Part shown: positions 1 to 50,441 of the stretch, piece after piece | Layout: every line of letters begins with the position of its first letter | Numbering within the stretch: the stretch's first letter is position 1 | IMG/VR virus record: IMGVR_UViG_3300042540_000801 | Coordinates: 1-50,441 of that record | Reading direction: 5' to 3' (one strand) | Source: a virus | Taxonomy: Duplodnaviria > Caudoviricetes | DNA: 50,441 nt | The notes under the pieces: model-generated | What the model was told of the DNA's origin: nothing | Databases searched by the model: none | The model's input: only the letters and a program-made list of their open reading frames with translations | Translations under genes and position numbers: made by a program

Positions 1-100
1 GCAGGGCGGCGTCGGTGATGGTCTCGGGGAGGTTGTGGATGGTCGCGATCATCGTCGGGGTCTCCTTGGAGGTGGTGGTGGTTGGGAATCCGAACAATCA
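1..100. repeat. Terminal direct repeat A, identical to 50000..50099
   Basis: 100 nt exact match by direct comparison; the copies diverge right after ...ccgaacaatca. Confidence 0.95.
82..100 (-). promoter_or_regulatory. Conserved intergenic motif TGATTGTTCGGATTCCCAA
   Basis: Same motif at 1029..1047, 49164..49182, 50081..50099; variants at ~45329..45346 and 40164..40180; function unknown. Confidence 0.7.
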
Positions 101-352
101 GCGGGAAGTCTTGACGGTGGTCTTCTTGAGCAGGGGGAGCTCGATGGCGAACTCGTCTTCCGTCCAGGCCATGCCGAAGATGGGGTCGACTTCGCGGTAG
201 CACTTACGGCAGACCACGCAGCCGTCGGAGCCTTTAGCGGTGGCTTGGCAGCACTTGGTGAGGGGGTAGATGGTGTTGAAGCTCTTGACGAACTGCACGC
301 CGGGGATGCCGTTGAGCGTGTAGATGCCGATGGGGGTGACGGTGATGGGCAT
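98..352 (-). CDS. Small Cys-rich hypothetical protein (allele 1 of variable slot)
   Basis: 84 aa ORF directly behind promoter P1; CC...CxxCxxC; its stop TGA is the start of the conserved motif. Confidence 0.75.
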   Translation of the reverse strand: MPITVTPIGIYTLNGIPGVQFVKSFNTIYPLTKCCQATAKGSDGCVVCRKCYREVDPIFGMAWTEDEFAIELPLLKKTTVKTSR

Positions 353-368
353 GGGGGTCTTCTCGCTG

Positions 369-467
369 TTGGTGTTTCCGGCCTCGTTGGCCGTGCAGGG
401 GCATTATACGCTATTGGTACGGCGTGCGAATAGGGGGGCTTTTGTGGGCCTTTTTGGGGTTTTTGGG
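369..467. repeat. Terminal direct repeat B, identical to 50343..50441
   Basis: 99 nt exact match running to the last base of the window. Confidence 0.95.
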
Positions 468-472
468 ATTTC
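399..472 (-). promoter_or_regulatory. Early promoter P1 with upstream A-tracts
   Basis: Perfect TATAAT at 403..408 (minus), CTATTCGCAC upstream, A-tracts about every 10 nt; 30/36 identical to P2. Confidence 0.75.
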
Positions 473-486
473 TCCACGGGGGGCGG

Positions 487-630
487 CTAGCGGGTGAGGG
501 CGTTCAAGAGGTCTATCGTGGTGGCAATGAGGCCGTGAATGGCTGCCGCCGTAGGGCTGGCGGTTCCGAGCTCTTGTCCGATGCGGATGAGGACGAGCGC
601 CACGAGCGCGCGGTCGATGGCCTGCTTCAT
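487..630 (-). CDS. Hypothetical protein (47 aa)
   Basis: ATGA overlap with upstream gene; MKQAIDRALV... Confidence 0.55.
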   Translation of the reverse strand: MKQAIDRALVALVLIRIGQELGTASPTAAAIHGLIATTIDLLNALTR

Positions 631-968
631 CGCTTGGCTCGCTTTCGCTTGGTGGCTGGAGTTCCGGGAGCCGGTCGCCGGGTCTTGCCACGCACCTTGT
701 AGGGACGGCAGACGAGCGCGCGGTCGATCCGCTTGCGGCTCCCGGCAACGTGGAGGACGGTGTAGCCCTCGGTGGTGAACGCTTCGAGGAGGACGAGCCT
801 GCCGCGGTGCACGGCGCGGACGAATCGGCAGACGCCGCGCACCGCCATCGGGATCTTGGTGCCGTCTCCTAGCCGCCAATAGGGCCCGCCGCTGATGCGG
901 AAGGTGTCGCCGGGCGTGAGGACGATCCGCTCGGATACGCGGTAGGTGTCGCTGTAGGTGGTTTGCAT
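627..968 (-). CDS. Hypothetical protein
   Basis: MQTTYSDTY... 113 aa, operon position. Confidence 0.7.
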   Translation of the reverse strand: MQTTYSDTYRVSERIVLTPGDTFRISGGPYWRLGDGTKIPMAVRGVCRFVRAVHRGRLVLLEAFTTEGYTVLHVAGSRKRIDRALVCRPYKVRGKTRRPAPGTPATKRKRAKR

Positions 969-1047
969 GGTGCTGGCCTTGGGTGGTGCTTGGTCATGAC
1001 CCGCCGGCCTGATTGCCGGCGGGGAGTTTGGGAATCCGAACAATCAG

Positions 1048-1380
1048 TCACTCGGCGGTGAGCGTCTGCCAGACGGCATCGACCTGCGCCTTGTCGAACT
1101 CGATGGCCGCTTCAACGCCGGCGGTCACGAACGGGACGAAGAAGATCGCCTCGCAGGCTTCTTCGTACTCGCCGGCCTTCTTGGCGGCGAGGAAAGCCGC
1201 CGTTGCGTGCTTGACGTGCTTGACGCAGGCGTCTCGCAGCCGGGTGGCCAGGTTGTCGCGGTGCTTCTTCATGTCGGCCTCGGTCCAGTGGAGCTTCTTG
1301 AGCCGCTTCACGCAGGCGGATTCAGCCCGCATTGCGGCCCGGGCGGTCATGGCGTCGAAGTGCTTCTCGTCCATCGTCAT
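1048..1380 (-). CDS. Hypothetical helical protein
   Basis: GAAGGAG upstream of MTMDEKHF; first gene behind P2. Confidence 0.7.
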   Translation of the reverse strand: MTMDEKHFDAMTARAAMRAESACVKRLKKLHWTEADMKKHRDNLATRLRDACVKHVKHATAAFLAAKKAGEYEEACEAIFFVPFVTAGVEAAIEFDKAQVDAVWQTLTAE

Positions 1381-1426
1381 CTCCTTCTCGCTGGGGTTGA
1401 TCGCGGTGGCCGGTGCCACCGTGCCC

Positions 1427-1462
1427 GGGCATTGTACCTTATCGGTACGCCGTGCGGATAGG
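1427..1462 (-). promoter_or_regulatory. Early promoter P2
   Basis: CCTATCCGCAC...TACAAT, same spacing as P1. Confidence 0.7.
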
Positions 1463-1524
1463 ACGACGTTTTCCCGGGGACGGGAGGATGGGCAGAGCAG
1501 GCGGCGAAGAGGGCCGCCGCTGGG

Positions 1525-1755
1525 CTATTTGGAGGCTTTGCGCCTGACCCGCTTGCCGCGTGAGGCGATCCAGTTGGGATTGCCGGGGGTGGCGTGGAGG
1601 GCCGGACGGAGTTTGTCGAGGTCTGTCGGGGCCAGGGCGACGAGCCGCCCGCCGGCGAAGATCCCGATCTGCTTCTCGCGGGCCGCGCGGCCGATGGAGT
1701 TGACCGAGACATGCAGCCGCCGGGCGGCCTCTGAGGCGGTGAGGTACTCGATCAT
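1525..1755 (-). CDS. Excisionase-like HTH protein
   Basis: YLTASEAARRLHVSVNSIGRAA HTH_17-type pattern. Confidence 0.7.
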   Translation of the reverse strand: MIEYLTASEAARRLHVSVNSIGRAAREKQIGIFAGGRLVALAPTDLDKLRPALHATPGNPNWIASRGKRVRRKASK

Positions 1756-1976
1756 GCTTGGGCTTCCTCGCGGTGGCGTTTGGTGTCGATGGCTCGAGGC
1801 CGGCCCGCGCGGAGCCTGCCCTTGAGCATGTAGGCGTCGAGGCTCTTCCGGGTGATGAGCCAGTAGTAGGCCGATGGATGATGCCTCGCCTTCAGCCTGC
1901 CGGCCACGATGAGCTCGCGGACGCGGTAGGGAGTGACCTTGAGGATCTTCGCGGCTTGTCCGACAGTGAGTTCCAT
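1752..1976 (-). CDS. Excisionase-like HTH_17 protein
   Basis: LTVGQAAKILKVTPYRVRELIVAGRLKA...WLITRKSLDAY. Confidence 0.8.
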   Translation of the reverse strand: MELTVGQAAKILKVTPYRVRELIVAGRLKARHHPSAYYWLITRKSLDAYMLKGRLRAGRPRAIDTKRHREEAQA

Positions 1977-2035
1977 ATTGGTGCGGCCTTTCAATAGATG
2001 CTAGCCGTGGCACCGGTCAATGGATAGGGCCTCTG

Positions 2036-2278
2036 TCAGCCGAGTTTGGCCCGGGGCCGGCCGGCCTGGCTCGGGTCGCGTTTGAGGTACTTGGCCAGGT
2101 TTTCTTCAACGGCGATTCGGCTGACCGCCCAGGCCCGGCCGGATAGACGGAACCCCTTGAGGCTCCCCGACTTGATGAGCTTCAGCACCCAGACGTCCGT
2201 GCAGCCGAGCATCTCGGCGGCCTCGGGAACGGAGATCCATTCTGGGCGGGGTGCTTGTGGGATTGTTTGCTTGCCCAT
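2036..2278 (-). CDS. Excisionase-like HTH_17 protein, divergent from integrase
   Basis: WISVPEAAEMLGCTDVWVLKLIKSGSLKG...WAVSR; GGAGG SD. Confidence 0.8.
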   Translation of the reverse strand: MGKQTIPQAPRPEWISVPEAAEMLGCTDVWVLKLIKSGSLKGFRLSGRAWAVSRIAVEENLAKYLKRDPSQAGRPRAKLG

Positions 2279-2298
2279 AGTATCGCCTCCAACAGATG

Positions 2299-2339
2299 AC
2301 CGCTCAGCGAGCGGGGAACTTCCCCCGCTGCTGAGCGGT
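2299..2339 (-). terminator. Long hairpin following the attP core
   Basis: ACCGCTCAGC/GCTGAGCGGT outer stem plus AGCGGGG/CCCCGCT inner stem; weak U-tract. Confidence 0.5.
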
Positions 2340-2348
2340 GTTCTTCGA

Positions 2349-2365
2349 GTGGCGGGGGTGGGATT
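2349..2365 (-). other. Candidate attP core (tRNA 3'-end fragment)
   Basis: AAT-CCCAC-CCCCGCC-A-C fits T-loop end, T-stem, acceptor strand and discriminator; lies between xis-like genes and int. Confidence 0.65.
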
Positions 2366-2480
2366 GGGCGCAAATGACCAACGGTGCGGCGGCCAATCGG
2401 CACAACCGGCACAAACGGAACGCAGGAGGCATTTCATCGGCACGGAGGCGTGACCTATGTAGTTCGAGGAGGTTCACGCC

Positions 2481-3371
2481 ATGAGATTGCAGCAGCTTTT
2501 TGATGACTTCTACCGGCCGCTTCGCCTGCGAGGGCGATCGGTCAATACCACGCGGTTGTATGGATGCACGATCCGGTCTTTCGCGAAGTGGCTCAAATAC
2601 GAGCCGACCATCGACGACCTGACTGATCTCGTGCTGTCGAGGTACTTGGAGCACCGGGCATCGGTCCGCAGCCCGTTCACCGCCGAGAAAGAGCGGTCGC
2701 AGTTGGTCGCGCTGTGGCGGTTTGCCTGCGACCGCGGGATCTTGAAGCAGCGGCCAGAGGTTCCGCCGTCACCGCTGCCCGAGCGGGCGCCGGTGGCGTG
2801 GTCGGTTGATGAGCTTCAGTCGCTCCTCAAGGCGGCGAGGGCGAGCCGTGGCTTTGTCGGTCCGGTGCCGATGGGCGTGTTCTTCCCGGCGTTGATTGCA
2901 GTCCTCTGGGAAACGGCGGAGCGGATCGGGGCTGTCATGCAGGCCCGATACACGGACTTCGACGGCGCGACGCTGCTTGTGCGGGCCGAGGCGAGGAAGG
3001 GCGGTAAGAGGGACCGCTTCTATCACTTGAGTCCCGAGACGTGTACGATGCTGGCTGAGGCTCACGCCCCGGGCAGGCCCGAGCTGCTGTACTGGCCGCG
3101 GTGCCAGACGAGCCTCTGGTCGAAGTTTGGCGACGTTGTGGCCCGTGCTGGCCTCGGCCACGGGAGGCGGCTGCGGTTCCATCAGCTACGGAGGACGGCG
3201 GCGAGTCATTTTGCTGCTGCTGGCGGTGATGCGGTGAAGCTGCTCGATCATTCGAGCCCGCGAATCACGCACCGCTGGTATCTGGATCGCCGTCTGACGG
3301 ACAACGGTCCTCGGCCGTGCGACCTTCTCCCGCGGATCGGACTATTGCCAGGAGGATCGCCCGCTCCCTGA
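2481..3371 (+). CDS. int: Tyrosine recombinase / phage integrase
   Basis: Catalytic R (ERIG), K (RKGGK), HQLRR, DH and terminal WY; GAGGAGG SD; only plus-strand gene. Confidence 0.9.
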   Translation: MRLQQLFDDFYRPLRLRGRSVNTTRLYGCTIRSFAKWLKYEPTIDDLTDLVLSRYLEHRASVRSPFTAEKERSQLVALWRFACDRGILKQRPEVPPSPLPERAPVAWSVDELQSLLKAARASRGFVGPVPMGVFFPALIAVLWETAERIGAVMQARYTDFDGATLLVRAEARKGGKRDRFYHLSPETCTMLAEAHAPGRPELLYWPRCQTSLWSKFGDVVARAGLGHGRRLRFHQLRRTAASHFAAAGGDAVKLLDHSSPRITHRWYLDRRLTDNGPRPCDLLPRIGLLPGGSPAP

Positions 3372-3483
3372 GGAGCCGAATGACGTCGGCCGCGAGCGTG
3401 CCAGCGGTTCCCGTGTACGCCCCGGAGAACCGTCTGGCTCGCATCTCGGCTTCCGAGAGGTAGGAGTCAGGGAGTAGGGCCAT
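3265..3483 (-). CDS. Hypothetical protein overlapping the int 3' end
   Basis: Last ORF of the minus-strand operon; overlaps upstream gene end. Confidence 0.5.
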   Translation of the reverse strand: MALLPDSYLSEAEMRARRFSGAYTGTAGTLAADVIRLLRERAILLAIVRSAGEGRTAEDRCPSDGDPDTSGA

Positions 3484-3697
3484 CGTCTGGTGCCGTGTAT
3501 TTTATTGACCACTCGCCGCACCAGCCCTCGAGCCGTGTCTGGGGGCTGGCGCCCGAGAGGTCGGCCGTCTTGTAGTCGGCTGGGTGGAACGCAGGCGGGT
3601 AGCGCCTGCAGTTTCCGACGCCAGGGCCTTCGAGGTGGCCGCCGATCTCCTGCCAGAAGATGCAGTTGCCGCATTTCTGGTACTCGTCACCCGCCAT
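3467..3697 (-). CDS. Small Cys-rich protein
   Basis: CxxC...CRRYPP...WCGEW pattern. Confidence 0.7.
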   Translation of the reverse strand: MAGDEYQKCGNCIFWQEIGGHLEGPGVGNCRRYPPAFHPADYKTADLSGASPQTRLEGWCGEWSIKYTAPDDGPTP

Positions 3698-4061
3698 TCT
3701 TGGACTCCCTGAAGAGGACCAGGGCGATGATTGCGTAGCAGGCCAGGTCCATGAAGGCGTCTTCCACGGACTCGTTGGCGAGCGAGCCGGTGTGGCAGTA
3801 GGTGCGGAGCCGCTGCACCTTGTCGGCCACGCGGACAAGGCACGACCGCCACGGTTCGATGCCGACGAGCTCGGCGCCGCCGCGGATGTTGGCGAGCGGG
3901 TCGGCCGGTGAGCCGTAGTCCTGCGATTTCTTGATGTGGATGGCCCGGATCTCTTCGACGGCCTCGAGGAACGGGAGCGAGCCGGGGTATTCGCGGCGCG
4001 GGGCGTCCGGCCGGATGTACGGATTGCTGGAGAGCGTCGTGGGGTCAGTTGGCTGCGGCAT
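3687..4061 (-). CDS. DUF1599 / nucleotide-modification-associated domain 1 protein
   Basis: KKSQDYG...RVADKVQRL...ESVEDAFMDLACYAII. Confidence 0.8.
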   Translation of the reverse strand: MPQPTDPTTLSSNPYIRPDAPRREYPGSLPFLEAVEEIRAIHIKKSQDYGSPADPLANIRGGAELVGIEPWRSCLVRVADKVQRLRTYCHTGSLANESVEDAFMDLACYAIIALVLFRESKNGG

Positions 4062-4950
4062 GGTGGTCCTCGGTTGGCGTGTTGTGATAGGAGGCGATGA
4101 GTGCCGTCTTTTCACTGTTTAGCCGAAGACGCAACCACCAGCCGCCGAGCGGGCGCGAACTCATGCCTTTTTCGACGGCCCACCCGTCGGTCAGGCTCTC
4201 TTGCTTGTAGGACGCCGAGCGGACGAGATGGATGGGGCTGATGCTGGGGATGCCGTGCGAGGTGATCCGCTGCCGGGATGCCTCGATGAGCGTCCGCTGG
4301 TGAACGTGGCCGGCGACGATGGTGTCTGCGTCGACGTCGGAGAGGTAGCGGCTGAAGTCGATGACGCCACGCGTGACCGGGCCGCCGCCGCCGTATCCGT
4401 GGTGGTACCAGATGCGGTGCACGGAGGCCGCTCGCCCGCTGGTGGCGTAACCTCGAGCAAGCACCCAGCCAGCGTAGCCGCCGCACTGGATGGGCGAGCC
4501 GGCCATCCGCAGCCGCTCGGCCAGCCGCGTGGTCAGGCATGTCTCTTGCCGCTTGCGGATGGCCGTCTCGTGGTTGCCGGGGGAGATGAACGCCAGTTGA
4601 TGACGGTATGGCATGAGCCACTCGGCGGCCTGGCTGACGAGCTCGTCGAAGTAGTTGCCTGTCTGCAGTTCTGGGCGGATGTCGTTCTTGCCGTTGCTGC
4701 GCGGATCGTACTTGCCCCCCATGCAATCGAAGATGTCGCCGAGGCAGAGGACGGCGGCGTTGATCCGCTTGGCCGTGGCGAGGTCGGCGGCGAGCCGGTC
4801 GCGGTCACAGTGCAACGAATCCCAATGCCAGTCGCTCGAGAGGAACACCCACGCTTGGTTCTCGAAGGTGATCCGGCAATGCCCCCCAGGGAGCGGCTCT
4901 GAGGTCCATGTGTTGGTTGTCTGTCTTTTTGCCCGCACTGCCGCCTCCAT
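4045..4950 (-). CDS. Calcineurin-like metallophosphoesterase
   Basis: DWH, GD, GNHE, HHG, GHVH motifs in order. Confidence 0.88.
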   Translation of the reverse strand: MEAAVRAKRQTTNTWTSEPLPGGHCRITFENQAWVFLSSDWHWDSLHCDRDRLAADLATAKRINAAVLCLGDIFDCMGGKYDPRSNGKNDIRPELQTGNYFDELVSQAAEWLMPYRHQLAFISPGNHETAIRKRQETCLTTRLAERLRMAGSPIQCGGYAGWVLARGYATSGRAASVHRIWYHHGYGGGGPVTRGVIDFSRYLSDVDADTIVAGHVHQRTLIEASRQRITSHGIPSISPIHLVRSASYKQESLTDGWAVEKGMSSRPLGGWWLRLRLNSEKTALIASYHNTPTEDHHAAAN

Positions 4951-5083
4951 GCGTGATGCGAGATACCAGGACTCGAATGATGTAGCCGTCTTCGTCGGGG
5001 ATCCACGACTCAGCGATGTCGGAGTCGTCCTCGTCGTCGTCTGCCCACCAGCAGGTGATGGAGGTGGTGGCCGATGAAGCCAT
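4805..5083 (-). CDS. Possible small acidic protein
   Basis: Fills the gap but overlaps the next gene by ~146 nt. Confidence 0.3.
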   Translation of the reverse strand: MASSATTSITCWWADDDEDDSDIAESWIPDEDGYIIRVLVSRITHGGGSAGKKTDNQHMDLRAAPWGALPDHLREPSVGVPLERLALGFVAL

Positions 5084-5187
5084 GGGACGACTCGGAGCGT
5101 GATGATGAGCGGGGCGGAGTGTTCATTTTCGTTGGTTTGTGGTGGTGCTTTGAGCGGATTGTTTTCGTGGCTTGTTTGCGGCCGGGA

Positions 5188-5556
5188 TCAGACCGCGAAA
5201 TAGAACCGCTGCACCGCGAGGTACCAGCCGCGGATGACTCGCTGGACGCGGAAGCCGTGCTCGTTCAACCAACGCTTCCGGGATTCGCATCCGCAGCCTT
5301 CCGGTTTGCCGGCCGTCCGCGTCAGCCGCTCGGCGCGCTCCTTCGTGATGCCAACAGAGGTGAGCGCCTTCTCGACAAGGTCGCCAACCATGATTGGCTT
5401 CCAATCGTCAGTTTTCGGCCGCGGGTAGGCAGGGTGGTCAACGTCAACGAGCCATCGGTCGCCGTCTTGCTCGACCACGCACGGCATCACCTCCGCGAGC
5501 GTATAGCCACGCTGCCGGCACCGCGCTTCAAGGTGCTTTCGGTGACAGCGAATCAT
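5188..5556 (-). CDS. Hypothetical protein downstream of the fibre gene
   Basis: ATGA overlap; GDLVEKAL..VGITKE...CGC..RK.WLN. Confidence 0.7.
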   Translation of the reverse strand: MIRCHRKHLEARCRQRGYTLAEVMPCVVEQDGDRWLVDVDHPAYPRPKTDDWKPIMVGDLVEKALTSVGITKERAERLTRTAGKPEGCGCESRKRWLNEHGFRVQRVIRGWYLAVQRFYFAV

Positions 5557-7952
5557 GGCAGCACCGAGAAGGTGAAGGTCGGTTTGCCAGGGTGTTTGCA
5601 GACAGCATCCTCGGTCATGTATTTCCCTTCTGGGTCGTAGTTTTCTGACCACCACGCACCCGGCCCCCATGTGCTAAATACGGGATCGCCTAGTTCAAGG
5701 CTGGTTGGAAGAAGGGTCTCTTCGTCATGCACGACACGGAGTATCGGATAGCACCATGTGCATAGGCGGTGTGTGTTGTTCCAGTTGGCGCCGAATCCAA
5801 CCATCCGTTCAATCGTGCCACACACATGAGAACCGTCTTGAAACCAGCCCGGCTGATTGTTCCATTCCCATCCGCATGTATCAGTGCGCCCAATGCGAAG
5901 GATGACGCCAGGCAAGGCGTGGTATTCGAAGCATCGTCCACCTACCGACGCAAATATATCCTTCCAGTCCTCGCACCATTGCCCGGTGGTATCTACTTGT
6001 CCACCAATGAAAACGGACGAACTCCATCCACACCCACTACCGGAGTCTGCGCTGCTTGAAGAAAAGGCTCCCCAGGTGACTTCGGCGTAAAGGGCATTCA
6101 TGTCTTCGGCGGAAATCCGTCTGCATGCGTCCGCTTCCTCGTATTCGCCGCCGACTTGAACGTGCGCCGTCGCGCCGTCTGTTGCGCTAGATGGCAAGCC
6201 GTTTGCCGTGATGTCAATGTCGGAGCAATCCTGCACGTTCTCCGATGCTACGAAGTAGCCATAGGCCGCAGGATACAAATAACCGCCACCCAGCGGGCCG
6301 GCCTGTCCGCGTTGATGCAAATACAGATTGACGAGCATTGGCTCATCCGGCCCGCGATACTGCACCAGCACGGCCTCGGCTTCTAGTGAGCAACTGTCGA
6401 TGTTGGCGCATGTGTATCCGTAGGTGCATGCGTCAGGCGAGCCTGCCATCGGGAAGAATGGGTAGATCGAACCCGACCAGTATGCGTATTTCCGCTTCAC
6501 GACGATGGATCGGCCGTTGAACCTGTTGAGGCAACTCTCAAACACTTCGTGCGCCAGATAACCGTCGCCGCCGTCATCTACGTTGACCCCCGTGATCTGC
6601 CCAAACGTCTCGCTCTCTGGATCGTCATCGACCACACCAGACAGAACTGCCCCACTCCCGTTGCTGGGGGCAATGTTGGATGCGCTTGCGGTGACCTCCG
6701 CAACATACGGAGGAAGCGACGCATCCTCGCGGTAGTATTTGCCGCCGTCATCGACCAAGACGATCTCGACGGTGCCTGAATCTCGGAAGTATTGCCCTCC
6801 GCTATCGACCTCGACTTCCGAGATTGGTCCGCCCTTGTAGTATTCGCCTCCAGCCCACACGGTTACAGACAGGATGCCTCCGTTTTCGTCAACAGACCCG
6901 ACCCATGCCATGCTGCTCGAACTGTCTTGCGACCCGTCCACGACAGCGACCTCGACATAGTCGTAAGGCTGGTAGCCAGCGCCGGGGGAAGAGACAGCAA
7001 TTGATGCAACCCGCCACACCGGCGACCCGTCATATCCCGTTGTCGGGGAGAGCGTGGCGGCGAGAACTGCACCAGAGCCGTTTGCGTCCGAGACAGACGT
7101 TGAAACAGTTGGCTCCGCGTGTGCTGGCTTGAGCAGCAGCGTGGCCGACAGCAACTCCAGTGTCCCGGCACCACGCTCGATGCTCACGGTGTCTCCGCGA
7201 ACGTACAGGTCGCCGCCGTCGTCCACCGTGACTGACTCAACTCTCCACTTTTTCGGCGTGCCAGGAATCTCCTCAAATACAACTGTCAACTGCGCGCCGG
7301 TGCCGGCATTTGAAGCGACGGTCAGCACTAATTCCGGCTCCTCCCGAATCGTTTTCACGCGAGCCACGGCGTCCCGCCCGGCCGTGTCGCCTTCAGCCAC
7401 AGAGAAATGCAACGGATCGTCATCGTGGTATCCCGCCCCACCAGTTCCTGACACGCTCGCCACTCGCCAGAAGTCTAGCCCGCATTCGTCGGCAGCAGGA
7501 GCGAGCGTTGCCGTGAACGTCGCACCAGAGCCGTCTCCCGTGTAGCCCGCCGTCACGGTCGGCTCAACGCGGCCAAGCATCGCGTATCCGCTGCCGCCGT
7601 GTGTGACTGTCGCTGCCGCAATGGGGCCGCGGTCATCTTCTGGGTCGCTGGTCGGCGATGACTGCACCGGCGCTGTGGCGTGCCCGGCTGCACCGCTGCC
7701 GTAGCACGACGAGAAAGACAGCGCAACAAGCGGCGGGCCGAGCGTCGTTGCCGGGATCCCTGAAATGGCAACGGTCAGCGTTTCCGGCAGAGTTCCCTCT
7801 TCGCAGGCGCTGCATGGCGCTGCCGCGCAGCACGACGAGCACTGCGCGCCGAGCATGAAGCCGACTGGGTACATGCCGGCCGCGAACAGGAAGACGCCGG
7901 CCATGACCAGGCCGAGCGGTTCCGATGCGACGGCGAATAGGAGATCGAGCAT
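5553..7952 (-). CDS. Putative tail fibre / receptor-binding protein with internal repeats
   Basis: 799 aa at end of tail module; repeated GSGA...WRV.SV.V..GG.GY units; visibly lower GC. Confidence 0.7.
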   Translation of the reverse strand: MLDLLFAVASEPLGLVMAGVFLFAAGMYPVGFMLGAQCSSCCAAAPCSACEEGTLPETLTVAISGIPATTLGPPLVALSFSSCYGSGAAGHATAPVQSSPTSDPEDDRGPIAAATVTHGGSGYAMLGRVEPTVTAGYTGDGSGATFTATLAPAADECGLDFWRVASVSGTGGAGYHDDDPLHFSVAEGDTAGRDAVARVKTIREEPELVLTVASNAGTGAQLTVVFEEIPGTPKKWRVESVTVDDGGDLYVRGDTVSIERGAGTLELLSATLLLKPAHAEPTVSTSVSDANGSGAVLAATLSPTTGYDGSPVWRVASIAVSSPGAGYQPYDYVEVAVVDGSQDSSSSMAWVGSVDENGGILSVTVWAGGEYYKGGPISEVEVDSGGQYFRDSGTVEIVLVDDGGKYYREDASLPPYVAEVTASASNIAPSNGSGAVLSGVVDDDPESETFGQITGVNVDDGGDGYLAHEVFESCLNRFNGRSIVVKRKYAYWSGSIYPFFPMAGSPDACTYGYTCANIDSCSLEAEAVLVQYRGPDEPMLVNLYLHQRGQAGPLGGGYLYPAAYGYFVASENVQDCSDIDITANGLPSSATDGATAHVQVGGEYEEADACRRISAEDMNALYAEVTWGAFSSSSADSGSGCGWSSSVFIGGQVDTTGQWCEDWKDIFASVGGRCFEYHALPGVILRIGRTDTCGWEWNNQPGWFQDGSHVCGTIERMVGFGANWNNTHRLCTWCYPILRVVHDEETLLPTSLELGDPVFSTWGPGAWWSENYDPEGKYMTEDAVCKHPGKPTFTFSVLP

Positions 7953-7953
7953 G

Positions 7954-8325
7954 CTAGCAGCGGGCGGCGATGAGGAACCAAGCCGTCCCCTCGCGGGCGA
8001 TGGCGCAGGGCCGCTTGATGGAGCCGGCGGCGGCAGTCAGGTTGGCAAAGAGGTTCATGGCGGTGACCGTGTTGGGCGTGGCTGTGACGTACTTGAACGT
8101 CAGGACCTTGGCCGTGTCGACGGACCAGGCTCCGGTGAACTCGCAGACACGGAACGCCGCGCGGGCAGCTGACGATGACTCGCCGATGGGCTTCTTGAAG
8201 ACGAGCGGGGAGGCATCCGGTTCCATCCCCTCGACGAGCCGCACCGTTCTGGCGATGCGGTCGGCGCTTTTCTTGGTGAAGACGACGCGGTCGGTCGGCG
8301 TCCCGCTGAGTTGGTTGTCGGCCAT
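7954..8325 (-). CDS. Putative minor tail protein
   Basis: Position in tail operon; GGAG SD. Confidence 0.65.
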   Translation of the reverse strand: MADNQLSGTPTDRVVFTKKSADRIARTVRLVEGMEPDASPLVFKKPIGESSSAARAAFRVCEFTGAWSVDTAKVLTFKYVTATPNTVTAMNLFANLTAAAGSIKRPCAIAREGTAWFLIAARC

Positions 8326-8338
8326 TGTGCACTCCGTG

Positions 8339-9211
8339 TCACGCCGGTGGAGTGCCGAAGTAGGGCTGAAAATCGACTTGCTTGTAGATGCGGCGGTCGA
8401 GGATGCTGGGGGCCTCGCCGGATGCCTTCATGCCGCCGCTCCCGTCGAGGGCGACCGGGTTGGCGCTGGGGATCTTGGTGGTCTTGTCTTCTGGGTCGAT
8501 GACCCAGCAGCGTTCCCGCTTGCCGTCGCTGACGTAGTTGAAGCCGACGTCGGGGATCTGGAGATTCCAGCCGGTTTGCCGGTAGAGGAGCGTGACGGTG
8601 ACTTCCCAGAAACGCACCTCGGTCCCGTCGACGACCTCGACTTTCCGCTCGCCGCGGATGCCTTGGCACTTCCAGGAGTTTTCCGGGCCGCCGAGGTAGG
8701 CGCCGCTGTTGATGCAGTTGGTGATCGCCGAAGCAATGGCAGACGGGAACGCCGAGCGGTTGCCCTGAATGGTGACTTTCTGCTGTGCCTCGTCGATGGT
8801 CAGGCCTTCGAAGTAGTCGCCGGCGCTGTTGACGAGCGGCTTGGCCGTGGTCCCGTCGAAATAGGTCAGGGCGGGGATCGACGCGCCGCTGGATTCGAAG
8901 GACCAGACATCTGGCCGGCTGAGCGGGTTGGGGTCGATCTCTGTCCCCGGAGGGACTTCGTACTTGGCGAGGACCTCGTTGTGATACCTCGAGCCTTCGT
9001 ACTGCTCGTTGACCACGACCTCGGTGCAGACGGCGATGGCCATCTCTGGATGGGATGACCCGTGCGTGGCTCCGGTGGCGGTCACGCAGTCCGTGGCTGG
9101 CGTGTCCGGGGTGGTGAGCGTGCACACCCACCGCCGCTCGAACTTGGGCGTCTCCCCGAACTTGTGCGACGCCGCGCGGGCGAGCTCGACGAATGAGAGG
9201 ACCGCCATCAC
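8339..9211 (-). CDS. Putative distal tail / tail tip protein
   Basis: Immediately downstream of tape measure; beta-rich 290 aa. Confidence 0.7.
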   Translation of the reverse strand: MMAVLSFVELARAASHKFGETPKFERRWVCTLTTPDTPATDCVTATGATHGSSHPEMAIAVCTEVVVNEQYEGSRYHNEVLAKYEVPPGTEIDPNPLSRPDVWSFESSGASIPALTYFDGTTAKPLVNSAGDYFEGLTIDEAQQKVTIQGNRSAFPSAIASAITNCINSGAYLGGPENSWKCQGIRGERKVEVVDGTEVRFWEVTVTLLYRQTGWNLQIPDVGFNYVSDGKRERCWVIDPEDKTTKIPSANPVALDGSGGMKASGEAPSILDRRIYKQVDFQPYFGTPPA

Positions 9212-12066
9212 GCCTCCCCGGCCAGGATCTCGGCCTTCTGGGTGTCGAGCTTCTGTAGGTCTTTTCGCATGTTCTGCAGTTCCTTGAGCTGCTTCCGGTA
9301 TTCCTCGATGGCCGGGTCCATCTTGCCGGCGGCGAGGTTGAGGAACGTGGAGGCGCCTTCCGTGGAGCGAAGGTCACCGACCTTGACGGCGCCGCCGCGG
9401 ACTTCGTCGAGCGCCTTGAGGCGGTCGACTTCTTGCTCGAGGACTTTGTCGGTGATCTTTTGCTGCTCGTCGGCGATCTTCTTGTTGATGTCTTCGAGTT
9501 TCTTGGCGCGATCCTTGTCTCGCTTCTCCTGCTCTTTGGCGTCTTTTTCGCGGCGTGCCGCCTCGCCGCTGGCGATGTCCTCTTCGCGGGCCTTGAGTTG
9601 ATCGAGCTGGGCGAGCCGCGCGTTGCCGGCCTGCACGGTGGCGGCGTCACCAGCGGCCCGTGCCTGGGCGATCTCGGCTTCCGTGCGGGCGATTTCTTCG
9701 TTGAGCGTGGCGACCATCTCGGCCGCCTTCATCCGCTTCTCGTCGCCGCCGAACTGCTGGTCGCGGATGAGAGCCCGCTCGGACTCCTCGATGGCTTTGT
9801 CGATGGCCTCGCGGGCTTTTTTGGCGGCGTCTTCTTCGGCCTTGGCCTTGCGCTCCGTCTCCTTGGTCGCCTCCTTGATGGTGTCGATCTGCTGCTTGTA
9901 GGCGGCGTCGGCCTCGGCGGCAGCGCGGGCGAAGGCGGTCTCGTTGAGGATGCCCGCGTCGAACTGGGCCTGCAGTTGCTTGATGGATTCCTGGTACTGG
10001 AGGGCTGCGTTGAAGCCCGCTTCGCCGAACTTGGCCGATTCGTCGATGGCTTTGGAGAGGTTTTTCTGGACGTTCTCCAGGGTCTTCTCGAACTCTTTGG
10101 AGACGCCTTCGCCGCCGATGTCGAGCGGTTCTTCGGCCTCGTCGCGGAGCTCGCCGACGGCGGTTTTGCCGTCGTTTGCGGCGACCTTGAGGTACTGGCC
10201 GACGAGCGGGATGCTGTCGGCAAATCCGTTCCAGGCCGCGATGGCTTGGTCGATGACGAAGATGAGGCCTTCGAGGACGGCGTTGATGCCCTCGAGGACG
10301 AGCTTGGCTGGGGAGATGGCGGGTCCGAGTGCCTGCATGACGTTGGTGAACGGCGTCAGGCCGATGGTGATGAGGCGGCCGATGATGGCGCCGATGTTGT
10401 AGAGCGTTTCACCGAACTCGCCGATGGTCTTGCCGAACGCGTCGAAGATCGGAGCGATCGCGTCCCCGATGGGGGCGATGATCTGGGTGAGGGCGCCGAC
10501 GACGTCGGCGAACAGGCTGGCGATGCCCTCGGTGACGCCGGTGAACGGGAGGAGGAGCTCGTTGCCGAAGCCCATCATCGAGGTCTTGATGTTGTCGAGC
10601 TCGACGTCGAGGGCGAGCAGCCGCTGCTGGTCGATGTCGCTGATGGCCCCGCCGAAGCGCTCCATGGCCTCGGAGGCCTCGCCGATGGACTGGAAGGTTG
10701 GAATGAGCGACAGACCCTTCTTCCCGAGCGTGTCCGTGGCGAGCGCGGCCCGCAGGGCTGGGTCTTCGATCTTCATCAACGCGTCGGCCGTGAGTTTGGC
10801 GAGCTCGTCGGGCTTGGCTCGGCGGAGCGTTTCCTGGGAGATGCCGAGCTTCTCGAAGGCCTCGGCGGCGTCCCCGGAGCCGGAGCGTGCCTCGTTGACG
10901 CGGACGGAGAACTTCTGCATCGCGGAGGCGACGGCCTCGACGGAGGAGCCGGCCCGCTTGGCGGCTTCGTCGAGGACTTGGACGCTCTCGAAACTGGCTC
11001 CCATGCGAACCGCGAGGTTCGTCAGGTTTTCCACGCGCCCGGCGAGTTGCTCGAGGCCGTTCCAGACCGCCGTGGCGGCGGCCCCGAAGGCTGCCAGGCC
11101 GCCGGCGACGAGATTGGCCTTGGTGAACAGGCCGCCGAGCATGTCGGCCACGCCCGAGATGGCTGGCCGCAGGCCGCCGTCGAAGATCTTTCCGAAGCCG
11201 CCGGCCGCGCTCGAGAGTCCCGAGATGCGTGTGGCGACGCTGCCGATGGAGCCGGGCAGCAGGCCGATGATCCCGGTGAGCTCGTTGAACTGGATTCGCG
11301 AGTCCGCGACCTTCTTCACCTCCGCGGTCAGGCCGGCGGCGGCTTCTGCGGCTTTGGTGTAGTTGTCGCGGGCCTTCTGGATCTCGGCGTTGTACTCGCG
11401 GTCGGTGATGAGGCCCTGCTGCTTGAGTGTGAACAGCACCCGCGCCCGCTGCTCGTACTTGTCGATGGCGGTGGTGTTGGCCTCGCGGATCTTCTGCGCC
11501 TCTTTCTCAAGCTCGTTCTGGGCCTCGTTGGATTCCTTGAGTTGCTCTTCGGCGTACTTCTGGGCGTCGGCGGCGGCCTTGGCGGCGTCGGCGCGGGCTT
11601 TCTCGGAGGCCGCGGCCGCCTCGTTGACGCCGTTGAGTTTGTTCATCTCCCCCATGTAGGCCTGGAGGTCGATGAGTCCCTGGTTGTAGAGCTGCGTGAG
11701 CCGTTCCTGGCGGGCGATGTTGTTGTCCGTCTCGGTGGAGTATTTCGTCATGATGTCGGCCGCTTCCTGCAGCGCGGCGACATTCTCTTTCGTGACGGCT
11801 TGGATGCTGGCGAACTCGGCGGCGAACTCCTGGGCGCTGATCTGCCCGTCCTTGAGGGCCGCCTGCAGGAGCGTGAGCTGGTACGCCGTCTCCTGCTGCA
11901 TGTTCGCGGCGGCCGTCGATGATGCCGCGAACTTGTCGAACGCGTCGATGGTGCTGTCGGCCTGCTTCTGGATGCCCTGCAGGGCGCGGTCGACTGGGTC
12001 CAGACTCTGAGTGAAGCCGCTCGTGTCGGCCGTCACCTTCATCGCCAGGCCGAGGACGGTTGCCAT
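9208..12066 (-). CDS. Tail tape measure protein
   Basis: 952 aa Ala-rich helical; L.MKVTADTSGF N-terminus; follows tail chaperones. Confidence 0.9.
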   Translation of the reverse strand: MATVLGLAMKVTADTSGFTQSLDPVDRALQGIQKQADSTIDAFDKFAASSTAAANMQQETAYQLTLLQAALKDGQISAQEFAAEFASIQAVTKENVAALQEAADIMTKYSTETDNNIARQERLTQLYNQGLIDLQAYMGEMNKLNGVNEAAAASEKARADAAKAAADAQKYAEEQLKESNEAQNELEKEAQKIREANTTAIDKYEQRARVLFTLKQQGLITDREYNAEIQKARDNYTKAAEAAAGLTAEVKKVADSRIQFNELTGIIGLLPGSIGSVATRISGLSSAAGGFGKIFDGGLRPAISGVADMLGGLFTKANLVAGGLAAFGAAATAVWNGLEQLAGRVENLTNLAVRMGASFESVQVLDEAAKRAGSSVEAVASAMQKFSVRVNEARSGSGDAAEAFEKLGISQETLRRAKPDELAKLTADALMKIEDPALRAALATDTLGKKGLSLIPTFQSIGEASEAMERFGGAISDIDQQRLLALDVELDNIKTSMMGFGNELLLPFTGVTEGIASLFADVVGALTQIIAPIGDAIAPIFDAFGKTIGEFGETLYNIGAIIGRLITIGLTPFTNVMQALGPAISPAKLVLEGINAVLEGLIFVIDQAIAAWNGFADSIPLVGQYLKVAANDGKTAVGELRDEAEEPLDIGGEGVSKEFEKTLENVQKNLSKAIDESAKFGEAGFNAALQYQESIKQLQAQFDAGILNETAFARAAAEADAAYKQQIDTIKEATKETERKAKAEEDAAKKAREAIDKAIEESERALIRDQQFGGDEKRMKAAEMVATLNEEIARTEAEIAQARAAGDAATVQAGNARLAQLDQLKAREEDIASGEAARREKDAKEQEKRDKDRAKKLEDINKKIADEQQKITDKVLEQEVDRLKALDEVRGGAVKVGDLRSTEGASTFLNLAAGKMDPAIEEYRKQLKELQNMRKDLQKLDTQKAEILAGEA

Positions 12067-12386
12067 TAGCCGAGAGCCTCAAGGTCGCGTTTCAAGGCGC
12101 GGAGTTGGTCGAGCATCTGGATCTCGTGCTGGGGCGGCGGTTCAGTGGGGATGAAGTCTTCGACCTTCGGGGCCTTGCCCTTGGGGCAGTACGGGGAGAG
12201 CGCGGCGGCGGTGAGCAATGCGGTCTGCTTCCACGGGTCTGGCAGGGCCTCGAAGTGTCGGGTGTATGCGATCCACTCGGACAGTTCACGGCTGTCCATG
12301 CGGGTGCAGAGCTCTGCGACCGTCATCTTGAGATGCCCCGCGAGCGCGAAGAGCATCCGCCGCGACGGCCGCAGGTTCAGTTTTTT
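12066..12386 (-). CDS. Tail assembly chaperone, -1 frameshift extension (gpGT-like)
   Basis: LKMTVAELCTRMDSRELSEW in the -1 frame after slippery A AAA AAC. Confidence 0.8.
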   Translation of the reverse strand, partial: KKLNLRPSRRMLFALAGHLKMTVAELCTRMDSRELSEWIAYTRHFEALPDPWKQTALLTAAALSPYCPKGKAPKVEDFIPTEPPPQHEIQMLDQLRALKRDLEALG

Positions 12387-12724
12387 GCCAGTTCCTCCAC
12401 GTCGTCGTTGGTGATGGCGTTGTGCGCCATCGCTTTCGACCAGAGCATCGAGCAGGTGCGGGCGTTCTTGGTGGCGAGCAGGCTGACTTCTTCGTCGCTG
12501 AAAAGCCGCTTGCCAGCCTCGTCGCAGAGGCAACGGGCCAGGAACTTGGCGCGGAAGTTGTCGATGCCGGTTTCCCGCTTCCCGATCCACTCCCGCTCGT
12601 AGGCGTCACGCTCGCCGACCGTCATCACGCGGATGTAGACGTCGCCGCCCCAGTCCGGGACGGTGACTTTGAGGAGGCCGAGGTCGTTTGCCGCGATGAT
12701 CTGATCCTTCGTGAGAGCCGCCAT
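12377..12724 (-). CDS. Tail assembly chaperone (gpG-like)
   Basis: VPDWGGDVYIRVMT...LCDEAGKRLFS...EELAKN*. Confidence 0.85.
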   Translation of the reverse strand: MAALTKDQIIAANDLGLLKVTVPDWGGDVYIRVMTVGERDAYEREWIGKRETGIDNFRAKFLARCLCDEAGKRLFSDEEVSLLATKNARTCSMLWSKAMAHNAITNDDVEELAKN

Positions 12725-12727
12725 GCT

Positions 12728-13072
12728 TCATGCCGGGACTGAGCCCGCTCCTGTCGTGTCCATGACCTTGAATGAGACCGTGTACCTCGTGACGTCGTTG
12801 ACGACTCCCTCGATGCGGTACGTCTGGTAGATGCAGTCCGCGCTCCAAGAGATGCCACCGCCTTGGATGCCGAGGACCAATCTCTTGCCGTACTGCGCCG
12901 AGGAGATGTTTGCCGTGCCGAGGCACGACACCTCTATAGTCCCGAGGTCAAGTGTCCACGGCGTCAGGCGGCCGCCCGGCAGCGAGCCGGGGCCTTCGAC
13001 GCGGATCTCGCGGACTTCTTGGAACGGGACGCTGTTCCAAGTCACAGTGACGCCAGCACAGGCGATCGCCAC
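12728..13072 (-). CDS. Tail tube-like protein, paralogue 2
   Basis: Position; shares VND..R...SFK end with the upstream gene. Confidence 0.55.
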   Translation of the reverse strand: MAIACAGVTVTWNSVPFQEVREIRVEGPGSLPGGRLTPWTLDLGTIEVSCLGTANISSAQYGKRLVLGIQGGGISWSADCIYQTYRIEGVVNDVTRYTVSFKVMDTTGAGSVPA

Positions 13073-13088
13073 GGCGCCCTCCCGCCGA

Positions 13089-13481
13089 CTATCGGGCGAT
13101 CTTGAAGGACGCCTTGCCGCGGATGATGTCGTTCACCGCGAGCGTGACGCTCGAGTTGGTCACGGTGGCCATGCCCGTGACGATCGTTGCGCCACCCGAC
13201 ACGACCGAGAGGGTGCCGGTGCTGCCGTCCGCGATGACGGCGGAGCCTTGGTAGTCGATGTCGACGACGCGGCCCGTGGTGCCGCCGTTCTGCACCGAGC
13301 CCTTGAGCGGCCGGTCCATCGTCAGCACCGACTGCCCGGCGGTCTGGCCGAGGTGGCTGATGTCGATGGGCTGGACGTTGTTGTTCTGTTCGCCCAGCGT
13401 GTAGACGATGTTGGTCACCGTGTAGCCGACGCTGGCGAAAGTGAACGTCGTGCCGGTCGAATCGTGCGGCGTTGCGGGCAT
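13089..13481 (-). CDS. Probable major tail tube protein
   Basis: Between tail terminator and chaperones; GTTFTF...IDISHL pattern. Confidence 0.65.
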   Translation of the reverse strand: MPATPHDSTGTTFTFASVGYTVTNIVYTLGEQNNNVQPIDISHLGQTAGQSVLTMDRPLKGSVQNGGTTGRVVDIDYQGSAVIADGSTGTLSVVSGGATIVTGMATVTNSSVTLAVNDIIRGKASFKIAR

Positions 13482-13482
13482 G

Positions 13483-13893
13483 CTAGGACTCCTGCCAGAG
13501 AGCGTTGTAGGTTTGGGTGACCGAGTAGCTGGGAGGCGCTTCGTTGCCTTGGAGAAGAGCGAAGCCGTCCGATTCGCTTTCGAGCGACACGTTCTTCACT
13601 TCTGTATTTTCAAGAGTCCCGCCCCACCCATCCAGAGCTTGACGGCAGAGGTCGGCGATGGTTCGCGCCTCTTCGTAGGTGACCGCGAAAATGTCCATGT
13701 CGAGGGTGGTGGTGGCCACGCCCATCGGGCCGCTGAGGGTCTGCTCGCGGCTGACACCGGTGCGGCGGTAGGTGATGTAGGGCAGGGCGGCGCTGATCGG
13801 GGCCAGCACGGGGAAGATTCGCGTGCCGATGACGGCGGCGACGGCCGTGTCTTGGATGAGCACGGATCGCATGGCGGCTTCTGGGGACTTCAT
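13483..13893 (-). CDS. Tail completion/terminator protein (DUF3168-like)
   Basis: GTRIFPVLAP....LPYITY...DIFA.TY.EA. Confidence 0.8.
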   Translation of the reverse strand: MKSPEAAMRSVLIQDTAVAAVIGTRIFPVLAPISAALPYITYRRTGVSREQTLSGPMGVATTTLDMDIFAVTYEEARTIADLCRQALDGWGGTLENTEVKNVSLESESDGFALLQGNEAPPSYSVTQTYNALWQES

Positions 13894-13903
13894 GGGAGCC
13901 TCG

Positions 13904-14572
13904 TCACTTGGTCGGGCTGATGTAGCCCTGCTTGCGGTACTCGATCTCCTTGATCGCGTTCTCCAGGCCGGTGGAGAGTTTGTCTGCGAGGATCTGGCCC
14001 ATCTGCGGCCAGGTGTCGTTGTAGGCGTTCTTGATCGGCGCCTGGGCGCGGGTCGGCCGGATGACGACGGGCTTGTTCTTCTTCATGAAGAACGCCTTGG
14101 GGTAGGCGGGGCGGGTCGTGAACGTGCCGTTGCTCCCGCTGGCGAGGATGCGGAACGGCCCGAGCGACCTGAACGAACTGGCGATGAAGCCGCCGTAGGG
14201 CGACTGCTTGGAGATGACCCGCTGGTTGGTGCCGAACTCGAGGAGGCCCTGGTGGAAGGCCCGGTCCTTGCCGGCCCGCACCTTGCCGCCCTGCGCGGAA
14301 ACGGACGGCGACTTTCCGGCACGGACGTACCCGGCCAGGGCGACGGCGTTCCCGTCCTGGGGATAGGTGACGACCTTGCTGGCGATGGCCCGCTGGAGGT
14401 TCCCGGTCGGGCCGCGCGGCGTCAGTTGCTTGAGCCGGGCGACGGCCGGCTTGATGGCCTCGCGGACGGCCGCGCCGGTGTACTTGGCCTGCAGGGCCTC
14501 GGGGAGCGTCTTGATGCCGGCCCGGGCGATGTCGAGGTCGGCGAAGTTGGCTTTGATGGCGACGACGGCCAT
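13904..14572 (-). CDS. HK97 gp10-like neck protein
   Basis: TP.GPTGNLQRAI and LEFGT motifs. Confidence 0.8.
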   Translation of the reverse strand: MAVVAIKANFADLDIARAGIKTLPEALQAKYTGAAVREAIKPAVARLKQLTPRGPTGNLQRAIASKVVTYPQDGNAVALAGYVRAGKSPSVSAQGGKVRAGKDRAFHQGLLEFGTNQRVISKQSPYGGFIASSFRSLGPFRILASGSNGTFTTRPAYPKAFFMKKNKPVVIRPTRAQAPIKNAYNDTWPQMGQILADKLSTGLENAIKEIEYRKQGYISPTK

Positions 14573-14889
14573 TAGGTGGCCTCCTGGCAGATGGCGACGT
14601 GCTCGGTGCGGTGGTCGTATTCGAGCAGGCTGACGATCTCCAGCACCCGCTCCCGCCAGACCAGCCGGCTGGCGTGGGTGAGGCTGGCGTTGTGCCGCAG
14701 CCGCACGCGGTGCGTGATGCTGGTGTCCTGTTTCCCGGCGAGCAGGGCCTCGCGGGAGGACACGCCTTCGACGCTGGCCCACACCGTGGCGACGTCCGAC
14801 CATGTGAACACCGCTTCGCCGAGCGAGTTGATGGTCTCGCTCGACGCTTGGATCGTGACTCGCTCGGTGAGGTCCCCGCTGCGGATCAT
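14572..14889 (-). CDS. Head closure protein (SPP1 gp16-like)
   Basis: GDL.ERVTIQ...W.DVATVWASVE..S.RE. Confidence 0.88.
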   Translation of the reverse strand: MIRSGDLTERVTIQASSETINSLGEAVFTWSDVATVWASVEGVSSREALLAGKQDTSITHRVRLRHNASLTHASRLVWRERVLEIVSLLEYDHRTEHVAICQEAT

Positions 14890-15476
14890 CGGTAGGCGCC
14901 CCATTTGATGCTGTCGAGCAGGGCCTTGGCTCCGAGCGGGACCTCCTGCATGCTCATCGACTCGACCGCCGACCGTTGGCGGTAGAGGTGGTCGACGATC
15001 ATGAGGATCGCCGCCTTGAGCCGCGGCTCGGGGCTCGACGGCCCCGCCCACCAACGGACGGTGATGGAGCTGTAGTCCGCACGGTACGATGGCCAGGTGC
15101 CGCCGTAGGGCGGCCGGATGGTGCCAGGGATGGCTTCGCGGTCCACGCGGTACTCGGAGGGCGGCAGCGTGGCCTGTGCGCCGGTGTCGTTGAGGCTATA
15201 GGTGACCTCGACGGCCGTGGCGGTCCCGGAGGCGAACATTGGCGGGCGGGGGAGGCGGATCTCCGCGGGGAACGTGTCGAGCTTCATGACGTACTGGGAA
15301 GGTCCCACGAAGGTCATGTCGCAGTAGCTTTCGGCGTAGGCACGAACCGTGGAGATGAGCGCCGTGAGGTAGGCGTCGTCGGCCGTCGAGTCGACGCGGC
15401 AATGGTGCTTGGCCTCGGCCAGCGTGACCGGCTCGGTGGCGGGCGTCGTCTGTCGAGTGAGGCTGCGGTAGTTCAT
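14886..15476 (-). CDS. Head-tail connector (gp6-like)
   Basis: EPVTLAEAK.H.RVD...DDAYL..LI; LKAAILMIV.HLY.QR. Confidence 0.88.
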   Translation of the reverse strand: MNYRSLTRQTTPATEPVTLAEAKHHCRVDSTADDAYLTALISTVRAYAESYCDMTFVGPSQYVMKLDTFPAEIRLPRPPMFASGTATAVEVTYSLNDTGAQATLPPSEYRVDREAIPGTIRPPYGGTWPSYRADYSSITVRWWAGPSSPEPRLKAAILMIVDHLYRQRSAVESMSMQEVPLGAKALLDSIKWGAYR

Positions 15477-16216
15477 GCCGTGGGGTCCTGCGGGATGCGC
15501 CATGAGTTTTTCGGCTTGCCGTTGGCGTGGAAGTCCGGGACGTACTGAAAGACTGGCGATTCGAGTTTGGCTCCGGGCCAGACCGCCACCCACTCGCCGT
15601 GGCCGATGGTGATGCGCGGCGATACGAAGACGCGGTTGCCGGCCTTCCGAAATTGCTTCCAAAAGTGGATGTCGGCGTCGGTTCTTCCGTCCCCGTACTC
15701 GCCTTTCTCGTTGGGTGTGTCGAGGAACCACGGCTTTGGCGTGCGGGCGAGCGCGGCGGTCGAGATGACCGTGCAGCCGAAGTGTGCGGTGTCCACTTCC
15801 TGCACGGGCTGGCCGAGCCATCGGCCGTCGACGGAGATGGAGTCGCCCTCACGGACGGCGCCGAGCGTGTCCTTGAGGGTCAGCATCGGCCTGCCGTCGT
15901 CGCGCTTGACCTGGAATCCGGTGATGGCGTCGCACTGGAAGGCCATGGCGAGGGCGAAGAGCTCCTCGATGTCACGCTGGGTGATGAATGAATCGAAGTC
16001 GAGCGTGAGGATGTACTCGCACTTATCGACCCACTCTTCCATCGTGCGCTGGAGCACTTGTCCCCAGAGTGCCCCCTGCCCGAGCGTCGGGCGGATGCCG
16101 AGCGGCATGAGGGCTTCGACCCAGCCGAAGAAGTTGGAGAGCGGGCCGAATCGGGGGCCGGAGAGAATGGCCTCGACGCGAACCTCGGCGTTCGTGTCCC
16201 CGATCTTGATGAGCAT
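15473..16216 (-). CDS. GT-A fold glycosyltransferase-like protein
   Basis: YILTLDFD (DxD), FGCTVI, DIHFW...AG.RVFV.P.I.IGH. Confidence 0.7.
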   Translation of the reverse strand: MLIKIGDTNAEVRVEAILSGPRFGPLSNFFGWVEALMPLGIRPTLGQGALWGQVLQRTMEEWVDKCEYILTLDFDSFITQRDIEELFALAMAFQCDAITGFQVKRDDGRPMLTLKDTLGAVREGDSISVDGRWLGQPVQEVDTAHFGCTVISTAALARTPKPWFLDTPNEKGEYGDGRTDADIHFWKQFRKAGNRVFVSPRITIGHGEWVAVWPGAKLESPVFQYVPDFHANGKPKNSWRIPQDPTA

Positions 16217-16238
16217 GGCGTCCTCCGTGAACAGCGGA

Positions 16239-16270
16239 ACGGGCGGCGGGCGTCCTTGCCCACCGCCCGT
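16239..16270 (-). terminator. Hairpin downstream of major capsid gene
   Basis: 13-bp stem with one G-U pair; weak U-tract. Confidence 0.45.
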
Positions 16271-16306
16271 CCTTGGGCGCTGTCACTGTGCCAGGTGTGT
16301 CAAGGC

Positions 16307-17695
16307 TCAGGTGGCGGCGGCGGCCTTGAGGGCGACCATCGGGCCGGCGACCGTGTTGGAGCCGAGGTCGTGCACCACGATCGCGTTGCGGACCGTGGCG
16401 AACGTGGCCGTCTGGTCGAACTCGATGTAGCGCTCGCTCGCCGTCTTGATCGTGACCGTGCGGCGGTCGCCGTAGGTCGCGGCTTGCGAGAGGTCTCCGA
16501 ACAGGGCGAGGCACCTGCCGCCGGTCCCCGTCAGGTCGCTTACCATCGGGTGCGCGAGGACCACGGGGAAACCGAGGAACTGGAGGTCGAAACCCCCGGC
16601 GACGTCGGCCCGCGTGTTGCCGCCGCTCTGCATGGCGAGCCGCAGCATCGAGGAGCCGTAGCCGGCGGGCGAGATGTACCACTTGGCCTGACGGCGGGCG
16701 AAGAGGGGAAGCCGGCTCACGACGTTCGTGAAGTCGGTCAGCTCGAGCGAGTCGAAGGTCGAGTTGCCCGTTGCCGCCGTGACGACCGACTTGGCGTAGC
16801 CCGAAGACAGGATCTTCGTGCAGATGCCGGTCACCGAGTGGTAGGTGCCGGTGCCGTCGCCGATGAAGCCCGCGTTGTCCACGGCTTCGGCGAGGCACTG
16901 GGCCGTCTCGACGGCGATGAGGTCGGCCAGGTTGATGACCGAGTCCTCGAACAGCGAGTTGGGGATGCGGTTTGCCACGCCCCAAATCTTCGCGTTGAGC
17001 TGCACGTTGTCGAAGGTCACGTCTGAGGGCGTGATCTCGACGTTCTCGCCGACCGGGCGAGCCGCGAGACCGCCGGTGCGGCGGGCGATGAGGAGCGTGT
17101 CGCTCGACATCGGCACCTTCCGGGCGTTCGCGACGAACGCACCGTACTCCTCCACGAGCCGGATGATCTCGGTGGAGAGCTCGTCGCTGACGAGGTAGCC
17201 GCCGAGCGAGTCGGTGCTGCCCGCCTGCGCGCGGGTCTGGACGCCGTGGTCGACGCACCACCGGCGGGCTTCGGCGTCGCCGAAGACGTAGCCGCGGAGG
17301 TGCATGCCCGAGCGGTAGGCCCGCTCTTCGGCGTTCGGGCCACGGAACGCCTTGAGGACGCCGGTGGCCTTGGGGATGGCGTAGTTGCGGGGTTCCACGG
17401 CGGGCTCCTCCTTGGTGGCGGGTGCGACGGTCTTGGCGGGGGCGGGGGCGGCCCGCTCGAGGACGGCCCGCAGTTCCTTCTCCTTCTCGGCGGCGCGCTC
17501 GTAGAAGGCGATCTTCGACTTGAGCTTCTCGGCCCGCTCGATGAGCTGCTCGAGCCGCTCGGAGTTCTGCATCGCCTCGTCGGCCGCGGCGCCGTCTTCG
17601 GCCGGAGCATCGGTCGCGCCGTCTTCGAGGGCGCCCATCTCGGCGAGGACCTTGGCGAGCTCGTCGAGCAGAACCTTGACTTGCGATGCAGCCAC
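16307..17695 (-). CDS. Major capsid protein, HK97 fold, with N-terminal delta domain
   Basis: GTG start after AAGGAG; coiled-coil N-terminus; GGYLV, GDGTG, LFGDLS motifs. Confidence 0.92.
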   Translation of the reverse strand: MAASQVKVLLDELAKVLAEMGALEDGATDAPAEDGAAADEAMQNSERLEQLIERAEKLKSKIAFYERAAEKEKELRAVLERAAPAPAKTVAPATKEEPAVEPRNYAIPKATGVLKAFRGPNAEERAYRSGMHLRGYVFGDAEARRWCVDHGVQTRAQAGSTDSLGGYLVSDELSTEIIRLVEEYGAFVANARKVPMSSDTLLIARRTGGLAARPVGENVEITPSDVTFDNVQLNAKIWGVANRIPNSLFEDSVINLADLIAVETAQCLAEAVDNAGFIGDGTGTYHSVTGICTKILSSGYAKSVVTAATGNSTFDSLELTDFTNVVSRLPLFARRQAKWYISPAGYGSSMLRLAMQSGGNTRADVAGGFDLQFLGFPVVLAHPMVSDLTGTGGRCLALFGDLSQAATYGDRRTVTIKTASERYIEFDQTATFATVRNAIVVHDLGSNTVAGPMVALKAAAAT

Positions 17696-17798
17696 GAGAT
17701 GGGCTCCTTGTGCGTGAGGACCAGCGGCATCTGCCGCCCGTTCCTGAAACCTACGCACAAGGTGGCGCGGCCATCCATAGTTGGATGGATGTTCTTTA

Positions 17799-17975
17799 CT
17801 ATCTAGTAAAGCACCGCCGCCGGATCTCCGAGGCGGGGATGACGGACTTGTCCGTCGCGCCGCACCGCGGGCAGCGCAGGTATCGCACCTGGCTGTCGCC
17901 GCGGCTCTGGCTGGAAACGACACCGAGGACGCCGCGCCTGCACGCGGCACAGGTGTCACCCGATTTTGCGGCCAT
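17799..17975 (-). CDS. Small zinc-ribbon protein (Ogr/Delta-like pattern)
   Basis: CAAC...V.SS......RYLRCPRCG. Confidence 0.65.
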   Translation of the reverse strand: MAAKSGDTCAACRRGVLGVVSSQSRGDSQVRYLRCPRCGATDKSVIPASEIRRRCFTR

Positions 17976-18987
17976 GCTGTTGGAGGAACTTTCGGATGTC
18001 GGCCATGTGCCGACGAGCGACGATGAGGCGACTGGTCGCCAACTGCCGGCCGGCGACGTGCTGCTCGTAACTGCGGCGGGCCACGCCGACGTCTGCGTCG
18101 GGGTACGCGGGGAACGTGACCGGCCCGACATCCAGCAGGCGGTCGATCCGCTTCACGATTCTGGTGGAGCGGCCTTCTTCGACCGTCCACTCTTCCCCGC
18201 CTTTTGCGATGGTGAACGCGAAACTTGAGCCACGGATGTCGCCTCTCCTGATGCTCTCGACGACGCCCTGCTGCGAGACTGGGGGCAGGACTTCGTAGCG
18301 GAGGCCGCGATCGTCGACGAAGAGCTTGAGCGTGGTCGGGTAGCGGCCGAGGACCACGTTGGGGTCGTGGTTGAACAGGGCGCGGGTCTCGAGCGGGACG
18401 CGGCGGCCACGCCGCTCGGACACCAGGCCGAAGGCGGTCGGGTCGATCCGCTCCACGAAGTCTCCGAGGTCGAGGCTGCGGACGCCGAACCGTGCCGCGT
18501 AGCCGACGATCCAATCGCGTTCGGTCTCGTCGCCGTTCTCGTCGCACTCGCAGCGGCGTTCGACGGTGAGGAGGTCGGTGGCCGTCTCCGCTTCGTCGAT
18601 GACAAGAGAGCGTCGCTCGATCTGCATGGCGTGACTCCTTTCGCCGTTGTCTGCAGCTTCCATCTGCCGGACCAGTTTCTTGGCCCACGACCAACCGGGA
18701 TCTCCGCCCCACAAGGCCCAGGCGATTCTCCCGGCGGATGGGAAGCCGTCTTCGCCGGGGGACCAGCCTTGTCCCTGCTTGTCGACTTCGTGGCGGTCGA
18801 AATAGGCCTTCATCCGCTTGGCAGTTGATGGGCTGATCTGCGTGCCGTTGCCGAGGTCGCGGGCGCGGGCCACGCCCACGGCGGTGCCGCCGCGGTTGAA
18901 CTCTTTGCGCCAGGCCAGACCGCGATCCGCTTCCTTGCGGACGCCGGCCGGCGGCGTGAAGTCGATGTGATCGTATTTCCCTGCCAT
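17956..18987 (-). CDS. HK97-type prohead protease with extra N-terminal domain
   Basis: GYAA.F, F.ERI...AF, LFNHD, GSSFAF, DVGPVTFPAY. Confidence 0.9.
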   Translation of the reverse strand: MAGKYDHIDFTPPAGVRKEADRGLAWRKEFNRGGTAVGVARARDLGNGTQISPSTAKRMKAYFDRHEVDKQGQGWSPGEDGFPSAGRIAWALWGGDPGWSWAKKLVRQMEAADNGERSHAMQIERRSLVIDEAETATDLLTVERRCECDENGDETERDWIVGYAARFGVRSLDLGDFVERIDPTAFGLVSERRGRRVPLETRALFNHDPNVVLGRYPTTLKLFVDDRGLRYEVLPPVSQQGVVESIRRGDIRGSSFAFTIAKGGEEWTVEEGRSTRIVKRIDRLLDVGPVTFPAYPDADVGVARRSYEQHVAGRQLATSRLIVARRHMADIRKFLQQHGRKIG

Positions 18988-19052
18988 GGCTTCCGTGCCT
19001 TGGGGTCTTTGTCGATGGTAGCGGCCAGAGGCCGATGCTTTGCGTGCCGCGG

Positions 19053-19295
19053 TCAGGGCGACGGCGGCGGGGGAGGAGGCGGCGAACTGGCGGTTGCTTC
19101 CTTCTCGGCGGCGACGGCCTGCCGGTAGGCTTCGTCGGGATCGACGCCGGCCAGGAGCAGGCGGGCCAGTTCCCGCATGCCGATGGAGCTTTTGAGGTCG
19201 CGGCGCCACTCGGCCAGGCCCTCCTCGCCAAACTTGACGACGCGGATGCCGGCCGCCGTGTCGACGTCTTGCTTGTCTTGTTCTTCTGGGGTCAT
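19053..19295 (-). CDS. Small hypothetical protein downstream of the effector polyprotein
   Basis: ATGA overlap with upstream stop; 80 aa. Confidence 0.6.
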   Translation of the reverse strand: MTPEEQDKQDVDTAAGIRVVKFGEEGLAEWRRDLKSSIGMRELARLLLAGVDPDEAYRQAVAAEKEATASSPPPPPPPSP

Positions 19296-21991
19296 GGATG
19301 CCACCCGATGTGCTCGAGGTCGACGAACAGCCGCGGCTTGCCGCTGATCCATCTCCATTCTTTCGATTTCAGGCGGAATTGCGAGCGGCGGGGGAGGAGG
19401 ACTTCGGCTTCGCTCTTGTGGGCGCTGATGCCTTGGATGTTGAGGCCGTACTTTGTCGTGATACGCATGGCGATGCCGGGGGCTTCTTTGTTGCCGGAAC
19501 TCCATGACTCGCCCATGTCGCGACGGGTGGAGCAGGACAGGTATCCCGTGTCCTGCCAGACGGCTCCGACAGCGAGCTTGTCGATCTGCGTGGCGACGCT
19601 GTGGCCGACGCCGCGGTAGAGGGTTTTCGTTTCGCTGTGCGCGGCGATGCGGGTGACGGCGTCGAGGGCGGCCACCTTGAGCGCGACGTGCTGCGGCATC
19701 TTGCCAAGTTCCGAGATGCTGCCGCCCGTGTTGGATTCGTACTGCCGCAATAGGTTGTTGATCTCTTTGTAGTGTGAGCCGGTGTACTGCTGGATGGCCT
19801 CCCTGGCGATTGGCATGGCCTTGATCGCGGCGGCTTGCACTTCGAGCACGGGCGGGTTGGGGACCGTGTGCTGCCAACTGTCTGGCGAGTTGGTTGGCAG
19901 CTTACCCGGTGGCGGCTTGCCGGGCGTGGCGCTGGCTCCGGCCTTCGTCGGCTCGGGCTGGACGGCGGGGGCGTCCTTGTCCGCGACGGGCTTGGGCGGC
20001 TCCTGCGGCTTGGGCGTGGACTTGGGTGCTTCCGGCGGCGGGTTGACCTTGTTGACGCCCGAGACGTTGGCGTTGGCGCCGGGCGGCGGAGGAGCGAGCA
20101 GGCCGGCGGCCATCGCCTTCTCGCCCGCGTAGATGCCGGGATCGTTCTTGAGCGCGGTCGGCGATCCGATGTTGTCGGGGTGGATGGGGTCGATGCTGTA
20201 CTGCGTGCAGAGGGCATTGAAGCTGTTGGGCGTTCCGGCGGTCTTCTCGCTGATGGCGTTCTTGAGCGTTTGCTGGGCGGCCGACTTGGCGGTCTTGGCG
20301 CTGGAGCCTTCGGTCTTGAACTTGGCGACCAGCACGCCGTAGAGCTTGGCGTGGGCGACCGTCATCATGAGGTCCTTGGGGTAGCCCTTCTTCTCCATCC
20401 AGGCACCGGCTTTCTTGCCGCTGCCGAGGGTGGCCGCGGCGTCGCCGGCGCCGCCCTTGGCGCAGGTGTTCGCCTCGCCGAAGCCGCCGGATCCCGTGCC
20501 GCAGTTGCGGGTCTCGAGCGATCGCTTGCTCTTCTTGGGATCGACCTGATCGGCGACAACCATGTAGACGCCTTCTTTGCTTTGCGTCACTGACACCACC
20601 TTGAAACTGGCTCGCCGAGTGATGTATTCCGGCTGGCTGGCTCCCTCGGAGATGTCGCGGGCGTCGACGAGCCGCGTGCGGATGATGATGCCAGTGCCGC
20701 CCGTGCCGGTTTCGTTGGGGTCCGCGTATTGCATGGCGGTCCCCTTGCTGCCGAAGGATGAGACGCCTTTGATGTTGAAGGACTCTTGCTTGATGAACGC
20801 GTCGGCGGCGTTGTTGTCGAGGATCATGCCGCGGTAGGCGAGGCCGTCGTATCGCGGCATCTTGGCGAGGGCCGATAGCAGCGCGGGGCTGGCCTTGCCT
20901 TGCTCGTCGAGTTCACGGTGCGGGGTGGCGTCGTTGGTCCAGTCCCCGATCGCGTTTTCTTCTTCGCGGGTCAGGGGGCCGGAAGCGGAAGGCCACCGGT
21001 CGCCGTCGTCGGTGCTGCCGTCGCCGCCGGCGCACTTGTTGCCCGGCTTGAATCCGCCGGCGCCGCTTCCGCAGTCGCGGGCCTCGGAGCGGGCGTCGCC
21101 GTTCTTCTTGGCCCAGGCCGCCATGTAGTCGAGCCGCGCCTTCATCGTGTCGCGGTGCTTGGCCGGGGTGGCGGCGAGGATGGCCTTGCGCCGCTTCTCA
21201 AGGCCGCCGATCTGCTTGGCGACGTCGGCATCCGAGAGCTTGCCGAAGATCGGCTTGCCTTGGTCGCTCGTCCGCATGGAGGTGATCTCGCCGACTTCCG
21301 GGCCGAACGCCTTGGGCTTGCCCTGCGCGCGGAAGTCGAGGGAGCCGCCATTGTCGATCCGCATGGGCGGGCGGCCGTCTGACGGGACGACGATGTTGTC
21401 GCGGGCCAGGCCGATGACGTCCCAGTTGGCGAGCAGGGCGTCGGCGGCGAAGTTTTCGCGGAGCGAGGCCGCGGCCTTCTCGAAGTCGCTGCCGCGGAGC
21501 TTGTCGAGGGTCGGGCCGGGGACATACTCGGTGACCTGCACCGGCTTACTGCCGGACTCGTCGAGGCGATGAGCCGGAACCGGGGCGCCGGCCGCGCGGT
21601 AGATGTCGTTGGCGGCCGACTCGCTGCGGACGTGCTCGGAGGAGTTGCCGCCCTTGATGACGAACTGGTTGCCGTTCTTGTCCTCGGCCAGCATCGCCCC
21701 GGTGGAGCCGCCGAGCCGCTTGGTGACCTTGAGCTCGCTGGCCGGCGGGATGTCGCCCTGTTTCTTGCCGCCGGGGGCATCGCCGCCGTCGCCGTCGCCG
21801 CCGGCCGCGCACTTGTTGCCGGGCTTGAAGCCGCCCGCTCCGCTGCCGCAGTCGCGGTAGGCGGCGAGCATGTCGCGGCGCTTGACCCGCTGCCGCTTCT
21901 TGAGGGCGTCGAGGATGTGCTGCGGCTTCTGCCAGCCGGGAGGAGCGAGCGAGGCTTCGGAGCCGACGAACTTGTCGAGGTTGGCGGTCAT
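19292..21991 (-). CDS. Multidomain effector: HipA/PI3K-like kinase, two VIP2-like ADP-ribosyltransferases and an unknown domain
   Basis: LGGSTGA..VIK..E..NWD..DN..IDNG; AYRG/SSFGS/QPE; LYRG/SCST/EAEVLL; three CGxGxGGF..xNxC tags. Confidence 0.8.
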   Translation of the reverse strand: MTANLDKFVGSEASLAPPGWQKPQHILDALKKRQRVKRRDMLAAYRDCGSGAGGFKPGNKCAAGGDGDGGDAPGGKKQGDIPPASELKVTKRLGGSTGAMLAEDKNGNQFVIKGGNSSEHVRSESAANDIYRAAGAPVPAHRLDESGSKPVQVTEYVPGPTLDKLRGSDFEKAAASLRENFAADALLANWDVIGLARDNIVVPSDGRPPMRIDNGGSLDFRAQGKPKAFGPEVGEITSMRTSDQGKPIFGKLSDADVAKQIGGLEKRRKAILAATPAKHRDTMKARLDYMAAWAKKNGDARSEARDCGSGAGGFKPGNKCAGGDGSTDDGDRWPSASGPLTREEENAIGDWTNDATPHRELDEQGKASPALLSALAKMPRYDGLAYRGMILDNNAADAFIKQESFNIKGVSSFGSKGTAMQYADPNETGTGGTGIIIRTRLVDARDISEGASQPEYITRRASFKVVSVTQSKEGVYMVVADQVDPKKSKRSLETRNCGTGSGGFGEANTCAKGGAGDAAATLGSGKKAGAWMEKKGYPKDLMMTVAHAKLYGVLVAKFKTEGSSAKTAKSAAQQTLKNAISEKTAGTPNSFNALCTQYSIDPIHPDNIGSPTALKNDPGIYAGEKAMAAGLLAPPPPGANANVSGVNKVNPPPEAPKSTPKPQEPPKPVADKDAPAVQPEPTKAGASATPGKPPPGKLPTNSPDSWQHTVPNPPVLEVQAAAIKAMPIAREAIQQYTGSHYKEINNLLRQYESNTGGSISELGKMPQHVALKVAALDAVTRIAAHSETKTLYRGVGHSVATQIDKLAVGAVWQDTGYLSCSTRRDMGESWSSGNKEAPGIAMRITTKYGLNIQGISAHKSEAEVLLPRRSQFRLKSKEWRWISGKPRLFVDLEHIGWHP

Positions 21992-24522
21992 GCGTTTTTG
22001 TAGTCCTCGTCTTCGTCCACGTAGAGGAACCACTTGGTGCTAGTCTTCACGGCCCGCGTGATCCGCATCTTCGACGGCGGGCGGATGACTTCGCTCTCGT
22101 CCAGGCTGTCGCGGTGGTTGACGTAGCCGACCCGCGGCGCGCGGGAGACGAGCACGACGCCCTTGTTGAACTCGCTGCCGCCGCTGAAACTGCCGGCCGT
22201 GCGGCGGGAGGTGGTCCAGCTGTTGACGCCGCTGTGCGACACGTAGCCGTCCTTGAGCAGGGCGTCGACGGCGTCGTCGTTGAGCTTGAGCCCGCGGTAG
22301 AGCTGCATGCAGCAGCCGAGCGTCGAGGCGGCCGTGCCGGCTTCGAGGACCTTGGTCATTTCGCGGATGGCGTCCTCGCGGGCCGATTCCCGCATCTGGT
22401 CGTATTCCTCTTCGATCTCTTGGGTGCGATCGGCGATCCACTCTTGCTTGACCTCTTCCTGCTCGTCTGGGGTGAGCGAATCCCACTTGTCGTTGTAGTA
22501 GTCGACTTTGTCGACGCCGTCCCACTCGCTTTCGAGCTCGTCGACTTTCTCGTTGATGAGTTGCCGCTCGGTCTCGGAGTCGATGGTCCCGTACTCCGTG
22601 CCATAGGAGTCGATGACGTCGCCGTCGGTGCCGCCGCCGCTGACGGACTCGGTGAAGTAGGCGTAGCCGTCGCCGGTGTAGGCGAGCAGCGCGCCTTCGT
22701 CGTCGGAGAGGTCGGCGTGGTCCTGCAGTTCCTTGGCGTCGCTGAAGTCGGTGACGAGCCCGCGGTCTTTGCCGTCGCCCTCGACTTCGTCGAGGTAGGT
22801 CTGGGCGTCGGTGACGCTCCGGTCGGTGACGACGATCTCGCCGCCGCCGCTCTGGACGGTCTTGGACTGCCCCTCTTCGTCGTCGCGGGCCGTGCCGGGG
22901 GAGGTCGGATCTGGCTCGCTGTCGTCGCCGCCGTCGCCGTCGTCCCCGGCGCACTTGTTGCCGGGCTTGAAGCCGCCGGCGCCAGTGCCGCAGTCGCGGG
23001 ATTCGGCGCGGGCGGCGGGTGGCGATTGGGGAGCCTGGGGCTCGCCAGGAGGGCCGCCCGGGCCGGGGCCTGGGTCATTTGTCGGGCCTTCCGGTGCGGC
23101 CCCAGGGGGCTCGCCAGGGGCTCCCGGGTGGGGCTGGGCGGGGGTGACGCCGGCCACGATGGCGGTGGCGGTGGTGCGAGGCATGGCTGGGAAGACGCTG
23201 CCGATGATCGACACGGCGGCGTCCGGGGCCACCGTCCCGGCGCCGACCTGTTCGAGGATGGCCAGCAGGCCGCCGACGTCGGCCGTGGGCTGGGCGGGCT
23301 GCTCGGCCGTGGGCTGCTCGGCGGCCTGCGGGTCGGGCTGCGGCTTGGACGCGTTGGTGAGCGTCTGCATGTTGAGCTGCACGAACCGCTCGTCGCCACC
23401 TTCGACGGGGTTGAGGTTCTCCCAGCCGCGGATCTCGTTCACGCTGGCGACGCCGAGCGAGGCGAGCGTGCTGTAGTAGCTCGCCCGGGCGCTGGCGTCG
23501 CCGCGGAGCATGCCCCGCGTGTCGAACTCGGCGAAGATGTTGTCGTCGGTGATGAGGTCGCGAGTGAACGCGGTTTCGAACCGGCGGAGCCAGCCGAGCA
23601 GGGTGTGCTGGATGAAGTCCAGGCTTTGCTGTTCGATGTTCGAGAATGACGAGCGCGTAAGGTCGCCCACGAGATGCGGCGGAACGCGAAAGATGCGGCA
23701 GATCTCTTCAGTCTGGAACCGGCGGCTTTCGAGGAACTGGCTCTCCTGATTCGAGGCGCCGCCGAGCTCGACGGGCTTGAGGCCGCCGCTGAGGACCGCC
23801 GTGCGGTTGGCCCGGTCGCTGCCGCGGTGCATCCGCTCCCAGTTGTCTCGGAGGGCGACGGCCGCCTGCTGGTCGAGCTCGTTGTCCGTGGTGAGGACGA
23901 AGCCGGGGCGGGCGCCGTTCGCGAAGAAGCTCGACCCGTGGATCTCGCAGGCGCGGGCCAGGGCGATGGCGTCGCGGGCCAGTTCGATCGGAACCATGCC
24001 CAGAACGCCGTCGTTGCTCAGCCACCGCAGGTGCATGATCTGGTCTTGCGTGTAGACCGTCTGCGACCCGTTCGGCTCGCGGTAGGTGTAGCGGAGCCGG
24101 CCGTTTTCCAGCCGCTCGCAGGCCATCCGCGAGGGGTGCAGGGGGATGAGGGCCGACACCGCGCCGCGCTTCCCGGCCCGGATTTCGTTGTAGGCGTTGC
24201 CGTGCAGGCCGAGGTGCAGCATCTGCTGCTCCCGCCACTCGAAGCTCGTCTGCCAATCGTTCGGGGCGACGTGGAGGACGTGGTAGAGCGGATGCTCGCG
24301 GGCGATCTCCTTGCCGCCGTCCGGCCGCCGGCGGTAGAGGTGGAGCGGGAGCCCGGCGACGCCCTCGGCCAGGACGCGGAGGCAGCCGAGGACCACGGTG
24401 CAGCGGAGGGCGGTGTCGGCGTTGACCCTGACCCCGGCCGCCGTGCGGCCCGAGAGGTCGTCATCCAAGGATCGGGTCTCGACGTCGCCGGGGAGCCAGA
24501 GGATGCGGTTGGGGGCGATCAT
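21988..24522 (-). CDS. HK97-family portal protein with C-terminal ADP-ribosyltransferase extension
   Basis: LHGNAY, FFANGARP, FRVPPHLVG, SNIEQQ, NEIR.WENL.P; then Pro linker, tag, LYRG/SWTTS/ESEVI. Confidence 0.9.
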   Translation of the reverse strand: MIAPNRILWLPGDVETRSLDDDLSGRTAAGVRVNADTALRCTVVLGCLRVLAEGVAGLPLHLYRRRPDGGKEIAREHPLYHVLHVAPNDWQTSFEWREQQMLHLGLHGNAYNEIRAGKRGAVSALIPLHPSRMACERLENGRLRYTYREPNGSQTVYTQDQIMHLRWLSNDGVLGMVPIELARDAIALARACEIHGSSFFANGARPGFVLTTDNELDQQAAVALRDNWERMHRGSDRANRTAVLSGGLKPVELGGASNQESQFLESRRFQTEEICRIFRVPPHLVGDLTRSSFSNIEQQSLDFIQHTLLGWLRRFETAFTRDLITDDNIFAEFDTRGMLRGDASARASYYSTLASLGVASVNEIRGWENLNPVEGGDERFVQLNMQTLTNASKPQPDPQAAEQPTAEQPAQPTADVGGLLAILEQVGAGTVAPDAAVSIIGSVFPAMPRTTATAIVAGVTPAQPHPGAPGEPPGAAPEGPTNDPGPGPGGPPGEPQAPQSPPAARAESRDCGTGAGGFKPGNKCAGDDGDGGDDSEPDPTSPGTARDDEEGQSKTVQSGGGEIVVTDRSVTDAQTYLDEVEGDGKDRGLVTDFSDAKELQDHADLSDDEGALLAYTGDGYAYFTESVSGGGTDGDVIDSYGTEYGTIDSETERQLINEKVDELESEWDGVDKVDYYNDKWDSLTPDEQEEVKQEWIADRTQEIEEEYDQMRESAREDAIREMTKVLEAGTAASTLGCCMQLYRGLKLNDDAVDALLKDGYVSHSGVNSWTTSRRTAGSFSGGSEFNKGVVLVSRAPRVGYVNHRDSLDESEVIRPPSKMRITRAVKTSTKWFLYVDEDEDYKNA

Positions 24523-26138
24523 AGGATCAGGATGTCCGGCTTCGGCGCGGTCTCGACGGGCTGGTGCGAGGTCAGGCCGCCGAGGGCCATGACGAGCGAC
24601 ACGATGCCGTCGATTCGCTTGGGTGATCCTGGCTTCGGCTTGATGGGGCGAATGTTTCCGTTGCTGTCCGTCTTGATCGAAACGTTGGAGGCCATCCATC
24701 CGAGAACGAGATTGCCCGCGTGCCTGAGCTTCTTGCTGGCGAGCAAGTTCTCAAGCATTTTCGAGGGTGGGCTCATGCTGCCGATGCCCTGAGAAAACCC
24801 TACCACTTCATGCCCGGCCCCTTGAAGTTGCAGGGCGAGCTGGGTCGCGTTCCATCTGTCGATGCAAATCTTGCGGACGTTGTAGGTCTCGGCGAAGGCG
24901 GTGATGTCCCGGAAAATGACGTCGTAGTCGGTGACGTTCCCGTCCGTGAACTTGAGGCCGTTGGCCGGGTTTTCCGCCCACTTCGTGTAGGGGACGCCGT
25001 CGCGCCGCTCGCGCTCGAGGGCGTTGTCGCCGGGGATCCAGAACTGACAGAGGACGTCGAAGGTGCCGTCCTCCGCGGGGAACACGGCGACCATCGCCGA
25101 GGTGTCGAACGTGGTGGCGAGGTCGAGTCCCACGACGCACTCCCGGCCCTTGAGCGGCCCGGGCGGCGGCAGGGCGCAGGCCTGCCAGGCGTCCATCTTC
25201 AGCCAGGCCGTATCCTGGGCGGTCCAAGAGTTGAGCCGGTATCGCTTGAAGGCGTTTTCCTTGCTGACCGAGAGCGTCGACTCCTTGAAGTCGGCTTCGA
25301 AGTCCTTGGGGTCGATGGTCTCCCGCCACGATGGGTTGGCCCGCGGCCAGAGGGCCGGGTCGGTCCAGTCGGCCGATTCCTCGACTTCGTGGATGCAGGG
25401 GAAGAACTGCGGGTCGTAGCGCCAGTCGCGGAGGACGTTCTTGGCGTACATGTACTGCTCGTAGCAGATGCTCGTGCGGTCGTAGCCCGCCGTGGTCGTG
25501 GAGCAGAGCAGCGGCTGCGCTCGAGCGGCGCCGCCGAAGCGGAGCGAGTCCCAAAGCCTCCGGTCCCGCTGGCTATGGAGCTCGTCGAACAGGCAGCCGT
25601 GGATGTTCAAGCCTTCGGCGCGGAAACTGTCGCCGCTCAGGACCCGCCAGAACGAGGCCGTCTTGCGGTAGGTGATGGTGCGGCGCGAGTCGATGACTTC
25701 GAGCACGCGGGCCAGCTGCGGTGAGGCGCGCACCATGTTGCTGGCCTCTCTGGCCACGATGGATGCCTGGTCGCGATCGCTGGCCGCCGAGAAGATCTCG
25801 GCGCCGCCCTCGTTGTCGGCCATGAGCAGATAGAGCCCGATGCCGGCGAGGATGGTGCTCTTGCCATTTTTTTTGGCGGTGCTGATGTAGGCGACCCGGT
25901 AGCGGCGCATGTCGTTGTCGACTCGCACCCAGCCGAAGAGCTCCTCGAGCATCCCCCGCTGCCAGGCGAGCAGCGTGAACGGCTTGCCGGCGAAGCGGCC
26001 CTTGGAGTGGCAGAGGTAGTTTTCGAAGAAGCGGACGACGTGCGAGCCGCGCTGCTCGTTGTAGTACCACTCAAGCCCCTGCGCTGTCGCGTCGCTCTTC
26101 GATAAACGAGCTAAGCGGGTCGTCGTGTCTGTCTGCAT
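24519..26138 (-). CDS. terL: Terminase large subunit
   Basis: KKNGKST Walker A, LFDELH Walker B, GLDLA and RIDG nuclease motifs. Confidence 0.95.
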   Translation of the reverse strand: MQTDTTTRLARLSKSDATAQGLEWYYNEQRGSHVVRFFENYLCHSKGRFAGKPFTLLAWQRGMLEELFGWVRVDNDMRRYRVAYISTAKKNGKSTILAGIGLYLLMADNEGGAEIFSAASDRDQASIVAREASNMVRASPQLARVLEVIDSRRTITYRKTASFWRVLSGDSFRAEGLNIHGCLFDELHSQRDRRLWDSLRFGGAARAQPLLCSTTTAGYDRTSICYEQYMYAKNVLRDWRYDPQFFPCIHEVEESADWTDPALWPRANPSWRETIDPKDFEADFKESTLSVSKENAFKRYRLNSWTAQDTAWLKMDAWQACALPPPGPLKGRECVVGLDLATTFDTSAMVAVFPAEDGTFDVLCQFWIPGDNALERERRDGVPYTKWAENPANGLKFTDGNVTDYDVIFRDITAFAETYNVRKICIDRWNATQLALQLQGAGHEVVGFSQGIGSMSPPSKMLENLLASKKLRHAGNLVLGWMASNVSIKTDSNGNIRPIKPKPGSPKRIDGIVSLVMALGGLTSHQPVETAPKPDILIL

Positions 26139-26574
26139 GGATCGTCACCTGAGAGCGGCTGCTGGGGGTGAGGCCGAACTCCTGCTCGATGCGGAGCAGG
26201 ATGGCGGCGAGCTTGGTCATCTGGCTGGCGTAGGGCGACACCTGGATGTGCTTGATCTCGCCTGTCGAGTCCTTGAACCGGATGACGTCGAGGCCGGCCT
26301 TGACGGCGTCGTAGTTCCGCTTCCACTGTTCCCAGATGGCGCAGTAGCGGGCGAGGGTCTCGGTGTCCGCGAGCGTCAGCACCCGCATGGCGGCGAGGAC
26401 CGGGACGGTGGTCTGCCACTTCTGGAGCGCCTGGCCCTCGAGCCAGGCCGGCGGCTCGATGTCCGGAGCCGCCAGGTCGGGCGTCGGCTCGCTCGGATTG
26501 AGCGTCCCCTTGCTGGGATTGCCGCGGATGTACTTGAGGATCGACGGTTCTGGCGGCGGTCCACGCTTGCCCAT
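26071..26574 (-). CDS. terS: Terminase small subunit (P27 family)
   Basis: MGKRGPPP..GNP.K, PPAWL, EFGLTPSSR. Confidence 0.92.
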   Translation of the reverse strand: MGKRGPPPEPSILKYIRGNPSKGTLNPSEPTPDLAAPDIEPPAWLEGQALQKWQTTVPVLAAMRVLTLADTETLARYCAIWEQWKRNYDAVKAGLDVIRFKDSTGEIKHIQVSPYASQMTKLAAILLRIEQEFGLTPSSRSQVTIHADRHDDPLSSFIEERRDSAGA

Positions 26575-26575
26575 G

Positions 26576-27655
26576 TCAGCCTCCATGCAGGATGGTGGTC
26601 TTGATGTGCGAGGCGATGGCCCGCATCAAGAGCGGCGGGACGCTGTTGCCGATCCGAGCCCACTGGTTGATGTGCGTGCCGCTGAGCGTGAAGGCGTCGG
26701 GGAAACTGCCGATCCGCTTGGCCTCCGCGATGGAGATGCTCTCGTCGAGGTCGGGGTGGAGGAGCATGCCGCGGCCGCTGGTGACCTTGGTGATGGTGCG
26801 GGATGGCTTGTTCCAGGCGAGGCGGTTGAGGTTGAAGTAGTGGTGCAGCGGATGGAACCGGCTGGCACTGCCGCCTGGCTTGGCCCGTGAGGCGTAGGGC
26901 ATTGCCTTGACGTTGGGGGTGATGCCGGGCGTGTGCTCCAGGCCGCGCCAGGCGTCCCGCACCGTGTAGGGCTGGCCGAGCGGCGCGGGGTGGCTGGGGG
27001 CGATGGGAAGGTCGGCGCGGGTGCCGATGAAGATCATCCGCTCGCGGGCCTGGGGCACGCCGTAGTACATGGCGTTCATGAGCCGGGCGCGGACGTGGTA
27101 GCCGGATTCTTTGAGTGTCCGAAGAATCTCGGCGAAGATGAGACGCATCTTGCCCTTGACCATGCCGCTGACGTTCTCCATGACGAACGCTTTGGGGCGC
27201 AGGCCCTCGAGGAGGCGGATGTATTCGCGGAAGAGTTGGTTGCGTGGATCGTCGAGCATCCGCTTGCCCGAGGTGCTGAAGCCCTGGCAGGGGGGCGAGC
27301 CGTCGAAGACGTCGAGCTCGCCGGGCTTGAGGCCGGACAAGGCGAGGGCTTTCTCGACCGTGAGCGCGGCGATGTCGCCGTGAAACAGCGGTACCTCGGG
27401 GAAGTTCTCGCGGAACTGGGCGGCGGCGTGGTTGTCCCACTCGACCGCGAGCAGTTCGCGGAAGCCGGCCATGCTGTAGCCCAGTGACGAGCCGCCGCAG
27501 CCGGCGAAGGTGCTGATGACCGTCGGCGCGTCGGCCGGCTTGGGCGCGAGGTGGTCGCGCCACGCCTGCTCGAGAGCGTCGGGGTACTCAGGCCGCGAAC
27601 TCGTGGCCGCAGTTGGGGCAGGTGCAGTAGTCAACGTCTTCCTCCACGCTTTCAT
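26576..27655 (-). CDS. DNA cytosine-5 methyltransferase (start uncertain)
   Basis: FAGCGG, GSPPCQGFS, ENV, Q.RER, IGNSVPP. Confidence 0.92.
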   Translation of the reverse strand: MKAWRKTLTTAPAPTAATSSRPEYPDALEQAWRDHLAPKPADAPTVISTFAGCGGSSLGYSMAGFRELLAVEWDNHAAAQFRENFPEVPLFHGDIAALTVEKALALSGLKPGELDVFDGSPPCQGFSTSGKRMLDDPRNQLFREYIRLLEGLRPKAFVMENVSGMVKGKMRLIFAEILRTLKESGYHVRARLMNAMYYGVPQARERMIFIGTRADLPIAPSHPAPLGQPYTVRDAWRGLEHTPGITPNVKAMPYASRAKPGGSASRFHPLHHYFNLNRLAWNKPSRTITKVTSGRGMLLHPDLDESISIAEAKRIGSFPDAFTLSGTHINQWARIGNSVPPLLMRAIASHIKTTILHGG

Positions 27656-28118
27656 CGTACTCGGTGCCACCGGCGTTCGGAGGCAGCACGAAGGTCTTGT
27701 CTGCGTCGATGACGCCGATCTTCTCGGCGAGTTGGGTGAGCATGTCGGCCACCGACTCGTTGCTCGTCTGCGTCTGATGCAGCAGGGCTTCGAAGGCGGT
27801 GGCGTTCGAGTGGGCCATGCCCGCGAGCGGATCGAGGATCGCGAGCAGCTTGTCGGACTCTTCCTCGTTGAGGTCGAGGATGAGGACCGGCACTTCTTCC
27901 TCGGGCGAAACCTCGGCGCGGAGGTGGCCGTCGATGAGCATGAGCGACCCGTCGGGAAGTTTGCGGGCCAGCAGGGCGTCCGCGTAGCCGACGTCCTCGA
28001 GGATCCCGGTGAGCGCCTTTCGCTGCGGCTCCGGGTGCGTGCGCCAGTTCTTGGGGTTGGGGATGAGCTCGCTGGCCGGGACGTAGACGAGCTGACGGAC
28101 GCGGTCGCGGATGTTCAT
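27588..28118 (-). CDS. ParB-like N-terminal domain protein with C-terminal CPxCGH
   Basis: PNPKNWRTH, LIDGHLR. Confidence 0.85.
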   Translation of the reverse strand: MNIRDRVRQLVYVPASELIPNPKNWRTHPEPQRKALTGILEDVGYADALLARKLPDGSLMLIDGHLRAEVSPEEEVPVLILDLNEEESDKLLAILDPLAGMAHSNATAFEALLHQTQTSNESVADMLTQLAEKIGVIDADKTFVLPPNAGGTEYDESVEEDVDYCTCPNCGHEFAA

Positions 28119-28633
28119 TCTTGCGGTTCCTTCTTCTGGCCGAGGGCGAGGGGGAACTTGTGGCCGCACTCGGGACACGTTTTCATCTTGGTCTGGCTGG
28201 GGTCGGCCGAGAGATCCTCGAGCGAGACCCGCGCGGCGGCGGCGGTCTGCTCGAGCATGAGCCGGATCGACTCGTTGCTGGTTTCAACCTGGGAAAAAAG
28301 TTCCTTGAGCTTGGCCTTGTCGACGCCGGCCATCTCGGCGAGCGGGTCATGGGTGGCGAGGAGCTTGTTGGCCTCCTCCTCGGTGACGTCGAGGATGAGG
28401 ACCGGCACCTCGAGGTCCGGCACGGTCTCGGCGCGGAGATGCCCGTCGATGAGCTCGAGCGACCCGTCCTCGAGGCGACGAGCGACCAGAGCGTCCGCGA
28501 AGCCGATCTCGGCCAGGACGCCGCGAAGGACGTCTTTCTGGGGCTCGGGATGGGTTCGCCAGTTGCGCGGGTTGGGGCGGAGCGAGGAGGCCGGGACGCG
28601 TTCGAGGGCGGTGATTCGACGTCGGTATTTCAT
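28115..28633 (-). CDS. ParB-like N-terminal domain protein, tandem paralogue
   Basis: PNPRNWRTH, LIDGHLR, CPECGH. Confidence 0.85.
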   Translation of the reverse strand: MKYRRRITALERVPASSLRPNPRNWRTHPEPQKDVLRGVLAEIGFADALVARRLEDGSLELIDGHLRAETVPDLEVPVLILDVTEEEANKLLATHDPLAEMAGVDKAKLKELFSQVETSNESIRLMLEQTAAAARVSLEDLSADPSQTKMKTCPECGHKFPLALGQKKEPQE

Positions 28634-28639
28634 GGGGAA

Positions 28640-29270
28640 AATCGAGGTTCCTGGGGGCGTCGAGGGGGGGCTATGGAAAACCCCCGGAGAGGTGTGGAGG
28701 GGGAACGTCCGTGGTCTATGGTTTTTGCCGGCCGGAAGATCGACCCCGCCCCCGCCCCCCGCGACCAGCCGACGCGACGCAGCCGACGCGCCGGGCGGGC
28801 CGGGACGCCGGGGGCGAGGATCGCGGCCGGGGATGGAGCAGGCCGCAGGGCAGGAGCGATCCCACGCTCGCCAGGGCGAGCCAGGATGGGGCGATTGCCT
28901 TGGGGTGGTGTGGTTGGCCTCATGGCATGGAGGGGGCTTGTGGAGCATCCAGGGGAGCCTTGGCCGGGGGCGAGCCAGGGGGAGCCAGGATCTCGCCAGG
29001 AGCCGGGCGAGGAGGCCGGGAGTCGAGAGCAGGGCGAGGCGACTGGCCGGCTCCAGGGGGCTTCCTTGGGGGTTCCTTGGGGCAGCGCTGGGCGTTCAAG
29101 CAGGGGCGGGAGGGCGAGGGGCTGGCTGGTGGCTCTGGCGAGGGTGAAGGCGTGGGCGATCGCGACCACGCCGAGGAGCCAGGCAAGGAGCCAGAGCATC
29201 GAGGAGTCGAGGAGCGACGCCCCCCAAAAAGCCGGCGCGGCCAGGGCGGGCCGGGTGGCCGGGTCAGGTG
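28640..29270. other. G-skewed, probably non-coding region; candidate packaging (cos/pac) region
   Basis: Between HNH and the ParB/terS genes; only low-complexity ORFs; clustered CCAGG. Confidence 0.4.
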
Positions 29271-29582
29271 TCAGGGGGGCGGGGTGGTGCATGCTGGGGT
29301 GCCGCCGGGCTTGGGCTTGTTGGAGCGTCGCCAGGTGTAGTAGCAGCCCCGCGAGCAGAAGAGGCCCGCGTCGCTGCCTTTGTTGGATCGCCAGCCGCGG
29401 GAGAAGTCGCGCCCGCAGCACTTGCACCTTCGTACCCGGCAGGTCAAGCAGAGCGCGGGCGGGCGGCCGCGGGCCGGGGGCGTGGTGACGGGCTTTGAGC
29501 ACTCAACGCACAACGCCGTCCGACCGGGCGCCCTTGCGGGAGTTGCATGACACGCAGAGGCATTGAAGGTTGGCCGGGTCAT
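29271..29582 (-). CDS. Cys-rich zinc-finger protein (start uncertain)
   Basis: CVEC, CLTC, CKCC, FCSRGC; overlaps HNH end. Confidence 0.5.
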   Translation of the reverse strand: MTRPTFNASACHATPARAPGRTALCVECSKPVTTPPARGRPPALCLTCRVRRCKCCGRDFSRGWRSNKGSDAGLFCSRGCYYTWRRSNKPKPGGTPACTTPPP

Positions 29583-29823
29583 CTGTTCCCCCCTTGGACT
29601 TTGGGACGATGTGATCGACGGTCGCCTCCTGCTTGCGGGAGCAGACGCGACCGCAGTGCTTGCACGTCCAGGCGTCGCGGAGAAGGATCTTCTGGCGAAC
29701 GGCGATCCACTGCTTCGAGCAGTAGCCACGCTGGGCTGCCGATGGGCGGGCCAGTTCGGAGGGCGACGGGTGCCTGCGGATGGCGGCTCTGGCCGGCTGA
29801 TGGGAGGGGATTCGCTGAGGCAC
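29503..29823 (-). CDS. HNH endonuclease (terminase-associated type)
   Basis: RGY...W...R..IL.RD...CxxC, VDHI.P...GG.DD..NLQ.LCxxCN. Confidence 0.9.
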   Translation of the reverse strand: MPQRIPSHQPARAAIRRHPSPSELARPSAAQRGYCSKQWIAVRQKILLRDAWTCKHCGRVCSRKQEATVDHIVPKSKGGTDDPANLQCLCVSCNSRKGARSDGVVR

Positions 29824-29833
29824 CTCCAAGCCC

Positions 29834-30154
29834 TCACCGTGCTGGCGGCTGCGGCCTGACAAACAGAGCCTCCAGCCCCGCCTTCACATCACTCCCCAGC
29901 AACTCCAGCACGCGGGCTTCAACCTGTGCCTGCGTGTAGTCGCCAGCCGCGTCGTAGGCGGCGCCTTCCCACAGGGCGATTGCCTGCGGGCAGGGGCGAA
30001 TCCGCGCCACGCAGGTCTTCGTCTTCGCGTTGTCGATGATCGTCACATCTAGTTCGGTCAGCGTGATTGGCTGAAACGTGCGAACCTCGCCGCTGGCGCG
30101 AGTGATCGCCGGAGGCTGAATGGTGACGGGCTGGGACAGATTCATGTCAGACAA
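29834..30154 (-). CDS. Hypothetical protein
   Basis: 106 aa, overlaps the end of the repeat-protein gene. Confidence 0.65.
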   Translation of the reverse strand: MSDMNLSQPVTIQPPAITRASGEVRTFQPITLTELDVTIIDNAKTKTCVARIRPCPQAIALWEGAAYDAAGDYTQAQVEARVLELLGSDVKAGLEALFVRPQPPAR

Positions 30155-31319
30155 CTCCCAGAATAGAGGAACCGTTGATGCCTAACTGCGCTCGGTAAAA
30201 GGTGAACGTGCCATTTGTGATGCTATTTGTGAGTCCGGCGGTAGCCATCACAGGATCGCCATAGATTGTGAGACCGTTGCTGAACGAGCCGCCAGAAGGA
30301 ATGTACGACCGGTCGTAGAACGCGGCGCTGCCCGAGACGGTGCCGCCAGTGAAGTACGAGTTGTCGTGGAACGTCGCTTCGCCGTTGAAGGTGCCGTAGC
30401 CTTGAGAGTAGTCGTAGAACGTCGCGTTGCCATTGACGGTGGCGCTGTTTTGCGAGTAGTCATTGAATGTCGCGCTGTTAGTGACGGTGCCGCTGTACTC
30501 GTTGGTCGAATACTCATTGAATGTCGCGCTGCCGAGAGTGCCGTTGTTTGTCGCAGTGCCGTAGAATGTGGCGTGGCCGTTGACGGTGCCGGCCGAAAAG
30601 TTGTCAGCATCTATGTAAAACGTGGCGTCGCCGCTGACGGTGCCGTGGTTGCCGGTCGAACCGGTGTTGAACGTCGCGTTGTTATCGACGGTGCCGTAGT
30701 TTTTTGCATCACCGTAGAACGCGGCGATGCCCAAGACGGTGCCGTTGTTGGGGCCGTAGAACGTCGCGCTTCCGCTAACCGTGCCGTTGTTGGCTGAATT
30801 GCTGCCGTTGAACGTCGCGTTGCCAGTGACGGTGCCGGAGACGCTGTTGACCGAACCTTCGTTGAACGTCGCGTTGCCACTGACGGTGCCGTCGTTTTGC
30901 GAGACGACGTTGAACGTCGCGTTGCCACTGACGGTGCCGTCGTTTTGCCAGTTGCCGTTGAACTCCGCGTCTCCGGTGACGGTGCCGTAGTTGATCCCGT
31001 TGCCGTCAACAAAATTGGCCCGCCCGGTATATGTCAGCGTCCTTCCTGCGGCGAGATATCCCCTAACGAACTCCACAGCGCCGGTGCCGGTGACCGTGAT
31101 GTCCAGGTCGATATTCGTTTGATTCACGGTCAGATTGGCTACTGTTGGCTGCGCCCCGCTGTTGGTGCATTCAAGGCCGTAAATGCGAACGCTGTCGCTG
31201 CTCGTCGGCAGCGCTGCGGCAGCGTTTCGCGGATCGGCTTCGGGCGGGTCTGTCCACCAGTTGCCCAGAGTTTGCCAATCGGAGTCGCCGCCGCTGTTGT
31301 CAAAATAGAGAGTTGCCAT
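30147..31319 (-). CDS. Beta-helix-like repeat protein (putative spike/fibre)
   Basis: About 14 repeats of N.GTV.G.ATF(N/Y); lower GC. Confidence 0.75.
   Translation of the reverse strand: MATLYFDNSGGDSDWQTLGNWWTDPPEADPRNAAAALPTSSDSVRIYGLECTNSGAQPTVANLTVNQTNIDLDITVTGTGAVEFVRGYLAAGRTLTYTGRANFVDGNGINYGTVTGDAEFNGNWQNDGTVSGNATFNVVSQNDGTVSGNATFNEGSVNSVSGTVTGNATFNGSNSANNGTVSGSATFYGPNNGTVLGIAAFYGDAKNYGTVDNNATFNTGSTGNHGTVSGDATFYIDADNFSAGTVNGHATFYGTATNNGTLGSATFNEYSTNEYSGTVTNSATFNDYSQNSATVNGNATFYDYSQGYGTFNGEATFHDNSYFTGGTVSGSAAFYDRSYIPSGGSFSNGLTIYGDPVMATAGLTNSITNGTFTFYRAQLGINGSSILGVV
30860..30948. repeat. 41-bp exact duplication with 48-nt period in the repeat gene
   Basis: 30860..30900 equals 30908..30948. 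Confidence 0.85.
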
Positions 31320-31320
31320 G

Positions 31321-32067
31321 TTAGTACCCCATCACAAAGGCGATGATGTCCCACTTGTCCCGTCCCGCGTGATACGTCGCAGCCAGAACGTCCATCTTGT
31401 TTGCCGTCGTCGAGAACGGCAGCGGCGATGTGGCCGACGAGGGGATGACGAACTTGTTGCCCAGCGTCACCGTCCGACTGCCGGTGGCATCCTGCGTGAT
31501 CCGCCAGCGGATCGTCTTGCCATCGACGGGGTTCGTCGGATTGGCGAGCGTGACGTTGCCGGTGAGCGTGAGGTCGAAGATTTCGCCAGCCGATGCGTCG
31601 GTGGTGACGGTGGCGGCGTAGGTGAGAGCAACGATCTTCGGCAGCACACCCGCATGGAACTGGATCGGGGAGTCAACGTGAATCGTCTGCGTTAGGTTGT
31701 TGTAGACGTTCTTCAGCCGCCCGCCCTGCCAGTTGAGCTCGTAGCCGACCGCGCAGATGAGCGACAAACCGTTCGCTCCCCCTGTCGCGTTGTCGAACGA
31801 GCCGACAACGACCTGCGTGTAGTTCGGCAGCGTGATGCTGTTGAACGTCACGCTGTCGGTCGTGTTGAGGCTTTGGTCGTACGAAGAGCCGCCGCCCGAG
31901 ACAGGTACCGGGGTGCCGCTGGCATCGGCGATATAGAGCGTGGCGTCCGCGATGTTGACCGCGATCTCTCCGGGCTGCAGCTCGCCTTGCACCGGTGGCT
32001 CGCCCGAGGCGAAGGTCGAGGACGGGCGAACGCGGTCCTTGGTCGTGCGGCCAGAACGGTATGCCAT
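31321..32067 (-). CDS. Putative fibre/structural protein
   Basis: LQPGEIAVNIAD..LY N-terminus, TTDSVTF motif, QDATGSRT C-terminal domain typical of phage fibres. Confidence 0.65.
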   Translation of the reverse strand: MAYRSGRTTKDRVRPSSTFASGEPPVQGELQPGEIAVNIADATLYIADASGTPVPVSGGGSSYDQSLNTTDSVTFNSITLPNYTQVVVGSFDNATGGANGLSLICAVGYELNWQGGRLKNVYNNLTQTIHVDSPIQFHAGVLPKIVALTYAATVTTDASAGEIFDLTLTGNVTLANPTNPVDGKTIRWRITQDATGSRTVTLGNKFVIPSSATSPLPFSTTANKMDVLAATYHAGRDKWDIIAFVMGY

Positions 32068-32109
32068 GCGTGTCTCCTGCTGTTGATTGTGCGAGCGAGG
32101 TGAAGAGGG

Positions 32110-32421
32110 TCAACGAACGCGATGGGGCGGTGATTCCGGAGGACAGTTGCCGGTCGGGCAGGCCGGCTTGCCAGCCGCGCCGCAGGGGCACTTCGTGCGG
32201 TGGCCGTCAGGCTGGACGATCCACCCGGAGCCGTTGCACTGGCGGCACTTCTCGTCGGGCTTAGGGGGAGCCGGCGGGCCAGGCTGCGGCGCGGCGTCGA
32301 CGGCCAGGCTCGAGCGGGCGAGGGTGAGCGAGGCGGATGCGGTGGCCGCAGCCTGATCGACGTCCCGCGGGTCGCTCGAGAGCCAGGTCAGGAACCAAAG
32401 CAGCCAGTTCCAGAGCTTCAT
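32110..32421 (-). CDS. Small protein with CxxCxGxG motif
   Basis: Trp-rich N-terminus; CRQCNGSG...CPC. Confidence 0.6.
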   Translation of the reverse strand: MKLWNWLLWFLTWLSSDPRDVDQAAATASASLTLARSSLAVDAAPQPGPPAPPKPDEKCRQCNGSGWIVQPDGHRTKCPCGAAGKPACPTGNCPPESPPHRVR

Positions 32422-32422
32422 C

Positions 32423-32683
32423 TCACCACCCCATTCCGTGGTTGACCATGATGTTGCCGGAGTCGTCGACGTGGTGCGAGTGGACGGCCAGGCGGTCGGC
32501 GGATGCCGGTGGCGGCTCGGCGACCAGCGCGACCCAGAGGAAGGTCTTGGCGGCCTTGGCGATCCACCGCAGCACGGGGCGGTCCGGCGGGGAGAGCGGC
32601 GTGCGGTGCGAGTCCCCGGCCAGCCAGTAGCCGAGGGCGATGCAGATGGCGGCGGCGAGGACTGTGCTGCGTTCAATCTTCAT
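32423..32683 (-). CDS. Small membrane protein
   Basis: N-terminal hydrophobic helix. Confidence 0.6.
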   Translation of the reverse strand: MKIERSTVLAAAICIALGYWLAGDSHRTPLSPPDRPVLRWIAKAAKTFLWVALVAEPPPASADRLAVHSHHVDDSGNIMVNHGMGW

Positions 32684-33758
32684 GGGATGCCCTGACGCTG
32701 GACGCTGGAGGAACCGGGGAAAGCCAGTTGCCGTTGTGGAGGTCGCGCCAGCCGAAGCCGGCGACCGAGCCGACCGCGAACGAATCACGCTGGGCGAGCA
32801 TCCGCTCGACCACCGGCCGCGTGACCCAGAAGCTGCCCGAGGGCTGATCGGCTGGGAACTTGCCGACGTACTTGATCCATGAATCCCCCCAGCTATTGAG
32901 GCACAGCAGGCCGTCGCTGGGCGAGCCGTTCTTCTGGTAGCGGACCGCGACGAAGCACATCTCATGCGCCCATTGGCCCGAGGCGGCCGCGAAGCCGTGC
33001 TGATCGGTGACGCTGGCGAAGCCTTGCATGCTCGCCACGGTGACGGGAAAACCGGCTTCGATGGCGGCGGAGGCTTCAGCCCAGGTCGTGACGAGCGCGA
33101 CGTGCTGAGCCGGGTGTTTGCTGGCGATGGCGTCGAGGCGGCCGCCGTCGCCCTGACCACCGCAGCCGTAGGCGCCCCAGTTCTTGGCCCGCTGTGCGGA
33201 GTAGTGCCGGAGGTCGTGACCGCCGACTTGCTCGCGGTAGACCACGCCCCACTCGCGGACGAACTTGGCGGCGGCCGCGCCGAACGAACCATCGGACCAG
33301 CCGCCGACCGGAGAAGTCCCATCCCCGCCGCGGCCGCGGGCTTCGACACGCGAGCCACCGTAGATGGCTTCGGTGCTGGGGATGAGCGGCGGCTCGGCCA
33401 GGCGGCCCGTCTCCCAGTCGATGGCCTGGGCGATCCAGATTCCGTGCATCCATCCCCATGCCACGCAGTCGCCGATCCCCTGCCGGCCGCAGACCCACGG
33501 CGCGTTGTAGCGTCGCTGGTGCGCCTTGGCGGCGGCCCGGTAGAGGAAGGTGTCGATGCCCTTGGCCTCGCGGATCGTTTCGGCCCCGGCCTGGGCGAAG
33601 GTCGGCTTGGGGAGATCGCTGAGGAACCGCTCGACGGCGGTGGCGTCGGGCGTGTAGCCGAAGTTGGCCTCGGGGCGTGACGCCCTGCGGCCGAACGCCA
33701 GGGCGACGGCCAGCGTCAGGAGCAGCGCGGCGGCGAGGAGTTGCCAGCGGGACTTCAT
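32673..33758 (-). CDS. Papain-like (C1) cysteine peptidase with signal/anchor sequence
   Basis: Q..GDCVAWG, WAHEMC, LNSWG catalytic motifs; hydrophobic N-terminus. Confidence 0.85.
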   Translation of the reverse strand: MKSRWQLLAAALLLTLAVALAFGRRASRPEANFGYTPDATAVERFLSDLPKPTFAQAGAETIREAKGIDTFLYRAAAKAHQRRYNAPWVCGRQGIGDCVAWGWMHGIWIAQAIDWETGRLAEPPLIPSTEAIYGGSRVEARGRGGDGTSPVGGWSDGSFGAAAAKFVREWGVVYREQVGGHDLRHYSAQRAKNWGAYGCGGQGDGGRLDAIASKHPAQHVALVTTWAEASAAIEAGFPVTVASMQGFASVTDQHGFAAASGQWAHEMCFVAVRYQKNGSPSDGLLCLNSWGDSWIKYVGKFPADQPSGSFWVTRPVVERMLAQRDSFAVGSVAGFGWRDLHNGNWLSPVPPASSVRASHED

Positions 33759-34300
33759 CGGGCCGCAGCCTCCGCGGCCTTGGCGACGTCACGGTAGGCG
33801 GCGACCCAGCGGCCACGGGTCTCCGGGGTAAGAGGCCCGCCCGAGGTGCCGGCGGCGGCGTTGAGGAATTGCTCGATCGCCTGCCTCGCGCGGGGGTGCT
33901 TGTCTCCGAGGCTCTGTCCCGAGCAGGCCAGCATCCGGGTGCGGATGCGGAGCTCGTCGAAGGCCACGCCGGTCTTGATGAACGGCTCGGCCTGCTGCCC
34001 GTCCCACGCGAGCTCGCGGGCCAGTTCCCGGCAGATGGCCGCGGTGAGCAGGGCGTCGGCCGAGGCTTCGGCCCCGACGAAGGTGCCGCGGAGGTCGAGG
34101 GCTTCCGGGGCAGGAGGAGGAGCGGGAGGAGCCGGCTCTGCGGACTGGCCACGGTAGGACAGCAGCGCGGCCACGATGATGAAGGCCGCGATGTAGTGAT
34201 GCCGCTCGAGCCGGGAGGGGTCGAGGCCGGCGGCGTGTTCCTTGATCCATGGCCACGCGAGGGCCGTGGCGGCGGCGACGATGAGGACGATGGTGGTCAT
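33755..34300 (-). CDS. Membrane protein (two TM segments)
   Basis: Two hydrophobic helices, Pro linker, soluble domain. Confidence 0.65.
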   Translation of the reverse strand: MTTIVLIVAAATALAWPWIKEHAAGLDPSRLERHHYIAAFIIVAALLSYRGQSAEPAPPAPPPAPEALDLRGTFVGAEASADALLTAAICRELARELAWDGQQAEPFIKTGVAFDELRIRTRMLACSGQSLGDKHPRARQAIEQFLNAAAGTSGGPLTPETRGRWVAAYRDVAKAAEAAAR

Positions 34301-34677
34301 GCGGGCGAGGCCTGTCGGGTGAGTGGCAAGAGCGATTCGATGGCCCCGCTGGCGATGGCCAGGACAAGGGTGCGGACGGATGGCCGAATGAGGATCCAGA
34401 GCGGCCATGCGTAAGGCGGGATCGCCTTGTCGGCGACCGCGTCGAAGAGCGCCGCCGCGGCTTCGAGGACGATGGCCTTCCGCTCGGCGCCCGGGATGTC
34501 GAGCATGTCGGCGAGCCTGACGGCGAGCCGCAGCAATGAGATGAGGAGCTCGCCGAACTCCTGCCAGGTGATGCCGCCGGCCGCTGCCGACTTGGCGGTC
34601 TCGATGTAGGCGCGGATGGCCCCGGCGATCTCGGTGAAGTGACTGGCAACGGTGGTCGGGGCGAGCGTGTCCATCAT
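34297..34677 (-). CDS. Hypothetical protein, possibly holin-like
   Basis: Amphipathic/hydrophobic helices; first gene of the peptidase cluster. Confidence 0.55.
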   Translation of the reverse strand: MMDTLAPTTVASHFTEIAGAIRAYIETAKSAAAGGITWQEFGELLISLLRLAVRLADMLDIPGAERKAIVLEAAAALFDAVADKAIPPYAWPLWILIRPSVRTLVLAIASGAIESLLPLTRQASPA

Positions 34678-34734
34678 GGGGCTCCGGGGGGTGCAATTCA
34701 CGCTATCAGCGGACGGGGGGTGCCTTTGAGTGGT

Positions 34735-35115
34735 TCAGCCGCGGCTTTCGGCCCGGGCGATGAAGTCGTCGAGCGAACTTGGCTCCGGGGTGTCCGGCGG
34801 CGAGGAGAGAGTGACGGGCCGCATCTGGAAAAGCCGCGGCTTCACGACCCGCCGGTCGAGCTCGGTGGCCGCGTCCCAGGTGGCACGGATGGCCGCGGCC
34901 CGCTCGGCGATCTCGGCAGGGGTCGGATCTTTCTGCCGGAGCGGCTTCTTGATGTGCTTCCGGTCGCGACGCAGCGGGAGCGCCCACAGGTCGCGGAGCC
35001 GCACGACCTGATCTTTCGTGATGGTCCAACGGATGCAGAGGTCGGCGACTGGGATGTGGGCACACCAGTCAGCCCGAAACTCCTGCATCGAGATGGTTGC
35101 CGTGTTGCCTGCCAT
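34735..35115 (-). CDS. HTH-like protein with DPTPAEIAERAAAIRATW motif
   Basis: Motif shared with 36064..36345. Confidence 0.7.
   Translation of the reverse strand: MAGNTATISMQEFRADWCAHIPVADLCIRWTITKDQVVRLRDLWALPLRRDRKHIKKPLRQKDPTPAEIAERAAAIRATWDAATELDRRVVKPRLFQMRPVTLSSPPDTPEPSSLDDFIARAESRG
34875..34926. repeat. 52-bp direct repeat, copy 1 (copy 2 at 36096..36147)
   Basis: 50/52 identical by direct comparison. Confidence 0.9.
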
Positions 35116-36025
35116 CCGTGGCCGCCCCTTGGGGGATCCAGTTCATGACGAGCCGCTGCCCGGGGTTGAGGTACATGCTCATCCCGGTCTTGTCGTAGAT
35201 GCTGCGGTGAAAGTTGACGTGCTCGCAGTCGCCACCCGAGTAGGTTCCGGCGAAGAACGCTTCCGGCTGGTAGATCGCCATGCCGCCGAAGGCCGAGCAG
35301 CATCTGACTGGCTCGCTGCCGACGGGAGGAAACCAGCCGTGAAACCACCCCATGTCGTGCTGTTCTGTCCAGTGATTGAGGCGGAACGCCCAGGCGTCGT
35401 AGTGGATGGTGATCTTGCCGCTGGGATCGAGGTCGGACGGGTATTCGATGGTCGACACGCTGGCCAGGCCGGCCGCGTCCGCGAGCCTGTTCATCCAGGC
35501 CAGGCCGCTCATGACGCCGTGAGCGGACCATCCGCCCCAGGTGTCGAGGTCGATGACGATGATGCGGTGGCGACGGTCGCCGGCCGGCCGGTGGCTCCGC
35601 GCCCATTCCAGGCAGGCTTGCCGGTATTCGGCGAGGGCGTCGGTGCGGCGCTTCGACTTCTCCGTGGACAACTGCGGGCGGTTGTGCGTGGAGCACTGGT
35701 GTTCGACCTGCGGGCACCGCTCGCTCCAGGCCTGCAGTTCGCGCTGCGTCCCGTCGGTGCTGTCGTTTTCGTAGACGAAGGCCCGCCAGGAGCGGAACTG
35801 GTTGCCCAAGTATTCAATGCGGGCGGTGTTGATCGTGAGCCACGGCATCGTGTTGCGTGCCAGGCCGAGGATGGTGACGTCGGTATCCCTGGCGATCTCC
35901 TCGCCATCGAGGACCGCTTCCCAGTAGGCCGGGGCGCACTCGCGCGACGTGGCCGGGAGCAGGAGGTCAGGGGACCGCTTGACGACGTCTTGGTAGGTCA
36001 CCGTGTCGCGGTCGGTGGTTGTCAT
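35069..36025 (-). CDS. Glycosyltransferase (CAP59/GT69-like GT-A)
   Basis: GLARN, YENDSTDGT, LA.YR, VIDLD, YDAWA.R, SAFGG.AIY, CEH. Confidence 0.8.
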   Translation of the reverse strand: MTTTDRDTVTYQDVVKRSPDLLLPATSRECAPAYWEAVLDGEEIARDTDVTILGLARNTMPWLTINTARIEYLGNQFRSWRAFVYENDSTDGTQRELQAWSERCPQVEHQCSTHNRPQLSTEKSKRRTDALAEYRQACLEWARSHRPAGDRRHRIIVIDLDTWGGWSAHGVMSGLAWMNRLADAAGLASVSTIEYPSDLDPSGKITIHYDAWAFRLNHWTEQHDMGWFHGWFPPVGSEPVRCCSAFGGMAIYQPEAFFAGTYSGGDCEHVNFHRSIYDKTGMSMYLNPGQRLVMNWIPQGAATDGRQHGNHLDAGVSG

Positions 36026-36063
36026 GGTGTCCGTGCTGCTGGGAGTTGTGCCAGCCGCCATCG

Positions 36064-36345
36064 TCAAGGGCGTGTCAAGCGAAACCGCTCCGGCCCCCAG
36101 GTGGCGCGGATGGCTGCGGCCCGCTCGGCGATCTCGGCAGGGGTCGGGTCGTTGGCCTGGCGCTCGAGCGCGTCGGCCCGTGGCTTGTGGCGCGGCGGCC
36201 GCCGCTTGAGGCCGTGCCGCTTGACGGCCGCCGTGAACGCCGACGGCGTGCACCCGAGGATGGCGGGGAGGTCGGAGCGACGGAGCGTATGGTCGTGCCA
36301 GATGCGGAAGAGCTTGGGGACGTCGATGCCATCGTCGTGCTGCAT
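36064..36345 (-). CDS. HTH-like protein with DPTPAEIAERAAAIRATW motif
   Basis: Paralogue of 34735..35115. Confidence 0.7.
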   Translation of the reverse strand: MQHDDGIDVPKLFRIWHDHTLRRSDLPAILGCTPSAFTAAVKRHGLKRRPPRHKPRADALERQANDPTPAEIAERAAAIRATWGPERFRLTRP

Positions 36346-36440
36346 GGAGGTTCCTGTCCTGTCTGGGTGCGGAGCGAGGTGGCCATGCCTGAGCGAGCCC
36401 GCCCCGAGTCGAGGCGGGCCCGCCAGGCGATGGTGCTGGG

Positions 36441-36719
36441 TCACCGGTAGCGGATGACCGCGAACCACTGGCGACGGGCCGGCGAGTAGGCGACGCCTTC
36501 CTCGACGATGACCCGCTTGCCGAAGAAGCAGCAGTTCCGCCGCGCGGATTCGGGGGTGGAGCCGCAGCCGATCCCCTCGTACTGGCCGCACCCGGAGTGC
36601 ACGAGCACGCCGCGACGGGCGATGATCGTGGCGTGATCCTGGGCCGTGACCACGACAGTCGGGGCGGCTTCAACCGTGAAGCAGGCCAGGGCGACAAGGC
36701 AGGCGAGAAGCAAACGCAT
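36441..36719 (-). CDS. Small secreted protein, minimal CAP/SCP-like pattern
   Basis: Signal peptide; AQDHA..IA.RG.L.HSG...YEGIG; GGAGG SD. Confidence 0.65.
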   Translation of the reverse strand: MRLLLACLVALACFTVEAAPTVVVTAQDHATIIARRGVLVHSGCGQYEGIGCGSTPESARRNCCFFGKRVIVEEGVAYSPARRQWFAVIRYR

Positions 36720-36902
36720 GGCAATCCTCCGTGAACTCCCGGTATCCGCCGGGACTCACGCAGGATGGCGAGCGTGTCAAGCGTCCACGCCTACCACTCG
36801 CCGGCTTCGCCGCTTTTCGCGGGCCGTTTCACGCCGTTCGGCCGCGAAACGCAGGTCGGACCCGGATTAGGCTGCGAACTGGCCGCCTAATTCTGGTTCT
36901 GC

Positions 36903-37142
36903 TCAATCCAATGTGGCCGCGCCGACGTTGACGGAGCGCCCGTGCCATGCCTCGCGCTCGCGCATAGAACAGTTCCACGCAACAAGGCAGGAGGTGAGGT
37001 GCCTTGCAAGGATGAAGTCGGGCGTGCCGCTCTCGTTCTCCATGCTGTGCCTATTGAGAAGGTCGGCAAGTTCTTCTGTGAACCCTTTAGGTGCGCCAGC
37101 AGAACAAGCCGATGCAACAGACCGCTCGTCAGTGTCGCTCAT
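36903..37142 (-). CDS. Cassette 1 hypothetical protein
   Basis: GGAGG SD and ATG inside attC1; LLNRHSMENESGTPDFILA. Confidence 0.8.
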   Translation of the reverse strand: MSDTDERSVASACSAGAPKGFTEELADLLNRHSMENESGTPDFILARHLTSCLVAWNCSMREREAWHGRSVNVGAATLD

Positions 37143-37188
37143 AGTCGCCGCCTCCTTCGTTCGCGGCCGTTGATCTTCCGTGTTCTGC
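37099..37188 (+). other. attC site 1 (intact, 90 bp)
   Basis: R'' GCAGAAC, 5-nt spacer, L'' GAT[G]CAAC, bulged A, L' GTTGATC, 6-nt spacer, R' GTTCTGC. Confidence 0.85.
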
Positions 37189-37491
37189 CTACTTCAAAAG
37201 CCGCTCAAGAATCTCCTTGACCTTGTCCAAGTCCTCTTGCTTCTTGCGGTCGCGGCTTTCGGCAAACATCTGGTCAACAATCGCAACGGCTCGCGGTCGA
37301 GCAGCGGTCAGTTCCTCGTCTGTGACGATGCCTTTCTGGAGAAGGGCCACCAGTAGCGTGGCGTGGTTCGTGGCTTGCGCAGCACTCGCGTCGTTTGTTG
37401 ATGCCGCGAGTTCTTTGAACGCTTGAATAATCAACTCTCCAGGCAAGGCAGAACCACGCGATGGAATGGACTGCTCATTCTCGTTCGTCAT
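37189..37491 (-). CDS. Cassette 2 hypothetical protein
   Basis: AGGAG SD and ATG inside attC2; stop abuts R' of attC1. Confidence 0.8.
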   Translation of the reverse strand: MTNENEQSIPSRGSALPGELIIQAFKELAASTNDASAAQATNHATLLVALLQKGIVTDEELTAARPRAVAIVDQMFAESRDRKKQEDLDKVKEILERLLK

Positions 37492-37533
37492 GGTTGCTCC
37501 TGCGTTCGATGCCGCTGATCGCTGGCGTTCTCA
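37448..37533 (+). other. attC site 2 (86 bp, L boxes mismatched)
   Basis: GCAGAAC-cacgc-GATGGAAT ... GCTGATC-gctggc-GTTCTCA. Confidence 0.7.
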
Positions 37534-37965
37534 CTTCAGTCGCTCCAGCAGCGACCAGAGTATTGCGGAGTCTGCGCCAGCAACCCGATACATCGCGCGA
37601 AATATCACCTCCCGCTCCTCGTCGGTGAGCGCGGGGGCAAAATACAACGGTGCGAGCGGCAGTGGTCGGTTGGTTTCGCCAAAAAGGCACTCTCTTGCGA
37701 GACTCATAGCCTCGTCCTTCTGGTGGTCCGCGAATGCCTCATAGACCGACAGATCGCCCGGCGGGCCGGCAGTCACCGCCCACGCCACCGGCTTAGAACC
37801 AGCGGATGCAAGAGACGGCTCGTTTGCGTCTTGTGTGTTGTCAGTGTTCATGTCTCGCCGCTCCTCGCCGGTGAGCCGCAGGCGTGCGATCTCTGACTCC
37901 AGTTGCGCGATCTTGATGCGGTCGGCGGCAATCGCGTGCCGCAGCCATTCGGCGTCGTCAGCCAT
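37531..37965 (-). CDS. Cassette 3 hypothetical protein (internal start at 37851), apparently fused to an upstream fragment
   Basis: SD sequences at both 37965 and 37851 starts; SLASAGS encoded by attC3 left arm. Confidence 0.65.
   Translation of the reverse strand: MADDAEWLRHAIAADRIKIAQLESEIARLRLTGEERRDMNTDNTQDANEPSLASAGSKPVAWAVTAGPPGDLSVYEAFADHQKDEAMSLARECLFGETNRPLPLAPLYFAPALTDEEREVIFRAMYRVAGADSAILWSLLERLK
37793..37862 (+). other. attC site 3 (right arm truncated)
   Basis: TTAGAAC-cagcg-GATGCAAG-AGACGGC ... GCCGCTC, then no L'/R'. Confidence 0.6.
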
Positions 37966-38007
37966 TCGTGCCTCCTGCCCACGCGATGCAGCGGACCCGC
38001 GATGCCG

Positions 38008-38388
38008 TCACTCCTGGTCGAAGAGCCCGGCCGCGCTCGGGAGATCGGCGTCGTCGGCCGGACGGAGCCAGGCGGCGCCCTTCCAGAAGACGTGCCAGAC
38101 CTCGTGCAGCGCACGGCCGTACCAGTCGAAGACGCCGAAGGACGAGTCCACCTTGCTCTTGAAGTTGCCGTAGTCGATCTCGCTGCCGAGCATGGCGATG
38201 ATCTCCGCGAGCCGGGAGCGGCAGACGTGGATGCGGTAGGGGTAGTCGCGTTCCGGGGTTGTGTGGATGGGGACGCCGGGCTCCAGGGCGCGGAGGTGCG
38301 TGATGTCCCGCGAGCGGATGAAGAACGAATTGCGGTCGGCCGTGTCCTGCACGATCGAGTAGAAGCCGCGTTTGGTACAGAGCCACAT
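38008..38388 (-). CDS. Hypothetical protein
   Basis: MW..T..GFYSIV...DYPYR...IDY.NFK; GAGG SD. Confidence 0.8.
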   Translation of the reverse strand: MWLCTKRGFYSIVQDTADRNSFFIRSRDITHLRALEPGVPIHTTPERDYPYRIHVCRSRLAEIIAMLGSEIDYGNFKSKVDSSFGVFDWYGRALHEVWHVFWKGAAWLRPADDADLPSAAGLFDQE

Positions 38389-38399
38389 GGGTCACCTCG

Positions 38400-39509
38400 T
38401 CAGGCTGCGATGGGGGAAATGACGCAGAGCCGGTCCTCGCAGCGGAGGACGACATTCGACTCGGCGCTCTTTGCTTCGATGTGAACCATCTCGAGCGACT
38501 CGACGGTCTCGAGGAACTGGGCCACGTACTCGGGGGCGAGGGTGATCTGGCACGGCGTGCCGCACTCGCTGATGTCGCAGGCGACCTTCGACTCGCCGGC
38601 CTCGGGGCTCTTGCCCGTGAGGAGGATGCCTTCGCTGGTGATGGCGTAGGCCACGCCGCGGCTCGTCTGGCTGGTCGTGATCCCGGCCGCCCGGGTCGCG
38701 GCCAGGAGGTGGCCGGCCTGCACGCGGGTCGGGGCGTCCGACTCCTCGGGGATGGCCTTCCGCCAGGCTGGGAAGGCCGAGGCGAGGCGGGCCGCCGTGA
38801 GCGTCGTCGTGGCGTTGGTGGCGACGATGGAGGCCTTGCTGGAGGCGAGCTGCACCGCTTCGAAGCCGGCGGCGACGGCGATGGAGTGGATGGCGTTCGC
38901 CGCCCGCACCGTGATGAGCACCTCGCAGTCGTCGACGGCCTGGTCGATCTCGATGCGGTAGGCGTGGAGCCGCCGCCCGTCGGTGGCCACGAACGTGACC
39001 ACGCCGTCGGTGACGTTGATGAGCACGCCGCCGCCACGCTTGTCGGCCGCGGGAATGACGGTCTCCAGGCAGCGGGCGAGCTGGTCGCCGGGAACCCGAG
39101 CGACCGGCAGCAGGCGGCCGGGGGCGCTGGCGGGGAAGTCCGAGACGGCGCACGTCGGGAGGACCCACTTGCCGGTCTTGCTCTTCACGGTGCAAGCCGC
39201 CTTGCCCTGCTCGATGCGGATGTCGCCGTCGCGGTCGCAGGCCCCGGCGATGCGGGTGAGTTTGTCGCCGGGGAGGAGGACGGTGATGCCGGACTCTTCG
39301 GCTCCGTGGAGCTTGGTCTCGATGCGGAGCTCGCCGTCCGTGGCCGTCAGCATCCCGCCCGCGATGAGGACGTGCTGCATGGCTGGGATCGAGGTTCGGC
39401 CGGCGACCGCCGGGGCGACCATGGCGAGCGCCCGCTTGAGTTCAGTCACCTCGAGGTCGAGGCGTGTGCCAGGCGTTCCGCGGGATGCACCGTTTGCTGC
39501 AGCTGTCAT
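38400..39509 (-). CDS. dnaN: DNA polymerase III beta sliding clamp-like protein
   Basis: LTATDGE, DFP, VATDGRRL, FPAWRKAIP, VISPI; ~370 aa three-domain size. Confidence 0.85.
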   Translation of the reverse strand: MTAAANGASRGTPGTRLDLEVTELKRALAMVAPAVAGRTSIPAMQHVLIAGGMLTATDGELRIETKLHGAEESGITVLLPGDKLTRIAGACDRDGDIRIEQGKAACTVKSKTGKWVLPTCAVSDFPASAPGRLLPVARVPGDQLARCLETVIPAADKRGGGVLINVTDGVVTFVATDGRRLHAYRIEIDQAVDDCEVLITVRAANAIHSIAVAAGFEAVQLASSKASIVATNATTTLTAARLASAFPAWRKAIPEESDAPTRVQAGHLLAATRAAGITTSQTSRGVAYAITSEGILLTGKSPEAGESKVACDISECGTPCQITLAPEYVAQFLETVESLEMVHIEAKSAESNVVLRCEDRLCVISPIAA

Positions 39510-39624
39510 TCTCTCTCTCCTTGGTTGCGAGGTTCCGTCCAACGCAGATTCCAGCGACGAACGTGAGCAGGGTGAGAATCACGCCGATGCTCACGCAGAC
39601 GACTTGCTCGATGCTGATGCTCAT
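39442..39624 (-). CDS. Small membrane protein
   Basis: Single TM helix; ATGA overlap. Confidence 0.55.
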   Translation of the reverse strand: MSISIEQVVCVSIGVILTLLTFVAGICVGRNLATKERENDSCSKRCIPRNAWHTPRPRGD

Positions 39625-39884
39625 GTTTCCATCGCGATGCTCACCGCGCCTCCGTGGCCGCTTGTGTCGATGACCTCGGCCCGGGTGATGCCGTTGAGGG
39701 TGTTCATCAGTTTCTCGGCGAGCACGACGGGATCATCGTCTTCGTCGGCCAGCGTGGTGGCGCAGAGGGCGATGTTGTCGGCGGTCTCTTCACAGACCTC
39801 GCACGGCCCGTCGTTCGCCTCGACCCAGAGCCGGATCGTCAGCCGTCCGACACGCAGCGTCCTGATGATTTCGTAGCACCGCAT
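39621..39884 (-). CDS. Hypothetical protein
   Basis: 87 aa in operon. Confidence 0.6.
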   Translation of the reverse strand: MRCYEIIRTLRVGRLTIRLWVEANDGPCEVCEETADNIALCATTLADEDDDPVVLAEKLMNTLNGITRAEVIDTSGHGGAVSIAMET

Positions 39885-40143
39885 TCGCTTCTTCCCTTGA
39901 GGTGACGACGGCGCACCGTGCGCCGCCTTGTTGCTCGATCTCTCGCATCCGCAGTTCCTGGAGCTTCGTCGGCTTCTTGCCGGGTTGCTTCACCTCGAGG
40001 AAGACGGCGCGGCCGCCGTTGAGGCAGAGCAGGTCGGGGACACCCGAGAGCTGGTGAGGCCCGCCGTGGAGCTTCATGCTCCACCAGCCGAGTTGTTTGG
40101 CTGAGCGAACAATCGAGGCGACGATGGTGGACTCGCGAGGCAC
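39790..40143 (-). CDS. VRR-NUC domain nuclease
   Basis: RES.I, GVPDL, FLEVK.PG..P..LQ. Confidence 0.88.
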   Translation of the reverse strand: MPRESTIVASIVRSAKQLGWWSMKLHGGPHQLSGVPDLLCLNGGRAVFLEVKQPGKKPTKLQELRMREIEQQGGARCAVVTSREEANAVLRNHQDAACRTADDPALGRGERRAVRGL

Positions 40144-40248
40144 TCCGTTGCCCTCCGTGGCGGTTGGATACCCGAACAATGGCGTCTGAAAAACTGCAGG
40201 GGATTCCAGGGGCGGGGGGAGCATACGCATGGCCGATCTGTTTGCCTA

Positions 40249-40453
40249 GTGCCTTGCCGGCAAGGACTTCCGCGGTGAGGTGCTAGCACTGCTGACGGGC
40301 GTTGCCCCGGCGCGGGTCGCTTGGGCGACGACCCGCGCCGGAGGCTGCTGCCGTCCGGGGTGCAGCGGCGAGATGATCCGCCGCCCCCGGTTGTTGCCGT
40401 TACTCGCCACCAGCAACTGGGCGACCGATGCGGCTGGACGATGCAGCAGCCGC
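40249..40453. ncRNA. Candidate structured RNA / multi-hairpin element
   Basis: Six consecutive inverted repeats in an intergenic gap, including a perfect 13-bp stem. Confidence 0.35.
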
Positions 40454-40479
40454 TTGCGGCTCACGGTGGAGCACGGGAC

Positions 40480-40836
40480 TCACGCGGACGATGCCTTGAG
40501 GTAGGACGCGACCCGCGGAGCGAGCGCCTTGTTGTTTGCCAGCATCCATTCGAGGTATTTCCTGCCGTTGGGCTGGGCGTCCGCTTCGGCCAGGGTCATG
40601 CCTTGGAACCGCCCGTACTTGAGCCGAAACTCCTCGGCCGCCTCGGCCGGCCGCGGGACCGGCTCGGGAGCCGCCTCCGGTGTAGCCGGGGCGTCAATGC
40701 GGTCGCGGTTCCCGCAGTAGATGCACCAGAGCAGCCAGGTACGGTGACCCCGCTTGTCGGTGAAGTCGTCGAGCATGTCGTGGGCGTCGCAACCGCACCG
40801 CGAGCAGACGGCGATGCTGTGCAGGATGGTGCTCAT
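40480..40836 (-). CDS. Zinc-ribbon protein with DUF3820-like C-terminus
   Basis: CxxC..CxxC; YGRFQGMTL.E.....YLEW. Confidence 0.65.
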   Translation of the reverse strand: MSTILHSIAVCSRCGCDAHDMLDDFTDKRGHRTWLLWCIYCGNRDRIDAPATPEAAPEPVPRPAEAAEEFRLKYGRFQGMTLAEADAQPNGRKYLEWMLANNKALAPRVASYLKASSA

Positions 40837-42488
40837 AGGATCTCCATGCGCGGCGTCTTCTGCCGCCCCTCGTTGATGACGTGCAGGTGGTGACGGGTCC
40901 GAGTCACCGCTACGTAGGCGATGCGGTGCTCTTCGTCGTGCTGGGTCTGGTCTTCCATCCCGTTCTCGATCTGGCCGCTCGTGGTGGTGAGGACGGCCAC
41001 GTTGTCGGCTTCGAAGCCTTTGACGCTGTGGATCGTGCCGACGCGGATCTTTGGCTCGGCGGCCAGGTCGGGACCGTGCCGTAGAGCTTGCTCGCGCCAC
41101 TCGAGCCCGCGGTCGACGAGCCCGACCCACTTCCCGGCTCCGATGCGGTCGCAGAGTTCCGAGGTCGCTCCGATGGCCGGGAGGTCGCTGGGGAAGATGA
41201 GGTCCCACTGGTCGGCCGCGTCCCCGTTCTTCCACCGTGACTTCGTGCCGCGGGCCAGCATCGGGACGCGGTCCCGGCCCGAGGAGGCCGGCAGGAGCTC
41301 GAGCGCCCGGCTCCACTGCTGGCCGGTGATCGGCTCGCCGTGCTCGAGCGCCCAGAGGGCCGCCAGACCGACCGAGCGGGCCGTGCGGCCGTCAGGGGAG
41401 GTTGTCCACTTGGCCGGCTTGTGGGCGGCGTTGAGGGCCGCCATGAGCCTCCCGGCTTGGTAGTTCGTCCGGGCGATGAAGAGCCAGTTGTCGCCGGGGT
41501 TGGCGAGGCTGGCCGCGTCCTCGATGGAGTTGAGCTCCGACACCGACCCGTCGTGCGGAGCCGGCTCGACGCCACGGTCGAAGTAGCCCCGCTTCATCCG
41601 CCGCAGACACTGCTCGCCGAGGCTGATGATCGGGGCGGGGCAGCGGTACGAGCGCGGCATGATCCGTTCCTTGTCCGCGTGCCAGGCCATGAAGTTGTCC
41701 GCGTTGGAGCCGGCGAACCCGTAGATGGCTTGGAACGGATCGCCGACGATGTAGCACCAGCGGACCGATGGAGCGGTGACGAGCCGCTTGCAGGCGGCGT
41801 CCATGAGGGCGCTGGCGTCCTGCTGCTCGTCGAAGAGCCAGGCATCGACTTCCGGCAGCTCTCCCTCCGGGGTTCTGACGTACGGCACCCCGGTGGTGTC
41901 GACGGCGAACCCGGCGAACCGGAGCAGGAGGTCGGAGAAGTCGACGCGGTCGTCGAGTCGCTTGGCGGCTTCGTAGCGGTTGCATACCCGAACAATCGAG
42001 TCCAGTGGAGGCACGTTGTCGTCGATGCTCTTGAGCCGCTTCACGATTGGCTCGAGCGGCTGGAGCGTGGCACGGCAGAGTTCCCAGCAGTTGAGGGCGG
42101 CGGCGGCCGCCGGGTCGCCGAGGAACTTCTGTCGCCCCGTGTCGTCGTCGATGGAGGTTTCGATCCGGCACTGGAGGGCGTTGCAGAGCCATTCGATGTC
42201 GGCCTGCGTGTTGCCGATCATCTGCCCGCCGGAGATCCCGAGGCAGCGGTAGGCGACGCTGTGGACGGTGCGGAACCAGCCGCGGCTCGTGAGGAGGTCG
42301 GGGCTGACGTTCCAGGCTTTGCTGGCCCGTTCGACGGCCTCGGCCCGGGCGGCGCGGGTGAAGGACGCGAACCCCAGCCGCAGGGGATCCCGGCCGAGGT
42401 GGTCGAGGGCGCTGTCCATGATGCGGAGCAGTTCGGAGGTCTTGCCGGAGCCGGCCGAGCCGACGAGCCGGGCGATCTGGAGGGTCAT
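40833..42488 (-). CDS. UvrD-like SF1 helicase
   Basis: GSAGSGKT, DEQQD, GDPFQAIY, SYRCP, ARTN, TIHSVKGFE, YVAVTR. Confidence 0.92.
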   Translation of the reverse strand: MTLQIARLVGSAGSGKTSELLRIMDSALDHLGRDPLRLGFASFTRAARAEAVERASKAWNVSPDLLTSRGWFRTVHSVAYRCLGISGGQMIGNTQADIEWLCNALQCRIETSIDDDTGRQKFLGDPAAAAALNCWELCRATLQPLEPIVKRLKSIDDNVPPLDSIVRVCNRYEAAKRLDDRVDFSDLLLRFAGFAVDTTGVPYVRTPEGELPEVDAWLFDEQQDASALMDAACKRLVTAPSVRWCYIVGDPFQAIYGFAGSNADNFMAWHADKERIMPRSYRCPAPIISLGEQCLRRMKRGYFDRGVEPAPHDGSVSELNSIEDAASLANPGDNWLFIARTNYQAGRLMAALNAAHKPAKWTTSPDGRTARSVGLAALWALEHGEPITGQQWSRALELLPASSGRDRVPMLARGTKSRWKNGDAADQWDLIFPSDLPAIGATSELCDRIGAGKWVGLVDRGLEWREQALRHGPDLAAEPKIRVGTIHSVKGFEADNVAVLTTTSGQIENGMEDQTQHDEEHRIAYVAVTRTRHHLHVINEGRQKTPRMEIL

Positions 42489-42494
42489 GGGGAT

Positions 42495-42705
42495 GGCTTT
42501 TTGGGGTTAGGATGGGGGGTTTTCGGGCCGCTTACGGAGCGTTCCAAGAAAAAAAGTCCGGCAAAACGGGTTTTCCCGGGGGTTTTCCCGGCACGGTAAG
42601 CCGTGGCGCCGCTTGGACTTGTGCGCCGTGTCGGGAAAACCGGACGCTTGCGAAGATTGAAAACGGCTGTTTCACTTTCGGGGGGCATATAGGTAGGGGT
42701 TTTCG
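42495..42705. repeat. Iteron-like GGGTTTTC(CCGG) repeats; candidate replication origin
   Basis: Copies at 42517, 42568, 42580, 42697 and inverted at 42632; A-tracts; between prim-pol and helicase. Confidence 0.55.
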
Positions 42706-42707
42706 CG

Positions 42708-44456
42708 TCAGGCTGGAGGCGGCTCGGGGGGCGTGCCGCCGTCTGCTTGCTGGGCCTCCTGCTCGGCCTCTGAGGCCATCCGCTCGAGGGCGGCGAACTC
42801 TTGCCGGGTCCAGACCACGTAGGTCTTCCTGAGGCCGCTGAGGTGGCGGTATTCGCGGTGGACGAAGTCCTTGGCTTCGAGCTGGCCGAGGAGCCGCCGC
42901 TTGAGGCTCAGCCGCTCGCCTTCGAGGACGCGGTGCTGCCGCTCGACGTCTTCCCAGACCTTGTTCCAGGCGAACCACAGCGTCCCATCGGCCCGCCAGG
43001 CGGCGCGGCCGTTGGGGTCCGGGAGATCGTCGTCTGTTGGCTGGGCGGCCTGACTGAGCCGGTCGTAGAGCCAGCCGGCCAGGGTGACGTAGCGGAGGCT
43101 CGACGCCCCCGGCCACTCGTGCTCGACGTTGTCGAGGAGCTTGGCCTTCACGCCACGGGCGATCCGCCGCTTGGTCTTCCCGGCCCGGGGATCGGCCACC
43201 TTGTAGCCGCCGTCCCAGATCTTCTTCCACTTGCCGGGGAGGTCGTCGAGCATGATGACGCCGGTGGCCGCGAGCACCTGCGCGGCCATGCGGGCGGCGC
43301 TGCGGAACTGGTCGACGGTGAGCGTGATGTTGCCCAGCCCGTTGGCCGTGTACTTCTTCCAGGCCGGGACGTGGAGCCGGTACTCGAGGGGATCGGAGTG
43401 GACCACGGTGAGCTGCCACTCCCCCGGCCCCCACTCCGGGGACGCGTCGGAGCCGGGGTCGAGCGGGGCGAACGAGAGTCCCGTGTCGGTGAAGACGTTG
43501 ACCCATTTTTTGTTGCTGCCGGCCGGCTTCTTGCGGGGCTTCTTCTTCGATTCCTTGAGGGCCTCGTCCGACTGCTCGATCGCGGCCTGGGTGTCCATGC
43601 CTTGCGCCCGCGACTTGCGGACGTAGCCCACGGCGCTGCGGAAGACGGAGGCCACTTCGTCGTCGCCCAGCGGCGGCTTGCACTTCGTCAGGTTGACGGC
43701 TTGGATGATGGCCAAGAGGTCTTGCTGCTCGAGCGGGTTGTCGATGTCGCTGGCCTTGAACCCCATCGACACGGCGAACCGGTGGAGGGATTCGTTGCGG
43801 CCGCCCTCCCCGGCGCCTTGGTGGATGATGGTGCGGGCCGGCTTCGACGGCTTGCCGGTGAACAGTGCCCGCCCGCCGTCGTCGTTCCAGAGGAGGTTGA
43901 CGAGCGCCTCGGGGAGCGGCTGGAGCTCGACGTCGTCGGGGGATAGCCCGTCGATCCACTGGTACCGGACGCCGGTGTGGTGCATCGACGGCGGCAGGAC
44001 CGATTGAGCGGCCGCGCCGCCGTTGCCGATCCGGACCTCGATGCCCATGACCTTCTTCACCGCCGTTGCCGGGAGGCCTTCGTCCCAGCGGAAGAGGCGG
44101 TGCGGGCCGCGGCCGGCCGAGTAGGTCGGCGTCCAGATTTCACCGAGCCCGAGGGATGCCCACGCGGACTTGGCCGCGTCGTCGTCGAGCTCGACGTCGA
44201 TGACGCCGGAGAGCGGCCCGAGTAGGAGGCCGACGTTGGCCGGGTTCGGACGGTCGAACCAGCCGAGGATCGTGTCTTCGTCCTTGGCGTAGTGCAGTTG
44301 CCACGCTGTCTCGACGGGGTGCTTGCCCGGCGAACTGCAGTCCTTGCCTTTCCAGCACGTGGCCGTGCCGTGATCGTTCACGCCGCAGAGCTCGACCAAC
44401 TTCCAACCTCGTTGGAAGTAGCCGAGCGCCATGTTCACGCCGTTGATGGTCGCCAT
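42708..44456 (-). CDS. Bifunctional primase-polymerase with PriCT-1-like domain
   Basis: PGKHP, NVGLLLG, IDVE.D, GRGPH, VLPPS.H.TG..Y.W, EGGRN, C.PPL.D.EV. Confidence 0.88.
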   Translation of the reverse strand: MATINGVNMALGYFQRGWKLVELCGVNDHGTATCWKGKDCSSPGKHPVETAWQLHYAKDEDTILGWFDRPNPANVGLLLGPLSGVIDVELDDDAAKSAWASLGLGEIWTPTYSAGRGPHRLFRWDEGLPATAVKKVMGIEVRIGNGGAAAQSVLPPSMHHTGVRYQWIDGLSPDDVELQPLPEALVNLLWNDDGGRALFTGKPSKPARTIIHQGAGEGGRNESLHRFAVSMGFKASDIDNPLEQQDLLAIIQAVNLTKCKPPLGDDEVASVFRSAVGYVRKSRAQGMDTQAAIEQSDEALKESKKKPRKKPAGSNKKWVNVFTDTGLSFAPLDPGSDASPEWGPGEWQLTVVHSDPLEYRLHVPAWKKYTANGLGNITLTVDQFRSAARMAAQVLAATGVIMLDDLPGKWKKIWDGGYKVADPRAGKTKRRIARGVKAKLLDNVEHEWPGASSLRYVTLAGWLYDRLSQAAQPTDDDLPDPNGRAAWRADGTLWFAWNKVWEDVERQHRVLEGERLSLKRRLLGQLEAKDFVHREYRHLSGLRKTYVVWTRQEFAALERMASEAEQEAQQADGGTPPEPPPA

Positions 44457-44491
44457 TGTCCGTCTCGCTTGGTGGTGGTGAATGAGAGAAA

Positions 44492-44523
44492 GCCGGGGGC
44501 GCGGATCCATCCGCGCCCCCGGC
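44492..44523 (-). terminator. Intrinsic terminator-like hairpin
   Basis: Perfect 15-bp inverted repeat followed by TTTCTCTC on minus. Confidence 0.6.
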
Positions 44524-44542
44524 ACACGTGGACGTCAGCAAG

Positions 44543-45307
44543 TCACTCCGACTCGCTGCCCACGTCGAGCTGCTCGGCCATCTTGCTCAGCGGGAGCGTG
44601 TAGAGCTTCCGCAGGATCTCGCCCTCCTCGCGGCTGATCGTGCCGAGCAGTTTCGGCACGATCTGCGAGTAGGGGTTGCCGTTGCTGCTCTGCGCCTTTT
44701 CGAGCGTGAGACTGATCTCCGCTCGGAAGTGCGCCACGGGCAGCCGCTTCACGAACTGGCCGACCGGGAGCAGCGACCCCGGGCCGGCGGTGATGAGCAC
44801 CGGCCACGCGTCCTCCTGCCGGAGGATCGCGAGGAGCCGCGACTCCTTGCACCGCTTGCCCACGCCGCCGTTACCGGAACCCCACTGGTTCCAGGGAAGC
44901 CGCTTCCAGTCGTAGGTGCGGTCTCCCGTCCGGCAGGACTCCAGCGCCTCCGCGTCGAGGTCGCCGATGTCGTCACTGACACGGACGGCCGTGTCGAGGT
45001 CGTAGGTGACGAGCACGGGCTTCCTGCCCATCGTCGCCTCGGTCGTCGGCCACAGGGTCCCGCGGACCCCGTAGTAGACGAGCACGCCGTCGATGGACTT
45101 CGCGGTGACGTCGTTGTTTCCGGCGTCCTTCCACGACCACACCTTGCCGCCGCCGGCTGGCGTCGGCACGCGAACGAGATCCTGGGCGGTGATGCTCTCA
45201 CCCGCCTGCAGGTTTGCCATGAGCGCCTCGCGCACGTCGCTCATGGGCTGGAGGGCCAGGTACTTGCTGCCCTCGACACCGACCATCAGTTCACCACTCG
45301 GAGCCAT
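44543..45307 (-). CDS. Replication-module protein, possibly ssDNA-binding
   Basis: QWGS...GK.CKE.R.L motif; acidic C-terminus; position upstream of primase. Confidence 0.6.
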   Translation of the reverse strand: MAPSGELMVGVEGSKYLALQPMSDVREALMANLQAGESITAQDLVRVPTPAGGGKVWSWKDAGNNDVTAKSIDGVLVYYGVRGTLWPTTEATMGRKPVLVTYDLDTAVRVSDDIGDLDAEALESCRTGDRTYDWKRLPWNQWGSGNGGVGKRCKESRLLAILRQEDAWPVLITAGPGSLLPVGQFVKRLPVAHFRAEISLTLEKAQSSNGNPYSQIVPKLLGTISREEGEILRKLYTLPLSKMAEQLDVGSESE

Positions 45308-45371
45308 ATCGCACCATCCTTCTTGGGTTTGGGAAACCGAACAATCGAACCATCGAACCACTGTCAACCGG

Positions 45372-45845
45372 TCAGGCGTTGGTCCGCCGCATGAGCCGGA
45401 ACGTCGGGAGCTCGCTGACCAGGCCGGCGAACGCCGTGCCCTCGGTGAACGAGCCGCTTTCGGGGCGGCCGAGCTTCTTGCGTCGCTCGATGAGCCAGGA
45501 CTTGAGGGTCGCGGTCTGCACCGTCATCAACTCTTCGCGGATGCCTTCCTGCTCGGCGGCCTTGAGGACTTCGTCCCGCTTGTCCTTGAGGACGCTGACC
45601 AGCACGGTCTCCTCGACCCACCACGTTTTGCCAGAGGCGCCAACGCGGTCGAGGCCGCTGACCTTGATGAGCTCGCTGGCGATCCCCTCGAGCGACTTGA
45701 GCCGCTCGTTGATGGCCTTCTCCCGTGCCGCGACCTCTTCTTTCTGCTCGTAGAGGTCGGCGATCTTCTGGAGGACCGTCGAGAGGTCGCCGCCAGCGGC
45801 GTCGTCGGTGGTCTGGGTCTCGAGTTCAGAAATATCCGTAGCCAT
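45372..45845 (-). CDS. Coiled-coil hypothetical protein
   Basis: GAAGGAG SD; 157 aa. Confidence 0.75.
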   Translation of the reverse strand: MATDISELETQTTDDAAGGDLSTVLQKIADLYEQKEEVAAREKAINERLKSLEGIASELIKVSGLDRVGASGKTWWVEETVLVSVLKDKRDEVLKAAEQEGIREELMTVQTATLKSWLIERRKKLGRPESGSFTEGTAFAGLVSELPTFRLMRRTNA

Positions 45846-45856
45846 CGTCTTCTCCT

Positions 45857-46141
45857 TCAGTTCATGGCGTGGTCCGTCGCCAGCGACGTGCTGACGTAGT
45901 TCCAGTCCACTCCATGGTCGTTGCGAACAACCGCCAGCAGCAGTTGCCGCCACGGGCTGCTGAGCGCCCGGGCTTCGTTGTCCGTGATGAGCAGCATCGT
46001 GGCCGCGCTGCGCAGCCGCTGGGCGTCGAGCACCAGGCCGGCTTCGCGGACTTGCTTGCGGAGCTCGTCGGCGATGCAGTAGCCGCCGCCCTTGTCCGTG
46101 AGGAAGTCGATGATGATGCGAGTGAAGGCGTTGGGGATCAT
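45857..46141 (-). CDS. Hypothetical protein
   Basis: ATGA overlap with helicase stop. Confidence 0.65.
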   Translation of the reverse strand: MIPNAFTRIIIDFLTDKGGGYCIADELRKQVREAGLVLDAQRLRSAATMLLITDNEARALSSPWRQLLLAVVRNDHGVDWNYVSTSLATDHAMN

Positions 46142-47529
46142 GCGAAGGCTTCCTGCCGGGGCGAGAGCTTGGTGAGCACGGACTCGACGACGTCGCTGCG
46201 ATCGCTGAGCGCCTTGTAGATCTGCTCGTCGATGGTGTTGCTGGCGACAAGGTGGTAGTAGCGGACGCACCGCGTTTGCCCGGGCCGCCGGAGGCGGGCC
46301 AGGCTCTGCGTGTAGTCGCCGAGGTTGAACCCCATGCTGTAGTAGGCGGCGAACGCTGCCCGCGTGAGGTCGATGCCGACGCCGCCGCTTTGCAGTTGGA
46401 CGCCGAGCACGGTGGTCTTGCCGTCCTGCCACTCGGCCAGGCCGTTGGCTTCCCCGGAGAGTTCCGAGTAGGGGCGGCCGAGGGCCTTGGCGACGGCGGC
46501 GATCTCGATGAGGTCGCACCGGAACCGGGCGAACACGACGACTGGCTCGTTGTGCGGGAGGTCGGTCAGCCAATCGGCGAGGGCCGCCTGCTTGGCCGGG
46601 TGCGCCGTGAGCCGGAGGAGGCTGCGGGGCTGGATGCCGTCGGGGCTGTCGAGGCGGGTGTAGCCGCTGGTCGCCATGTGCAGCCGCAGGAGCCGCGTCA
46701 GGGCGTTGGCGGCCGTGACGACGCCGGTCTCCAGTTCGGCCGCCATATCGCGAGCCAGGGCGTCGTAGAACTTGCGGGCGGCCGGCTCGAGCTCAACGGC
46801 GATGGTCTCGTGCATGGCGTCCGGGAGGTCGAGGACGTCGTCGGCCTTGACCCGCCACGCGTTGGCGTCGAGCTTGGCCGTGAGTTCATCCTGCCGCACC
46901 CACCGGATGACCTTGCTGGGGAACATGCGGTCGCAGATGGCGTACCGGGCACGGAACGCCACGAACGACTGGCCGAAGATGTCCGGGTTGAGGAATCGGA
47001 ACTGCGCCCAGAGGTCGAGCGGCGAGTGGGGCATTGGGGTGCCGGTCAACGCCAGCCGCTTGGCTTGCGGGTTGGCGCGAGCCAGGCCGGCGATCCACTT
47101 GGAGGCGCGGCCGGTCGGCGACTTGATGCGGTGCGACTCGTCCGTGATGATCGCGTCCCACTTCACGCGGTTGAGGACGGCCGCGACCTCGGGGCGCCAG
47201 ACCGAATCGTAGTTGATGATGACGGCGAGGCTCTCGCCGGTCGCTGCGGCCAGCCGGGTGGCGAGCGCCTTGGCGCGGGCCTTGCCGGTTCCGGTGGTCA
47301 GCAGCAGGGGCACGATCTGCTCGCTCCCGGCCGCGATCATGCAGGCGGTGAGCGACTTGCCCGTGCCCATGTCGCCGGCGAGTAGGCCGTACTGCCGGCC
47401 GGCAAACCACGCCGCGGCGTCGAGTTGATGACGCCACGGCGTGACCTGTCCCGAGTTGTGCAGCACGAACTGCCGCAGCCAGGCCGGGCCGACCGCTTGG
47501 GGGCAGATGATGAGGATGCGGAGCTTCAT
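46138..47529 (-). CDS. SNF2-family (SF2) helicase
   Basis: PWRHQ, DMGTGKS, DESH.IK, LTGTP, VVFARF, GGVGIDLT, Q..AR..RPGQ. Confidence 0.9.
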   Translation of the reverse strand: MKLRILIICPQAVGPAWLRQFVLHNSGQVTPWRHQLDAAAWFAGRQYGLLAGDMGTGKSLTACMIAAGSEQIVPLLLTTGTGKARAKALATRLAAATGESLAVIINYDSVWRPEVAAVLNRVKWDAIITDESHRIKSPTGRASKWIAGLARANPQAKRLALTGTPMPHSPLDLWAQFRFLNPDIFGQSFVAFRARYAICDRMFPSKVIRWVRQDELTAKLDANAWRVKADDVLDLPDAMHETIAVELEPAARKFYDALARDMAAELETGVVTAANALTRLLRLHMATSGYTRLDSPDGIQPRSLLRLTAHPAKQAALADWLTDLPHNEPVVVFARFRCDLIEIAAVAKALGRPYSELSGEANGLAEWQDGKTTVLGVQLQSGGVGIDLTRAAFAAYYSMGFNLGDYTQSLARLRRPGQTRCVRYYHLVASNTIDEQIYKALSDRSDVVESVLTKLSPRQEAFA

Positions 47530-47771
47530 CGTTCGTCCCCGTAGGTGTCGCGTCTCTTCATGGCGTCGCGGAGGAGGTCGCACTTGGTCGCCAGGGCGAG
47601 CATGGCCCCGGACTGCGTGGCGAACAGACTGCGGCCGCCTCCGGGCGACCGTCCGATCATGGTGGACGTGTCCACCAGTTGCGTGGCGGCACGGAGGACT
47701 TCCCACAGACGGGCTTCTGTGACGTGCCGCTCCGTTCCGGTCTTTTTGACGTGGCCTGCTGTGCGTCCCAT
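47526..47771 (-). CDS. Hypothetical protein
   Basis: Stop/start overlaps on both sides. Confidence 0.6.
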   Translation of the reverse strand: MGRTAGHVKKTGTERHVTEARLWEVLRAATQLVDTSTMIGRSPGGGRSLFATQSGAMLALATKCDLLRDAMKRRDTYGDER

Positions 47772-48085
47772 CACGCCACCTCTTTCTGCTCGCGGGCGAT
47801 GTCGAGGTCGGCCTCCTTGCGGATGGTCTTGGCCTGGGCGAGCAGGTCGGCGGCGCGGGCCTCGATGGCTTCCGCCATCGCCACCTTGGCCTCGGCGGCG
47901 CTGGAGAACCACCGGCCGTCGTCTGGGCAGAGGAGCGTGCCGTTGGAGATCATCCGCCGGCCTTCGTGGATGAGGTCGGTGACGGTTCCGGCGGTGAGCC
48001 ACGCGTGGCAGGCGAAGCCGCGCGGGCCGGCGCTGGAAACGGAGTCGAGGACGGTGAAACGGAAAACGGTCTGGCCGGGGGCCAT
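47771..48085 (-). CDS. Hypothetical protein
   Basis: AAGGAG SD; 104 aa. Confidence 0.7.
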   Translation of the reverse strand: MAPGQTVFRFTVLDSVSSAGPRGFACHAWLTAGTVTDLIHEGRRMISNGTLLCPDDGRWFSSAAEAKVAMAEAIEARAADLLAQAKTIRKEADLDIAREQKEVA

Positions 48086-48119
48086 GAGAGGGCTCCTTGA
48101 GTTGGTGGATGAAGAGAGA

Positions 48120-48150
48120 GCCGGGGCGGCTGACTGCCAGCCGCCCCGGC
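48120..48150 (-). terminator. Hairpin after DUF932 gene
   Basis: Perfect 13-bp stem followed by TCTCTCTTC. Confidence 0.55.
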
Positions 48151-48157
48151 GATCGGG

Positions 48158-49147
48158 TCAGACGGCGAGCTCGGATGCGAGCGCCCAGGCCCGCTCCTTG
48201 AAGGTGTGAGCGGAGCCGAAGAGGACGCTCGCGAACTTCCGCTCGGCGCGGACGTTGCCCTTGCCCACGACTCGGAGCTCGTGGTCGGCGTACTCGCTGG
48301 CCGCGTTGTAGGCGGTCCAGATGGTGGAGCCGAACGAACCTTCGTTCGTGGGCAGGGCGAACCGGTCCCACAGGCTGTTGAGCAGCTTGTTGCGGGTCCG
48401 GTCGGGCTTGCCTTCCGCGAGGGAGCCGAAGTAGTTGGCCACGGCTTGCGTGTCCAAGGCCTTCGACTGCATCACGCGGGCGGCTTCGCCGAACTGGTTT
48501 TGCACCCCGCTGATGACTCCGAGGCACTCGCGGGCCTTCTCGACCCGCTTGGCCAGGGAGCCGGCGGTGTGCAGCAGCCGCAGGCCGATGGTCAGGCCAC
48601 CCTGAGCCTTGAGGCTGCTGACGGCGAGCCGGAGCGTGTTGGCGCACACCACACGCACGGTGGTCGGGAACAGGTTGACCGCCCCGAGGCCGTCGTGCCG
48701 GTTGGTGATGAGCACGTACTGCTCGAGGATGTCATTGTTGATGACCTCGATGGTCTTGGGGAGCTTGGCGAGCATCCAGACCTGACGGCCGCTTTTGAGG
48801 CTGCCGCAGGTGTCCCAGATGGCGAGCGACTCGCCCACCACGCTGTCCATCCAGCCGAACGCCTCGCGGTTCTGCAGGGGGACGTACCGGGTGCCGACGG
48901 CACCGAGCGGAGCGCCCGTGTCGGTGCGGTAGGTGGCCCGGTGCGTCGGGATGTTGCGGTAGGTTCCGTCGGGGAACTTGGCCGCGACTTCCGTGGTGGC
49001 CACGGTCCAATCGAGTCCGGAGATCCGCAGGGCGTCCTCGGAGGTTTGCGCCCCTTGGACGACCGTGCCGAAGCCGTGCCAGGCCGGCTTGTTGGCGAAC
49101 ATGGCCGAGCCGGTTGCGCTGGTGGTGAAGTCAATTTCGTGTGCCAT
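48158..49147 (-). CDS. DUF932 family protein
   Basis: MAHEI...AWHG.G, Y.PLQN.EAF, GSL..GR.VW, N.HDG, T.VRVVCANTL, T.W.AYNA..EY.DH. Confidence 0.9.
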   Translation of the reverse strand: MAHEIDFTTSATGSAMFANKPAWHGFGTVVQGAQTSEDALRISGLDWTVATTEVAAKFPDGTYRNIPTHRATYRTDTGAPLGAVGTRYVPLQNREAFGWMDSVVGESLAIWDTCGSLKSGRQVWMLAKLPKTIEVINNDILEQYVLITNRHDGLGAVNLFPTTVRVVCANTLRLAVSSLKAQGGLTIGLRLLHTAGSLAKRVEKARECLGVISGVQNQFGEAARVMQSKALDTQAVANYFGSLAEGKPDRTRNKLLNSLWDRFALPTNEGSFGSTIWTAYNAASEYADHELRVVGKGNVRAERKFASVLFGSAHTFKERAWALASELAV

Positions 49148-49219
49148 CGTCGTGTCCTCTCGTTTGGGAATCCGAACAATCAAACCATGCACCGTCGAAC
49201 GTTCGACCGTCGTGCGGGA

Positions 49220-49255
49220 GTCAGTTGTACCATATGCGAACGCTGTGCGGATAGC
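49220..49255 (-). promoter_or_regulatory. Early promoter P3
   Basis: CTATCCGCAC...TACAAC with identical spacing to P1/P2; perfect palindrome GTCGAACGTTCGAC at 49194..49207 just downstream. Confidence 0.6.
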
Positions 49256-49289
49256 CCCCGCCCCGCCAGATTGCTCCAGCGGGGCGGGG
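49256..49289 (-). terminator. Hairpin ending the P1 unit
   Basis: CCCCGCCCCGC/GCGGGGCGGGG right after the stop; no U-tract. Confidence 0.4.
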
Positions 49290-49295
49290 TGCTGG

Positions 49296-49697
49296 TCAGC
49301 CGGCTGCGGCGGTGGCGGCCTTCTTGAGGACGATCCACTCGCCGGTGACGTAGTTCTTGCCGTCCTTGGAGGAACGGACGACGATGGGCATCTTCCGCCG
49401 GGGGTAGGCGCCGATGACGGTGGCCGTGCCGCCTTGGAACGGGATCTCCTTGAAGAGCAGCGAGGCGTCCCAGTTGCGGAGCGGGGCGTAGGTCAGGAAG
49501 TCGGCCGCCTGCTTCGTCATCGTGTTGCCGGAGCCGTCGCCGCTGGTGGTCGCCACCTCGAGCTTGAAGGTGGCGTGCGTGTCGGCGTAGGAACACCGGC
49601 CGGTCGTCAGGGTGACGCCGTGCTTGGCCGCCACCGCCTTGAGGGCGGCGTCGATGTCGGCGCGGAGGGACTTGAGGGTGTCGGTGGTGAGGGCCAT
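49296..49697 (-). CDS. Hypothetical protein
   Basis: AAGGAG SD; 133 aa. Confidence 0.75.
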   Translation of the reverse strand: MALTTDTLKSLRADIDAALKAVAAKHGVTLTTGRCSYADTHATFKLEVATTSGDGSGNTMTKQAADFLTYAPLRNWDASLLFKEIPFQGGTATVIGAYPRRKMPIVVRSSKDGKNYVTGEWIVLKKAATAAAG

Positions 49698-49754
49698 GAG
49701 GAATCTCCTTGGGGGTGAGGAAGGGAACAGGGAACACGAACGGCGGTTGATGGG

Positions 49755-50051
49755 TCAGTCGAAGTAGACGATGTAGAGCCGGCCGTTGATGACCTCGCCC
49801 CACTCGCTTCTTTCGGTGATGACCTCGACGGCGATGTTGTTGGGTCCGACCTCGGCGGCGTGGCCGGCCTTCACCAGAGCGGTGATGCGGTTGATCTGCC
49901 GGGTGATGGATGCCTTGTGCTGCGAGTGATTGCCGGAGCATCCGCAGCAGCACCGCCTCGCTTTGCCGGTGTAGGTTCCGGTGGCTCCGGTGAAGTCAAG
50001 CAGGGCGGCGTCGGTGATGGTCTCGGGGAGGTTGTGGATGGTCGCGATCAT
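49755..50051 (-). CDS. Hypothetical protein with CCCGCSG motif
   Basis: AAGGAG SD; 5' end also present at window positions 1..52. Confidence 0.75.
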   Translation of the reverse strand: MIATIHNLPETITDAALLDFTGATGTYTGKARRCCCGCSGNHSQHKASITRQINRITALVKAGHAAEVGPNNIAVEVITERSEWGEVINGRLYIVYFD

Positions 50052-50096
50052 CGTCGGGGTCTCCTTGGAGGTGGTGGTGGTTGGGAATCCGAACAA

Positions 50097-50330
50097 TCAC
50101 TGGCAGCAGAAATTGCCGCCGTCGTAGGGGTTGATGTGCTGGCCGGTGGCGGTGACTCGCCCGGGGAGTCCGTTGCGGTACTTGCGGATCGAAGCAGCGA
50201 GGGCGTCACGCATGGCCTGCGTGCAGGCTGGGCGCTTGGTGCGGACCCATTCGACTCCGTAGGCTTTGGTGAGGATGGCGCGGGTCTGTTGGGCGAGCAT
50301 GGCTTGGCGGAAGATCTGAATGGCGTTCAT
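50097..50330 (-). CDS. Small basic hypothetical protein (allele 2 of variable slot)
   Basis: AAGGA SD; same flanks as 98..352 but unrelated sequence. Confidence 0.7.
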   Translation of the reverse strand: MNAIQIFRQAMLAQQTRAILTKAYGVEWVRTKRPACTQAMRDALAASIRKYRNGLPGRVTATGQHINPYDGGNFCCQ

Positions 50331-50441
50331 GGTTTGGTTTCCTTGGTGTTTCCGGCCTCGTTGGCCGTGCAGGGGCATTATACGCTATTGGTACGGCGTG
50401 CGAATAGGGGGGCTTTTGTGGGCCTTTTTGGGGTTTTTGGG

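Follow-up and report, generated by a model that had tools for sequence, protein, structure and literature searches.

The source phage is an uncultured 50.4-kb contig, below called the window, by which we mean the whole stretch of DNA that was analyzed. The phage encodes an integrase and is temperate. Its head module has the gene order TerS, TerL, portal, cargo, small ORF, S78 protease and capsid protein (Table 1). We confirmed the long ORF behind the portal gene as a cargo (effector) gene, and an identical 899-aa protein (P0002) is present in the protein collection. The ATG of the cargo gene overlaps the TGA of the portal gene as ATGA, and the junction between the cargo gene and the small ORF overlaps in the same way. 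The original prediction had placed the cargo gene between portal and protease; both neighbors were confirmed by Pfam, but an 80-aa ORF in front of the protease had been overlooked. The cargo gene thus occupies the slot of MuF toxins, directly after the portal gene of a temperate phage and followed by a small ORF. A MuF domain had been reported as missing, and this holds, as Pfam finds neither PF04233 nor PF06152 in the portal or in the effector, whether the latter is scanned whole or domain by domain.

The translated portal is composed of an HK97-type core, a Pro-rich linker, a junction tag, an acidic stretch and a C-terminal ADP-ribosyltransferase (ART) domain. The prohead protease matches Pfam Peptidase_S78 (E 1.9e-30) and TIGR01543 (E 2.3e-21), and its residues 5-112 match phrog_2859. 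The major capsid protein, matched over its whole 457 aa in 78 relatives, has a delta (scaffold) domain of ~98 residues with V-E-P-R at its end and NYAIPK right after it. We put forward, as an idea only, that a -1 slip at C_AAA_AAC, just ahead of the stop codon of the portal gene, would join the portal and the cargo in one chain; this heptamer is not a canonical slippery site.

Table 1. Features of the head module in the window (residues refer to the protein named in the first column)
Feature	Residues	Position	Strand	Basis and remarks
Portal gene	903 aa	21988..24699	(-)	Pfam Phage_portal, E 6.5e-107, residues 102-428
Junction tag 1, portal	569-583	22951..22995	(-)	DCGTGAGGFKPGNKC; after A-E-S-R; regex and tag HMM, 35.3 bits
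Third ART, portal	~660-903	21991..22722	(-)	hhalign; N-terminal limit estimated
Cargo (effector) gene	899 aa	19292..21991	(-)	ORF, overlap with portal stop, P0002
N-terminal leader with basic helix, cargo	1-46	21854..21991	(-)	Conservation in P0003 and L069
Junction tag 2, cargo	47-61	21809..21853	(-)	After A-Y-R; regex and tag HMM, 32.0 bits
Atypical protein-kinase-fold domain, cargo	~78-300	21092..21760	(-)	Conservation, AF2, fold searches
Junction tag 3, cargo	306-320	21032..21076	(-)	After S-E-A-R; regex and tag HMM, 32.0 bits
Middle ART, cargo	~335-485	20537..20989	(-)	Family-profile match to Vis 4xzj, invariant residues
Junction tag 4, cargo	496-510	20462..20506	(-)	After L-E-T-R; regex and tag HMM, 28.8 bits
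Helical domain X, cargo	~525-635	20087..20419	(-)	AF2, co-occurrence with C-terminal ART
Pro-rich linker without tag, cargo	~636-715	19847..20086	(-)	Translation, dS; start of recombined block
C-terminal ART, cargo	716-899	19295..19846	(-)	Pfam ADPrib_exo_Tox and ART, HopU1 chain
80-aa ORF		19053..19295	(-)	Conservation after same ART type, co-swap; overlaps effector stop (ATGA)
Prohead protease gene		17956..18987	(-)	N-terminal extra domain and HK97-type S78 protease; start 18987 estimated
Major capsid protein		16307..17680	(-)	Pfam Phage_capsid

Domains of the cargo protein and the portal

The AF2 model of the kinase-like domain, built on 40 homologues, has a pLDDT of 93.7 and a pTM of 0.90. 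Kinases account for 50 of the 50 matches listed by VIA-align (Z 12.7 for CtkA, 11.8 for PI4KIIalpha, 11.7 for Rio1, 11.6 for CotH, 11.2 for actin-fragmin kinase and 11.1 for HipA), and every match listed by Foldseek in the PDB is a kinase. Scans of Pfam (E up to 10), PHROGs and NCBIfam gave no family for this domain, and a profile of the 40 sequences had no sequence-level match among the PDB chains; the domain is identified by fold comparison only. The modeled bilobal fold places it in the protein kinase-like superfamily. Known atypical kinases (CtkA of H. pylori, PI4K type II alpha, Rio1, CotH, actin-fragmin kinase and HipA) share this fold over ~160-205 aligned residues at Z 11.1-12.7, whereas their identity to the window kinase is only 9-18%. 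The earlier assignment as a HipA/PI3K-like kinase is accordingly kept at the superfamily level and dropped below it, since CtkA, PI4KII, Rio and CotH score as well as or better than HipA. Membership in the HipA (HipA_C) or PI3K-PI4K (PI3_PI4_kinase) families was rejected, as their Pfam profiles are not matched and many folds score similarly.

The motifs of the kinase-like domain are a Gly-rich loop LGGSTGA (93-99), a Lys within FVIKGG (110-115), LANWDVIG (187-194), DN (198-199) and IDNGG (212-216). Among 40 kinase-domain sequences, the columns of K, E, D-x7-N and D-x-G-G either do not vary or reach a conservation of at least 90%. By analogy, the Lys and Glu would serve in ATP binding, the Asp...Asn pair in catalysis, and the second Asp, equivalent to that of DFG, in metal binding. 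The family was found in head cargo of Gordonia, Mycobacterium and Pseudomonas phages and of uncultured viruses; widespread and lacking a curated model, it is a candidate injected kinase.

R-S-E ARTs of the ExE type modify Arg, and a different acceptor may be used by those of the QxE type. The middle ART of the cargo carries the R in AYRG (385-388), SSF (411-413) and Q-P-E (453-455). Taken alone, this domain has no Pfam match. A profile of its family (13 sequences) matches the Vis NAD+:arginine ART 4xzj (E 2.9e-12), with YRG, SxS and the catalytic Glu in register, as well as 6dre/6drh ('PAAR repeat-containing protein', E 2.3e-4), which we take to be a type VI secretion ART toxin. Residues R, G, S, F and E are invariant in the family, and the Q-P-E of the window corresponds to E-x-E in 6 of the 13 members. 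Judged by this profile and these residues, the middle domain is an R-S-E ADP-ribosyltransferase that keeps the catalytic Glu and has Gln in place of the first Glu of ExE; for lack of the latter, it could be weak or differently specific.

The C-terminal ART matches Pfam ADPrib_exo_Tox (PF03496) over residues 730-892 (E 3.6e-14; 53 bits against a curated cut-off of 23.4), Pfam ART (E 9.8e-7) and the HopU1 PDB chain (E 2.7e-7). Its motifs are the R in LYRG (791-794), S-C-S-T (819-822) and E-A-E (861-863). The above-cut-off profile match and the triad mark it as an R-S-E ART. Both domains had been proposed earlier, as an R-S-QxE ART in the middle and an R-S-ExE ART at the C-terminus, and the Vis and ADPrib_exo_Tox matches bear this out. 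The third ART, in the portal gene, is an addition to that description. By itself the portal C-terminus has no Pfam match, and it aligns with the middle-ART family profile in hhalign (probability 95.9%, E 6.2e-9) with the R, S and E motifs matched (LYRG 800-803, SWTTS 827-831, E-S-E 868-870), by which it is likewise an R-S-E ART. The window ARTs have the R-S-E core and motifs in common with Vis (Vibrio splendidus NAD+:arginine ART), HopU1 and C3-like exoenzymes. However, the latter are secreted toxins, whereas the window ARTs are parts of phage head-module proteins, and the middle ART differs from all of these in reading QxE.

The leader has no family match in Pfam, is kept in P0003 and is 100% identical in L069, a phage 96.7% identical to the source phage. 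It may be a capsid-targeting peptide. Because the cargo has no MuF domain and is not fused to a head protein, a route into the capsid would rest on these 46 residues. The part described earlier as an unknown helical domain plus Pro-rich linker proved to be just that, domain X being without a fold match and followed by the linker. The AF2 model of domain X (pLDDT 82.4) reached a best Z of only 4.3 in a wide search of PDB structures and returned only its own homologue from BFVD; Pfam gave no match. A PPIC-type PPIase proposed for it by the ESM Atlas (score 0.91) was not trusted, being based on just 116 shared features. Domain X always occurs together with the C-terminal ART (L157/158, L215/216, L156).

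Junction tags and the candidate cut site

A tag of 15 residues, [DN]CG(T/S)GxGGFxxxNxC, stands before three modules of the cargo protein and once in the C-terminal extension of the portal; the original prediction had overlooked it. An HMM of the tag, derived from 128 instances found in other phages, has exactly four matches in the window (28.8-35.3 bits), the next best scoring 2.1 bits. Portals, MuF proteins and prohead proteases are joined to cargo by this tag in at least 140 IMG/VR stretches. Among the 60 longest of 124 distinct tag-bearing IMG/VR ORFs, which were scanned with Pfam, 35 are portals (three Pfam families), 2 are MuF proteins, 3 are prohead proteases and 1 is a PARP, and the remaining 19 have no family. 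The tag is not tied to the capsid/protease clade of the window, being present in only 5 of 80 capsid-related loci.

Within the clade of the window, the tags come after E-x-R, in agreement with the V-E-x-R that is kept at the presumed cleavage site of the capsid protein. The Arg of this V-E-x-R, at the end of the delta domain, is retained in the capsid proteins of the window and its 78 relatives. Among 26 tag instances collected by homology rather than by pattern, 23 have R at position -2 and 16 have E at position -4. For the strict pattern E-x-R-[DN], the four head proteins (2602 residues in total) contain four instances, three at tags and one at the delta boundary (mean of 1.33 in shuffles; P = 0.047, a marginal enrichment). 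The tag-adjacent E-x-R is a candidate cut site in this clade, as far as the sequences indicate. The first tag of the cargo protein follows A-Y-R rather than E-x-R; of the residues before the tag, the Arg alone is constant among the four further tagged relatives from the capsid clade, and in the wider IMG/VR set R or K precedes only 61 of 136 tags. In two nearly complete phages with lambda-type portals, whose tags follow E-T-E-L, E-E-R-F or similar, no convincing matching cut site was found in the protease/scaffold or capsid proteins.

The tag itself is constant across phage lineages while the residues upstream of it vary. It is shared by phages whose proteases are of the S78, XkdF or Mu type, and its 15 residues go far beyond the need of a protease site, so that the tag must have an additional or other role. 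One possibility, which we regard as tentative, is that the tag in the form [DN]-C-G-T-G-x-G-G-F-x-P-G-N-x-C is a universal, lineage-independent cargo joint, that is, a self-contained processing or docking module. Any enzyme could then be plugged onto a protein of the procapsid interior (three unrelated portal families, MuF or prohead protease) or onto a short leader, and each module, once released, would begin with the tag as its new N-terminus. In that case, the tag would be a natural, portable signal to load into the capsid and release, and a marker for injected effectors in uncultured phages, including the uncurated kinase family.

It is also conceivable, though we would not rate it as probable, that the tag is no protease site at all, the adjacent E-x-R being incidental and the joint acting through self-processing at the [DN]-Cys bond or through two-Cys docking of free cargo to a tagged portal. 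This would agree with the D or N that directly precedes the first Cys (position -1) in 26 of the 26 unbiased instances, with the strong conservation over 136 instances of positions left free in the search pattern (T, A/S, G, P/E), with the occurrence of the tag alongside at least three protease types and three portal families, and with its presence near the N-terminus of free-standing cargo proteins. Against it, neither a fold, a catalytic residue nor a metal site can be assigned to the 15 residues, and the lineage-specific upstream residues resemble protease specificity. A search for a precedent in full-text literature, with six literal tag strings, also found no paper. In the part of PMC5512222 available to us, the words 'linker' and 'cysteine' do not occur and no Cys-Gly tag mention was found. 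This alternative bears on the mechanism of the joint only and leaves the nature of the cargo as it is. The tag at joints between head anchors and cargo gives a concrete handle on cargo loading and cutting and a search key for injected effectors.

Cargo fusions and cassette exchange in related phages

Homologues of the cargo (n = 21) are fused in-chain to Phage_portal in six cases, to Phage_Mu_F in six and to PF06152 in one. P0004 is a single chain of 1176 aa with the layout portal-tag-kinase-tag-X-ART. In Gordonia phage Phendrix, gp66 (1479 aa) has the same kinase domain and lies directly behind the portal; Dolphis gp117, annotated as 'ADP-ribosyltransferase', is an analogue from a cultured phage, and BFVD holds further analogues from cultured phages, namely proteins of GodonK, Sixama and Onyinye. 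The same kinase occurs in similar proteins of large, lytic-looking phages. Among 21 relatives of the clade, the portal varies in length between 479 and 980 aa; Hva1_TUDOR is present in 10 of these portals and a Zeta toxin in one. By these sequence comparisons, the head cargo is accessory and exchangeable. Single-sequence locus searches with the middle ART, or with domain X and the C-terminal ART, returned almost only a near-identical contig.

The 80-aa ORF is kept after the same ART type in L069, L158, L216 and L281. Counting all loci with the 3' end of this ART and downstream DNA available, it follows the C-terminal ART type in 5 of 5. The remaining loci of the capsid clade lack it; 51 of 78 of them extend beyond 2 kb on the upstream side of the capsid gene. 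No known immunity family is matched by this ORF. Compared with L069, the block of Pro-rich linker, C-terminal ART and small ORF has a dS of 0.57-0.75 (0.72 for the linker), versus 0.006-0.03 for the genes flanking the block. This divergence indicates that the C-terminal ART and the 80-aa ORF are exchanged as one cassette. Because it co-occurs and is swapped with this ART type, the 80-aa ORF is a candidate immunity protein or chaperone, and most likely serves the C-terminal ART as its cognate inhibitor or chaperone while the phage is produced or resides in a lysogen. An ART and a linked small ORF moving as a cassette connect the head cargo with toxin-immunity logic.

Proposed role of the head cargo

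The reading that we consider probable is that the locus encodes a packaged, injected polyvalent cargo, in which tag-separated kinase and ART modules modify host proteins. The polyprotein would be expressed late and translated right after the portal, and the procapsid would probably take it up along with the portal's own C-terminal ART. It would be split into modules at the junction tags, and in the clade of the window the HK97-type S78 prohead protease is the likeliest enzyme to make these cuts, on the C-terminal side of the Arg in the E-x-R adjoining the tag. DNA ejection would probably carry the modules into the next host, where the atypical kinase would phosphorylate and the three ARTs would ADP-ribosylate host targets. 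This would serve host takeover or blunt defenses ahead of any phage gene expression. By injecting ready-made enzymes, a phage can influence its host at a time when none of its genes has been read. The 'virion-delivered arsenal' of the original prediction draws its support from comparison, namely from the homologues fused to portal or MuF-type head proteins and from the kinase behind the portal of Phendrix. A related known system is T4 Alt, a late R-S-E ART that is packaged in the head, undergoes trimming by the prohead protease and, once injected, modifies host RNA polymerase. Alt is a distant homologue (PHROG 'Alt-like' match, E 5.1e-5) and a single enzyme, whereas the window cargo has several modules. 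Its targeting peptide is removed at L-x-E, while the tag of the window would remain on every released module, and the S78 protease of the window belongs to a different family from T4 gp21.

Polyvalent proteins, described for phages and conjugative elements (Iyer, Burroughs, Anand, de Souza and Aravind 2017; PMC5512222), as far as the accessible part of that paper describes them, likewise combine several unrelated enzyme domains in one polypeptide, ARTs being their commonest protein-modifying domain. The window cargo joins a kinase fold, two ARTs and domain X, where at least two disparate activities define a polyvalent protein. In both cases the genes are among the virion late genes and relatives fuse the domains to portal or MuF, as in 13 of the 21 homologues with portal or MuF-type domains. 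Head packaging has been predicted for polyvalent proteins and for ARTs fused to MuF, portal or protease (PMC5512222, PMC9503650, both in the parts available), and packaging with injection is a prediction for polyvalent proteins and the window cargo alike. The kinase described in the same part of PMC5512222 is a truncated Ser/Thr/Tyr type with His and Asp, mainly from Verrucomicrobia-Chlamydia and Bacteroidetes, whereas that of the window belongs to a different atypical family (LANWDVIG...DN...IDNGG) with no Pfam model. Processing of polyvalent proteins has been proposed there to involve zincin-like peptidases. The locus represents the known polyvalent-protein strategy in a new form.

MuF toxins (Jamet et al. 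2017; PMC5576092, from the portion available) resemble the window gene in lying directly downstream of the portal in temperate phages and in having C-terminal toxin-type domains, including ARTs, followed by a small possible immunity ORF. However, the window cargo has no MuF domain, and its phage distributes four enzyme modules over two genes, while a MuF toxin has one toxin; instead of MuF, the portal itself and the leader plus tag seem to act as carriers. Because the cargo gene occupies the exact MuF-toxin slot, the locus could also be a polymorphic toxin-immunity system akin to MuF toxins without MuF, although we think this unlikely. The ARTs and the kinase would then act as toxins that reach competing or superinfected bacteria by way of virions or following lysis, the main benefit being competition and not host takeover, and the 80-aa ORF would be an immunity protein guarding lysogens. 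The integrase, the position directly behind the portal that defines the MuF-toxin slot (PMC5576092, same portion), the restriction of the 80-aa ORF to loci with this ART type, its swapping with the ART as one cassette and the match of the middle-ART profile to 6dre/6drh all fit such a system. The missing MuF domain, a linked small ORF for only the last of four enzyme modules, the same kinase in proteins of lytic-looking large phages and the lack of a match between the small ORF and known immunity families speak against it. Being compatible with virion delivery, this explanation differs from that of a packaged host-modifying cargo mainly in purpose.

Finally, it is quite improbable that the modules are unpackaged late intracellular enzymes, similar to T4 ModA/ModB, that act in the producing cell on, for example, the translation or packaging machinery or defense proteins, with the tags as flexible linkers or recombination joints. 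The gene does lie within a late operon, its polypeptide has no head-anchoring domain, and packaging-adjacent ARTs might counter immunity aimed at portal or terminase (PMC9503650, part available), but relatives fuse the same modules covalently to portal, MuF or prohead protease, which places them inside capsids, and the portal of the source phage itself bears a tag and an ART.

Gene order at the cargo locus

The whole 50,441-bp virus contig has a G+C content of ~66% and carries an integrase and a replication module. Its minus strand holds a siphovirus-type late operon (TerS, TerL, portal and onward), in which we confirmed the 899-aa multi-domain effector gene of the original prediction, hereafter the cargo. 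The ATG of the cargo overlaps the TGA of the portal gene as ATGA. The gene had been placed between portal and protease; this order holds, but an 80-aa ORF in between, which again overlaps the cargo as ATGA, had been missed. The major capsid protein gene follows the S78 protease gene. Pfam scans of the cargo and portal genes gave no match to MuF, a head-protein domain carrying toxins in other phages, as had been stated for the cargo.

Coordinates of the features discussed, as window positions
Feature	Position	Strand	Description
C-5 cytosine DNA methyltransferase gene	26576..27670	-	Pfam E 7.8e-60; directly upstream of small terminase gene
Portal gene	directly upstream of cargo	-	HK97-type, 903 aa; Pfam E 6.5e-107, residues 102-428
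Acidic Asp/Glu-rich stretch	22420..22947	-	portal residues ~585-760, between portal tag and ART core
C_AAA_AAC heptamer	21991..22005	-	non-canonical; two codons before portal stop
Cargo ORF	19292..21991	-	899 aa; identical protein P0002 on record
80-aa ORF	19053..19295	-	downstream of cargo
S78 prohead protease gene	17956..18987	-	HK97-type domain; next after 80-aa ORF
Extra domain of protease gene	18640..18987	-	~110 residues, at gene start; phrog_2859
Mature capsid part	16310..17380	-	

One idea, drawn from the sequence, is that a -1 shift at the C_AAA_AAC heptamer would enter the cargo frame, open from position 22033, and recreate the portal-cargo fusion of relatives.

Kinase-like domain and ADP-ribosyltransferases

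The kinase-like domain has no family match in Pfam, PHROGs or NCBIfam, and its profile matched no PDB sequence. A locus search found it encoded in 66 IMG/VR loci, 39 of which were aligned with the window copy. The (nearly) invariant columns of this alignment are a Gly-rich loop, Lys, Glu, LANWDVIG, D-N and R-I-D-x-G-G. The AF2 model built on the 40 sequences (pLDDT 93.7, pTM 0.90) matched kinases only among the Foldseek PDB matches listed. Using VIA-align against 48,161 chains, the top match was CtkA (Z 12.7, rmsd 3.6, 197 aligned), followed by PI4KIIalpha (11.8), Rio1 (11.7), CotH (11.6), Rio2 (11.4), actin-fragmin kinase (11.2) and HipA (11.1); all of the best 50 matches listed are kinases. 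Since the fold matches are all kinases and HipA is one of many, the description as a HipA/PI3K-like kinase is right at the level of the superfamily fold and does not hold as family membership.

Among the BFVD matches of the kinase model are a protein of 1201 aa from an uncultured phage, named 'portal protein' (61% identity), and large proteins of the phages GodonK and Sixama (Gordonia) and Onyinye (Mycobacterium); the Onyinye protein is annotated 'ADP-ribosyltransferase'. By tblastn the domain was found in 20 phage records, always across query residues ~81-291. It occurs in gp66 of Gordonia phage Phendrix (1479 aa), immediately behind the portal gp65, and in gp117 of Pseudomonas phage Dolphis, which is also annotated 'ADP-ribosyltransferase'. 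The GodonK carrier, too, lies immediately behind its portal (gp66/67 in the two Gordonia phages). This family, uncurated in the three collections, is worth pursuing.

ADP-ribosyltransferases (ARTs) with an ExE motif usually modify Arg, while QxE enzymes such as C3 modify other residues. Both ARTs predicted in the cargo were recovered with their motifs. The C-terminal R-S-ExE enzyme has the triad LYRG, S-C-S-T and E-A-E and matches Pfam ADPrib_exo_Tox (E 3.6e-14, residues 730-892) and Pfam ART (E 9.8e-7); its closest solved relative is HopU1 (E 2.7e-7), with Vis second (E 0.0029). The middle R-S-QxE enzyme has Q-P-E in the window copy, which by itself matched only PHROG 16619, 'minor head protein'. 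With 1.84 billion representatives searched exhaustively by HMMER, 19 relatives were recovered, and a family profile from 12 of these plus the window copy matches Vis (E 2.9e-12) and chains 6dre/6drh (E 2.3e-4) with YRG, S-x-S and E-x-E aligned. Within this family R-G, S-F and one Glu are (nearly) invariant, and 6 of the 13 sequences have E-x-E.

The same profile matches the C-terminal domain of the portal (probability 95.9%, E 6.2e-9), with LYRG, SWTTS and E-S-E aligned; therefore, one kinase and three ARTs are spread over the two genes of the locus, which are translationally coupled. The portal ART follows the portal's junction tag (described below) and a strongly acidic stretch. Compared with L069, a near-identical IMG/VR contig, the portal diverges most in this acidic stretch (84.7% amino acid identity, dN/dS 0.85).

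Domain X, between the two cargo ARTs, was modeled by AF2 with pLDDT 82.4. Its fold gave no match, the best PDB Z being 4.3 and BFVD returning its own homologue only. There is no tag between X and the last ART, and X always occurs together with that ART type; hence we treat X, the Pro linker and the C-terminal ART as one module.

The junction tag and a candidate cut site

A 15-residue junction tag, [DN]-C-G-[ST]-G-x-G-G-F-x-x-x-N-x-C, each time preceded by R, is found at cargo residues 47-61, 306-320 and 496-510 and at portal residues 569-583. Scanning the window in six frames with a tag HMM trained on 128 instances from other phages returned these four tags at 28.8-35.3 bits and everything else at 2.1 bits or below. 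Positions conserved beyond the search pattern are T at +2, A/S at +4, G at +10 and a Gly-rich run thereafter. The tag separates every module in the homologues; the recorded protein P0004 is a single portal-tag-kinase-tag-X-ART chain, and among 21 homologues fusions to Phage_portal (6/21), Phage_Mu_F (6/21) and PF06152 (1/21) occur.

At least 140 stretches in IMG/VR match the degenerate tag DNA pattern. Only 15 matches were found across 185,579 species genomes, namely in Planctomycetota, Verrucomicrobiota, an actinobacterium, Neisseria and proteobacterial MAGs. The IMG/VR scan yielded 124 distinct tag-bearing ORFs, the 60 longest of which were scanned with Pfam: 35 contain portal domains from three families (HK97, lambda and Mu types), and the others are 2 MuF proteins, 3 prohead proteases, 1 PARP-like protein and 19 without a family. 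One of the proteases is an S78-tag-Zeta toxin fusion. Immediately 3' of tag-bearing ORFs lie S78 protease genes (9 loci), a Mu-type protease gene (1 locus) and MuF genes (4 loci). A Zeta-toxin kinase domain is joined via the tag to the S78 protease in locus L187 and to an HK97-type portal in L084, and thus the tag joins very different cargo to different head anchors. Searching full-text literature for the literal tag strings found no paper. This universal junction tag is worth pursuing.

L306 and L307, two nearly complete phages whose portals are of the lambda type, have HExxH-motif domains (HELGHH, HHEIGH) behind the tag; these domains recall zincin-like peptidases proposed to process polyvalent proteins. 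Locus L281 has a further cargo gene after its small ORF (1-370, minus strand), with a very short leader and tag (MNDNFVDLQK-DCGSGAGGF...); its start resembles that of the window leader (MTANLDKFV...).

Residues upstream of the tag were counted in 26 distinct instances that had been collected through homology and not through the pattern. D or N precedes the tag Cys in all 26, with R in front of it in 23 and E at position -4 in 16. A coiled-coil delta domain of ~98 residues, the scaffold part of the capsid protein, ends in V-E-x-R followed by [YF]A[VI]PK, and this Arg is kept in the window and all 78 relatives. A second sub-lineage has K-E-x-R before SVxIYH in its capsid protein, and its tags follow x-x-R. 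Across the four head proteins (portal, cargo, protease and capsid; 2602 residues), the strict E-x-R-[DN] pattern has 4 sites, namely the delta boundary and three of the tags. Shuffled sequences gave a mean of 1.33 (P = 0.047, marginal). These patterns suggest that in this clade the tag follows a likely protease site. Elsewhere the preceding residues are lineage-typical (E-T-E-L or E-E-R-F with lambda-type portals, K-P-K-G with Mu-type), which, next to a constant tag, would fit a lineage-specific cut site plus a universal tag. For two lambda-type phages a match of the cut site to the tag-upstream residues was not confirmed. The conservation of the 15 residues also goes beyond the needs of a cut site. 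A self-processing or docking tag, an alternative that concerns only the joint, is less likely.

Proposed delivery and exchange of cargo modules

We consider the proteins to be probably capsid cargo of the polyvalent-protein kind, which would be loaded, separated and expelled and would modify host proteins. Production would be late, next to the portal and coupled with it, and the procapsid would take up the ART on the portal through its covalent attachment and the 899-aa chain probably via its 46-residue leader and/or the tags; the leader as a capsid-entry element is a guess. Cleavage at the tags, with the S78 protease as the probable enzyme and Arg as the residue before the cut, would release the modules. 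These would leave the capsid along with the DNA, and the kinase and ARTs would then modify host proteins. T4 Alt provides an experimental precedent for a packaged ART. To the limit of sequence and structure prediction, the original prediction of virion-delivered enzymes is supported. Earlier studies already describe ARTs and other enzymes fused to MuF, portal and capsid-processing protease, with the same interpretation (PMC5512222, PMC9503650).

The 80-aa ORF is conserved in L069, and diverged copies lie directly behind the same ART type in L158, L216 and L281; it is present in all five loci where the ART end and the following DNA are covered. Its family profile found no copy in the other loci of the capsid clade (relatives with a capsid protein related to the window's); in 51 of these 78 loci the sequence reaches more than 2 kb beyond the capsid gene on its upstream side. 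None of the ORF's 15 database relatives is named, and a Pfam scan gave no match. L069 is 96.7% identical to the window over 12154..27269, with an uneven distribution. Between the two, the Pro linker (dS 0.72), the C-terminal ART (0.57) and the small ORF (0.75) stand out against the kinase, middle ART, portal core, protease and TerL genes (0.006-0.03), and dN/dS across this swapped block is 0.2-0.27. Thus, recombination brought in the Pro linker-ART-small ORF block as a single unit, and purifying selection acts on it. This cassette is worth pursuing. The mature capsid part also differs from L069 (dS 0.33, 89.9% amino acid identity), while the delta domain and protease are nearly identical; this pattern suggests another recombination patch in the mature capsid protein, distinct from the ART cassette.

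Most likely the small ORF protects the producing or lysogenic cell from the ART to which it is linked. For temperate phages, a toxin-immunity precedent located in exactly this gene slot has been described (PMC5576092). A toxin-immunity system serving competition, with the small ORF beside its ART, overlaps with the delivery reading; we regard it as unlikely. That the enzymes are late but non-packaged would agree with their place in the late operon, and is very unlikely beside portal-fused chains such as P0004.

The cargo slot is widely variable among clade relatives. The 21 clade portals span 479 to 980 aa; one carries a Zeta toxin, and some relatives have extra ORFs ahead of the protease. Ten of the 21 (L072, L094, L096, L099, L109, L113, L114, L116, L118, L129) have Hva1_TUDOR on the C-terminal extension, replacing enzymes. 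The extra domain at the start of the S78 protease gene (MAGKYDHIDFTPP...WGGDPGWSWAKK) has no Pfam match and belongs to phrog_2859, an unknown-function family. It is also present in the portal-fused polyvalent protein P0011 and in the cargo of L306 and L307, and may be another cargo module with the protease as its carrier.

Follow-up and report, generated by a model that had tools for sequence, protein, structure and literature searches.

A near-invariant peptide, present in four copies in the 50,441-nucleotide stretch of Caudoviricetes DNA analyzed here (the window), lies strictly between domains, with N-terminal polarity, in a large family of proteins that this and hundreds of uncultured phages seem to pack into the capsid, joined to the portal or encoded beside it. 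It is interchangeable with a cassette that lacks cysteines, and it marks the breakpoint at which modules are gained, lost or exchanged. The explanation that we favor, at roughly even odds (a probability of about 0.5), is that this tag is a portable junction cassette of head-packaged "polyvalent" effectors, in which, in HK97-type phages, the S78 prohead protease would cut after a basic residue at position -2 and the conserved block would act in cis.

A 17-aa tag, written here as R-(D/N)-CGxGxGGFxxxNxC-A, had been described four times in the earlier note on this DNA. One copy comes behind the portal domain and the other three belong to the following gene; all are present, on the minus strand:

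22948..22998, minus strand: tag P, RDCGTGAGGFKPGNKCA, joining the portal domain to the C-terminal cargo extension (aa 568-584 of a 903-aa ORF)
21806..21856, minus strand: tag 1 of the second gene, RDCGSGAGGFKPGNKCA, 45 aa past the likely start codon, with a candidate kinase-like module next
21029..21079, minus strand: tag 2 of the second gene, RDCGSGAGGFKPGNKCA, with an ART-like module next
20459..20509, minus strand: tag 3 of the second gene, RNCGTGSGGFGEANTCA, followed by the last region, which has an ADP-ribosyltransferase domain at its end

A degenerate DNA pattern for C-G-x-G-x-G-G-F-x3-N-x-C matched the window four times, always on the minus strand, and gave no match in any of 100 dinucleotide-preserving shuffles; no fifth copy was found across the 50,441-bp virus record. 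Independently, a repeat finder placed the four tags in the region's largest family of direct repeats (D1, 95 nt, 60-83% identity). As had been noticed, each copy is directly preceded by Arg (AESR, AAYR, SEAR, LETR); a stretch rich in Gly and Asp comes next, beyond which the sequences are unrelated. Tags 1 and 2 encode the same 17-aa peptide with six synonymous and no non-synonymous codon differences, and the portal tag differs from either of them by three synonymous codons and one non-synonymous codon. These synonymous differences, together with retention of the peptide across contigs with differing DNA, bear out the proposal of selection at the protein level. Recent duplication of whole modules was rejected as the source of the four copies, because the module following the portal tag hardly resembles the one following tag 2 (39% identity over a 28-aa stretch only, next to tags that are 16/17 identical).

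The tags are embedded in a head gene cluster with the order TerS, TerL, portal-tag-cargo, polyvalent gene, S78 protease and capsid, of which the following features are relevant here:

21988..24522, minus strand: portal gene, 844 aa from M60, a form that is on record
24472..24483, minus strand: VETR codons in the N-terminal region of the portal, a look-alike site
19292..21991, minus strand: polyvalent cargo gene (899 aa), whose ATG overlaps the portal stop (ATGA)
17956..18987, minus strand: prohead protease gene, with an N-terminal extra domain, IERR-SL and Peptidase_S78 (PF04586, 1.9e-30)
16307..17695, minus strand: major capsid protein with delta domain (Phage_capsid PF05065), with start codon and ribosome-binding site
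17231..17242, minus strand: VQTR codons, by alignment the putative P4-P1 of the capsid maturation site

The 903-aa portal ORF matches Phage_portal (PF04860, 6.5e-107) at aa 102-428 as well as TIGR01537. In the gene product, a Pro-rich linker connects the HK97-type portal domain to the tag, and an acidic linker connects the tag to a C-terminal module. The polyvalent gene encodes, in order, a leader, tag, kinase-like module, tag, ART-like module, tag, middle region, Pro-rich linker and ADP-ribosyltransferase, the last of which is an ADPrib_exo_Tox domain (Pfam, 3.7e-14). The kinase-like assignment is a lead only, from HipA_2 and PI3_PI4-kinase clusters at 0.90-0.93, and the second module is called ART-like from YRG...SSFGS read by eye. 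With these two taken as the lead and the by-eye reading that they are, the second gene combines at least two unrelated effector domains with a head-gene neighborhood, as is typical of polyvalent head proteins. The tag itself is covered by no model in Pfam (E<=0.1) or NCBIfam (E<=1) searches of the window proteins.

The earlier note had suggested building a profile of the tag and listing the neighboring domains across phages. A profile made from 122 copies was searched against 1.84 billion proteins and matched 733 cluster representatives at E<=1e-3 (119 at E<=1e-10), with up to 6-7 tag stretches in a single protein. The strict DNA pattern of the tag matched at least 119 IMG/VR stretches, and 139 tags were counted in 122 ORF segments. 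In consensus the tag reads [N/D]-C-G-T-G-A-G-G-F-[Q/K]-P-G-N-T-C-A, with a Gly-rich spacer behind it, and eight positions are invariant across the 122 sequences. Conservation sets in abruptly at the N/D that precedes the first Cys, and the block extends from position -1 to +19, where it merges into the Gly-rich stretch. Both Cys are invariant, at a fixed C-x12-C spacing, in every tag of two samples that were both chosen by a pattern demanding both Cys. AlphaFold2 modeling of the isolated tag with the 122 sequences returned no secondary structure, at a mean pLDDT of 64. None of the papers searched contains the motif strings, and the motif seems to be undescribed so far.

Among cultured phages, tblastn with a 39-aa tag segment gave no match at E<=10, for which low-complexity masking is probably to blame, and tblastn with the polyvalent protein of the window (P0002) and with P0005 recovered cargo domains and no tag. 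The 95-nt repeat unit gave short blastn matches, the best of them in "minor capsid proteins" of two Rhodobacter phages. The one that was translated, RcRudolph, was rejected as a tag because both Cys are absent from its GNGAGGF. These searches thus turned up no cultured phage that bears the tag, although a prophage region of Singulisphaera acidiphila DSM 18658 contains a match to the pattern.

The proposal was to be given up if tags in homologues proved not to be associated with domain boundaries. None of 173 tags lay inside any of 141 Pfam envelopes in 102 proteins, where random placement expects 54.9 +/- 5.7 (minimum 35 in 2000 trials), and the boundary test therefore fails to refute it. A portal domain is found in 57 of 99 de-duplicated tag ORFs (24 Phage_portal, 23 Phage_portal_2 and 10 Portal_Mu), and in 66/66 cases with such a domain every tag is C-terminal of it. 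Four ORFs have the S78 protease and then the tag, one of them (L051) running on into a zeta-toxin domain, and other tag-bearing proteins carry MuF. The modules that follow include ADP-ribosyltransferase, zeta-toxin, GNAT and others, homologues having 2-6 modules, and 27 of the 99 ORFs have no Pfam match. The tag had been said to precede each module, and the distances agree: of 140 proteins, 50 have their first tag no more than 60 aa from the N-terminus, whereas a tag within 40 aa of the C-terminus is seen in 6, and tags are spaced at a median of 289 aa.

Iyer, Burroughs, Anand, de Souza and Aravind (2017; PMC5512222) described polyvalent proteins as multi-module effectors among head genes, predicted to be packaged and injected. 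The tag proteins resemble them in head-gene location, in fusion to portal or MuF and in cargo (ART-PolyVal, GNAT, 2H, RelA/SpoT and topoisomerase). For many of them it proposes that a zincin-like MPTase domain carries out the processing, whereas the tag proteins have a discrete junction peptide, and no MPTase-PolyVal match was found in the window proteins (Pfam E<=0.1) or in 151 related proteins, among which L066 gave one weak match to the zincin-type ATLF. The main text of PMC5512222 has no mention of a junction motif by the words searched, and its supplement might list one; by the same kind of search, none appears in the main text of the paper on MuF polymorphic toxins (Jamet et al. 2017; PMC5576092).

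The suggestion that DNA copies of the tag could allow module shuffling can be seen directly in two pairs of homologues. The polyvalent protein of the window and P0061 are 66-71% identical and exactly one tag-plus-module unit apart, P0061 lacking tag 2 and the ART-like module, with breakpoints in the tags. In L086 and L058 (387/813 identical), the Cys tag and FYDPSQxRDxxGKW, respectively, stand at the same three junctions. More generally, a Cys-free motif FDPxQPRDxxGRW stands in for the tag at homologous junctions, and P0151 and P0102 have hybrid cassettes, which read SRSADCG-RDxxGRF-xxGNxC. The two Cys, which the earlier note had treated as part of the signal, are thus not essential to the cassette. 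What the two motifs have in common is a core of Gly-[G/R/K]-[F/W].

Such breakpoints inside cassettes, and the occurrence of the same cargo families (ART-PolyVal, ADPrib_exo_Tox, zeta toxin) behind tags in different head lineages, could be explained if the cassette were a recombination linker only, persisting as a homology patch for module exchange, much as pre-toxin motifs do in polymorphic toxins, with no biochemical role. We regard this as quite improbable. Homologous recombination needs DNA identity, and conservation at the level of the peptide, through synonymous changes and on contigs of different DNA, therefore speaks against it, as do the eight invariant positions.

The Cys-free motif also bears on the idea of a metal or disulfide clasp, in which the Cys of two tags would share Zn (a zinc hook or clasp), or form an intramolecular disulfide in the extracellular virion, so that tagged cargo is tethered to a tagged portal, protease or MuF. 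If the partner were a metal or another tag, invariance across unrelated head lineages would be explained; the C-x12-C spacing, within the pattern-chosen samples, points the same way, and the window and loci L043 and L078 carry tags both on the portal and on separate neighboring ORFs. However, a motif without Cys takes the place of the tag at homologous junctions, most loci have a single tag by the strict pattern, and each tag offers two ligands only: it has two Cys and no conserved His, where a zinc ribbon or knuckle has four ligands per unit. The tag profile also matched no chain among PDB sequences (E<=10). A clasp is accordingly a decidedly unlikely account of the tag.

Arg directly before the tag, taken in the earlier note as part of it, turned out to be specific to a lineage and not universal. 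Family-wide, K or R is at position -2 in only 116 of 297 tags; it is found in 32/34 tags of loci with an HK97-type portal, including all four of the window, and in 3/4 fusions to S78 protease, but in 0/19 tags of lambda-type and 0/9 of Mu-type portal loci. Part of this pattern may come from shared ancestry within lineages and not from protease specificity. In HK97-capsid loci, five tags have G at -1 and A or T in place of K or R at -2 (SAG and KTG forms), and D is at -2 in L051, L066 and L112.

The likeness of the sites before the tags to the delta boundary of the capsid protein, pointed out earlier, is upheld in the HK97-type loci, where the residue at -2 is mostly basic, often with E or Q at -4, and agrees with the R or K of the capsid boundary. 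All 23 of 23 capsid proteins from HK97-type tag loci have R or K at or beside the boundary column before A-x-x-E-G-x-N-S-x-G-G. In an alignment with the HK97 record (NC_002167), this column falls within 1-2 residues of the cleavage position of gp5, which we take to lie between K103 and S104, and VQTR-A of the window capsid is by this alignment positionally equivalent to the HK97 gp5 maturation site. The S78 protease is present in nine HK97-type tag loci, in the four fusions and in the window. The putative sites before the tags therefore look like what an S78 substrate would present, a basic P1 resembling the maturation site of the capsid protein itself, although the putative P1' is D or N at the tags, where capsid proteins have S or A (A in those of the tag loci), and cleavage at the tag is itself putative. 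The three look-alike strings listed earlier, VETR-SL (portal aa 73-78), IERR-SL (protease ORF aa 197-202) and VQTR-A (capsid aa 152-156), are all present.

In lambda- and Mu-type tag loci no protease family was found by Pfam, PHROGs or hhalign. The ORF between the portal and capsid genes of these loci has no Pfam or PHROG family and an hhalign probability of 0.1 against S78; a language-model search with it returned S78, S77 and S80 clusters at 0.88-0.91, which is a lead.

A junction that breaks itself would work in any head lineage. The N or D before the first Cys would cyclize and break the N/D-C bond with no protease, and the Asp-Pro bond that starts the Cys-free motif would be an analogous labile bond; the idea is one of chemical analogy, to Asn-dependent cleavage of capsid proteins and at intein C-termini. 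Position -1 is indeed N or D in 276 of 287 unique tags, and the Cys-free motif usually starts with [F/Y]-[D/N]-P. Against this, -1 is G or A in the other 11/287, the Cys-free motif of L122 has D-Q-P and not D-P, and 16 residues are far below any known autoprocessing fold: a Hint or intein fold has at least about 130 aa and the conserved block about 20, and no Hint or intein Pfam match was obtained among window and related proteins. Self-cleavage is highly improbable.

Taking these observations together, the preferred cassette would consist of a few lineage-specific residues, the near-invariant 16-residue block and the flexible Gly-rich spacer, with one cassette ahead of every cargo module. Cargo would either follow, in one fused chain, a carrier that resides in the head (portal, prohead protease or MuF) or be made as a separate product encoded beside the portal gene. 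In HK97-type phages, the S78 prohead protease is predicted to cut after [E/Q]-x-[R/K] and before [D/N]-C, the same kind of site as the capsid delta boundary. Each enzyme module would thereby be set free within the head and, now beginning with the tag, could exit with the DNA. The most probable role of the invariant block is to act in cis on the module that follows, as a processing, retention or exit signal and not as a mere spacer; it may serve in packaging or ejection, as the earlier note had proposed. Several points weigh against this reading: tags just 6-16 residues from a start codon need no separating from anything, an invariant 16-mer far exceeds the needs of a protease site, and no equally conserved partner is evident across the three portal families.

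A cargo-loading or retention peptide, whose block docks on the inside of the procapsid, on the scaffold or on the delta domain, would make any cleavage secondary. Such a peptide, which would be similar to the cargo-loading peptide of encapsulins on its flexible linker, would recruit carrier-less polyvalent proteins and hold freed modules to the shell. The architecture found, a short conserved peptide, a Gly-rich linker and then cargo, is that of such a system; proteins in which Pfam gave no portal, MuF or protease domain often start with a tag after 6-60 residues, multiple tags per protein would supply avidity, and the Gly-[G/R/K]-[F/W] core is typical of a linear motif that binds a pocket. 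Yet an intact tag stands behind 66 portal domains, where recruitment would be superfluous, and the tag is invariant while the capsid, scaffold and portal of the three lineages have no detectable likeness. The C-terminal tail of HK97 gp4, which has a targeting role, also shows no likeness to the tag on comparison. On balance loading is rather unlikely to be the primary role. Similarly doubtful is a broader version of the favored reading, that the cassette, whether Cys-tag, Cys-free or hybrid, is a universal portable "address label" of tailed phages, a short N-terminal peptide sufficient for processing, head retention and delivery of any protein with the DNA into the next host; it would function across HK97-, lambda- and Mu-type heads by reading out a feature that they share.

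Known signals offer partial parallels. The capsid-targeting sequence of T4, found on injected Alt and internal proteins, is cleaved by gp21, with the signal upstream of the cut and removed. The tag is likewise a short peptide beside a putative prohead-protease site on head-packaged proteins, but its conservation begins at -1, downstream of the putative cut, so that the block would stay on the cargo, and it is also internal and repeated. The encapsulin cargo-loading peptide is a Gly-containing peptide on a flexible linker, in a compartment whose shell has the HK97 fold; the tag has the same series of conserved Gly-containing short peptide, flexible linker and cargo, but it has no sequence likeness, is N-terminal to its cargo and is kept on portal fusions, and its binding to a shell is hypothetical. 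Pre-toxin motifs of polymorphic toxins (VENN, PT-TG) are short conserved motifs bordering a variable toxin module. The tag similarly borders variable modules and coincides with the exchange breakpoints described above, and differs in its sequence, in the phage-head delivery, in its repeats within one protein and in its Gly-rich spacer.

To our knowledge, the choice, processing and delivery of internal head proteins are poorly understood in tailed phages other than T4, and polyvalent effector proteins have until now been described by their domains only. A near-invariant junction peptide in hundreds of protein clusters gives a concrete handle on such proteins: it predicts where polyproteins are cut and gives single residues for mutation, it delimits effector modules automatically, many of them without a known family, and it reveals the unit of module exchange between phages. 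If the tag is a sufficient signal, it would be usable for loading proteins into phage capsids, and if the address-label reading is true, it would be to phages what the cargo-loading peptide is to encapsulins, a tool at hand for capsid loading.

The window, an entire IMG/VR virus record (50,441 bp, 97% complete, G+C 60-70%), carries its tag copies on the minus strand, within a head module whose genes are ordered as follows:

first in the head-module order, minus strand: small terminase gene, then large terminase gene
21988-24522, minus strand: portal gene, its HK97-type portal domain (PF04860, 6.5e-107) extended at the C-terminus by about 400 residues
19292-21991, minus strand: second gene, 899 aa, its ATG overlapping the portal stop codon
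after the second gene, minus strand: prohead protease gene, Peptidase_S78 plus an extra N-terminal domain
16307-17695, minus strand: capsid protein gene, HK97 fold with a delta domain
after the capsid gene in the order, minus strand: head-tail connector gene

The four 17-residue copies described in the earlier note were recovered at 22948-22998 in the portal gene (tag P) and at 21806-21856, 21029-21079 and 20459-20509 in the second gene (tags 1, 2 and 3). A degenerate DNA pattern matches exactly four times in the window versus none in 100 shuffles, and a repeat finder ranks the copies as the largest direct-repeat family of the two genes. Each is preceded by Arg and followed by a Gly/Asp-rich stretch and then unrelated sequence, and the reported synonymous divergence is also evident: tags 1 and 2 encode an identical peptide with six synonymous and no other differences. 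Tag P is identical to tag 2 at 16 of 17 positions, though the modules behind them are barely similar. By eye, these two modules look like divergent ADP-ribosyltransferase folds missed by Pfam; a YRG(M/L)xL(D/N)xxAxDAxxK stretch is common to the module behind tag 2 (20789-20837) and the portal C-terminal module (22252-22300).

Lying between the genes for the protease and the capsid protein, a short ORF (17799-17950, minus strand) codes for a peptide of the form CxxC...CxxC (...DTCAACRRG...RCPRCGATDK...), which may be a small zinc-ribbon protein. The extra N-terminal domain of the S78 protease (about 120 aa; 18622-18987, minus strand; MAGKYDHIDF...WSWAKKLVRQ) has no Pfam match at E<=0.01 and meets the protease domain at MQIERR-SL. 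Related proteases also have IE[K/R]R close to the N-terminal boundary of their S78 domain (consensus of alignment A7), so this string may be part of the protease rather than a cleavage site.

The tag family is far more general than the first, sequence-only reading could see. At least 119 IMG/VR stretches match the DNA pattern used on the window (139 tags, 122 distinct reading-frame segments), and a slightly stricter one is matched by 36 stretches of a 185,579-species genome collection, mostly metagenome-assembled genomes, with labels including Planctomycetota, Bacillota, Verrucomicrobiota, Alpha-, Beta- and Gammaproteobacteria, Chloroflexota, Actinomycetota and others. Two pattern matches (L137 and L158) lie on one 23.7-kb contig of a bin labelled 'archaeon'. 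A profile built from the 122 segments and searched against 1.84 billion cluster representatives matched 733 proteins at E<=1e-3, of which 119 reached E<=1e-10 and 10 reached E<=1e-30, with up to 6-7 matched stretches per protein and proteins of up to 4,085 aa. In the 287 unique tags of the best 150 proteins, a conserved block extends from -1 (relative to the first Cys) to about +19, [N/D]-C-G-T-G-A-G-G-F-[Q/K]-P-G-N-T-C-A-x-G-G-G-G, with little conservation upstream. The residue at -1 is N in 199 of these tags, D in 77, G in 10 and A in one; self-cleavage at this N/D|C step is a rival reading of the tag.

Variants occur in particular loci. Seven Mu-type portals (L005, L052, L054, L059, L072, L096, L105) have the core CGNGFGGFTDxNxC, flanked by strongly basic tracts (RRRRKGRK... 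/ ...RKSPRKK) with no Gly-rich spacer behind. Eight loci (L007, L008, L019, L033, L045, L079, L097, L116) have Gly at -1 (...RRPAKMGPSAG-CGTG...) followed by AKEDGIPQ; here the tag lies 50-146 residues into reading frames of 530-840 aa with no Pfam or PHROG family, which in L019, L033, L045, L097 and L116 are directly upstream of an HK97-type capsid gene, the expected place of the protease gene. The scaffold-like 'minor capsid protein' of Rhodobacter phage RcRudolph (L161:5462-6250), whose gene stands between those for portal and capsid, reads GNGAGGF but lacks the cysteines; this likeness to the core may be accidental or a remote trace of it.

The proposed association with domain boundaries was upheld in Pfam scans of 99 de-duplicated tag-bearing reading frames of at least 200 aa and of 52 of the 150 best library proteins; the other 23 of the 122 segments, left out of the scan, were near-duplicates, too short, or the two from the window itself. 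Portal domains are present in 57 of the 99 frames (24 Phage_portal, 23 Phage_portal_2, 10 Portal_Mu), Peptidase_S78 followed by a tag in four, tags ahead of Peptidase_S78_2 in one, MuF in two and only other or weak Pfam matches in eight; the remaining 27 have no Pfam match. The 52 library proteins give the same picture and add GNAT, DRAT, 2H ligase, DUF3626, topoisomerase I, RelA/SpoT, phospholipase A2 and pyridine-nucleotide oxidoreductase as cargo. Unusual cargo includes a pyridine-nucleotide-disulphide oxidoreductase module between tags (P0021) and B12-binding and MeaB-like segments ahead of the tags (P0039). Among the 102 proteins with at least one Pfam match, none of 173 tags overlaps any of 141 Pfam envelopes, versus 54.9 +/- 5.7 overlaps for random placement (minimum 35 in 2,000 trials). 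Every tag in portal-bearing cases is C-terminal of the portal domain (66/66), 50 of 140 proteins have their first tag no more than 60 residues from the N-terminus (often just 6-16 after the start), and six of 140 have one within 40 residues of the C-terminus. Tags are spaced by a median of 289 aa, about the length of one or two domains. The polarity is clear: tags stand in front of modules.

Junctions are also marked by a cysteine-free motif, [F/Y]-[D/N]-P-x-Q-P-R-D-x-x-G-[R/K]-W-[T/S]-x-G-G, again with a Gly-rich spacer behind it; four copies occur in L058 (L058:4773-8804, minus strand) and one in another head-region ORF, L122. In the homologous polyvalent proteins L058 and L086 (387/813 identical in the main alignment), three modules common to both stand behind the Cys-free motif in the former and behind the Cys tag in the latter. 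Of the 150 best tag proteins, at least 14 carry both in interleaved order, e.g. P0004, P0024, P0116 and P0040 (tags at 124, 905 and 1581; Cys-free motif at 543 and 1235), and hybrids in which the tag's cysteine frame encloses the Cys-free core, D-C-G-R-D-x-x-G-R-F-x-x-G-N-x-C, occur three times in P0151 and once in P0102. By swap, interleaving and hybrids, the two motifs form one class of interchangeable cassettes with a common Gly-[G/R/K]-[F/W] core, to whose role the cysteines are not indispensable. A metal or disulfide clasp is a rival reading, and the Cys-free equivalent at homologous junctions argues against a purely metal-based one.

Module shuffling at the tags, suggested earlier, is seen directly in P0061, a homologue of the window's second gene (66-71% identical; aligned to window residues 15-334 and 504-913), which lacks exactly one unit, tag 2 together with the module that follows. 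The only tag of P0061 has the upstream context of tag 2 and the downstream context of tag 3. The same cargo families stand behind tags in different head lineages, and an S78-tag-zeta-toxin fusion (L051) has its counterpart in L070 as two genes, one for a protease that stops shortly after the tag and one for the zeta toxin. The cassette is a unit of module exchange; a rival reading would make it a mere recombination patch. In L028 (6140-8863, minus strand), a unit of a tag plus about 170 aa (CEKNCGTGEGGFQEGNTCARGGGG...) is perfectly duplicated in tandem upstream of a Peptidase_S78_2 (XkdF-type) domain.

The Arg before the tag holds for all four window copies but not for the family, where K/R is at -2 in just 116 of 297 tags. 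It is a feature of the HK97-type lineage: K/R occupies -2 in 32 of 34 tags of HK97-type portal loci (13 also with E/Q at -4) and in three of four S78 fusions, D being the other residue in both, and in none of 19 tags of lambda-type (L, F, E, D, A, S, T) or nine of Mu-type portal loci (G, A, S, D). The capsid proteins of HK97-type tag loci have R/K at or beside the boundary column in 23 of 23 cases, usually as V-E-[S/A]-R, ahead of a conserved A-x-x-E-G-x-N-S-x-G-G. This column aligns within 1-2 residues of the HK97 gp5 cut position, K103|S104, so the residues before HK97-type tags resemble the best-known substrate site of the prohead protease. The window sequences AESR, SEAR and LETR fit the capsid-site pattern well and AAYR at P1 only. 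Exceptions are SAG and KTG forms (G at -1) in five loci with R at the capsid site, and D at -2 in L051, L066 and L112; part of the -2 pattern could come from shared ancestry.

Lambda- and Mu-type tag loci have a capsid protein without a delta domain (phrog_1005) and one ORF that separates the portal gene from the capsid gene; its product is globular in the N-terminal half and coiled-coil in the C-terminal half. Pfam, PHROGs and hhalign placed this ORF in no protease family; a language-model comparison gave S78, S77 and S80 protease clusters at 0.88-0.91, as a lead only.

The tag proteins are polyvalent proteins as in Iyer et al. 2017 (PMC5512222), where portal or MuF effector fusions are described; term searches found no junction peptide in the main text of that article or of a MuF-toxin paper (PMC5576092). 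In the window proteins the tag is outside every Pfam and NCBIfam model, the PDB has no chain with it, and its motif strings were not found in the published text searched. A word-based search of the tag region returned 11 proteins, one of them, unnamed, from NCBI. The nearest functional analogues, polymorphic-toxin pre-toxin junction motifs, the T4 capsid-targeting sequence with its gp21 site, and encapsulin cargo-loading peptides, each differ from the tag in sequence, position or context.

The earlier interpretation was partly right, in the boundary and exchange role, while its Arg is restricted to the HK97-type lineage. With the family, boundary placement, polarity, interchangeability and breakpoints observed here, the tag is most likely a portable junction cassette of head-packaged multi-effector proteins. 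A cargo-loading peptide is a rival reading, against which the block is kept behind portals, where nothing needs recruiting; its invariance across lineages with sequence-unrelated portal, scaffold and capsid proteins argues against a co-evolving protein partner. In HK97-type phages, and in that lineage only, likeness to the capsid site suggests that the S78 protease would cut just before the tag, as the earlier note proposed, which would release each module inside the head with the tag at its new N-terminus. Since the block is intact both at N-termini, where there is nothing to separate, and behind portals, the best fit is a role in cis that all released modules share.

Follow-up and report, generated by a model that had tools for sequence, protein, structure and literature searches.

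An array of integron-type attC sites in a freshwater phage, probably served in trans by a host integron integrase

How does a phage without an integron integrase come to carry what looks like a run of gene cassettes, and which enzyme would move them? The window (the whole stretch of DNA analyzed, a viral record of 50,441 nucleotides estimated to be 97% complete) comes from a lake-water phage that has three small minus-strand genes and three attC-type sites within positions 36896-37881. A sequence-only reading had called this an integron-type cassette array, and that reading proves largely right: every coordinate that it gave agrees with the sequence, and the structure of the sites, their relatives in other phages and the integrons of likely hosts all support it. 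Our own interpretation, to which we give a probability of about 75%, is that 36896-37881 is a CALIN in the accessory-gene region of a freshwater phage and that it is acted on in trans by the IntI of a host. The array fits the definition of a CALIN (at least two attC sites on one strand, with no intI nearby), with three minus-strand matches to a covariance model within 800 nt, and the intI and attI that would make it a complete integron are not found beside it in the window. The phage is probably temperate, and its hosts are likely Planctomycetota.

The three sites are in very different condition. attC1 (37099..37188, minus strand, 90 nt) is intact, and its bottom strand is the gene-sense (minus) strand. 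On the plus strand it reads GCAGAAC, 5 nt, GATGCAAC (with an extra G at position 4), a 50-nt middle part, GTTGATC, 6 nt and GTTCTGC; its L boxes form 7 of 7 pairs, the extra base being position 5 of 8 on the gene-sense strand, and a second bulge lies six pairs further in. The canonical geometry claimed for this site (R boxes, 5- and 6-nt spacers, L boxes with an extra base, second bulge) can thus be read directly from its letters. The other two had been described simply as degraded, which holds in general and can be made more precise: one is a chimera and the other a half site. attC2 (37448..37533, minus strand, 86 nt) has only 4 of 7 L pairs plus one wobble because its right arm, ATTCCATC, belongs to the GATGAAT type and its left arm to the GATCAGC type; the same hybrid is present in another phage locus, L042. 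attC3 (37793..37881, minus strand) keeps the right arm, the 5-nt spacer, the box TTAGAAC/GTTCTAA and the start-codon part and lacks the left box, spacer and left arm, so that it carries only one box where attC1 and attC2 carry both AAC and GTT. Where the left arm would be stands an in-frame fragment of 38 codons (37852..37965, minus strand), fused upstream of the start of cassette 3 and ending in LTGEERRD, a motif common among the cassette genes of this attC family; the fragment is probably a deletion scar. Only one of its three sites being intact, beside a chimera and a half site, the window's own array is a decayed and probably nearly immobile example of its family.

Each of the three genes begins inside an attC site. 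The cassette 1 gene (36903..37142, minus strand, 79 aa) has its residues 1 to ~17 encoded within attC1, the middle part of which supplies the ribosome-binding site, the ATG and ~12 codons; residues 21-75 resemble a protein widespread in phages (phrog_18819, with E 2.4e-12 over residues 23-75) with relatives in Mycobacterium, Arthrobacter and Rhizobium phages, and these matches begin at residues 21-23. The cassette 2 gene (37189..37491, minus strand, 100 aa) starts inside attC2 and matches only phrog_24582 (E 3.9e-4), while the cassette 3 protein (37531..37851, minus strand, 106 aa from an ATG inside attC3) is 51% identical to the product of a cassette gene with the same leader in phage locus L065. 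A Pfam search gave no match for any of the three. The cassette units measure 286 and 345 bp, as first reported, and their lower GC was likewise borne out (0.555-0.605 over 36900-37699 vs 0.645-0.765 in the flanks). Each inverse core also pairs, as had been noted, with the core that opens its own cassette (8 bp, 9 bp and 6 of 7), and the window's inverse core/core pair is complementary at 4/4 variable bases. The boundary between array and phage backbone is the terminal core GTTCTGC (36896..36902, plus strand), directly past the stop of the 79-aa gene, with its exchange point G|TT at 36896|36897; its complement is the inverse core GCAGAAC (37099-37105), and no hairpin was found on its backbone side. 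Just downstream of the last cassette gene lies an inverted repeat (36860..36897, minus strand, 16-nt arms with 6 nt between) that is terminator-like and marks the end of the operon.

Taken by itself, the window gives no signal beyond chance. A geometry-only scan returned 1 perfect hit, where 30 Markov-shuffled windows averaged 1.03 (maximum 3), and GTTCTGC occurs 9 times vs 7.8 expected. Folding, which had been suggested as a check for the bottom strand, gives attC1 an energy no different from shuffles (z -0.84 and -0.94), and the same holds for the three junctions on both strands (z -0.94 to +1.0), so that fold energy is uninformative here. Positions 30000-45000 found no megablast match among 50,697 phage records. 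The case for attC sites therefore rests on relatives. A covariance model built from 64 elements of this attC family itself (5 of the 64 training rows came from MAG contigs, one of those beside intI) matched all three sites, of which only attC1 is structurally intact: attC1, a member of the training set, at 83.8 bits (just 8.6 bits on the opposite strand), and attC2 and attC3, both outside the training set, at 49.4 bits (E 8.8e-10) and 33.5 bits (E 7e-6). A fourth match, at 43065-43127 (20.3 bits, E 0.013), was taken as chance because it lies within a gene and has no boxes.

Across the family, the structure is that of an attC site. The AAC and GTT triplets are invariant in 64/64 aligned long elements, and the two spacers have constant lengths throughout the elements found, 6 nt on the arm with AAC and 5 nt on the opposite arm. 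The L arms covary by type: GATCAGC occurs with GCTGCATC, GATCAAC with GTTGCATC, GATCAGG with CCTGCATC, GATCACC with GGTGCATC and ATTGAGC with GCTCCAAT. Six stem pairs beyond the L box, which were not used in picking the elements, are ~99% paired and show many compensatory types (one of the pairs, e.g., occurs as CG 25, GC 18, AU 13 and UA 7); the observed covariation score was reached in 0/500 shuffles. The extrahelical base of the 7-pair L boxes is in L'', the arm facing the one that carries AAC on the bottom strand, the first extra base being C here vs the usual G, and a T bulge (alignment column 69) follows six pairs from it, between flanking pairs that are 99% paired. These features match the attC description (AAC/GTT, spacers, L boxes, last extrahelical T, 6-bp stem) in the available text of PMC5027507. 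attC1 and attC2 fall within the published range of 57-141 bp, and short family forms of 49 nt fall under it. The cores were rightly said to deviate from GTTRRRY: those of the window (GTTCTGC, GTTCTGC and GTTCTCA) have C and T where purines are expected, so the extended consensus RYYYAAC/GTTRRRY is absent from them. The commonest forms in the family are GTTCTCA and GTTCTGT, host attCs beside intI are also off consensus (e.g., GTTCGGC, GTTCTCC), and the sequence does not matter as such according to the same available text (PMC5027507). By structure, and with the backing of compensatory changes, the elements are attC sites.

This family is widespread among uncultivated phages: 153 model matches (E <= 1e-4) fell in 52/100 fetched IMG/VR viral loci, confined to one strand per locus and forming arrays of up to 15 sites. 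The longest, in L065, is located as in the window, between flanking proteins only 42% and 39% identical to those of the window's phage. Several comparisons show that the attC elements bound gene cassettes. The boxes that flank a gene are complementary at 4/4 variable bases in 100/126 pairs and at 3/4 in 17 more; boxes within one element are fully complementary in 29/180 pairs, which is the level of a random pool (15.9%). The related phages of L030 and L042 differ by a precise indel of exactly three cassettes (929 nt), bounded on both sides by the 7-nt TGAGAAC and placed at the array/backbone junction. Changes of gene content among relatives are likewise bounded at the box triplets: similarity breaks sharply at both boxes, with break points 0-4 nt from AAC/GTT, and in pairs with the same upstream gene identity stops 0-3 nt past AAC in 15/17. 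Logan contigs from four other lake or freshwater metagenome runs, compared with 35800-39200, are short and break at attCs, and two loose ends (37529 and 37531) continue into other sequence after GTT, such ends being indistinguishable as variants of this phage or relatives of it.

These break points also bear on whether the arrays are relics of a single ancestral entry of a host integron piece, later reshaped by homologous or illegitimate recombination between the repeats. Exchange by homology does occur within attC bodies, as in the attC2 chimera (joined in the shared ribosome-binding-site region, also in L042), and would fit such a history, as would a deletion scar at attC3 and a 30-nt stretch at the end of the L065 array that matches a host attI at 22/30 places (the window's array end shows no likeness to a host attI). 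Recombination of this kind would nonetheless be expected to scatter break points along the conserved arms and not to confine them to the box triplets, and the three-cassette indel is bounded by nothing more than the 7-nt box. The cargo, moreover, is of phage type and in every case lies inverted with respect to host cassettes, and attCs at least 90% identical are found across phages whose backbone proteins are ~40% identical; we consider a relic origin unlikely.

In gene-sense order, a cassette unit opens with a C and a 6-nt spacer, followed by the left arm (7 nt), the variable middle part and the right arm (8 nt, including one extra base); next come a 5-nt spacer, GTTxxxx, the gene body, a stop codon and a closing xxxxAA. 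The phage genes are inverted relative to ordinary integron cassettes because their sense strand is the one with attC bottom-strand geometry: the canonical arrangement (a gene on the top strand of its attC, which follows at the gene's 3' end) is not seen in the window, where all three genes have the attC at the 5' end. At many sites of the family, the middle part contains a ribosome-binding site, an ATG and about 12-16 codons of the next gene. Stop-free frames are uninformative in such high-GC DNA (of 109 cassettes, 54 favored one strand, 31 the other and 24 neither), so frames that start inside attCs were used for the strand call; those of leader-type attCs reach within 30 nt of the next box in 54/71. 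The same 54/71 frames, and the fact that an mRNA hairpin would enclose the start region, could suggest that the repeats are expression modules only (a ribosome-binding site plus leader, or an RNA hairpin for translation or processing) with no part in recombination. We find this hardly credible, since the short attC forms have no ribosome-binding site or start codon and retain boxes, arms and bulges, attC nucleotides that are coding in one copy can be non-coding in another, and both the complementarity of gene-flanking boxes and the intI/attI context of the family would be left unexplained. The attC hairpins may affect expression in addition.

One expectation of a canonical integron failed. If an attC body traveled with one neighboring gene, pairs sharing that gene should share the body; in fact, attC bodies are at least 90% alike in only 4/18 pairs that share the downstream gene and in only 1/17 that share the upstream gene, and this linkage was rejected, the body being unlinked from the genes on both sides. 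The canonical integron model leaves this unlinking unexplained.

What enzyme, then, would recombine these sites? The sequence-only reading held that the phage has no integron integrase, and profile searches across the whole record found none. Its only tyrosine recombinase (2481..3371, plus strand, 296 aa) carries PF00589 (36.6 bits); the best NCBIfam matches are Xer-like at 38-40 bits vs cut-offs of 220-330, TIGR02249 is absent among matches at E up to 0.01, and comparison with a host IntI yields 23.5 bits. By these profile scores, it is not an integron integrase. That the phages' own recombinases, rather than host IntI, act on the hairpins seems to us quite improbable. PF00589 genes are indeed present in the window and in 11/16 array-bearing records overall, including 5/5 that are at least 90% complete, and absent from the other 5/16, all five of which are incomplete. 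These are, however, short and ordinary phage integrases, and 0/29 array-bearing phage records match the IntI model at E up to 1e-3, a weak level at which all 14 control genomes match through their Xer proteins. Recognition of folded attC sites is tied to a domain specific to IntI, which counts against the phage recombinase, and the identical type of site lies beside intI and attI in host genomes.

It is these host genomes that argue for an enzyme supplied in trans. IntI scores above the TIGR02249 cut-off in 4/5 MAGs that hold elements of this family vs 0/14 control genomes, the links of the phage family to MAGs being dependent on binning. In 5/5 host loci the elements adjoin intI, and their top strand points away from it; at their ends, the host arrays have a bare box that runs into an attI region, conserved in two genomes. 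Among 151 Planctomycetota genomes, IntI is present in 10/19 with model matches vs 18/132 without (odds ratio 7.0, p 3e-4), and the matches adjoin intI on 6 contigs. In the host integron L144, a DUF551 gene sits as a cassette at attI in the phage-like orientation, and the attCs of this cassette share 96-98% identity with phage attCs, compared with 75-78% for ordinary host attCs; the phage sites form subtypes of their own. These comparisons place the phage attCs in the family found beside intI/attI in Planctomycetota integrons, in which phylum integrons had been noted by Cury et al. (2016, PMC4889954). The sedentary chromosomal integrons concerned (a TIGR02249-type IntI, attI and array) share with the phages the arm motifs, spacers, bulges and length of the middle part, as well as the complementarity of cassette-flanking boxes and the exchange point (as seen at the attI junction). 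They differ in that the phages have no intI and the window no attI, and in that the L170 host cassettes have the canonical orientation, on the top strand of the attC, whereas phage cassettes lie on the bottom strand.

Since the same attC sites occur in the integrons of likely hosts, the phages probably borrow the host integron enzyme for gene swapping; we infer that host IntI acts on the phage DNA itself. In a host with an integron, most likely during lysogeny, IntI would fold the phage attC sites out of single-stranded DNA and exchange strands at the AA|C (G|TT) point, so that cassettes could be excised, inserted and reordered within a phage, between phages, and between a phage and the host integron. 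The phage-type cassette joined to a host attI and the precise three-cassette indel speak indirectly for recombination of such sites by an integron integrase. A further-reaching proposal, which we offer only tentatively, is that a lineage of freshwater phages has taken over the integron system of its Planctomycete hosts to drive the turnover of its own accessory genes, with inverted cassettes, start-codon attC loops, exchange at both boxes and cassette flow in both directions. Hairpin modules and gene bodies would then assort independently, and in frame, because exchange would take place at both boxes and on both DNA strands. In such a takeover, the inverted cassettes would be read with the phage operon, and the variable loop of many attCs would give a ribosome-binding site, a start codon and a fixed-frame leader that always reads ..A-S-x-G-S across the right arm and box.

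Among known systems, PeSLs, the “mobile regulatory cassettes” reportedly described by Arbiol et al. in 2010 from hyperplastic regions of T4-type phages, are said to combine early promoters with a stem-loop and to work by homologous recombination. The likeness lies in short stem-loop repeats that separate small accessory genes within a phage's variable region, with a proposed modular shuffling of genes; unlike the phage attCs, PeSLs are said to have no AAC/GTT boxes, extra-base geometry or link to a host integrase. Closer are the phage CALINs published in 2023, 17 of them, each with at least two sites, among 10,705 NCBI phage genomes (PMC9892861), where IntI1 recombined 5/6 tested phage attCs. 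Those phages, too, carry attC-bounded cassette arrays without IntI, and the idea of phages taking part in cassette traffic is common to both. As far as the available text of that survey goes (in which Planctomycetes has a word count of 0 and metagenomic viral contigs are unmentioned), the present case differs in that a single homogeneous attC family spans dozens of uncultivated phages in arrays of up to 15 sites, matches the integrons of the likely host phylum and has its genes on the bottom strand, often starting inside the attC. The IntI-mediated insertion of cassettes at genome sites (attG), described for IntI1/IntI2/IntI3 in E. coli in the available text of a preprint by Loot et al. (10.1101/2022.09.11.507474), could be a route by which a first cassette entered a (pro)phage at a short GWT site lying outside any att site and seeded a CALIN; that text has nothing on phage arrays or on this attC family. 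Among the papers listed in our full-text literature search, none deals with attC arrays in Planctomycetes phages or with start codons inside attCs, points on which the supplementary CALIN tables of PMC9892861 may bear. New here are the size of the family, the genes on the attC bottom strand, start codons placed within attCs and exchange at each of the two boxes.

Integrons have mostly been known as platforms with which bacteria capture genes, and clusters of attC sites in phages, first reported in 2023, have been few and rare. Here, a whole group of uncultivated phages builds its variable region from cassettes with the attC type of the host phylum, and a phage-type cassette occupies the capture site of one host integron. 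The start-codon attCs and the exchange at both boxes also bear on how strict the choice of strand is in integron recombination. If host IntI does work on phage DNA, integrons and phages would have one cassette pool in common, accessory genes (possibly for counter-defence) would be diversified in a site-specific manner, beyond homologous mosaicism, and attC type could be used to predict the hosts of uncultivated phages.

The window spans a whole IMG/VR virus record of 50,441 bases (97% complete by CheckV, 66% G+C), and its minus strand carries nearly all of its genes, including three small cassette genes (36903–37142, 37189–37491 and 37531–37851, all on the minus strand) that lie head-to-tail and close an operon that includes a sliding-clamp-like gene. 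Their opening stretches of about 16 codons form similar leaders, and a similar ribosome-binding region stands ahead of each. The boxes, spacers, extra base and unit lengths that the sequence-only reading had assigned to attC sites here were all found in place, and the lower G+C that it had noted was borne out by measurement over the genes (0.555–0.605). Taken by itself, this geometry is weak evidence: a bare-geometry scan (AAC, 6 nt, a 7-nt arm, loop, an 8-nt arm with one base skipped, 5 nt and GTT, with 7/7 arm pairs required) found one site in the window against a mean of 1.03 in shuffled windows. Fold energies of the junctions on both strands, the bottom strand proposed for folding among them, were unremarkable.

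The wider family is more informative. Other phage proteins align with the window's 79-aa protein from residues 21–23 onwards, right after the attC-encoded leader, which makes this leader an add-on. A search with this protein led to a related viral locus, L010, in which a nearly identical 90-nt element precedes a different gene and the next gene is preceded by a 49-nt version with the same boxes and no start codon. A pattern scan of IMG/VR returned at least 120 stretches, a family-specific expression gave 126 distinct elements among the fetched loci, and a covariance model found 153 matches at E ≤ 1e-4, spread over 52 of 100 searched viral loci and confined to a single strand within every matching locus.

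All elements share one layout in gene sense: xxxxAAC, then 6 nt, an arm of 7 nt (GATCAGC in most), a variable part, an arm of 8 nt (in most GCTGCATC, with its fifth base unpaired), 5 nt and GTTxxxx. The variable part falls into three length classes (9–10, 15–16 and 45–52 nt), the longest holding either its own stem or a ribosome-binding site, an ATG and 12–16 codons of the next gene. Identical nucleotides of the arms and boxes belong to a reading frame in some copies and lie outside one in others, so it is at the DNA level that they are conserved. Nivina et al. (2016; PMC5027507) describe a recombined bottom strand with AAC in R' and extra bases on the arm opposite, near L''; of these the first is as a rule G and the last a conserved T, with 6 bp of stem separating the two, and the spacers measure 5–6 nt. 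The gene-sense strand of the phage element matches this description at every point, its T bulge and first extra base being exactly six pairs apart, except that this first base is C. Selection of the 64 aligned long elements made no use of the six pairs of the stem past the L box; these are paired at about 99% and show many compensatory changes. None of 500 shuffles reached the covariation score, and slid registers were only 26–44% paired.

The arrays also carry the signature of cassettes. Complementarity between the boxes of one's own cassette is the known trace of passage through a circular form. We compared the four variable bases beside GTT with those beside AAC of the following element, that is, the pair flanking one gene: all four were complementary in 100 of 126 pairs and three of four in 17 more, while the boxes within a single element were fully complementary in 29 of 180, the level given by drawing pairs at random from the pool (15.9%). 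The window's own pair, not counted among the 100, is also complementary at all four bases. The claim that each inverse core matches the core of its own cassette better is supported in most cassettes of the family. An indel displays the same trace directly: in one viral locus (L042) the array ends in TGAGAAC followed by backbone, and in another (L030) exactly three extra cassettes (929 nt) stand at the same point, followed by TGAGAAC and the same backbone.

The viral locus L065, with 15 model matches inside 4.8 kb, has its array at the same genomic place as the window array, and downstream of it lie a small “PKLFRxWH” gene (39% identical to the window's) and a glycosyltransferase-like gene (42%). 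Backbone proteins of the two are about 40% identical and attC sequences about 90%, which points to horizontal movement of the elements. In the window, two small paralogues (34735–35115 and 36064–36591, minus strand) with the near-identical stretch DPTPAEIAERAAAIRATW in common sit either side of a glycosyltransferase-like gene (35069–36100); L065 has a single such paralogue at the same place (39% identical). The motif L-T-D-E-E-R-E-A-I, or nearly so, is common to window 37852–37965 and many cassette genes of L065 and L010, whose proteins otherwise look unrelated and often end in L-E-R-x-K; it may be a small shared domain or a recombination scar. Outside the attC arrays, one of two near-identical viral contigs (L039, about 6024–6038; L093, about 2701–3225) carries an insertion of about 538 nt relative to the other, with an overlap of 14 nt.

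Within this active family, the window array is best seen as a decaying member. The description of attC1 (37099–37188) as canonical and of attC2 (37448–37533) and attC3 (37793–37881) as degraded copies stands: attC1 is the sole intact site, in attC2 a left arm and a right arm of different types meet within the shared ribosome-binding region, and an in-frame fusion has cost attC3 its left half. The attC2 hybrid is also present in L042 and was thus inherited, and the array end at 36896 showed no likeness to host attI. No DNA-level relative of the window was found among 50,697 deposited phage records. Parts of 36400–38500 were found, among the matches listed, in contigs of 24 public runs from 23 studies, mostly labeled lake water or freshwater metagenome; at least half of the sampled words were present in four of the listed runs, one of which may be the source sample.

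A scan of bacterial genomes gave 42 stretches, with full elements in eight, all MAG contigs labeled mostly Planctomycetota. The integron integrase, IntI, scored well above its curated cut-off (389–444 bits against 265) in four of five MAGs with the element and in none of 14 control genomes, and in all five IntI loci an element of this family adjoins intI, oriented so that its top strand reads away from the gene. In L144 (821–1046) and L176 (1312–1500), from two separate Planctomycetota MAGs, the array closes with a bare xxxxAAC box that abuts a conserved region some 60 nt long, taken to be attI; at this junction the exchange point falls at AA|C, and the strand deduced from geometry is confirmed. 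As the region lies between the last box and the intI 3' end, intI is directed at the array, as has been described for some integrons outside the Proteobacteria. Among 151 Planctomycetota genomes sampled, 19 had model matches, 28 had IntI (27 above cut-off) and 10 had both (odds ratio 7.0, Fisher p 3e-4), for a model in whose training 5 of 64 rows came from MAG contigs, one of them beside intI, and ordinary host-type attCs were left out. Matches adjoin intI on six contigs, one array having at least 18 sites. Sites are very homogeneous in the host array L184 (G046:C8:43519–46607; at least 18 attCs), with boxes GCCCAAC and GTTGGGC, and the G+C of this stretch is only 0.345, far under the other loci.

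As an alternative to the host IntI acting in trans that the sequence-only reading had inferred, a phage-borne enzyme might recombine the attC elements, a minor possibility in our view: an ordinary tyrosine recombinase is encoded in 11 of 16 array-bearing records, among them each of the five with a completeness of 90% or more, which also suggests that these phages are temperate. The window's one such gene (2481–3371) was not matched by the integron-integrase model (E up to 0.01), in agreement with the earlier claim that it lacks the IntI-specific insertion; it matched Xer-like models weakly (38–40 bits; cut-offs 220–330) and host IntI at 23.5 bits, with a generic catalytic motif as the sole common part. 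Among 29 array-bearing viral records, the IntI model found not even weak matches.

Traffic between phages and host integrons is indicated in L144. Its attI-touching cassette, by this position probably the latest capture, has phage-like orientation and encodes a DUF551 protein (46.7 bits), a domain typical of phages. The two attCs of this contig are 96–98% identical to those of several viral loci, against 75–78% for ordinary host attCs; an assembly chimera is unlikely, since only the 7-nt box is shared at the join with attI. In L065, the backbone right after the last cassette (5415–5445) agrees with the presumed attI of L144 and L176, by a count by eye on the ungapped alignment, at 22 of 30 positions; the 7 bases that directly follow AAC and a GTATAGC motif are among them, so that an attI remnant may be present in some phage arrays.

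The phage arrays differ from the textbook integron in gene strand, in start codons within attCs and in the linkage of attC bodies. Phage cassette genes lie on the attC bottom strand and are preceded by the attC on their 5' side, whereas the host cassettes examined in the Planctomycetota locus L170 lie on the top strand. For elements with an in-frame ATG, the frame reaches within 30 nt of the next box in 54 of 71. In four leader-type attCs (L065 250–336, L094, L047 and L066) the attC-started frame stops after 16–30 codons and the real gene begins downstream in another frame, so these leaders are short upstream reading frames. The attC body is unlinked from the genes on both sides: bodies were at least 90% alike in 4 of 18 pairs with the same downstream but a different upstream gene and in 1 of 17 with only the upstream gene in common, with breaks 0–3 nt after AAC in 15 of the 17 and 2–4 nt before GTT in 14 of the 18, a pattern from non-independent pairs that nevertheless recurs in at least six gene families. 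The canonical single exchange point accounts only for the break after AAC, not for that before GTT. Additional top-strand exchange is a possible cause of the latter, because Nivina et al. report it at low rates in some attCs (PMC5027507); recombination within a few shared bases is another.

Arrays of this kind are already known: Qi et al. (2023; PMC9892861) report 17 attC clusters without intI (CALINs) in 10,705 NCBI phage genomes and IntI1 recombination of five of six tested phage attCs, with no mention of Planctomycetes in the article text, and Loot et al. (preprint, 10.1101/2022.09.11.507474) describe IntI insertion of cassettes at short GWT genome sites, which offers a route for seeding arrays in a prophage. 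Relative to that work, the novelty lies in the scale, in how the attCs match those of hosts, in cassettes that are inverted and have start codons within attCs, and in the apparent exchange at both boxes.

Follow-up and report, generated by a model that had tools for sequence, protein, structure and literature searches.

The stretch of DNA analysed here (the window, 50,441 nucleotides) represents a near-complete phage (50 kb, 97% complete) of lake-water origin, in which a low-GC island at 36.9-38.0 kb carries three small minus-strand early genes. In front of each gene stands a repeat of ~90 nt containing a Shine-Dalgarno (SD) sequence, an ATG and ~15 codons. These repeats are likely to be attC sites of a Pirellulales integron family, forming a phage-borne cluster of attC sites without an integrase (CALIN) whose coding polarity is reversed and whose sites act as the 5' leaders of the genes. 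Clusters of attC sites lacking an integrase are already known, and it is the reversed coding polarity that is new. The sites of such phage arrays share a family, a structure, a strand and a gene orientation, contain internal start codons and pair their R-box halves across genes, while the cluster in the window is set in the early/replication region of the phage.

The direct repeats occupy approximately positions 37095-37192, 37444-37537 and 37789-37870, with spacings of 349 and 345 nt, and were matched by nhmmer with E values of 2e-24, 2e-22 and 2e-18 (repeats 1, 2 and 3, respectively), the next-best match within the 50-kb window having an E value of 6.8. An Rfam scan of the window matched no family, a tRNA scan found none, and a blastn search of positions 36700-38000 against GenBank phages returned a sole match of 52 nt to Rhizobium phages, which lies inside gene A and is unrelated to the repeats. 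The features of the island and its borders are listed in Table 1.

Table 1. Sites, genes and flanking elements of the proposed reversed cassette array in the window.
Feature	Position	Strand	Basis or remark
attC site 1, intact	37099..37188	-	covariance model 85.4 bits, E 7.5e-19, full length
attC site 2, hybrid	37448..37533	-	covariance model 54.3 bits
attC site 3, truncated	37795..37869	-	model match 37800-37869, model positions 14-83 only
Fourth attC remnant (half-site), 3' arm only	37979..38009	-	31-nt exact match
Terminal R' half-site, GCAGAAC on minus	36896..36902	-	terminal-box search; directly after last gene's stop
Tail after last cassette	36864..36895	-	imperfect inverted repeat ending GCCTAAT; folds as hairpin
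Cassette gene A, 79 aa	36903..37142	-	ORF; first ~20 residues hairpin-coded
Cassette gene B, 100 aa	37189..37491	-	ORF; stop adjoins site 1 R' box
Cassette gene C, 106 aa from ATG 37851	37531..37851	-	ORF; frame open upstream to ATG 37965
GC-rich N-terminal ORF piece, ~38 codons, own SD	37866..37965	-	in-frame fusion to gene C

Read on the minus strand, site 1 opens with an R' box (GCAGAAC), a spacer and GAT followed by a 6-bp and a 4-bp stem, carries AAGGAGG and ATG inside its central loop, and closes with the returning stems, which bear a bulged T and C, followed by ATC, a spacer and R'' (GTTCTGC). Site 2 combines a 5' arm of the CAGCGG type with a 3' arm of the GAATGG type; these arms do not pair, and the MFE fold of the site contains no hairpin. 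Its 5' half is syntenic with another viral locus, L037, and the break lies in the loop. Site 3 is devoid of the R' box and 5' arm, the SD, ATG, 3' arm and R'' still being present. The fourth remnant corresponds to positions 51-82 of three type-4 elements, is broken exactly between G and TT of R'', and contains the stop of the upstream gene (38008-38388). The original prediction of three attC sites is supported as to type, but only repeat 1 is an intact hairpin, and the fourth half-site had been missed. Sites 2 and 3 have probably been kept for translation initiation rather than for recombination. At the other end of the array, the terminal R' half-site is complementary to R'' of repeat 1 (GTTCTGC on the minus strand, 37099-37105), and the tail that follows is a candidate attI-like or primary target site; inspection by eye of the attI regions beside bacterial intI genes did not establish a resemblance to this tail. 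Three model sites, a half-site and a terminal R' box place the array among CALINs, i.e., at least two attC sites with no nearby integron integrase (IntI). Of the intI and attI that would adjoin the array in a complete integron, no intI was found in the window, and attI is represented only by the candidate tail.

Single-sequence folds of both strands gave z values of -1.1 to -1.3 for repeat 1 and of ~0 for repeats 2 and 3, none of them significant; the case rests on family-level evidence, which is overwhelming. The extra bases of the hairpin lie on the plus-strand 5' arm, which is the minus-strand 3' arm, and the minus strand is therefore the 'bottom' strand according to the published geometry (PMC5027507). 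This bulge geometry agrees with the earlier assignment of the plus strand as the attC top strand, and the three minus-strand genes, recovered as ORFs, accordingly lie on the attC bottom strand, so that each site precedes its gene and acts as its 5' leader.

The three genes start and stop within or against the sites. An SD-like GGAG or AGGAG precedes each ATG (37142, 37491 and 37851), and the translations of genes A, B and C contain SVASACS, SIPSRGS and SLASAGS, i.e., the arm is translated in frame. The gene A stop (TCA, 36903-36905) adjoins the lone GTTCTGC at 36896-36902, the gene B stop (CTA, 37189-37191) adjoins GTTCTGC at 37182-37188, and the gene C stop (TCA, 37531-37533) overlaps GTTCT at 37527-37531. 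The starts inside attC, the translated arm and the stops abutting or overlapping the opposite core sites had all been read from this island beforehand, and are borne out by the sequence and its ORF translations. Residues 23-75 of gene A match phrog_18819 (E 2.4e-12), with no in-frame ATG, GTG or TTG alternative before residue 23, where the PHROG homology starts; its close relatives, from four loci, are of limited use. Gene B matches phrog_24582 weakly (E 3.9e-4). The body of gene C, ~215 nt from R'' (GTTCT), is near-identical to that of an L037 cassette (5 mismatches seen), which possesses another hairpin type, and the 3' end of gene C differs. Fusion of the GC-rich piece to gene C yields a 144-aa ORF with a shift in composition, and the junction falls inside the 5' arm of site 3.

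The repeat is not a local oddity, since its layout recurs in many related viral contigs, in keeping with the earlier proposal of a distinct cassette class. A pattern scan matched 68 viral stretches versus ~0.2 expected by our own estimate, and nhmmer identified 199 copies in these 68 stretches and the window, in arrays of up to 10 copies; among the 143 unique copies, 94 share a length of exactly 90 nt. The long helix is 93.6% paired, compared to 30-48% for slid controls, and both sides change in 9 of its 14 pairs. Compensatory cells number 364 as against 134±9.5 in shuffles, with none of 500 shuffles reaching 364. All 141 of 141 copies preserve the AAC and GTT triplets, and both spacers (6 and 5 nt) are unpaired. 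Counting from the 3' end, every copy has one unpaired base at position 16 and another at position 23, with C16/T23 as the bulge letters in 132 of the 141 phage copies and in 38 of the 42 bacterial ones. The extrahelical bases reported for attCaadA7 are G16/T23 on the bottom-strand L''/R'' arm (PMC5027507); the positions therefore agree, and position 16 is C here and G there. The R boxes of the phage copies are mostly xxAGAAC/GTTCTxx (113 and 120 of 141, respectively) and depart from the RYYYAAC/GTTRRRY consensus, while the AAC triplet alone is described as conserved among all attC sites (PMC5027507). Bacterial R boxes include GCCTAAC/GTTAGxx and GCCGAAC/GTTCGxx, and also GTTCT. GTTAG, which would put TAG in the phage reading frame, is present in 3 of 141 phage copies versus 6 of 42 bacterial copies.

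The bacterial copies form chromosomal arrays, with the family model matching 40 of 151 genomes of the order Pirellulales. True IntI (TIGR02249 above cut-off) was identified in 23 of these 151 genomes, and arrays and IntI co-occur (20/26 vs 20/125, Fisher p 2.9e-9). On nine contigs IntI is located within ~6 kb of an array, and in all nine the geometry is consistent with the model strand as the bottom strand. The phages themselves appear to lack such an enzyme: no integron integrase was found in the 97%-complete phage, whose sole tyrosine recombinase is Xer-like, located 34 kb away and without a TIGR02249 match, and tblastn with a Pirellulales IntI returned nothing in the 72 fetched phage loci or the window. 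A phage integrase was considered as a dedicated recombinase, Xer-like relatives (37-57% identity) being present in 6 of 6 records at 12-45 kb from the arrays; as these enzymes are distant from the arrays and usual in temperate phages, they constitute no evidence either way and the candidate was not retained. The shared site family suggests that the phages have Pirellulales hosts. The only phage-gene match among five Pirellulales genomes, to TerL at 35% identity in one MAG, is uninformative in this respect.

Textbook integron cassettes are promoterless, point toward their attC and depend on the Pc promoter of the platform. The bacterial units of the present family conform to this polarity, the longer ORF being on the top strand in 29 of 32 (with Pfam domains in 6 of 10 ORFs tested), whereas 64 of 91 phage units have their longer ORF on the bottom strand; an ORF on the attC top strand that ends at or in attC, as in canonical cassettes, is not a feature of the phage units. 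The polarity of the phage cassettes is thus opposite to that of the ordinary cassettes which bacteria carry with this attC family.

Evidence for integron-type exchange is provided by the R boxes. The 7 nt located 5' of AAC complement R'' of the element upstream of the gene at 4.97 of 7 positions (n=97), compared to 3.48 of 7 for the element's own R'' and 3.41 of 7 for random pairs. In the paired comparison the upstream-element R'' matched better in 65 cases and the element's own R'' in 13, with 13 ties. Bacterial arrays, used as a positive control, show the same R-box polarity (3.26 vs 1.75 of 4). Phages and bacteria alike show, in these R-box halves that pair across each gene, the crossover signature of integrons. 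Furthermore, two recently shared cassettes stop exactly after AGAAC of the next site, flanking homology at such after-AAC junctions is only ~10 nt, 35 of 43 phage arrays finish with a lone matching terminal R' box, and at least 11 of the 43 carry ATAAC-repeat tails behind it. A model in which a gene is followed by its own attC, with the start codon being donated to the next gene, was rejected because the shared cassettes end at the next R' box and not after the next hairpin.

Several observations nevertheless count against the integron reading, namely the absence of a phage IntI, the non-consensus R boxes, the inability of two of the three window sites to form a hairpin, the lack of linkage between hairpin type and gene family, the junctions at R'' or in the loop, and a host link drawn from the shared site family alone. 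In a rather unlikely alternative, the elements descend from attC but are no longer integrase substrates in phages, serving instead as conserved linkers for homologous swapping of gene bodies, much like the promoter-stem-loop repeats of T4-type phages, and as ready translation starts. In the window, repeat 2 combines two hairpin types exchanged in their shared loop, the identity between the gene C and L037 cassette bodies begins in the conserved 3' arm/R'' with differing hairpin types, and over longer evolutionary distance hairpin type is linked neither to gene family (12 of 54 pairs vs a background of 0.18) nor to the other neighbouring gene (7 of 55 vs 0.18); the window and the fetched loci, i.e., the phage DNA, also contain no IntI. 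Linkers for homologous recombination would, however, have no need of covarying stems, a 90-nt length and bulges, all of which are kept over 141 copies. R-box halves that pair across genes just as they do in true integron arrays, junctions directly after AAC despite so little flanking homology, and the lone R' box that terminates most arrays likewise speak against this alternative. Not all junctions fall at R', some being found at R'' or within the loop; cutting by an integrase at R' alone therefore does not explain the shuffling, and since hairpins and gene bodies reassort, homologous recombination also acts.

The phage copies differ further in that the site contains the start codon. Of 159 unique phage copies, 139 have an in-frame ATG within the site, 124 of these 139 possessing an SD, and in 60 of 95 cases the distance between the upstream stop and the next AAC is 1-13 nt. 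Cargo of the phage cassettes is phage-type and includes DUF551 (17 of 126), five DNA methyltransferase family matches and HNH. The original prediction of a portable initiation unit holds insofar as starts are found in the sites, but portability has to be qualified, given the lack of linkage between hairpin type and gene family over longer evolutionary distance and the decay of two of the three window sites.

Selection at the RNA level would be a second explanation for these arrangements, with an mRNA hairpin gating translation through SD sequestration or stop coupling, or marking a processing site, and with recombination being secondary. The folding strand is indeed the mRNA-sense strand, as judged from G.U cells on the coding strand (32 at one pair) and from RNA parameters, by which 88 of 141 copies fold more stably on the coding strand (mean -1.27 kcal/mol); upstream stops lie close to the R' box, and attC hairpins are reported to influence downstream translation (PMC11511950, PMC8876359). 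The SD lies within the stem in 41 of 111 copies, with an unpaired probability of 0.06, but in the open loop in the other 70, including site 1 of the window, with an unpaired probability of 0.69. This distribution also bears on the earlier suggestion that upstream translation may relieve RBS occlusion. Bacterial arrays, moreover, keep the structure with genes on the other strand and no start codon in the loop, and pairing of R boxes across genes is left unexplained, so that selection for an RNA function appears improbable. Selection of the N-terminal peptide itself, for example because it tags small phage proteins for targeting or cleavage, with the DNA repeat only reflecting it, is very improbable: S-x-A-S-x-G-S is near-invariant across 126 cassette proteins of unrelated families, but conservation extends to ~45 nt of non-coding sequence upstream of the ATG, the peptide codons covary with the upstream arm, bacterial copies share this arm without a reading frame on that strand, and the PHROG homology of gene A begins after the tag.

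Under the favoured explanation, a phage CALIN of reversed polarity, the variable loop of each site would supply SD and ATG, and the 3' arm, comprising the bulged T, the 6-bp stem, the bulged C, ATC, the spacer and R'', would be translated into a semi-conserved N-terminal tag, E-x-S-x-[AP]-S-x-[GC]-S, with the stop of each gene adjoining or overlapping the R' box of the site that follows. Cassettes may have been cut between AA and C of R', and perhaps still are, by an integron integrase that the host provides in trans; the excised circle would carry hairpin, TIR, ORF and stop. The array would be expressed by read-through from phage promoters, and homologous recombination between the conserved arms would also reshuffle hairpins and gene bodies. 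A more tentative possibility is that a lineage of planctomycete phages maintains an 'integrase-less integron', with attI-like entry and self-expressing cassettes, that borrows the host IntI in order to swap early/anti-restriction genes. If so, attC would have been recoded to combine the recombination hairpin with the ribosome-binding site and the opening 15-20 codons of its gene, in an array read opposite to every integron described in the literature examined.

As described for integron attC sites and CALINs (Cury et al. 2016, PMC4889954), the phage family displays an imperfect hairpin with R and L boxes, an unpaired spacer and invariant AAC/GTT, a pair of bulged bases on one arm, a single site for each cassette, R-box halves from neighbouring cassettes and no integrase nearby. 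Unlike known attC sites and CALINs, it has its genes on the bottom strand, the site before the gene, a loop with SD and ATG, a translated 3' arm and R'', AGAAC/GTTCT R boxes and, at position 16, C rather than the G of attCaadA7. Using IntegronFinder, 17 CALINs have been reported in isolated phages (Qi et al. 2023, PMC9892861), which likewise are attC clusters without an integrase and have DNA methyltransferases among their cargo. [quoted passage not shown]

Short helper ORFs of integron recombination sites are comparable in that an SD and start codon within the site aid cassette expression. Helper ORFs, however, are read from the top-strand mRNA and operate by translational coupling, whereas in the phage family the start of the cassette gene itself lies within the site, on the opposite strand, and the gene retains the site-coded residues as its N-terminus. 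Promoter-early stem-loop repeats in the hyperplastic regions of T4-type phages and start-associated sequences of cluster K mycobacteriophages are also short, conserved and located 5' of small early genes, and both have been proposed to serve expression and modular exchange. In contrast to the present sites, these repeats are without attC architecture, an R-box crossover signature or a counterpart beside host integron integrases.

With about 140-170 unique sites, the family constitutes an array class of opposite polarity in which the recombination site holds the translation start and is itself partly translated, indicating that attC sequence space can bear coding constraints without losing its structure. 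Such natural sites, in dual use as DNA/RNA structure and as protein-coding sequence, offer a means of probing the real needs of integron integrases. They also extend phage-borne attC clusters from the 17 reported CALINs to a large environmental family, and point to integron-type exchange together with homologous recombination as a source of hypervariable phage early regions.

In four lake/freshwater metagenome runs, contig depth was highest over the window repeats. Lake metagenome contigs diverge from the window after 37529/37531 and before 37979, at joints whose sides are short (20-30 nt) and which other repeat carriers may possibly account for; the loose contig ends before 37979 finish in CACAGAA or GCATAA.

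Three ~90-nt repeats, spaced by 349 and 345 nt, are present in the window, and ORFs of 79, 100 and 106 aa (genes A, B and C) on the minus strand begin within them, each with a motif resembling a Shine-Dalgarno (SD) sequence ahead of its start. The original prediction, i.e., that the cassette genes are inverted with their SD and ATG inside the repeats, was confirmed in the window, as was translation of the left arm in the same frame, the arm 3' of the ATG encoding SVASACS, SIPSRGS and SLASAGS. The stop codons of the three ORFs adjoin or overlap GTTCT(GC) boxes, i.e., the opposite core site, again as predicted. The match of gene A to a phage protein family begins at residue 23, and no alternative start codon exists between its ATG and that residue. 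Single-sequence folds of each window repeat were no better than those of shuffles, and the case would be weak from the window alone.

A degenerate pattern derived from the three window copies matched 68 stretches of viral contigs, some of them near-identical to one another, and a profile search of these stretches and the window returned 199 copies, arranged in tandem with at most ten per array and a spacing of 270–500 nt. Among the 143 unique copies in which both R boxes (R' at the 5' and R'' at the 3' end on the coding strand) were located, 94 measure exactly 90 nt and 139 measure 88–91 nt; 141 unique copies were aligned, two of 104–105 nt being left out. On the coding strand, the consensus opens with the R' box (xxAGAAC), followed after 6 nt of spacer by GAT and by stems of 6 bp and 4–5 bp; beyond a loop of ~40 nt the stems return, with a single T and a single C left unpaired, and ATC leads through 5 nt of spacer to the R'' box (GTTCTxx). 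Pairing in the long helix amounts to 93.6%, with only 30–48% in a slid-partner control, and both sides vary in nine of its 14 pairs; 364 compensatory cells were counted versus 134±9.5 in column shuffles, none of 500 of which reached this value. At one pair there are 32 G.U cells, possible on the coding strand only.

According to PMC5027507, the attC bottom strand carries AAC in the 5' R' box, is cleaved between A and C, has extrahelical bases near L'' (G16 and T23 in attCaadA7) and is the strand richer in G:T pairs. Compared with attCaadA7 as described there, the phage sites have their unpaired bases at exactly the same positions, 16 and 23 counted from the 3' end; the bulge letters are C16/T23 in 132 of 141 copies. 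The sole bacterial match of the pattern scan was a Pirellulales MAG, which encodes a true integron integrase (TIGR02249; 436 bits versus a cut-off of 265, passed by none of 14 control genomes) and contains 12 model matches, mostly at contig ends. The covariance model built from the phage copies matched 40 of 151 genomes sampled from the Pirellulales order, the largest array comprising 24 scored copies, and IntI exceeded the cut-off in 23 of the 151; the element was present in 20 of 26 IntI-positive genomes (E<=1e-60) versus 20 of 125 others (Fisher p 2.9e-9). The stems and bulges of the phage sites are retained in the bacterial copies, 38 of 42 having C16/T23, and the bacterial R boxes are frequently textbook, e.g., GCCTAAC.

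Nine contigs carry an array within ~6 kb of intI. The array lies upstream on the intI strand in six, as in classical integrons if the model strand corresponds to the bottom strand, and is convergent with intI in three, an arrangement known as the 'inverted integrase' layout; none of the nine shows a layout in which the model strand would have to be the top one. Both layouts coexist in one bacterial order and even in one genome (G134), and two intI copies contain in-frame stops.

Every R' box in an integron array has its outer half supplied by the neighbouring cassette. The 7 nt on the 5' side of AAC in the phage arrays were found to complement the R'' of the element across the upstream gene at a mean of 4.97 of 7 positions (n=97), versus 3.48 for the element's own R'' (n=147), 3.47 for the downstream R'' and 3.41 at random, and a paired comparison favoured the element across the upstream gene by 65 to 13, with 13 ties. 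Bacterial arrays have the same R-box polarity (3.26 versus 1.75 of 4). Furthermore, in two pairs of near-identical cassettes from different arrays, identity ends exactly after the AGAAC of the next site, and 35 of 43 arrays possess a lone terminal R' box, with at most one mismatch to the last R'' in nine.

Of 32 units in bacterial arrays, 29 have their longer ORF on the top strand and none has it starting inside a site; six of ten such top-strand ORFs encode Pfam domains above cut-offs, and these units are ordinary cassettes. Phage arrays show the reverse, the bottom strand carrying the longer ORF in 64 of 91 units, a count affected by spurious antisense ORFs inflated by high GC. The start seen in the window recurs in most of the family, with an in-frame ATG 19–55 nt before R'' in 139 of 159 unique phage sites and an SD-like motif in 124 of those 139. 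Stops fall 1–13 nt from the next AAC in 60 of 95 phage cases, most commonly as TGAGAAC, and GTTAG in R'', which places TAG in the reading frame, occurs in 3 of 141 phage versus 6 of 42 bacterial copies. The site-coded peptide (S, A, S, G, S) is near invariant in 126 proteins of unrelated families, and the cassette products (median 101 aa) include DUF551 (17), HNH nucleases, and C5, MT-A70, N6/N4 and Dam-type methyltransferases. The tag can also attach to enzymes of ordinary size, as indicated by a full-length, 359-aa C5 cytosine methyltransferase with the site-coded tag at its N-terminus. Six phage arrays (L020, L033, L035, L052, L053 and L054) also contain short, near loop-less attC sites of ~55 nt; in these, the bottom-strand gene has its SD and ATG immediately 3' of R''. 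Bottom-strand coding is thus the rule, the loop start being one of two designs.

Judged from its sequence, the window element is an attC CALIN, i.e., an attC cluster without an integrase, in which coding polarity is reversed and the site itself contains the translation start, and such reversed-polarity CALINs are widespread in lake-water viral contigs. The core of the earlier interpretation (attC sites, bottom-strand genes and a start within the site) is supported; its mechanistic extras are unproven. Published reports describe integrase-less attC clusters in bacteria (PMC4889954), 17 phage attC clusters without integrase, with IntI1 recombining five of six sites tested (PMC9892861), and translation signals within attI1 (ORF-11) as well as attC sites that contain small ORFs (PMC8876359, PMC11511950). 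A full-text literature search returned no description of bottom-strand cassette genes starting inside their own attC, nor of planctomycete-phage arrays, although supplementary tables might list such sites uncommented.

Because the genes lie on the bottom strand, their mRNA bears the same hairpin. Of 141 copies folded with RNA energy parameters, 88 are more stable on the coding strand than on the complementary one (mean -1.27 kcal/mol). Among 111 copies, 41 have the SD within the stem, at an unpaired probability of 0.06, and 70 have it in the loop (0.69); at site 1 of the window the SD is half open, with the AUG open. As modelled, relief of SD occlusion by upstream translation is possible at a minority of sites only.

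Part of the evidence lies outside a pure integrase model. Gene C and a cassette of viral contig L037 differ by 5 mismatches over ~215 nt from R'', the L037 copy having a different hairpin type (sequence class of the arms), and the 3' end of gene C is replaced relative to that cassette. Site 2 combines 5' and 3' arms from two hairpin types, with the switch in the shared loop, and is unable to fold; site 3, now without a 5' arm, is joined to a GC-rich ORF start. The fourth remnant (37979-38009), a lone 3' arm, belongs to the same evidence. Among 230 homologous gene-body pairs, the own hairpin type was common to 12 of 54, not above chance (0.18), and the next hairpin type likewise to only 7 of 55, at chance level. 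These breaks in arms and loops, together with the lack of linkage between hairpin and gene, indicate that exchange within conserved arms, most simply homologous recombination, acts beside any integrase. Viewed as recombination sites, the window array shows partial decay.

Features of the window and of related arrays
Feature	Location	Remarks
Xer-like tyrosine integrase	2481-3371	only one in window
913-aa protein adjoining portal gene	19292-22033 (-)	C-terminal ADP-ribosyltransferase domain, PF03496, E 3.7e-14
Terminal R' box of window array	36896-36902	
Fourth attC remnant, 3' arm only	37979-38009	identical over 31 nt to three type-4 elements; break falls precisely at G|TT in R''
Gene with stop inside fourth remnant	38008-38388	SD and ATG (37965) directly after the remnant
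Phage DNA polymerase III beta-clamp homologue	38400-39542 (-)	phrog_947, E 1e-45; just upstream of cassette island
Tagged C5 cytosine methyltransferase	L054:3222-4298	
Array tails	window 36864-36895; L004, L009, L012, L013, L021, L024, L032, L046, L050, L067 and others	
Classical intI layout	G134:C155, G057:C86, G073:C20, G100:C34, G071:C1, G126:C3	
Convergent intI layout	G020:C82, G134:C230, G033:C925	

The terminal R' box of many phage arrays is followed by a semi-conserved site starting CAGTGTTT.. or CACATTTAT.., which contains an inverted repeat and two or more ATAAC/ATAGC boxes and is reminiscent of attI integrase-binding repeats. The intI-proximal regions of bacterial stretches L104, L119 and L081 likewise present xxCTAAC, then repeat-rich sequence.

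The window, an entire IMG/VR virus record (50,441 bp; estimated completeness 97%; GC 66%), has almost all genes on the minus strand, encoding, among others, a portal, large terminase, prohead protease, tape measure, C5 methylase, sliding-clamp homologue, UvrD-type helicase and primase-polymerase, and the cassette island, with a GC content of 57–60% versus 66–73% in its flanks, is located in the replication/early region. The 913-aa protein possibly associates with the head, its domain being of toxin type. In three of four lake metagenome runs, summed contig depth over repeat 2 (37472-37538) was 10–40x the depth over the cassette bodies; in run X4, summed depth was 13 over repeat 2 versus 2–3.5 over the cassette bodies, i.e., about fivefold. 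The repeat element is thus far more abundant in these lakes than the window phage.
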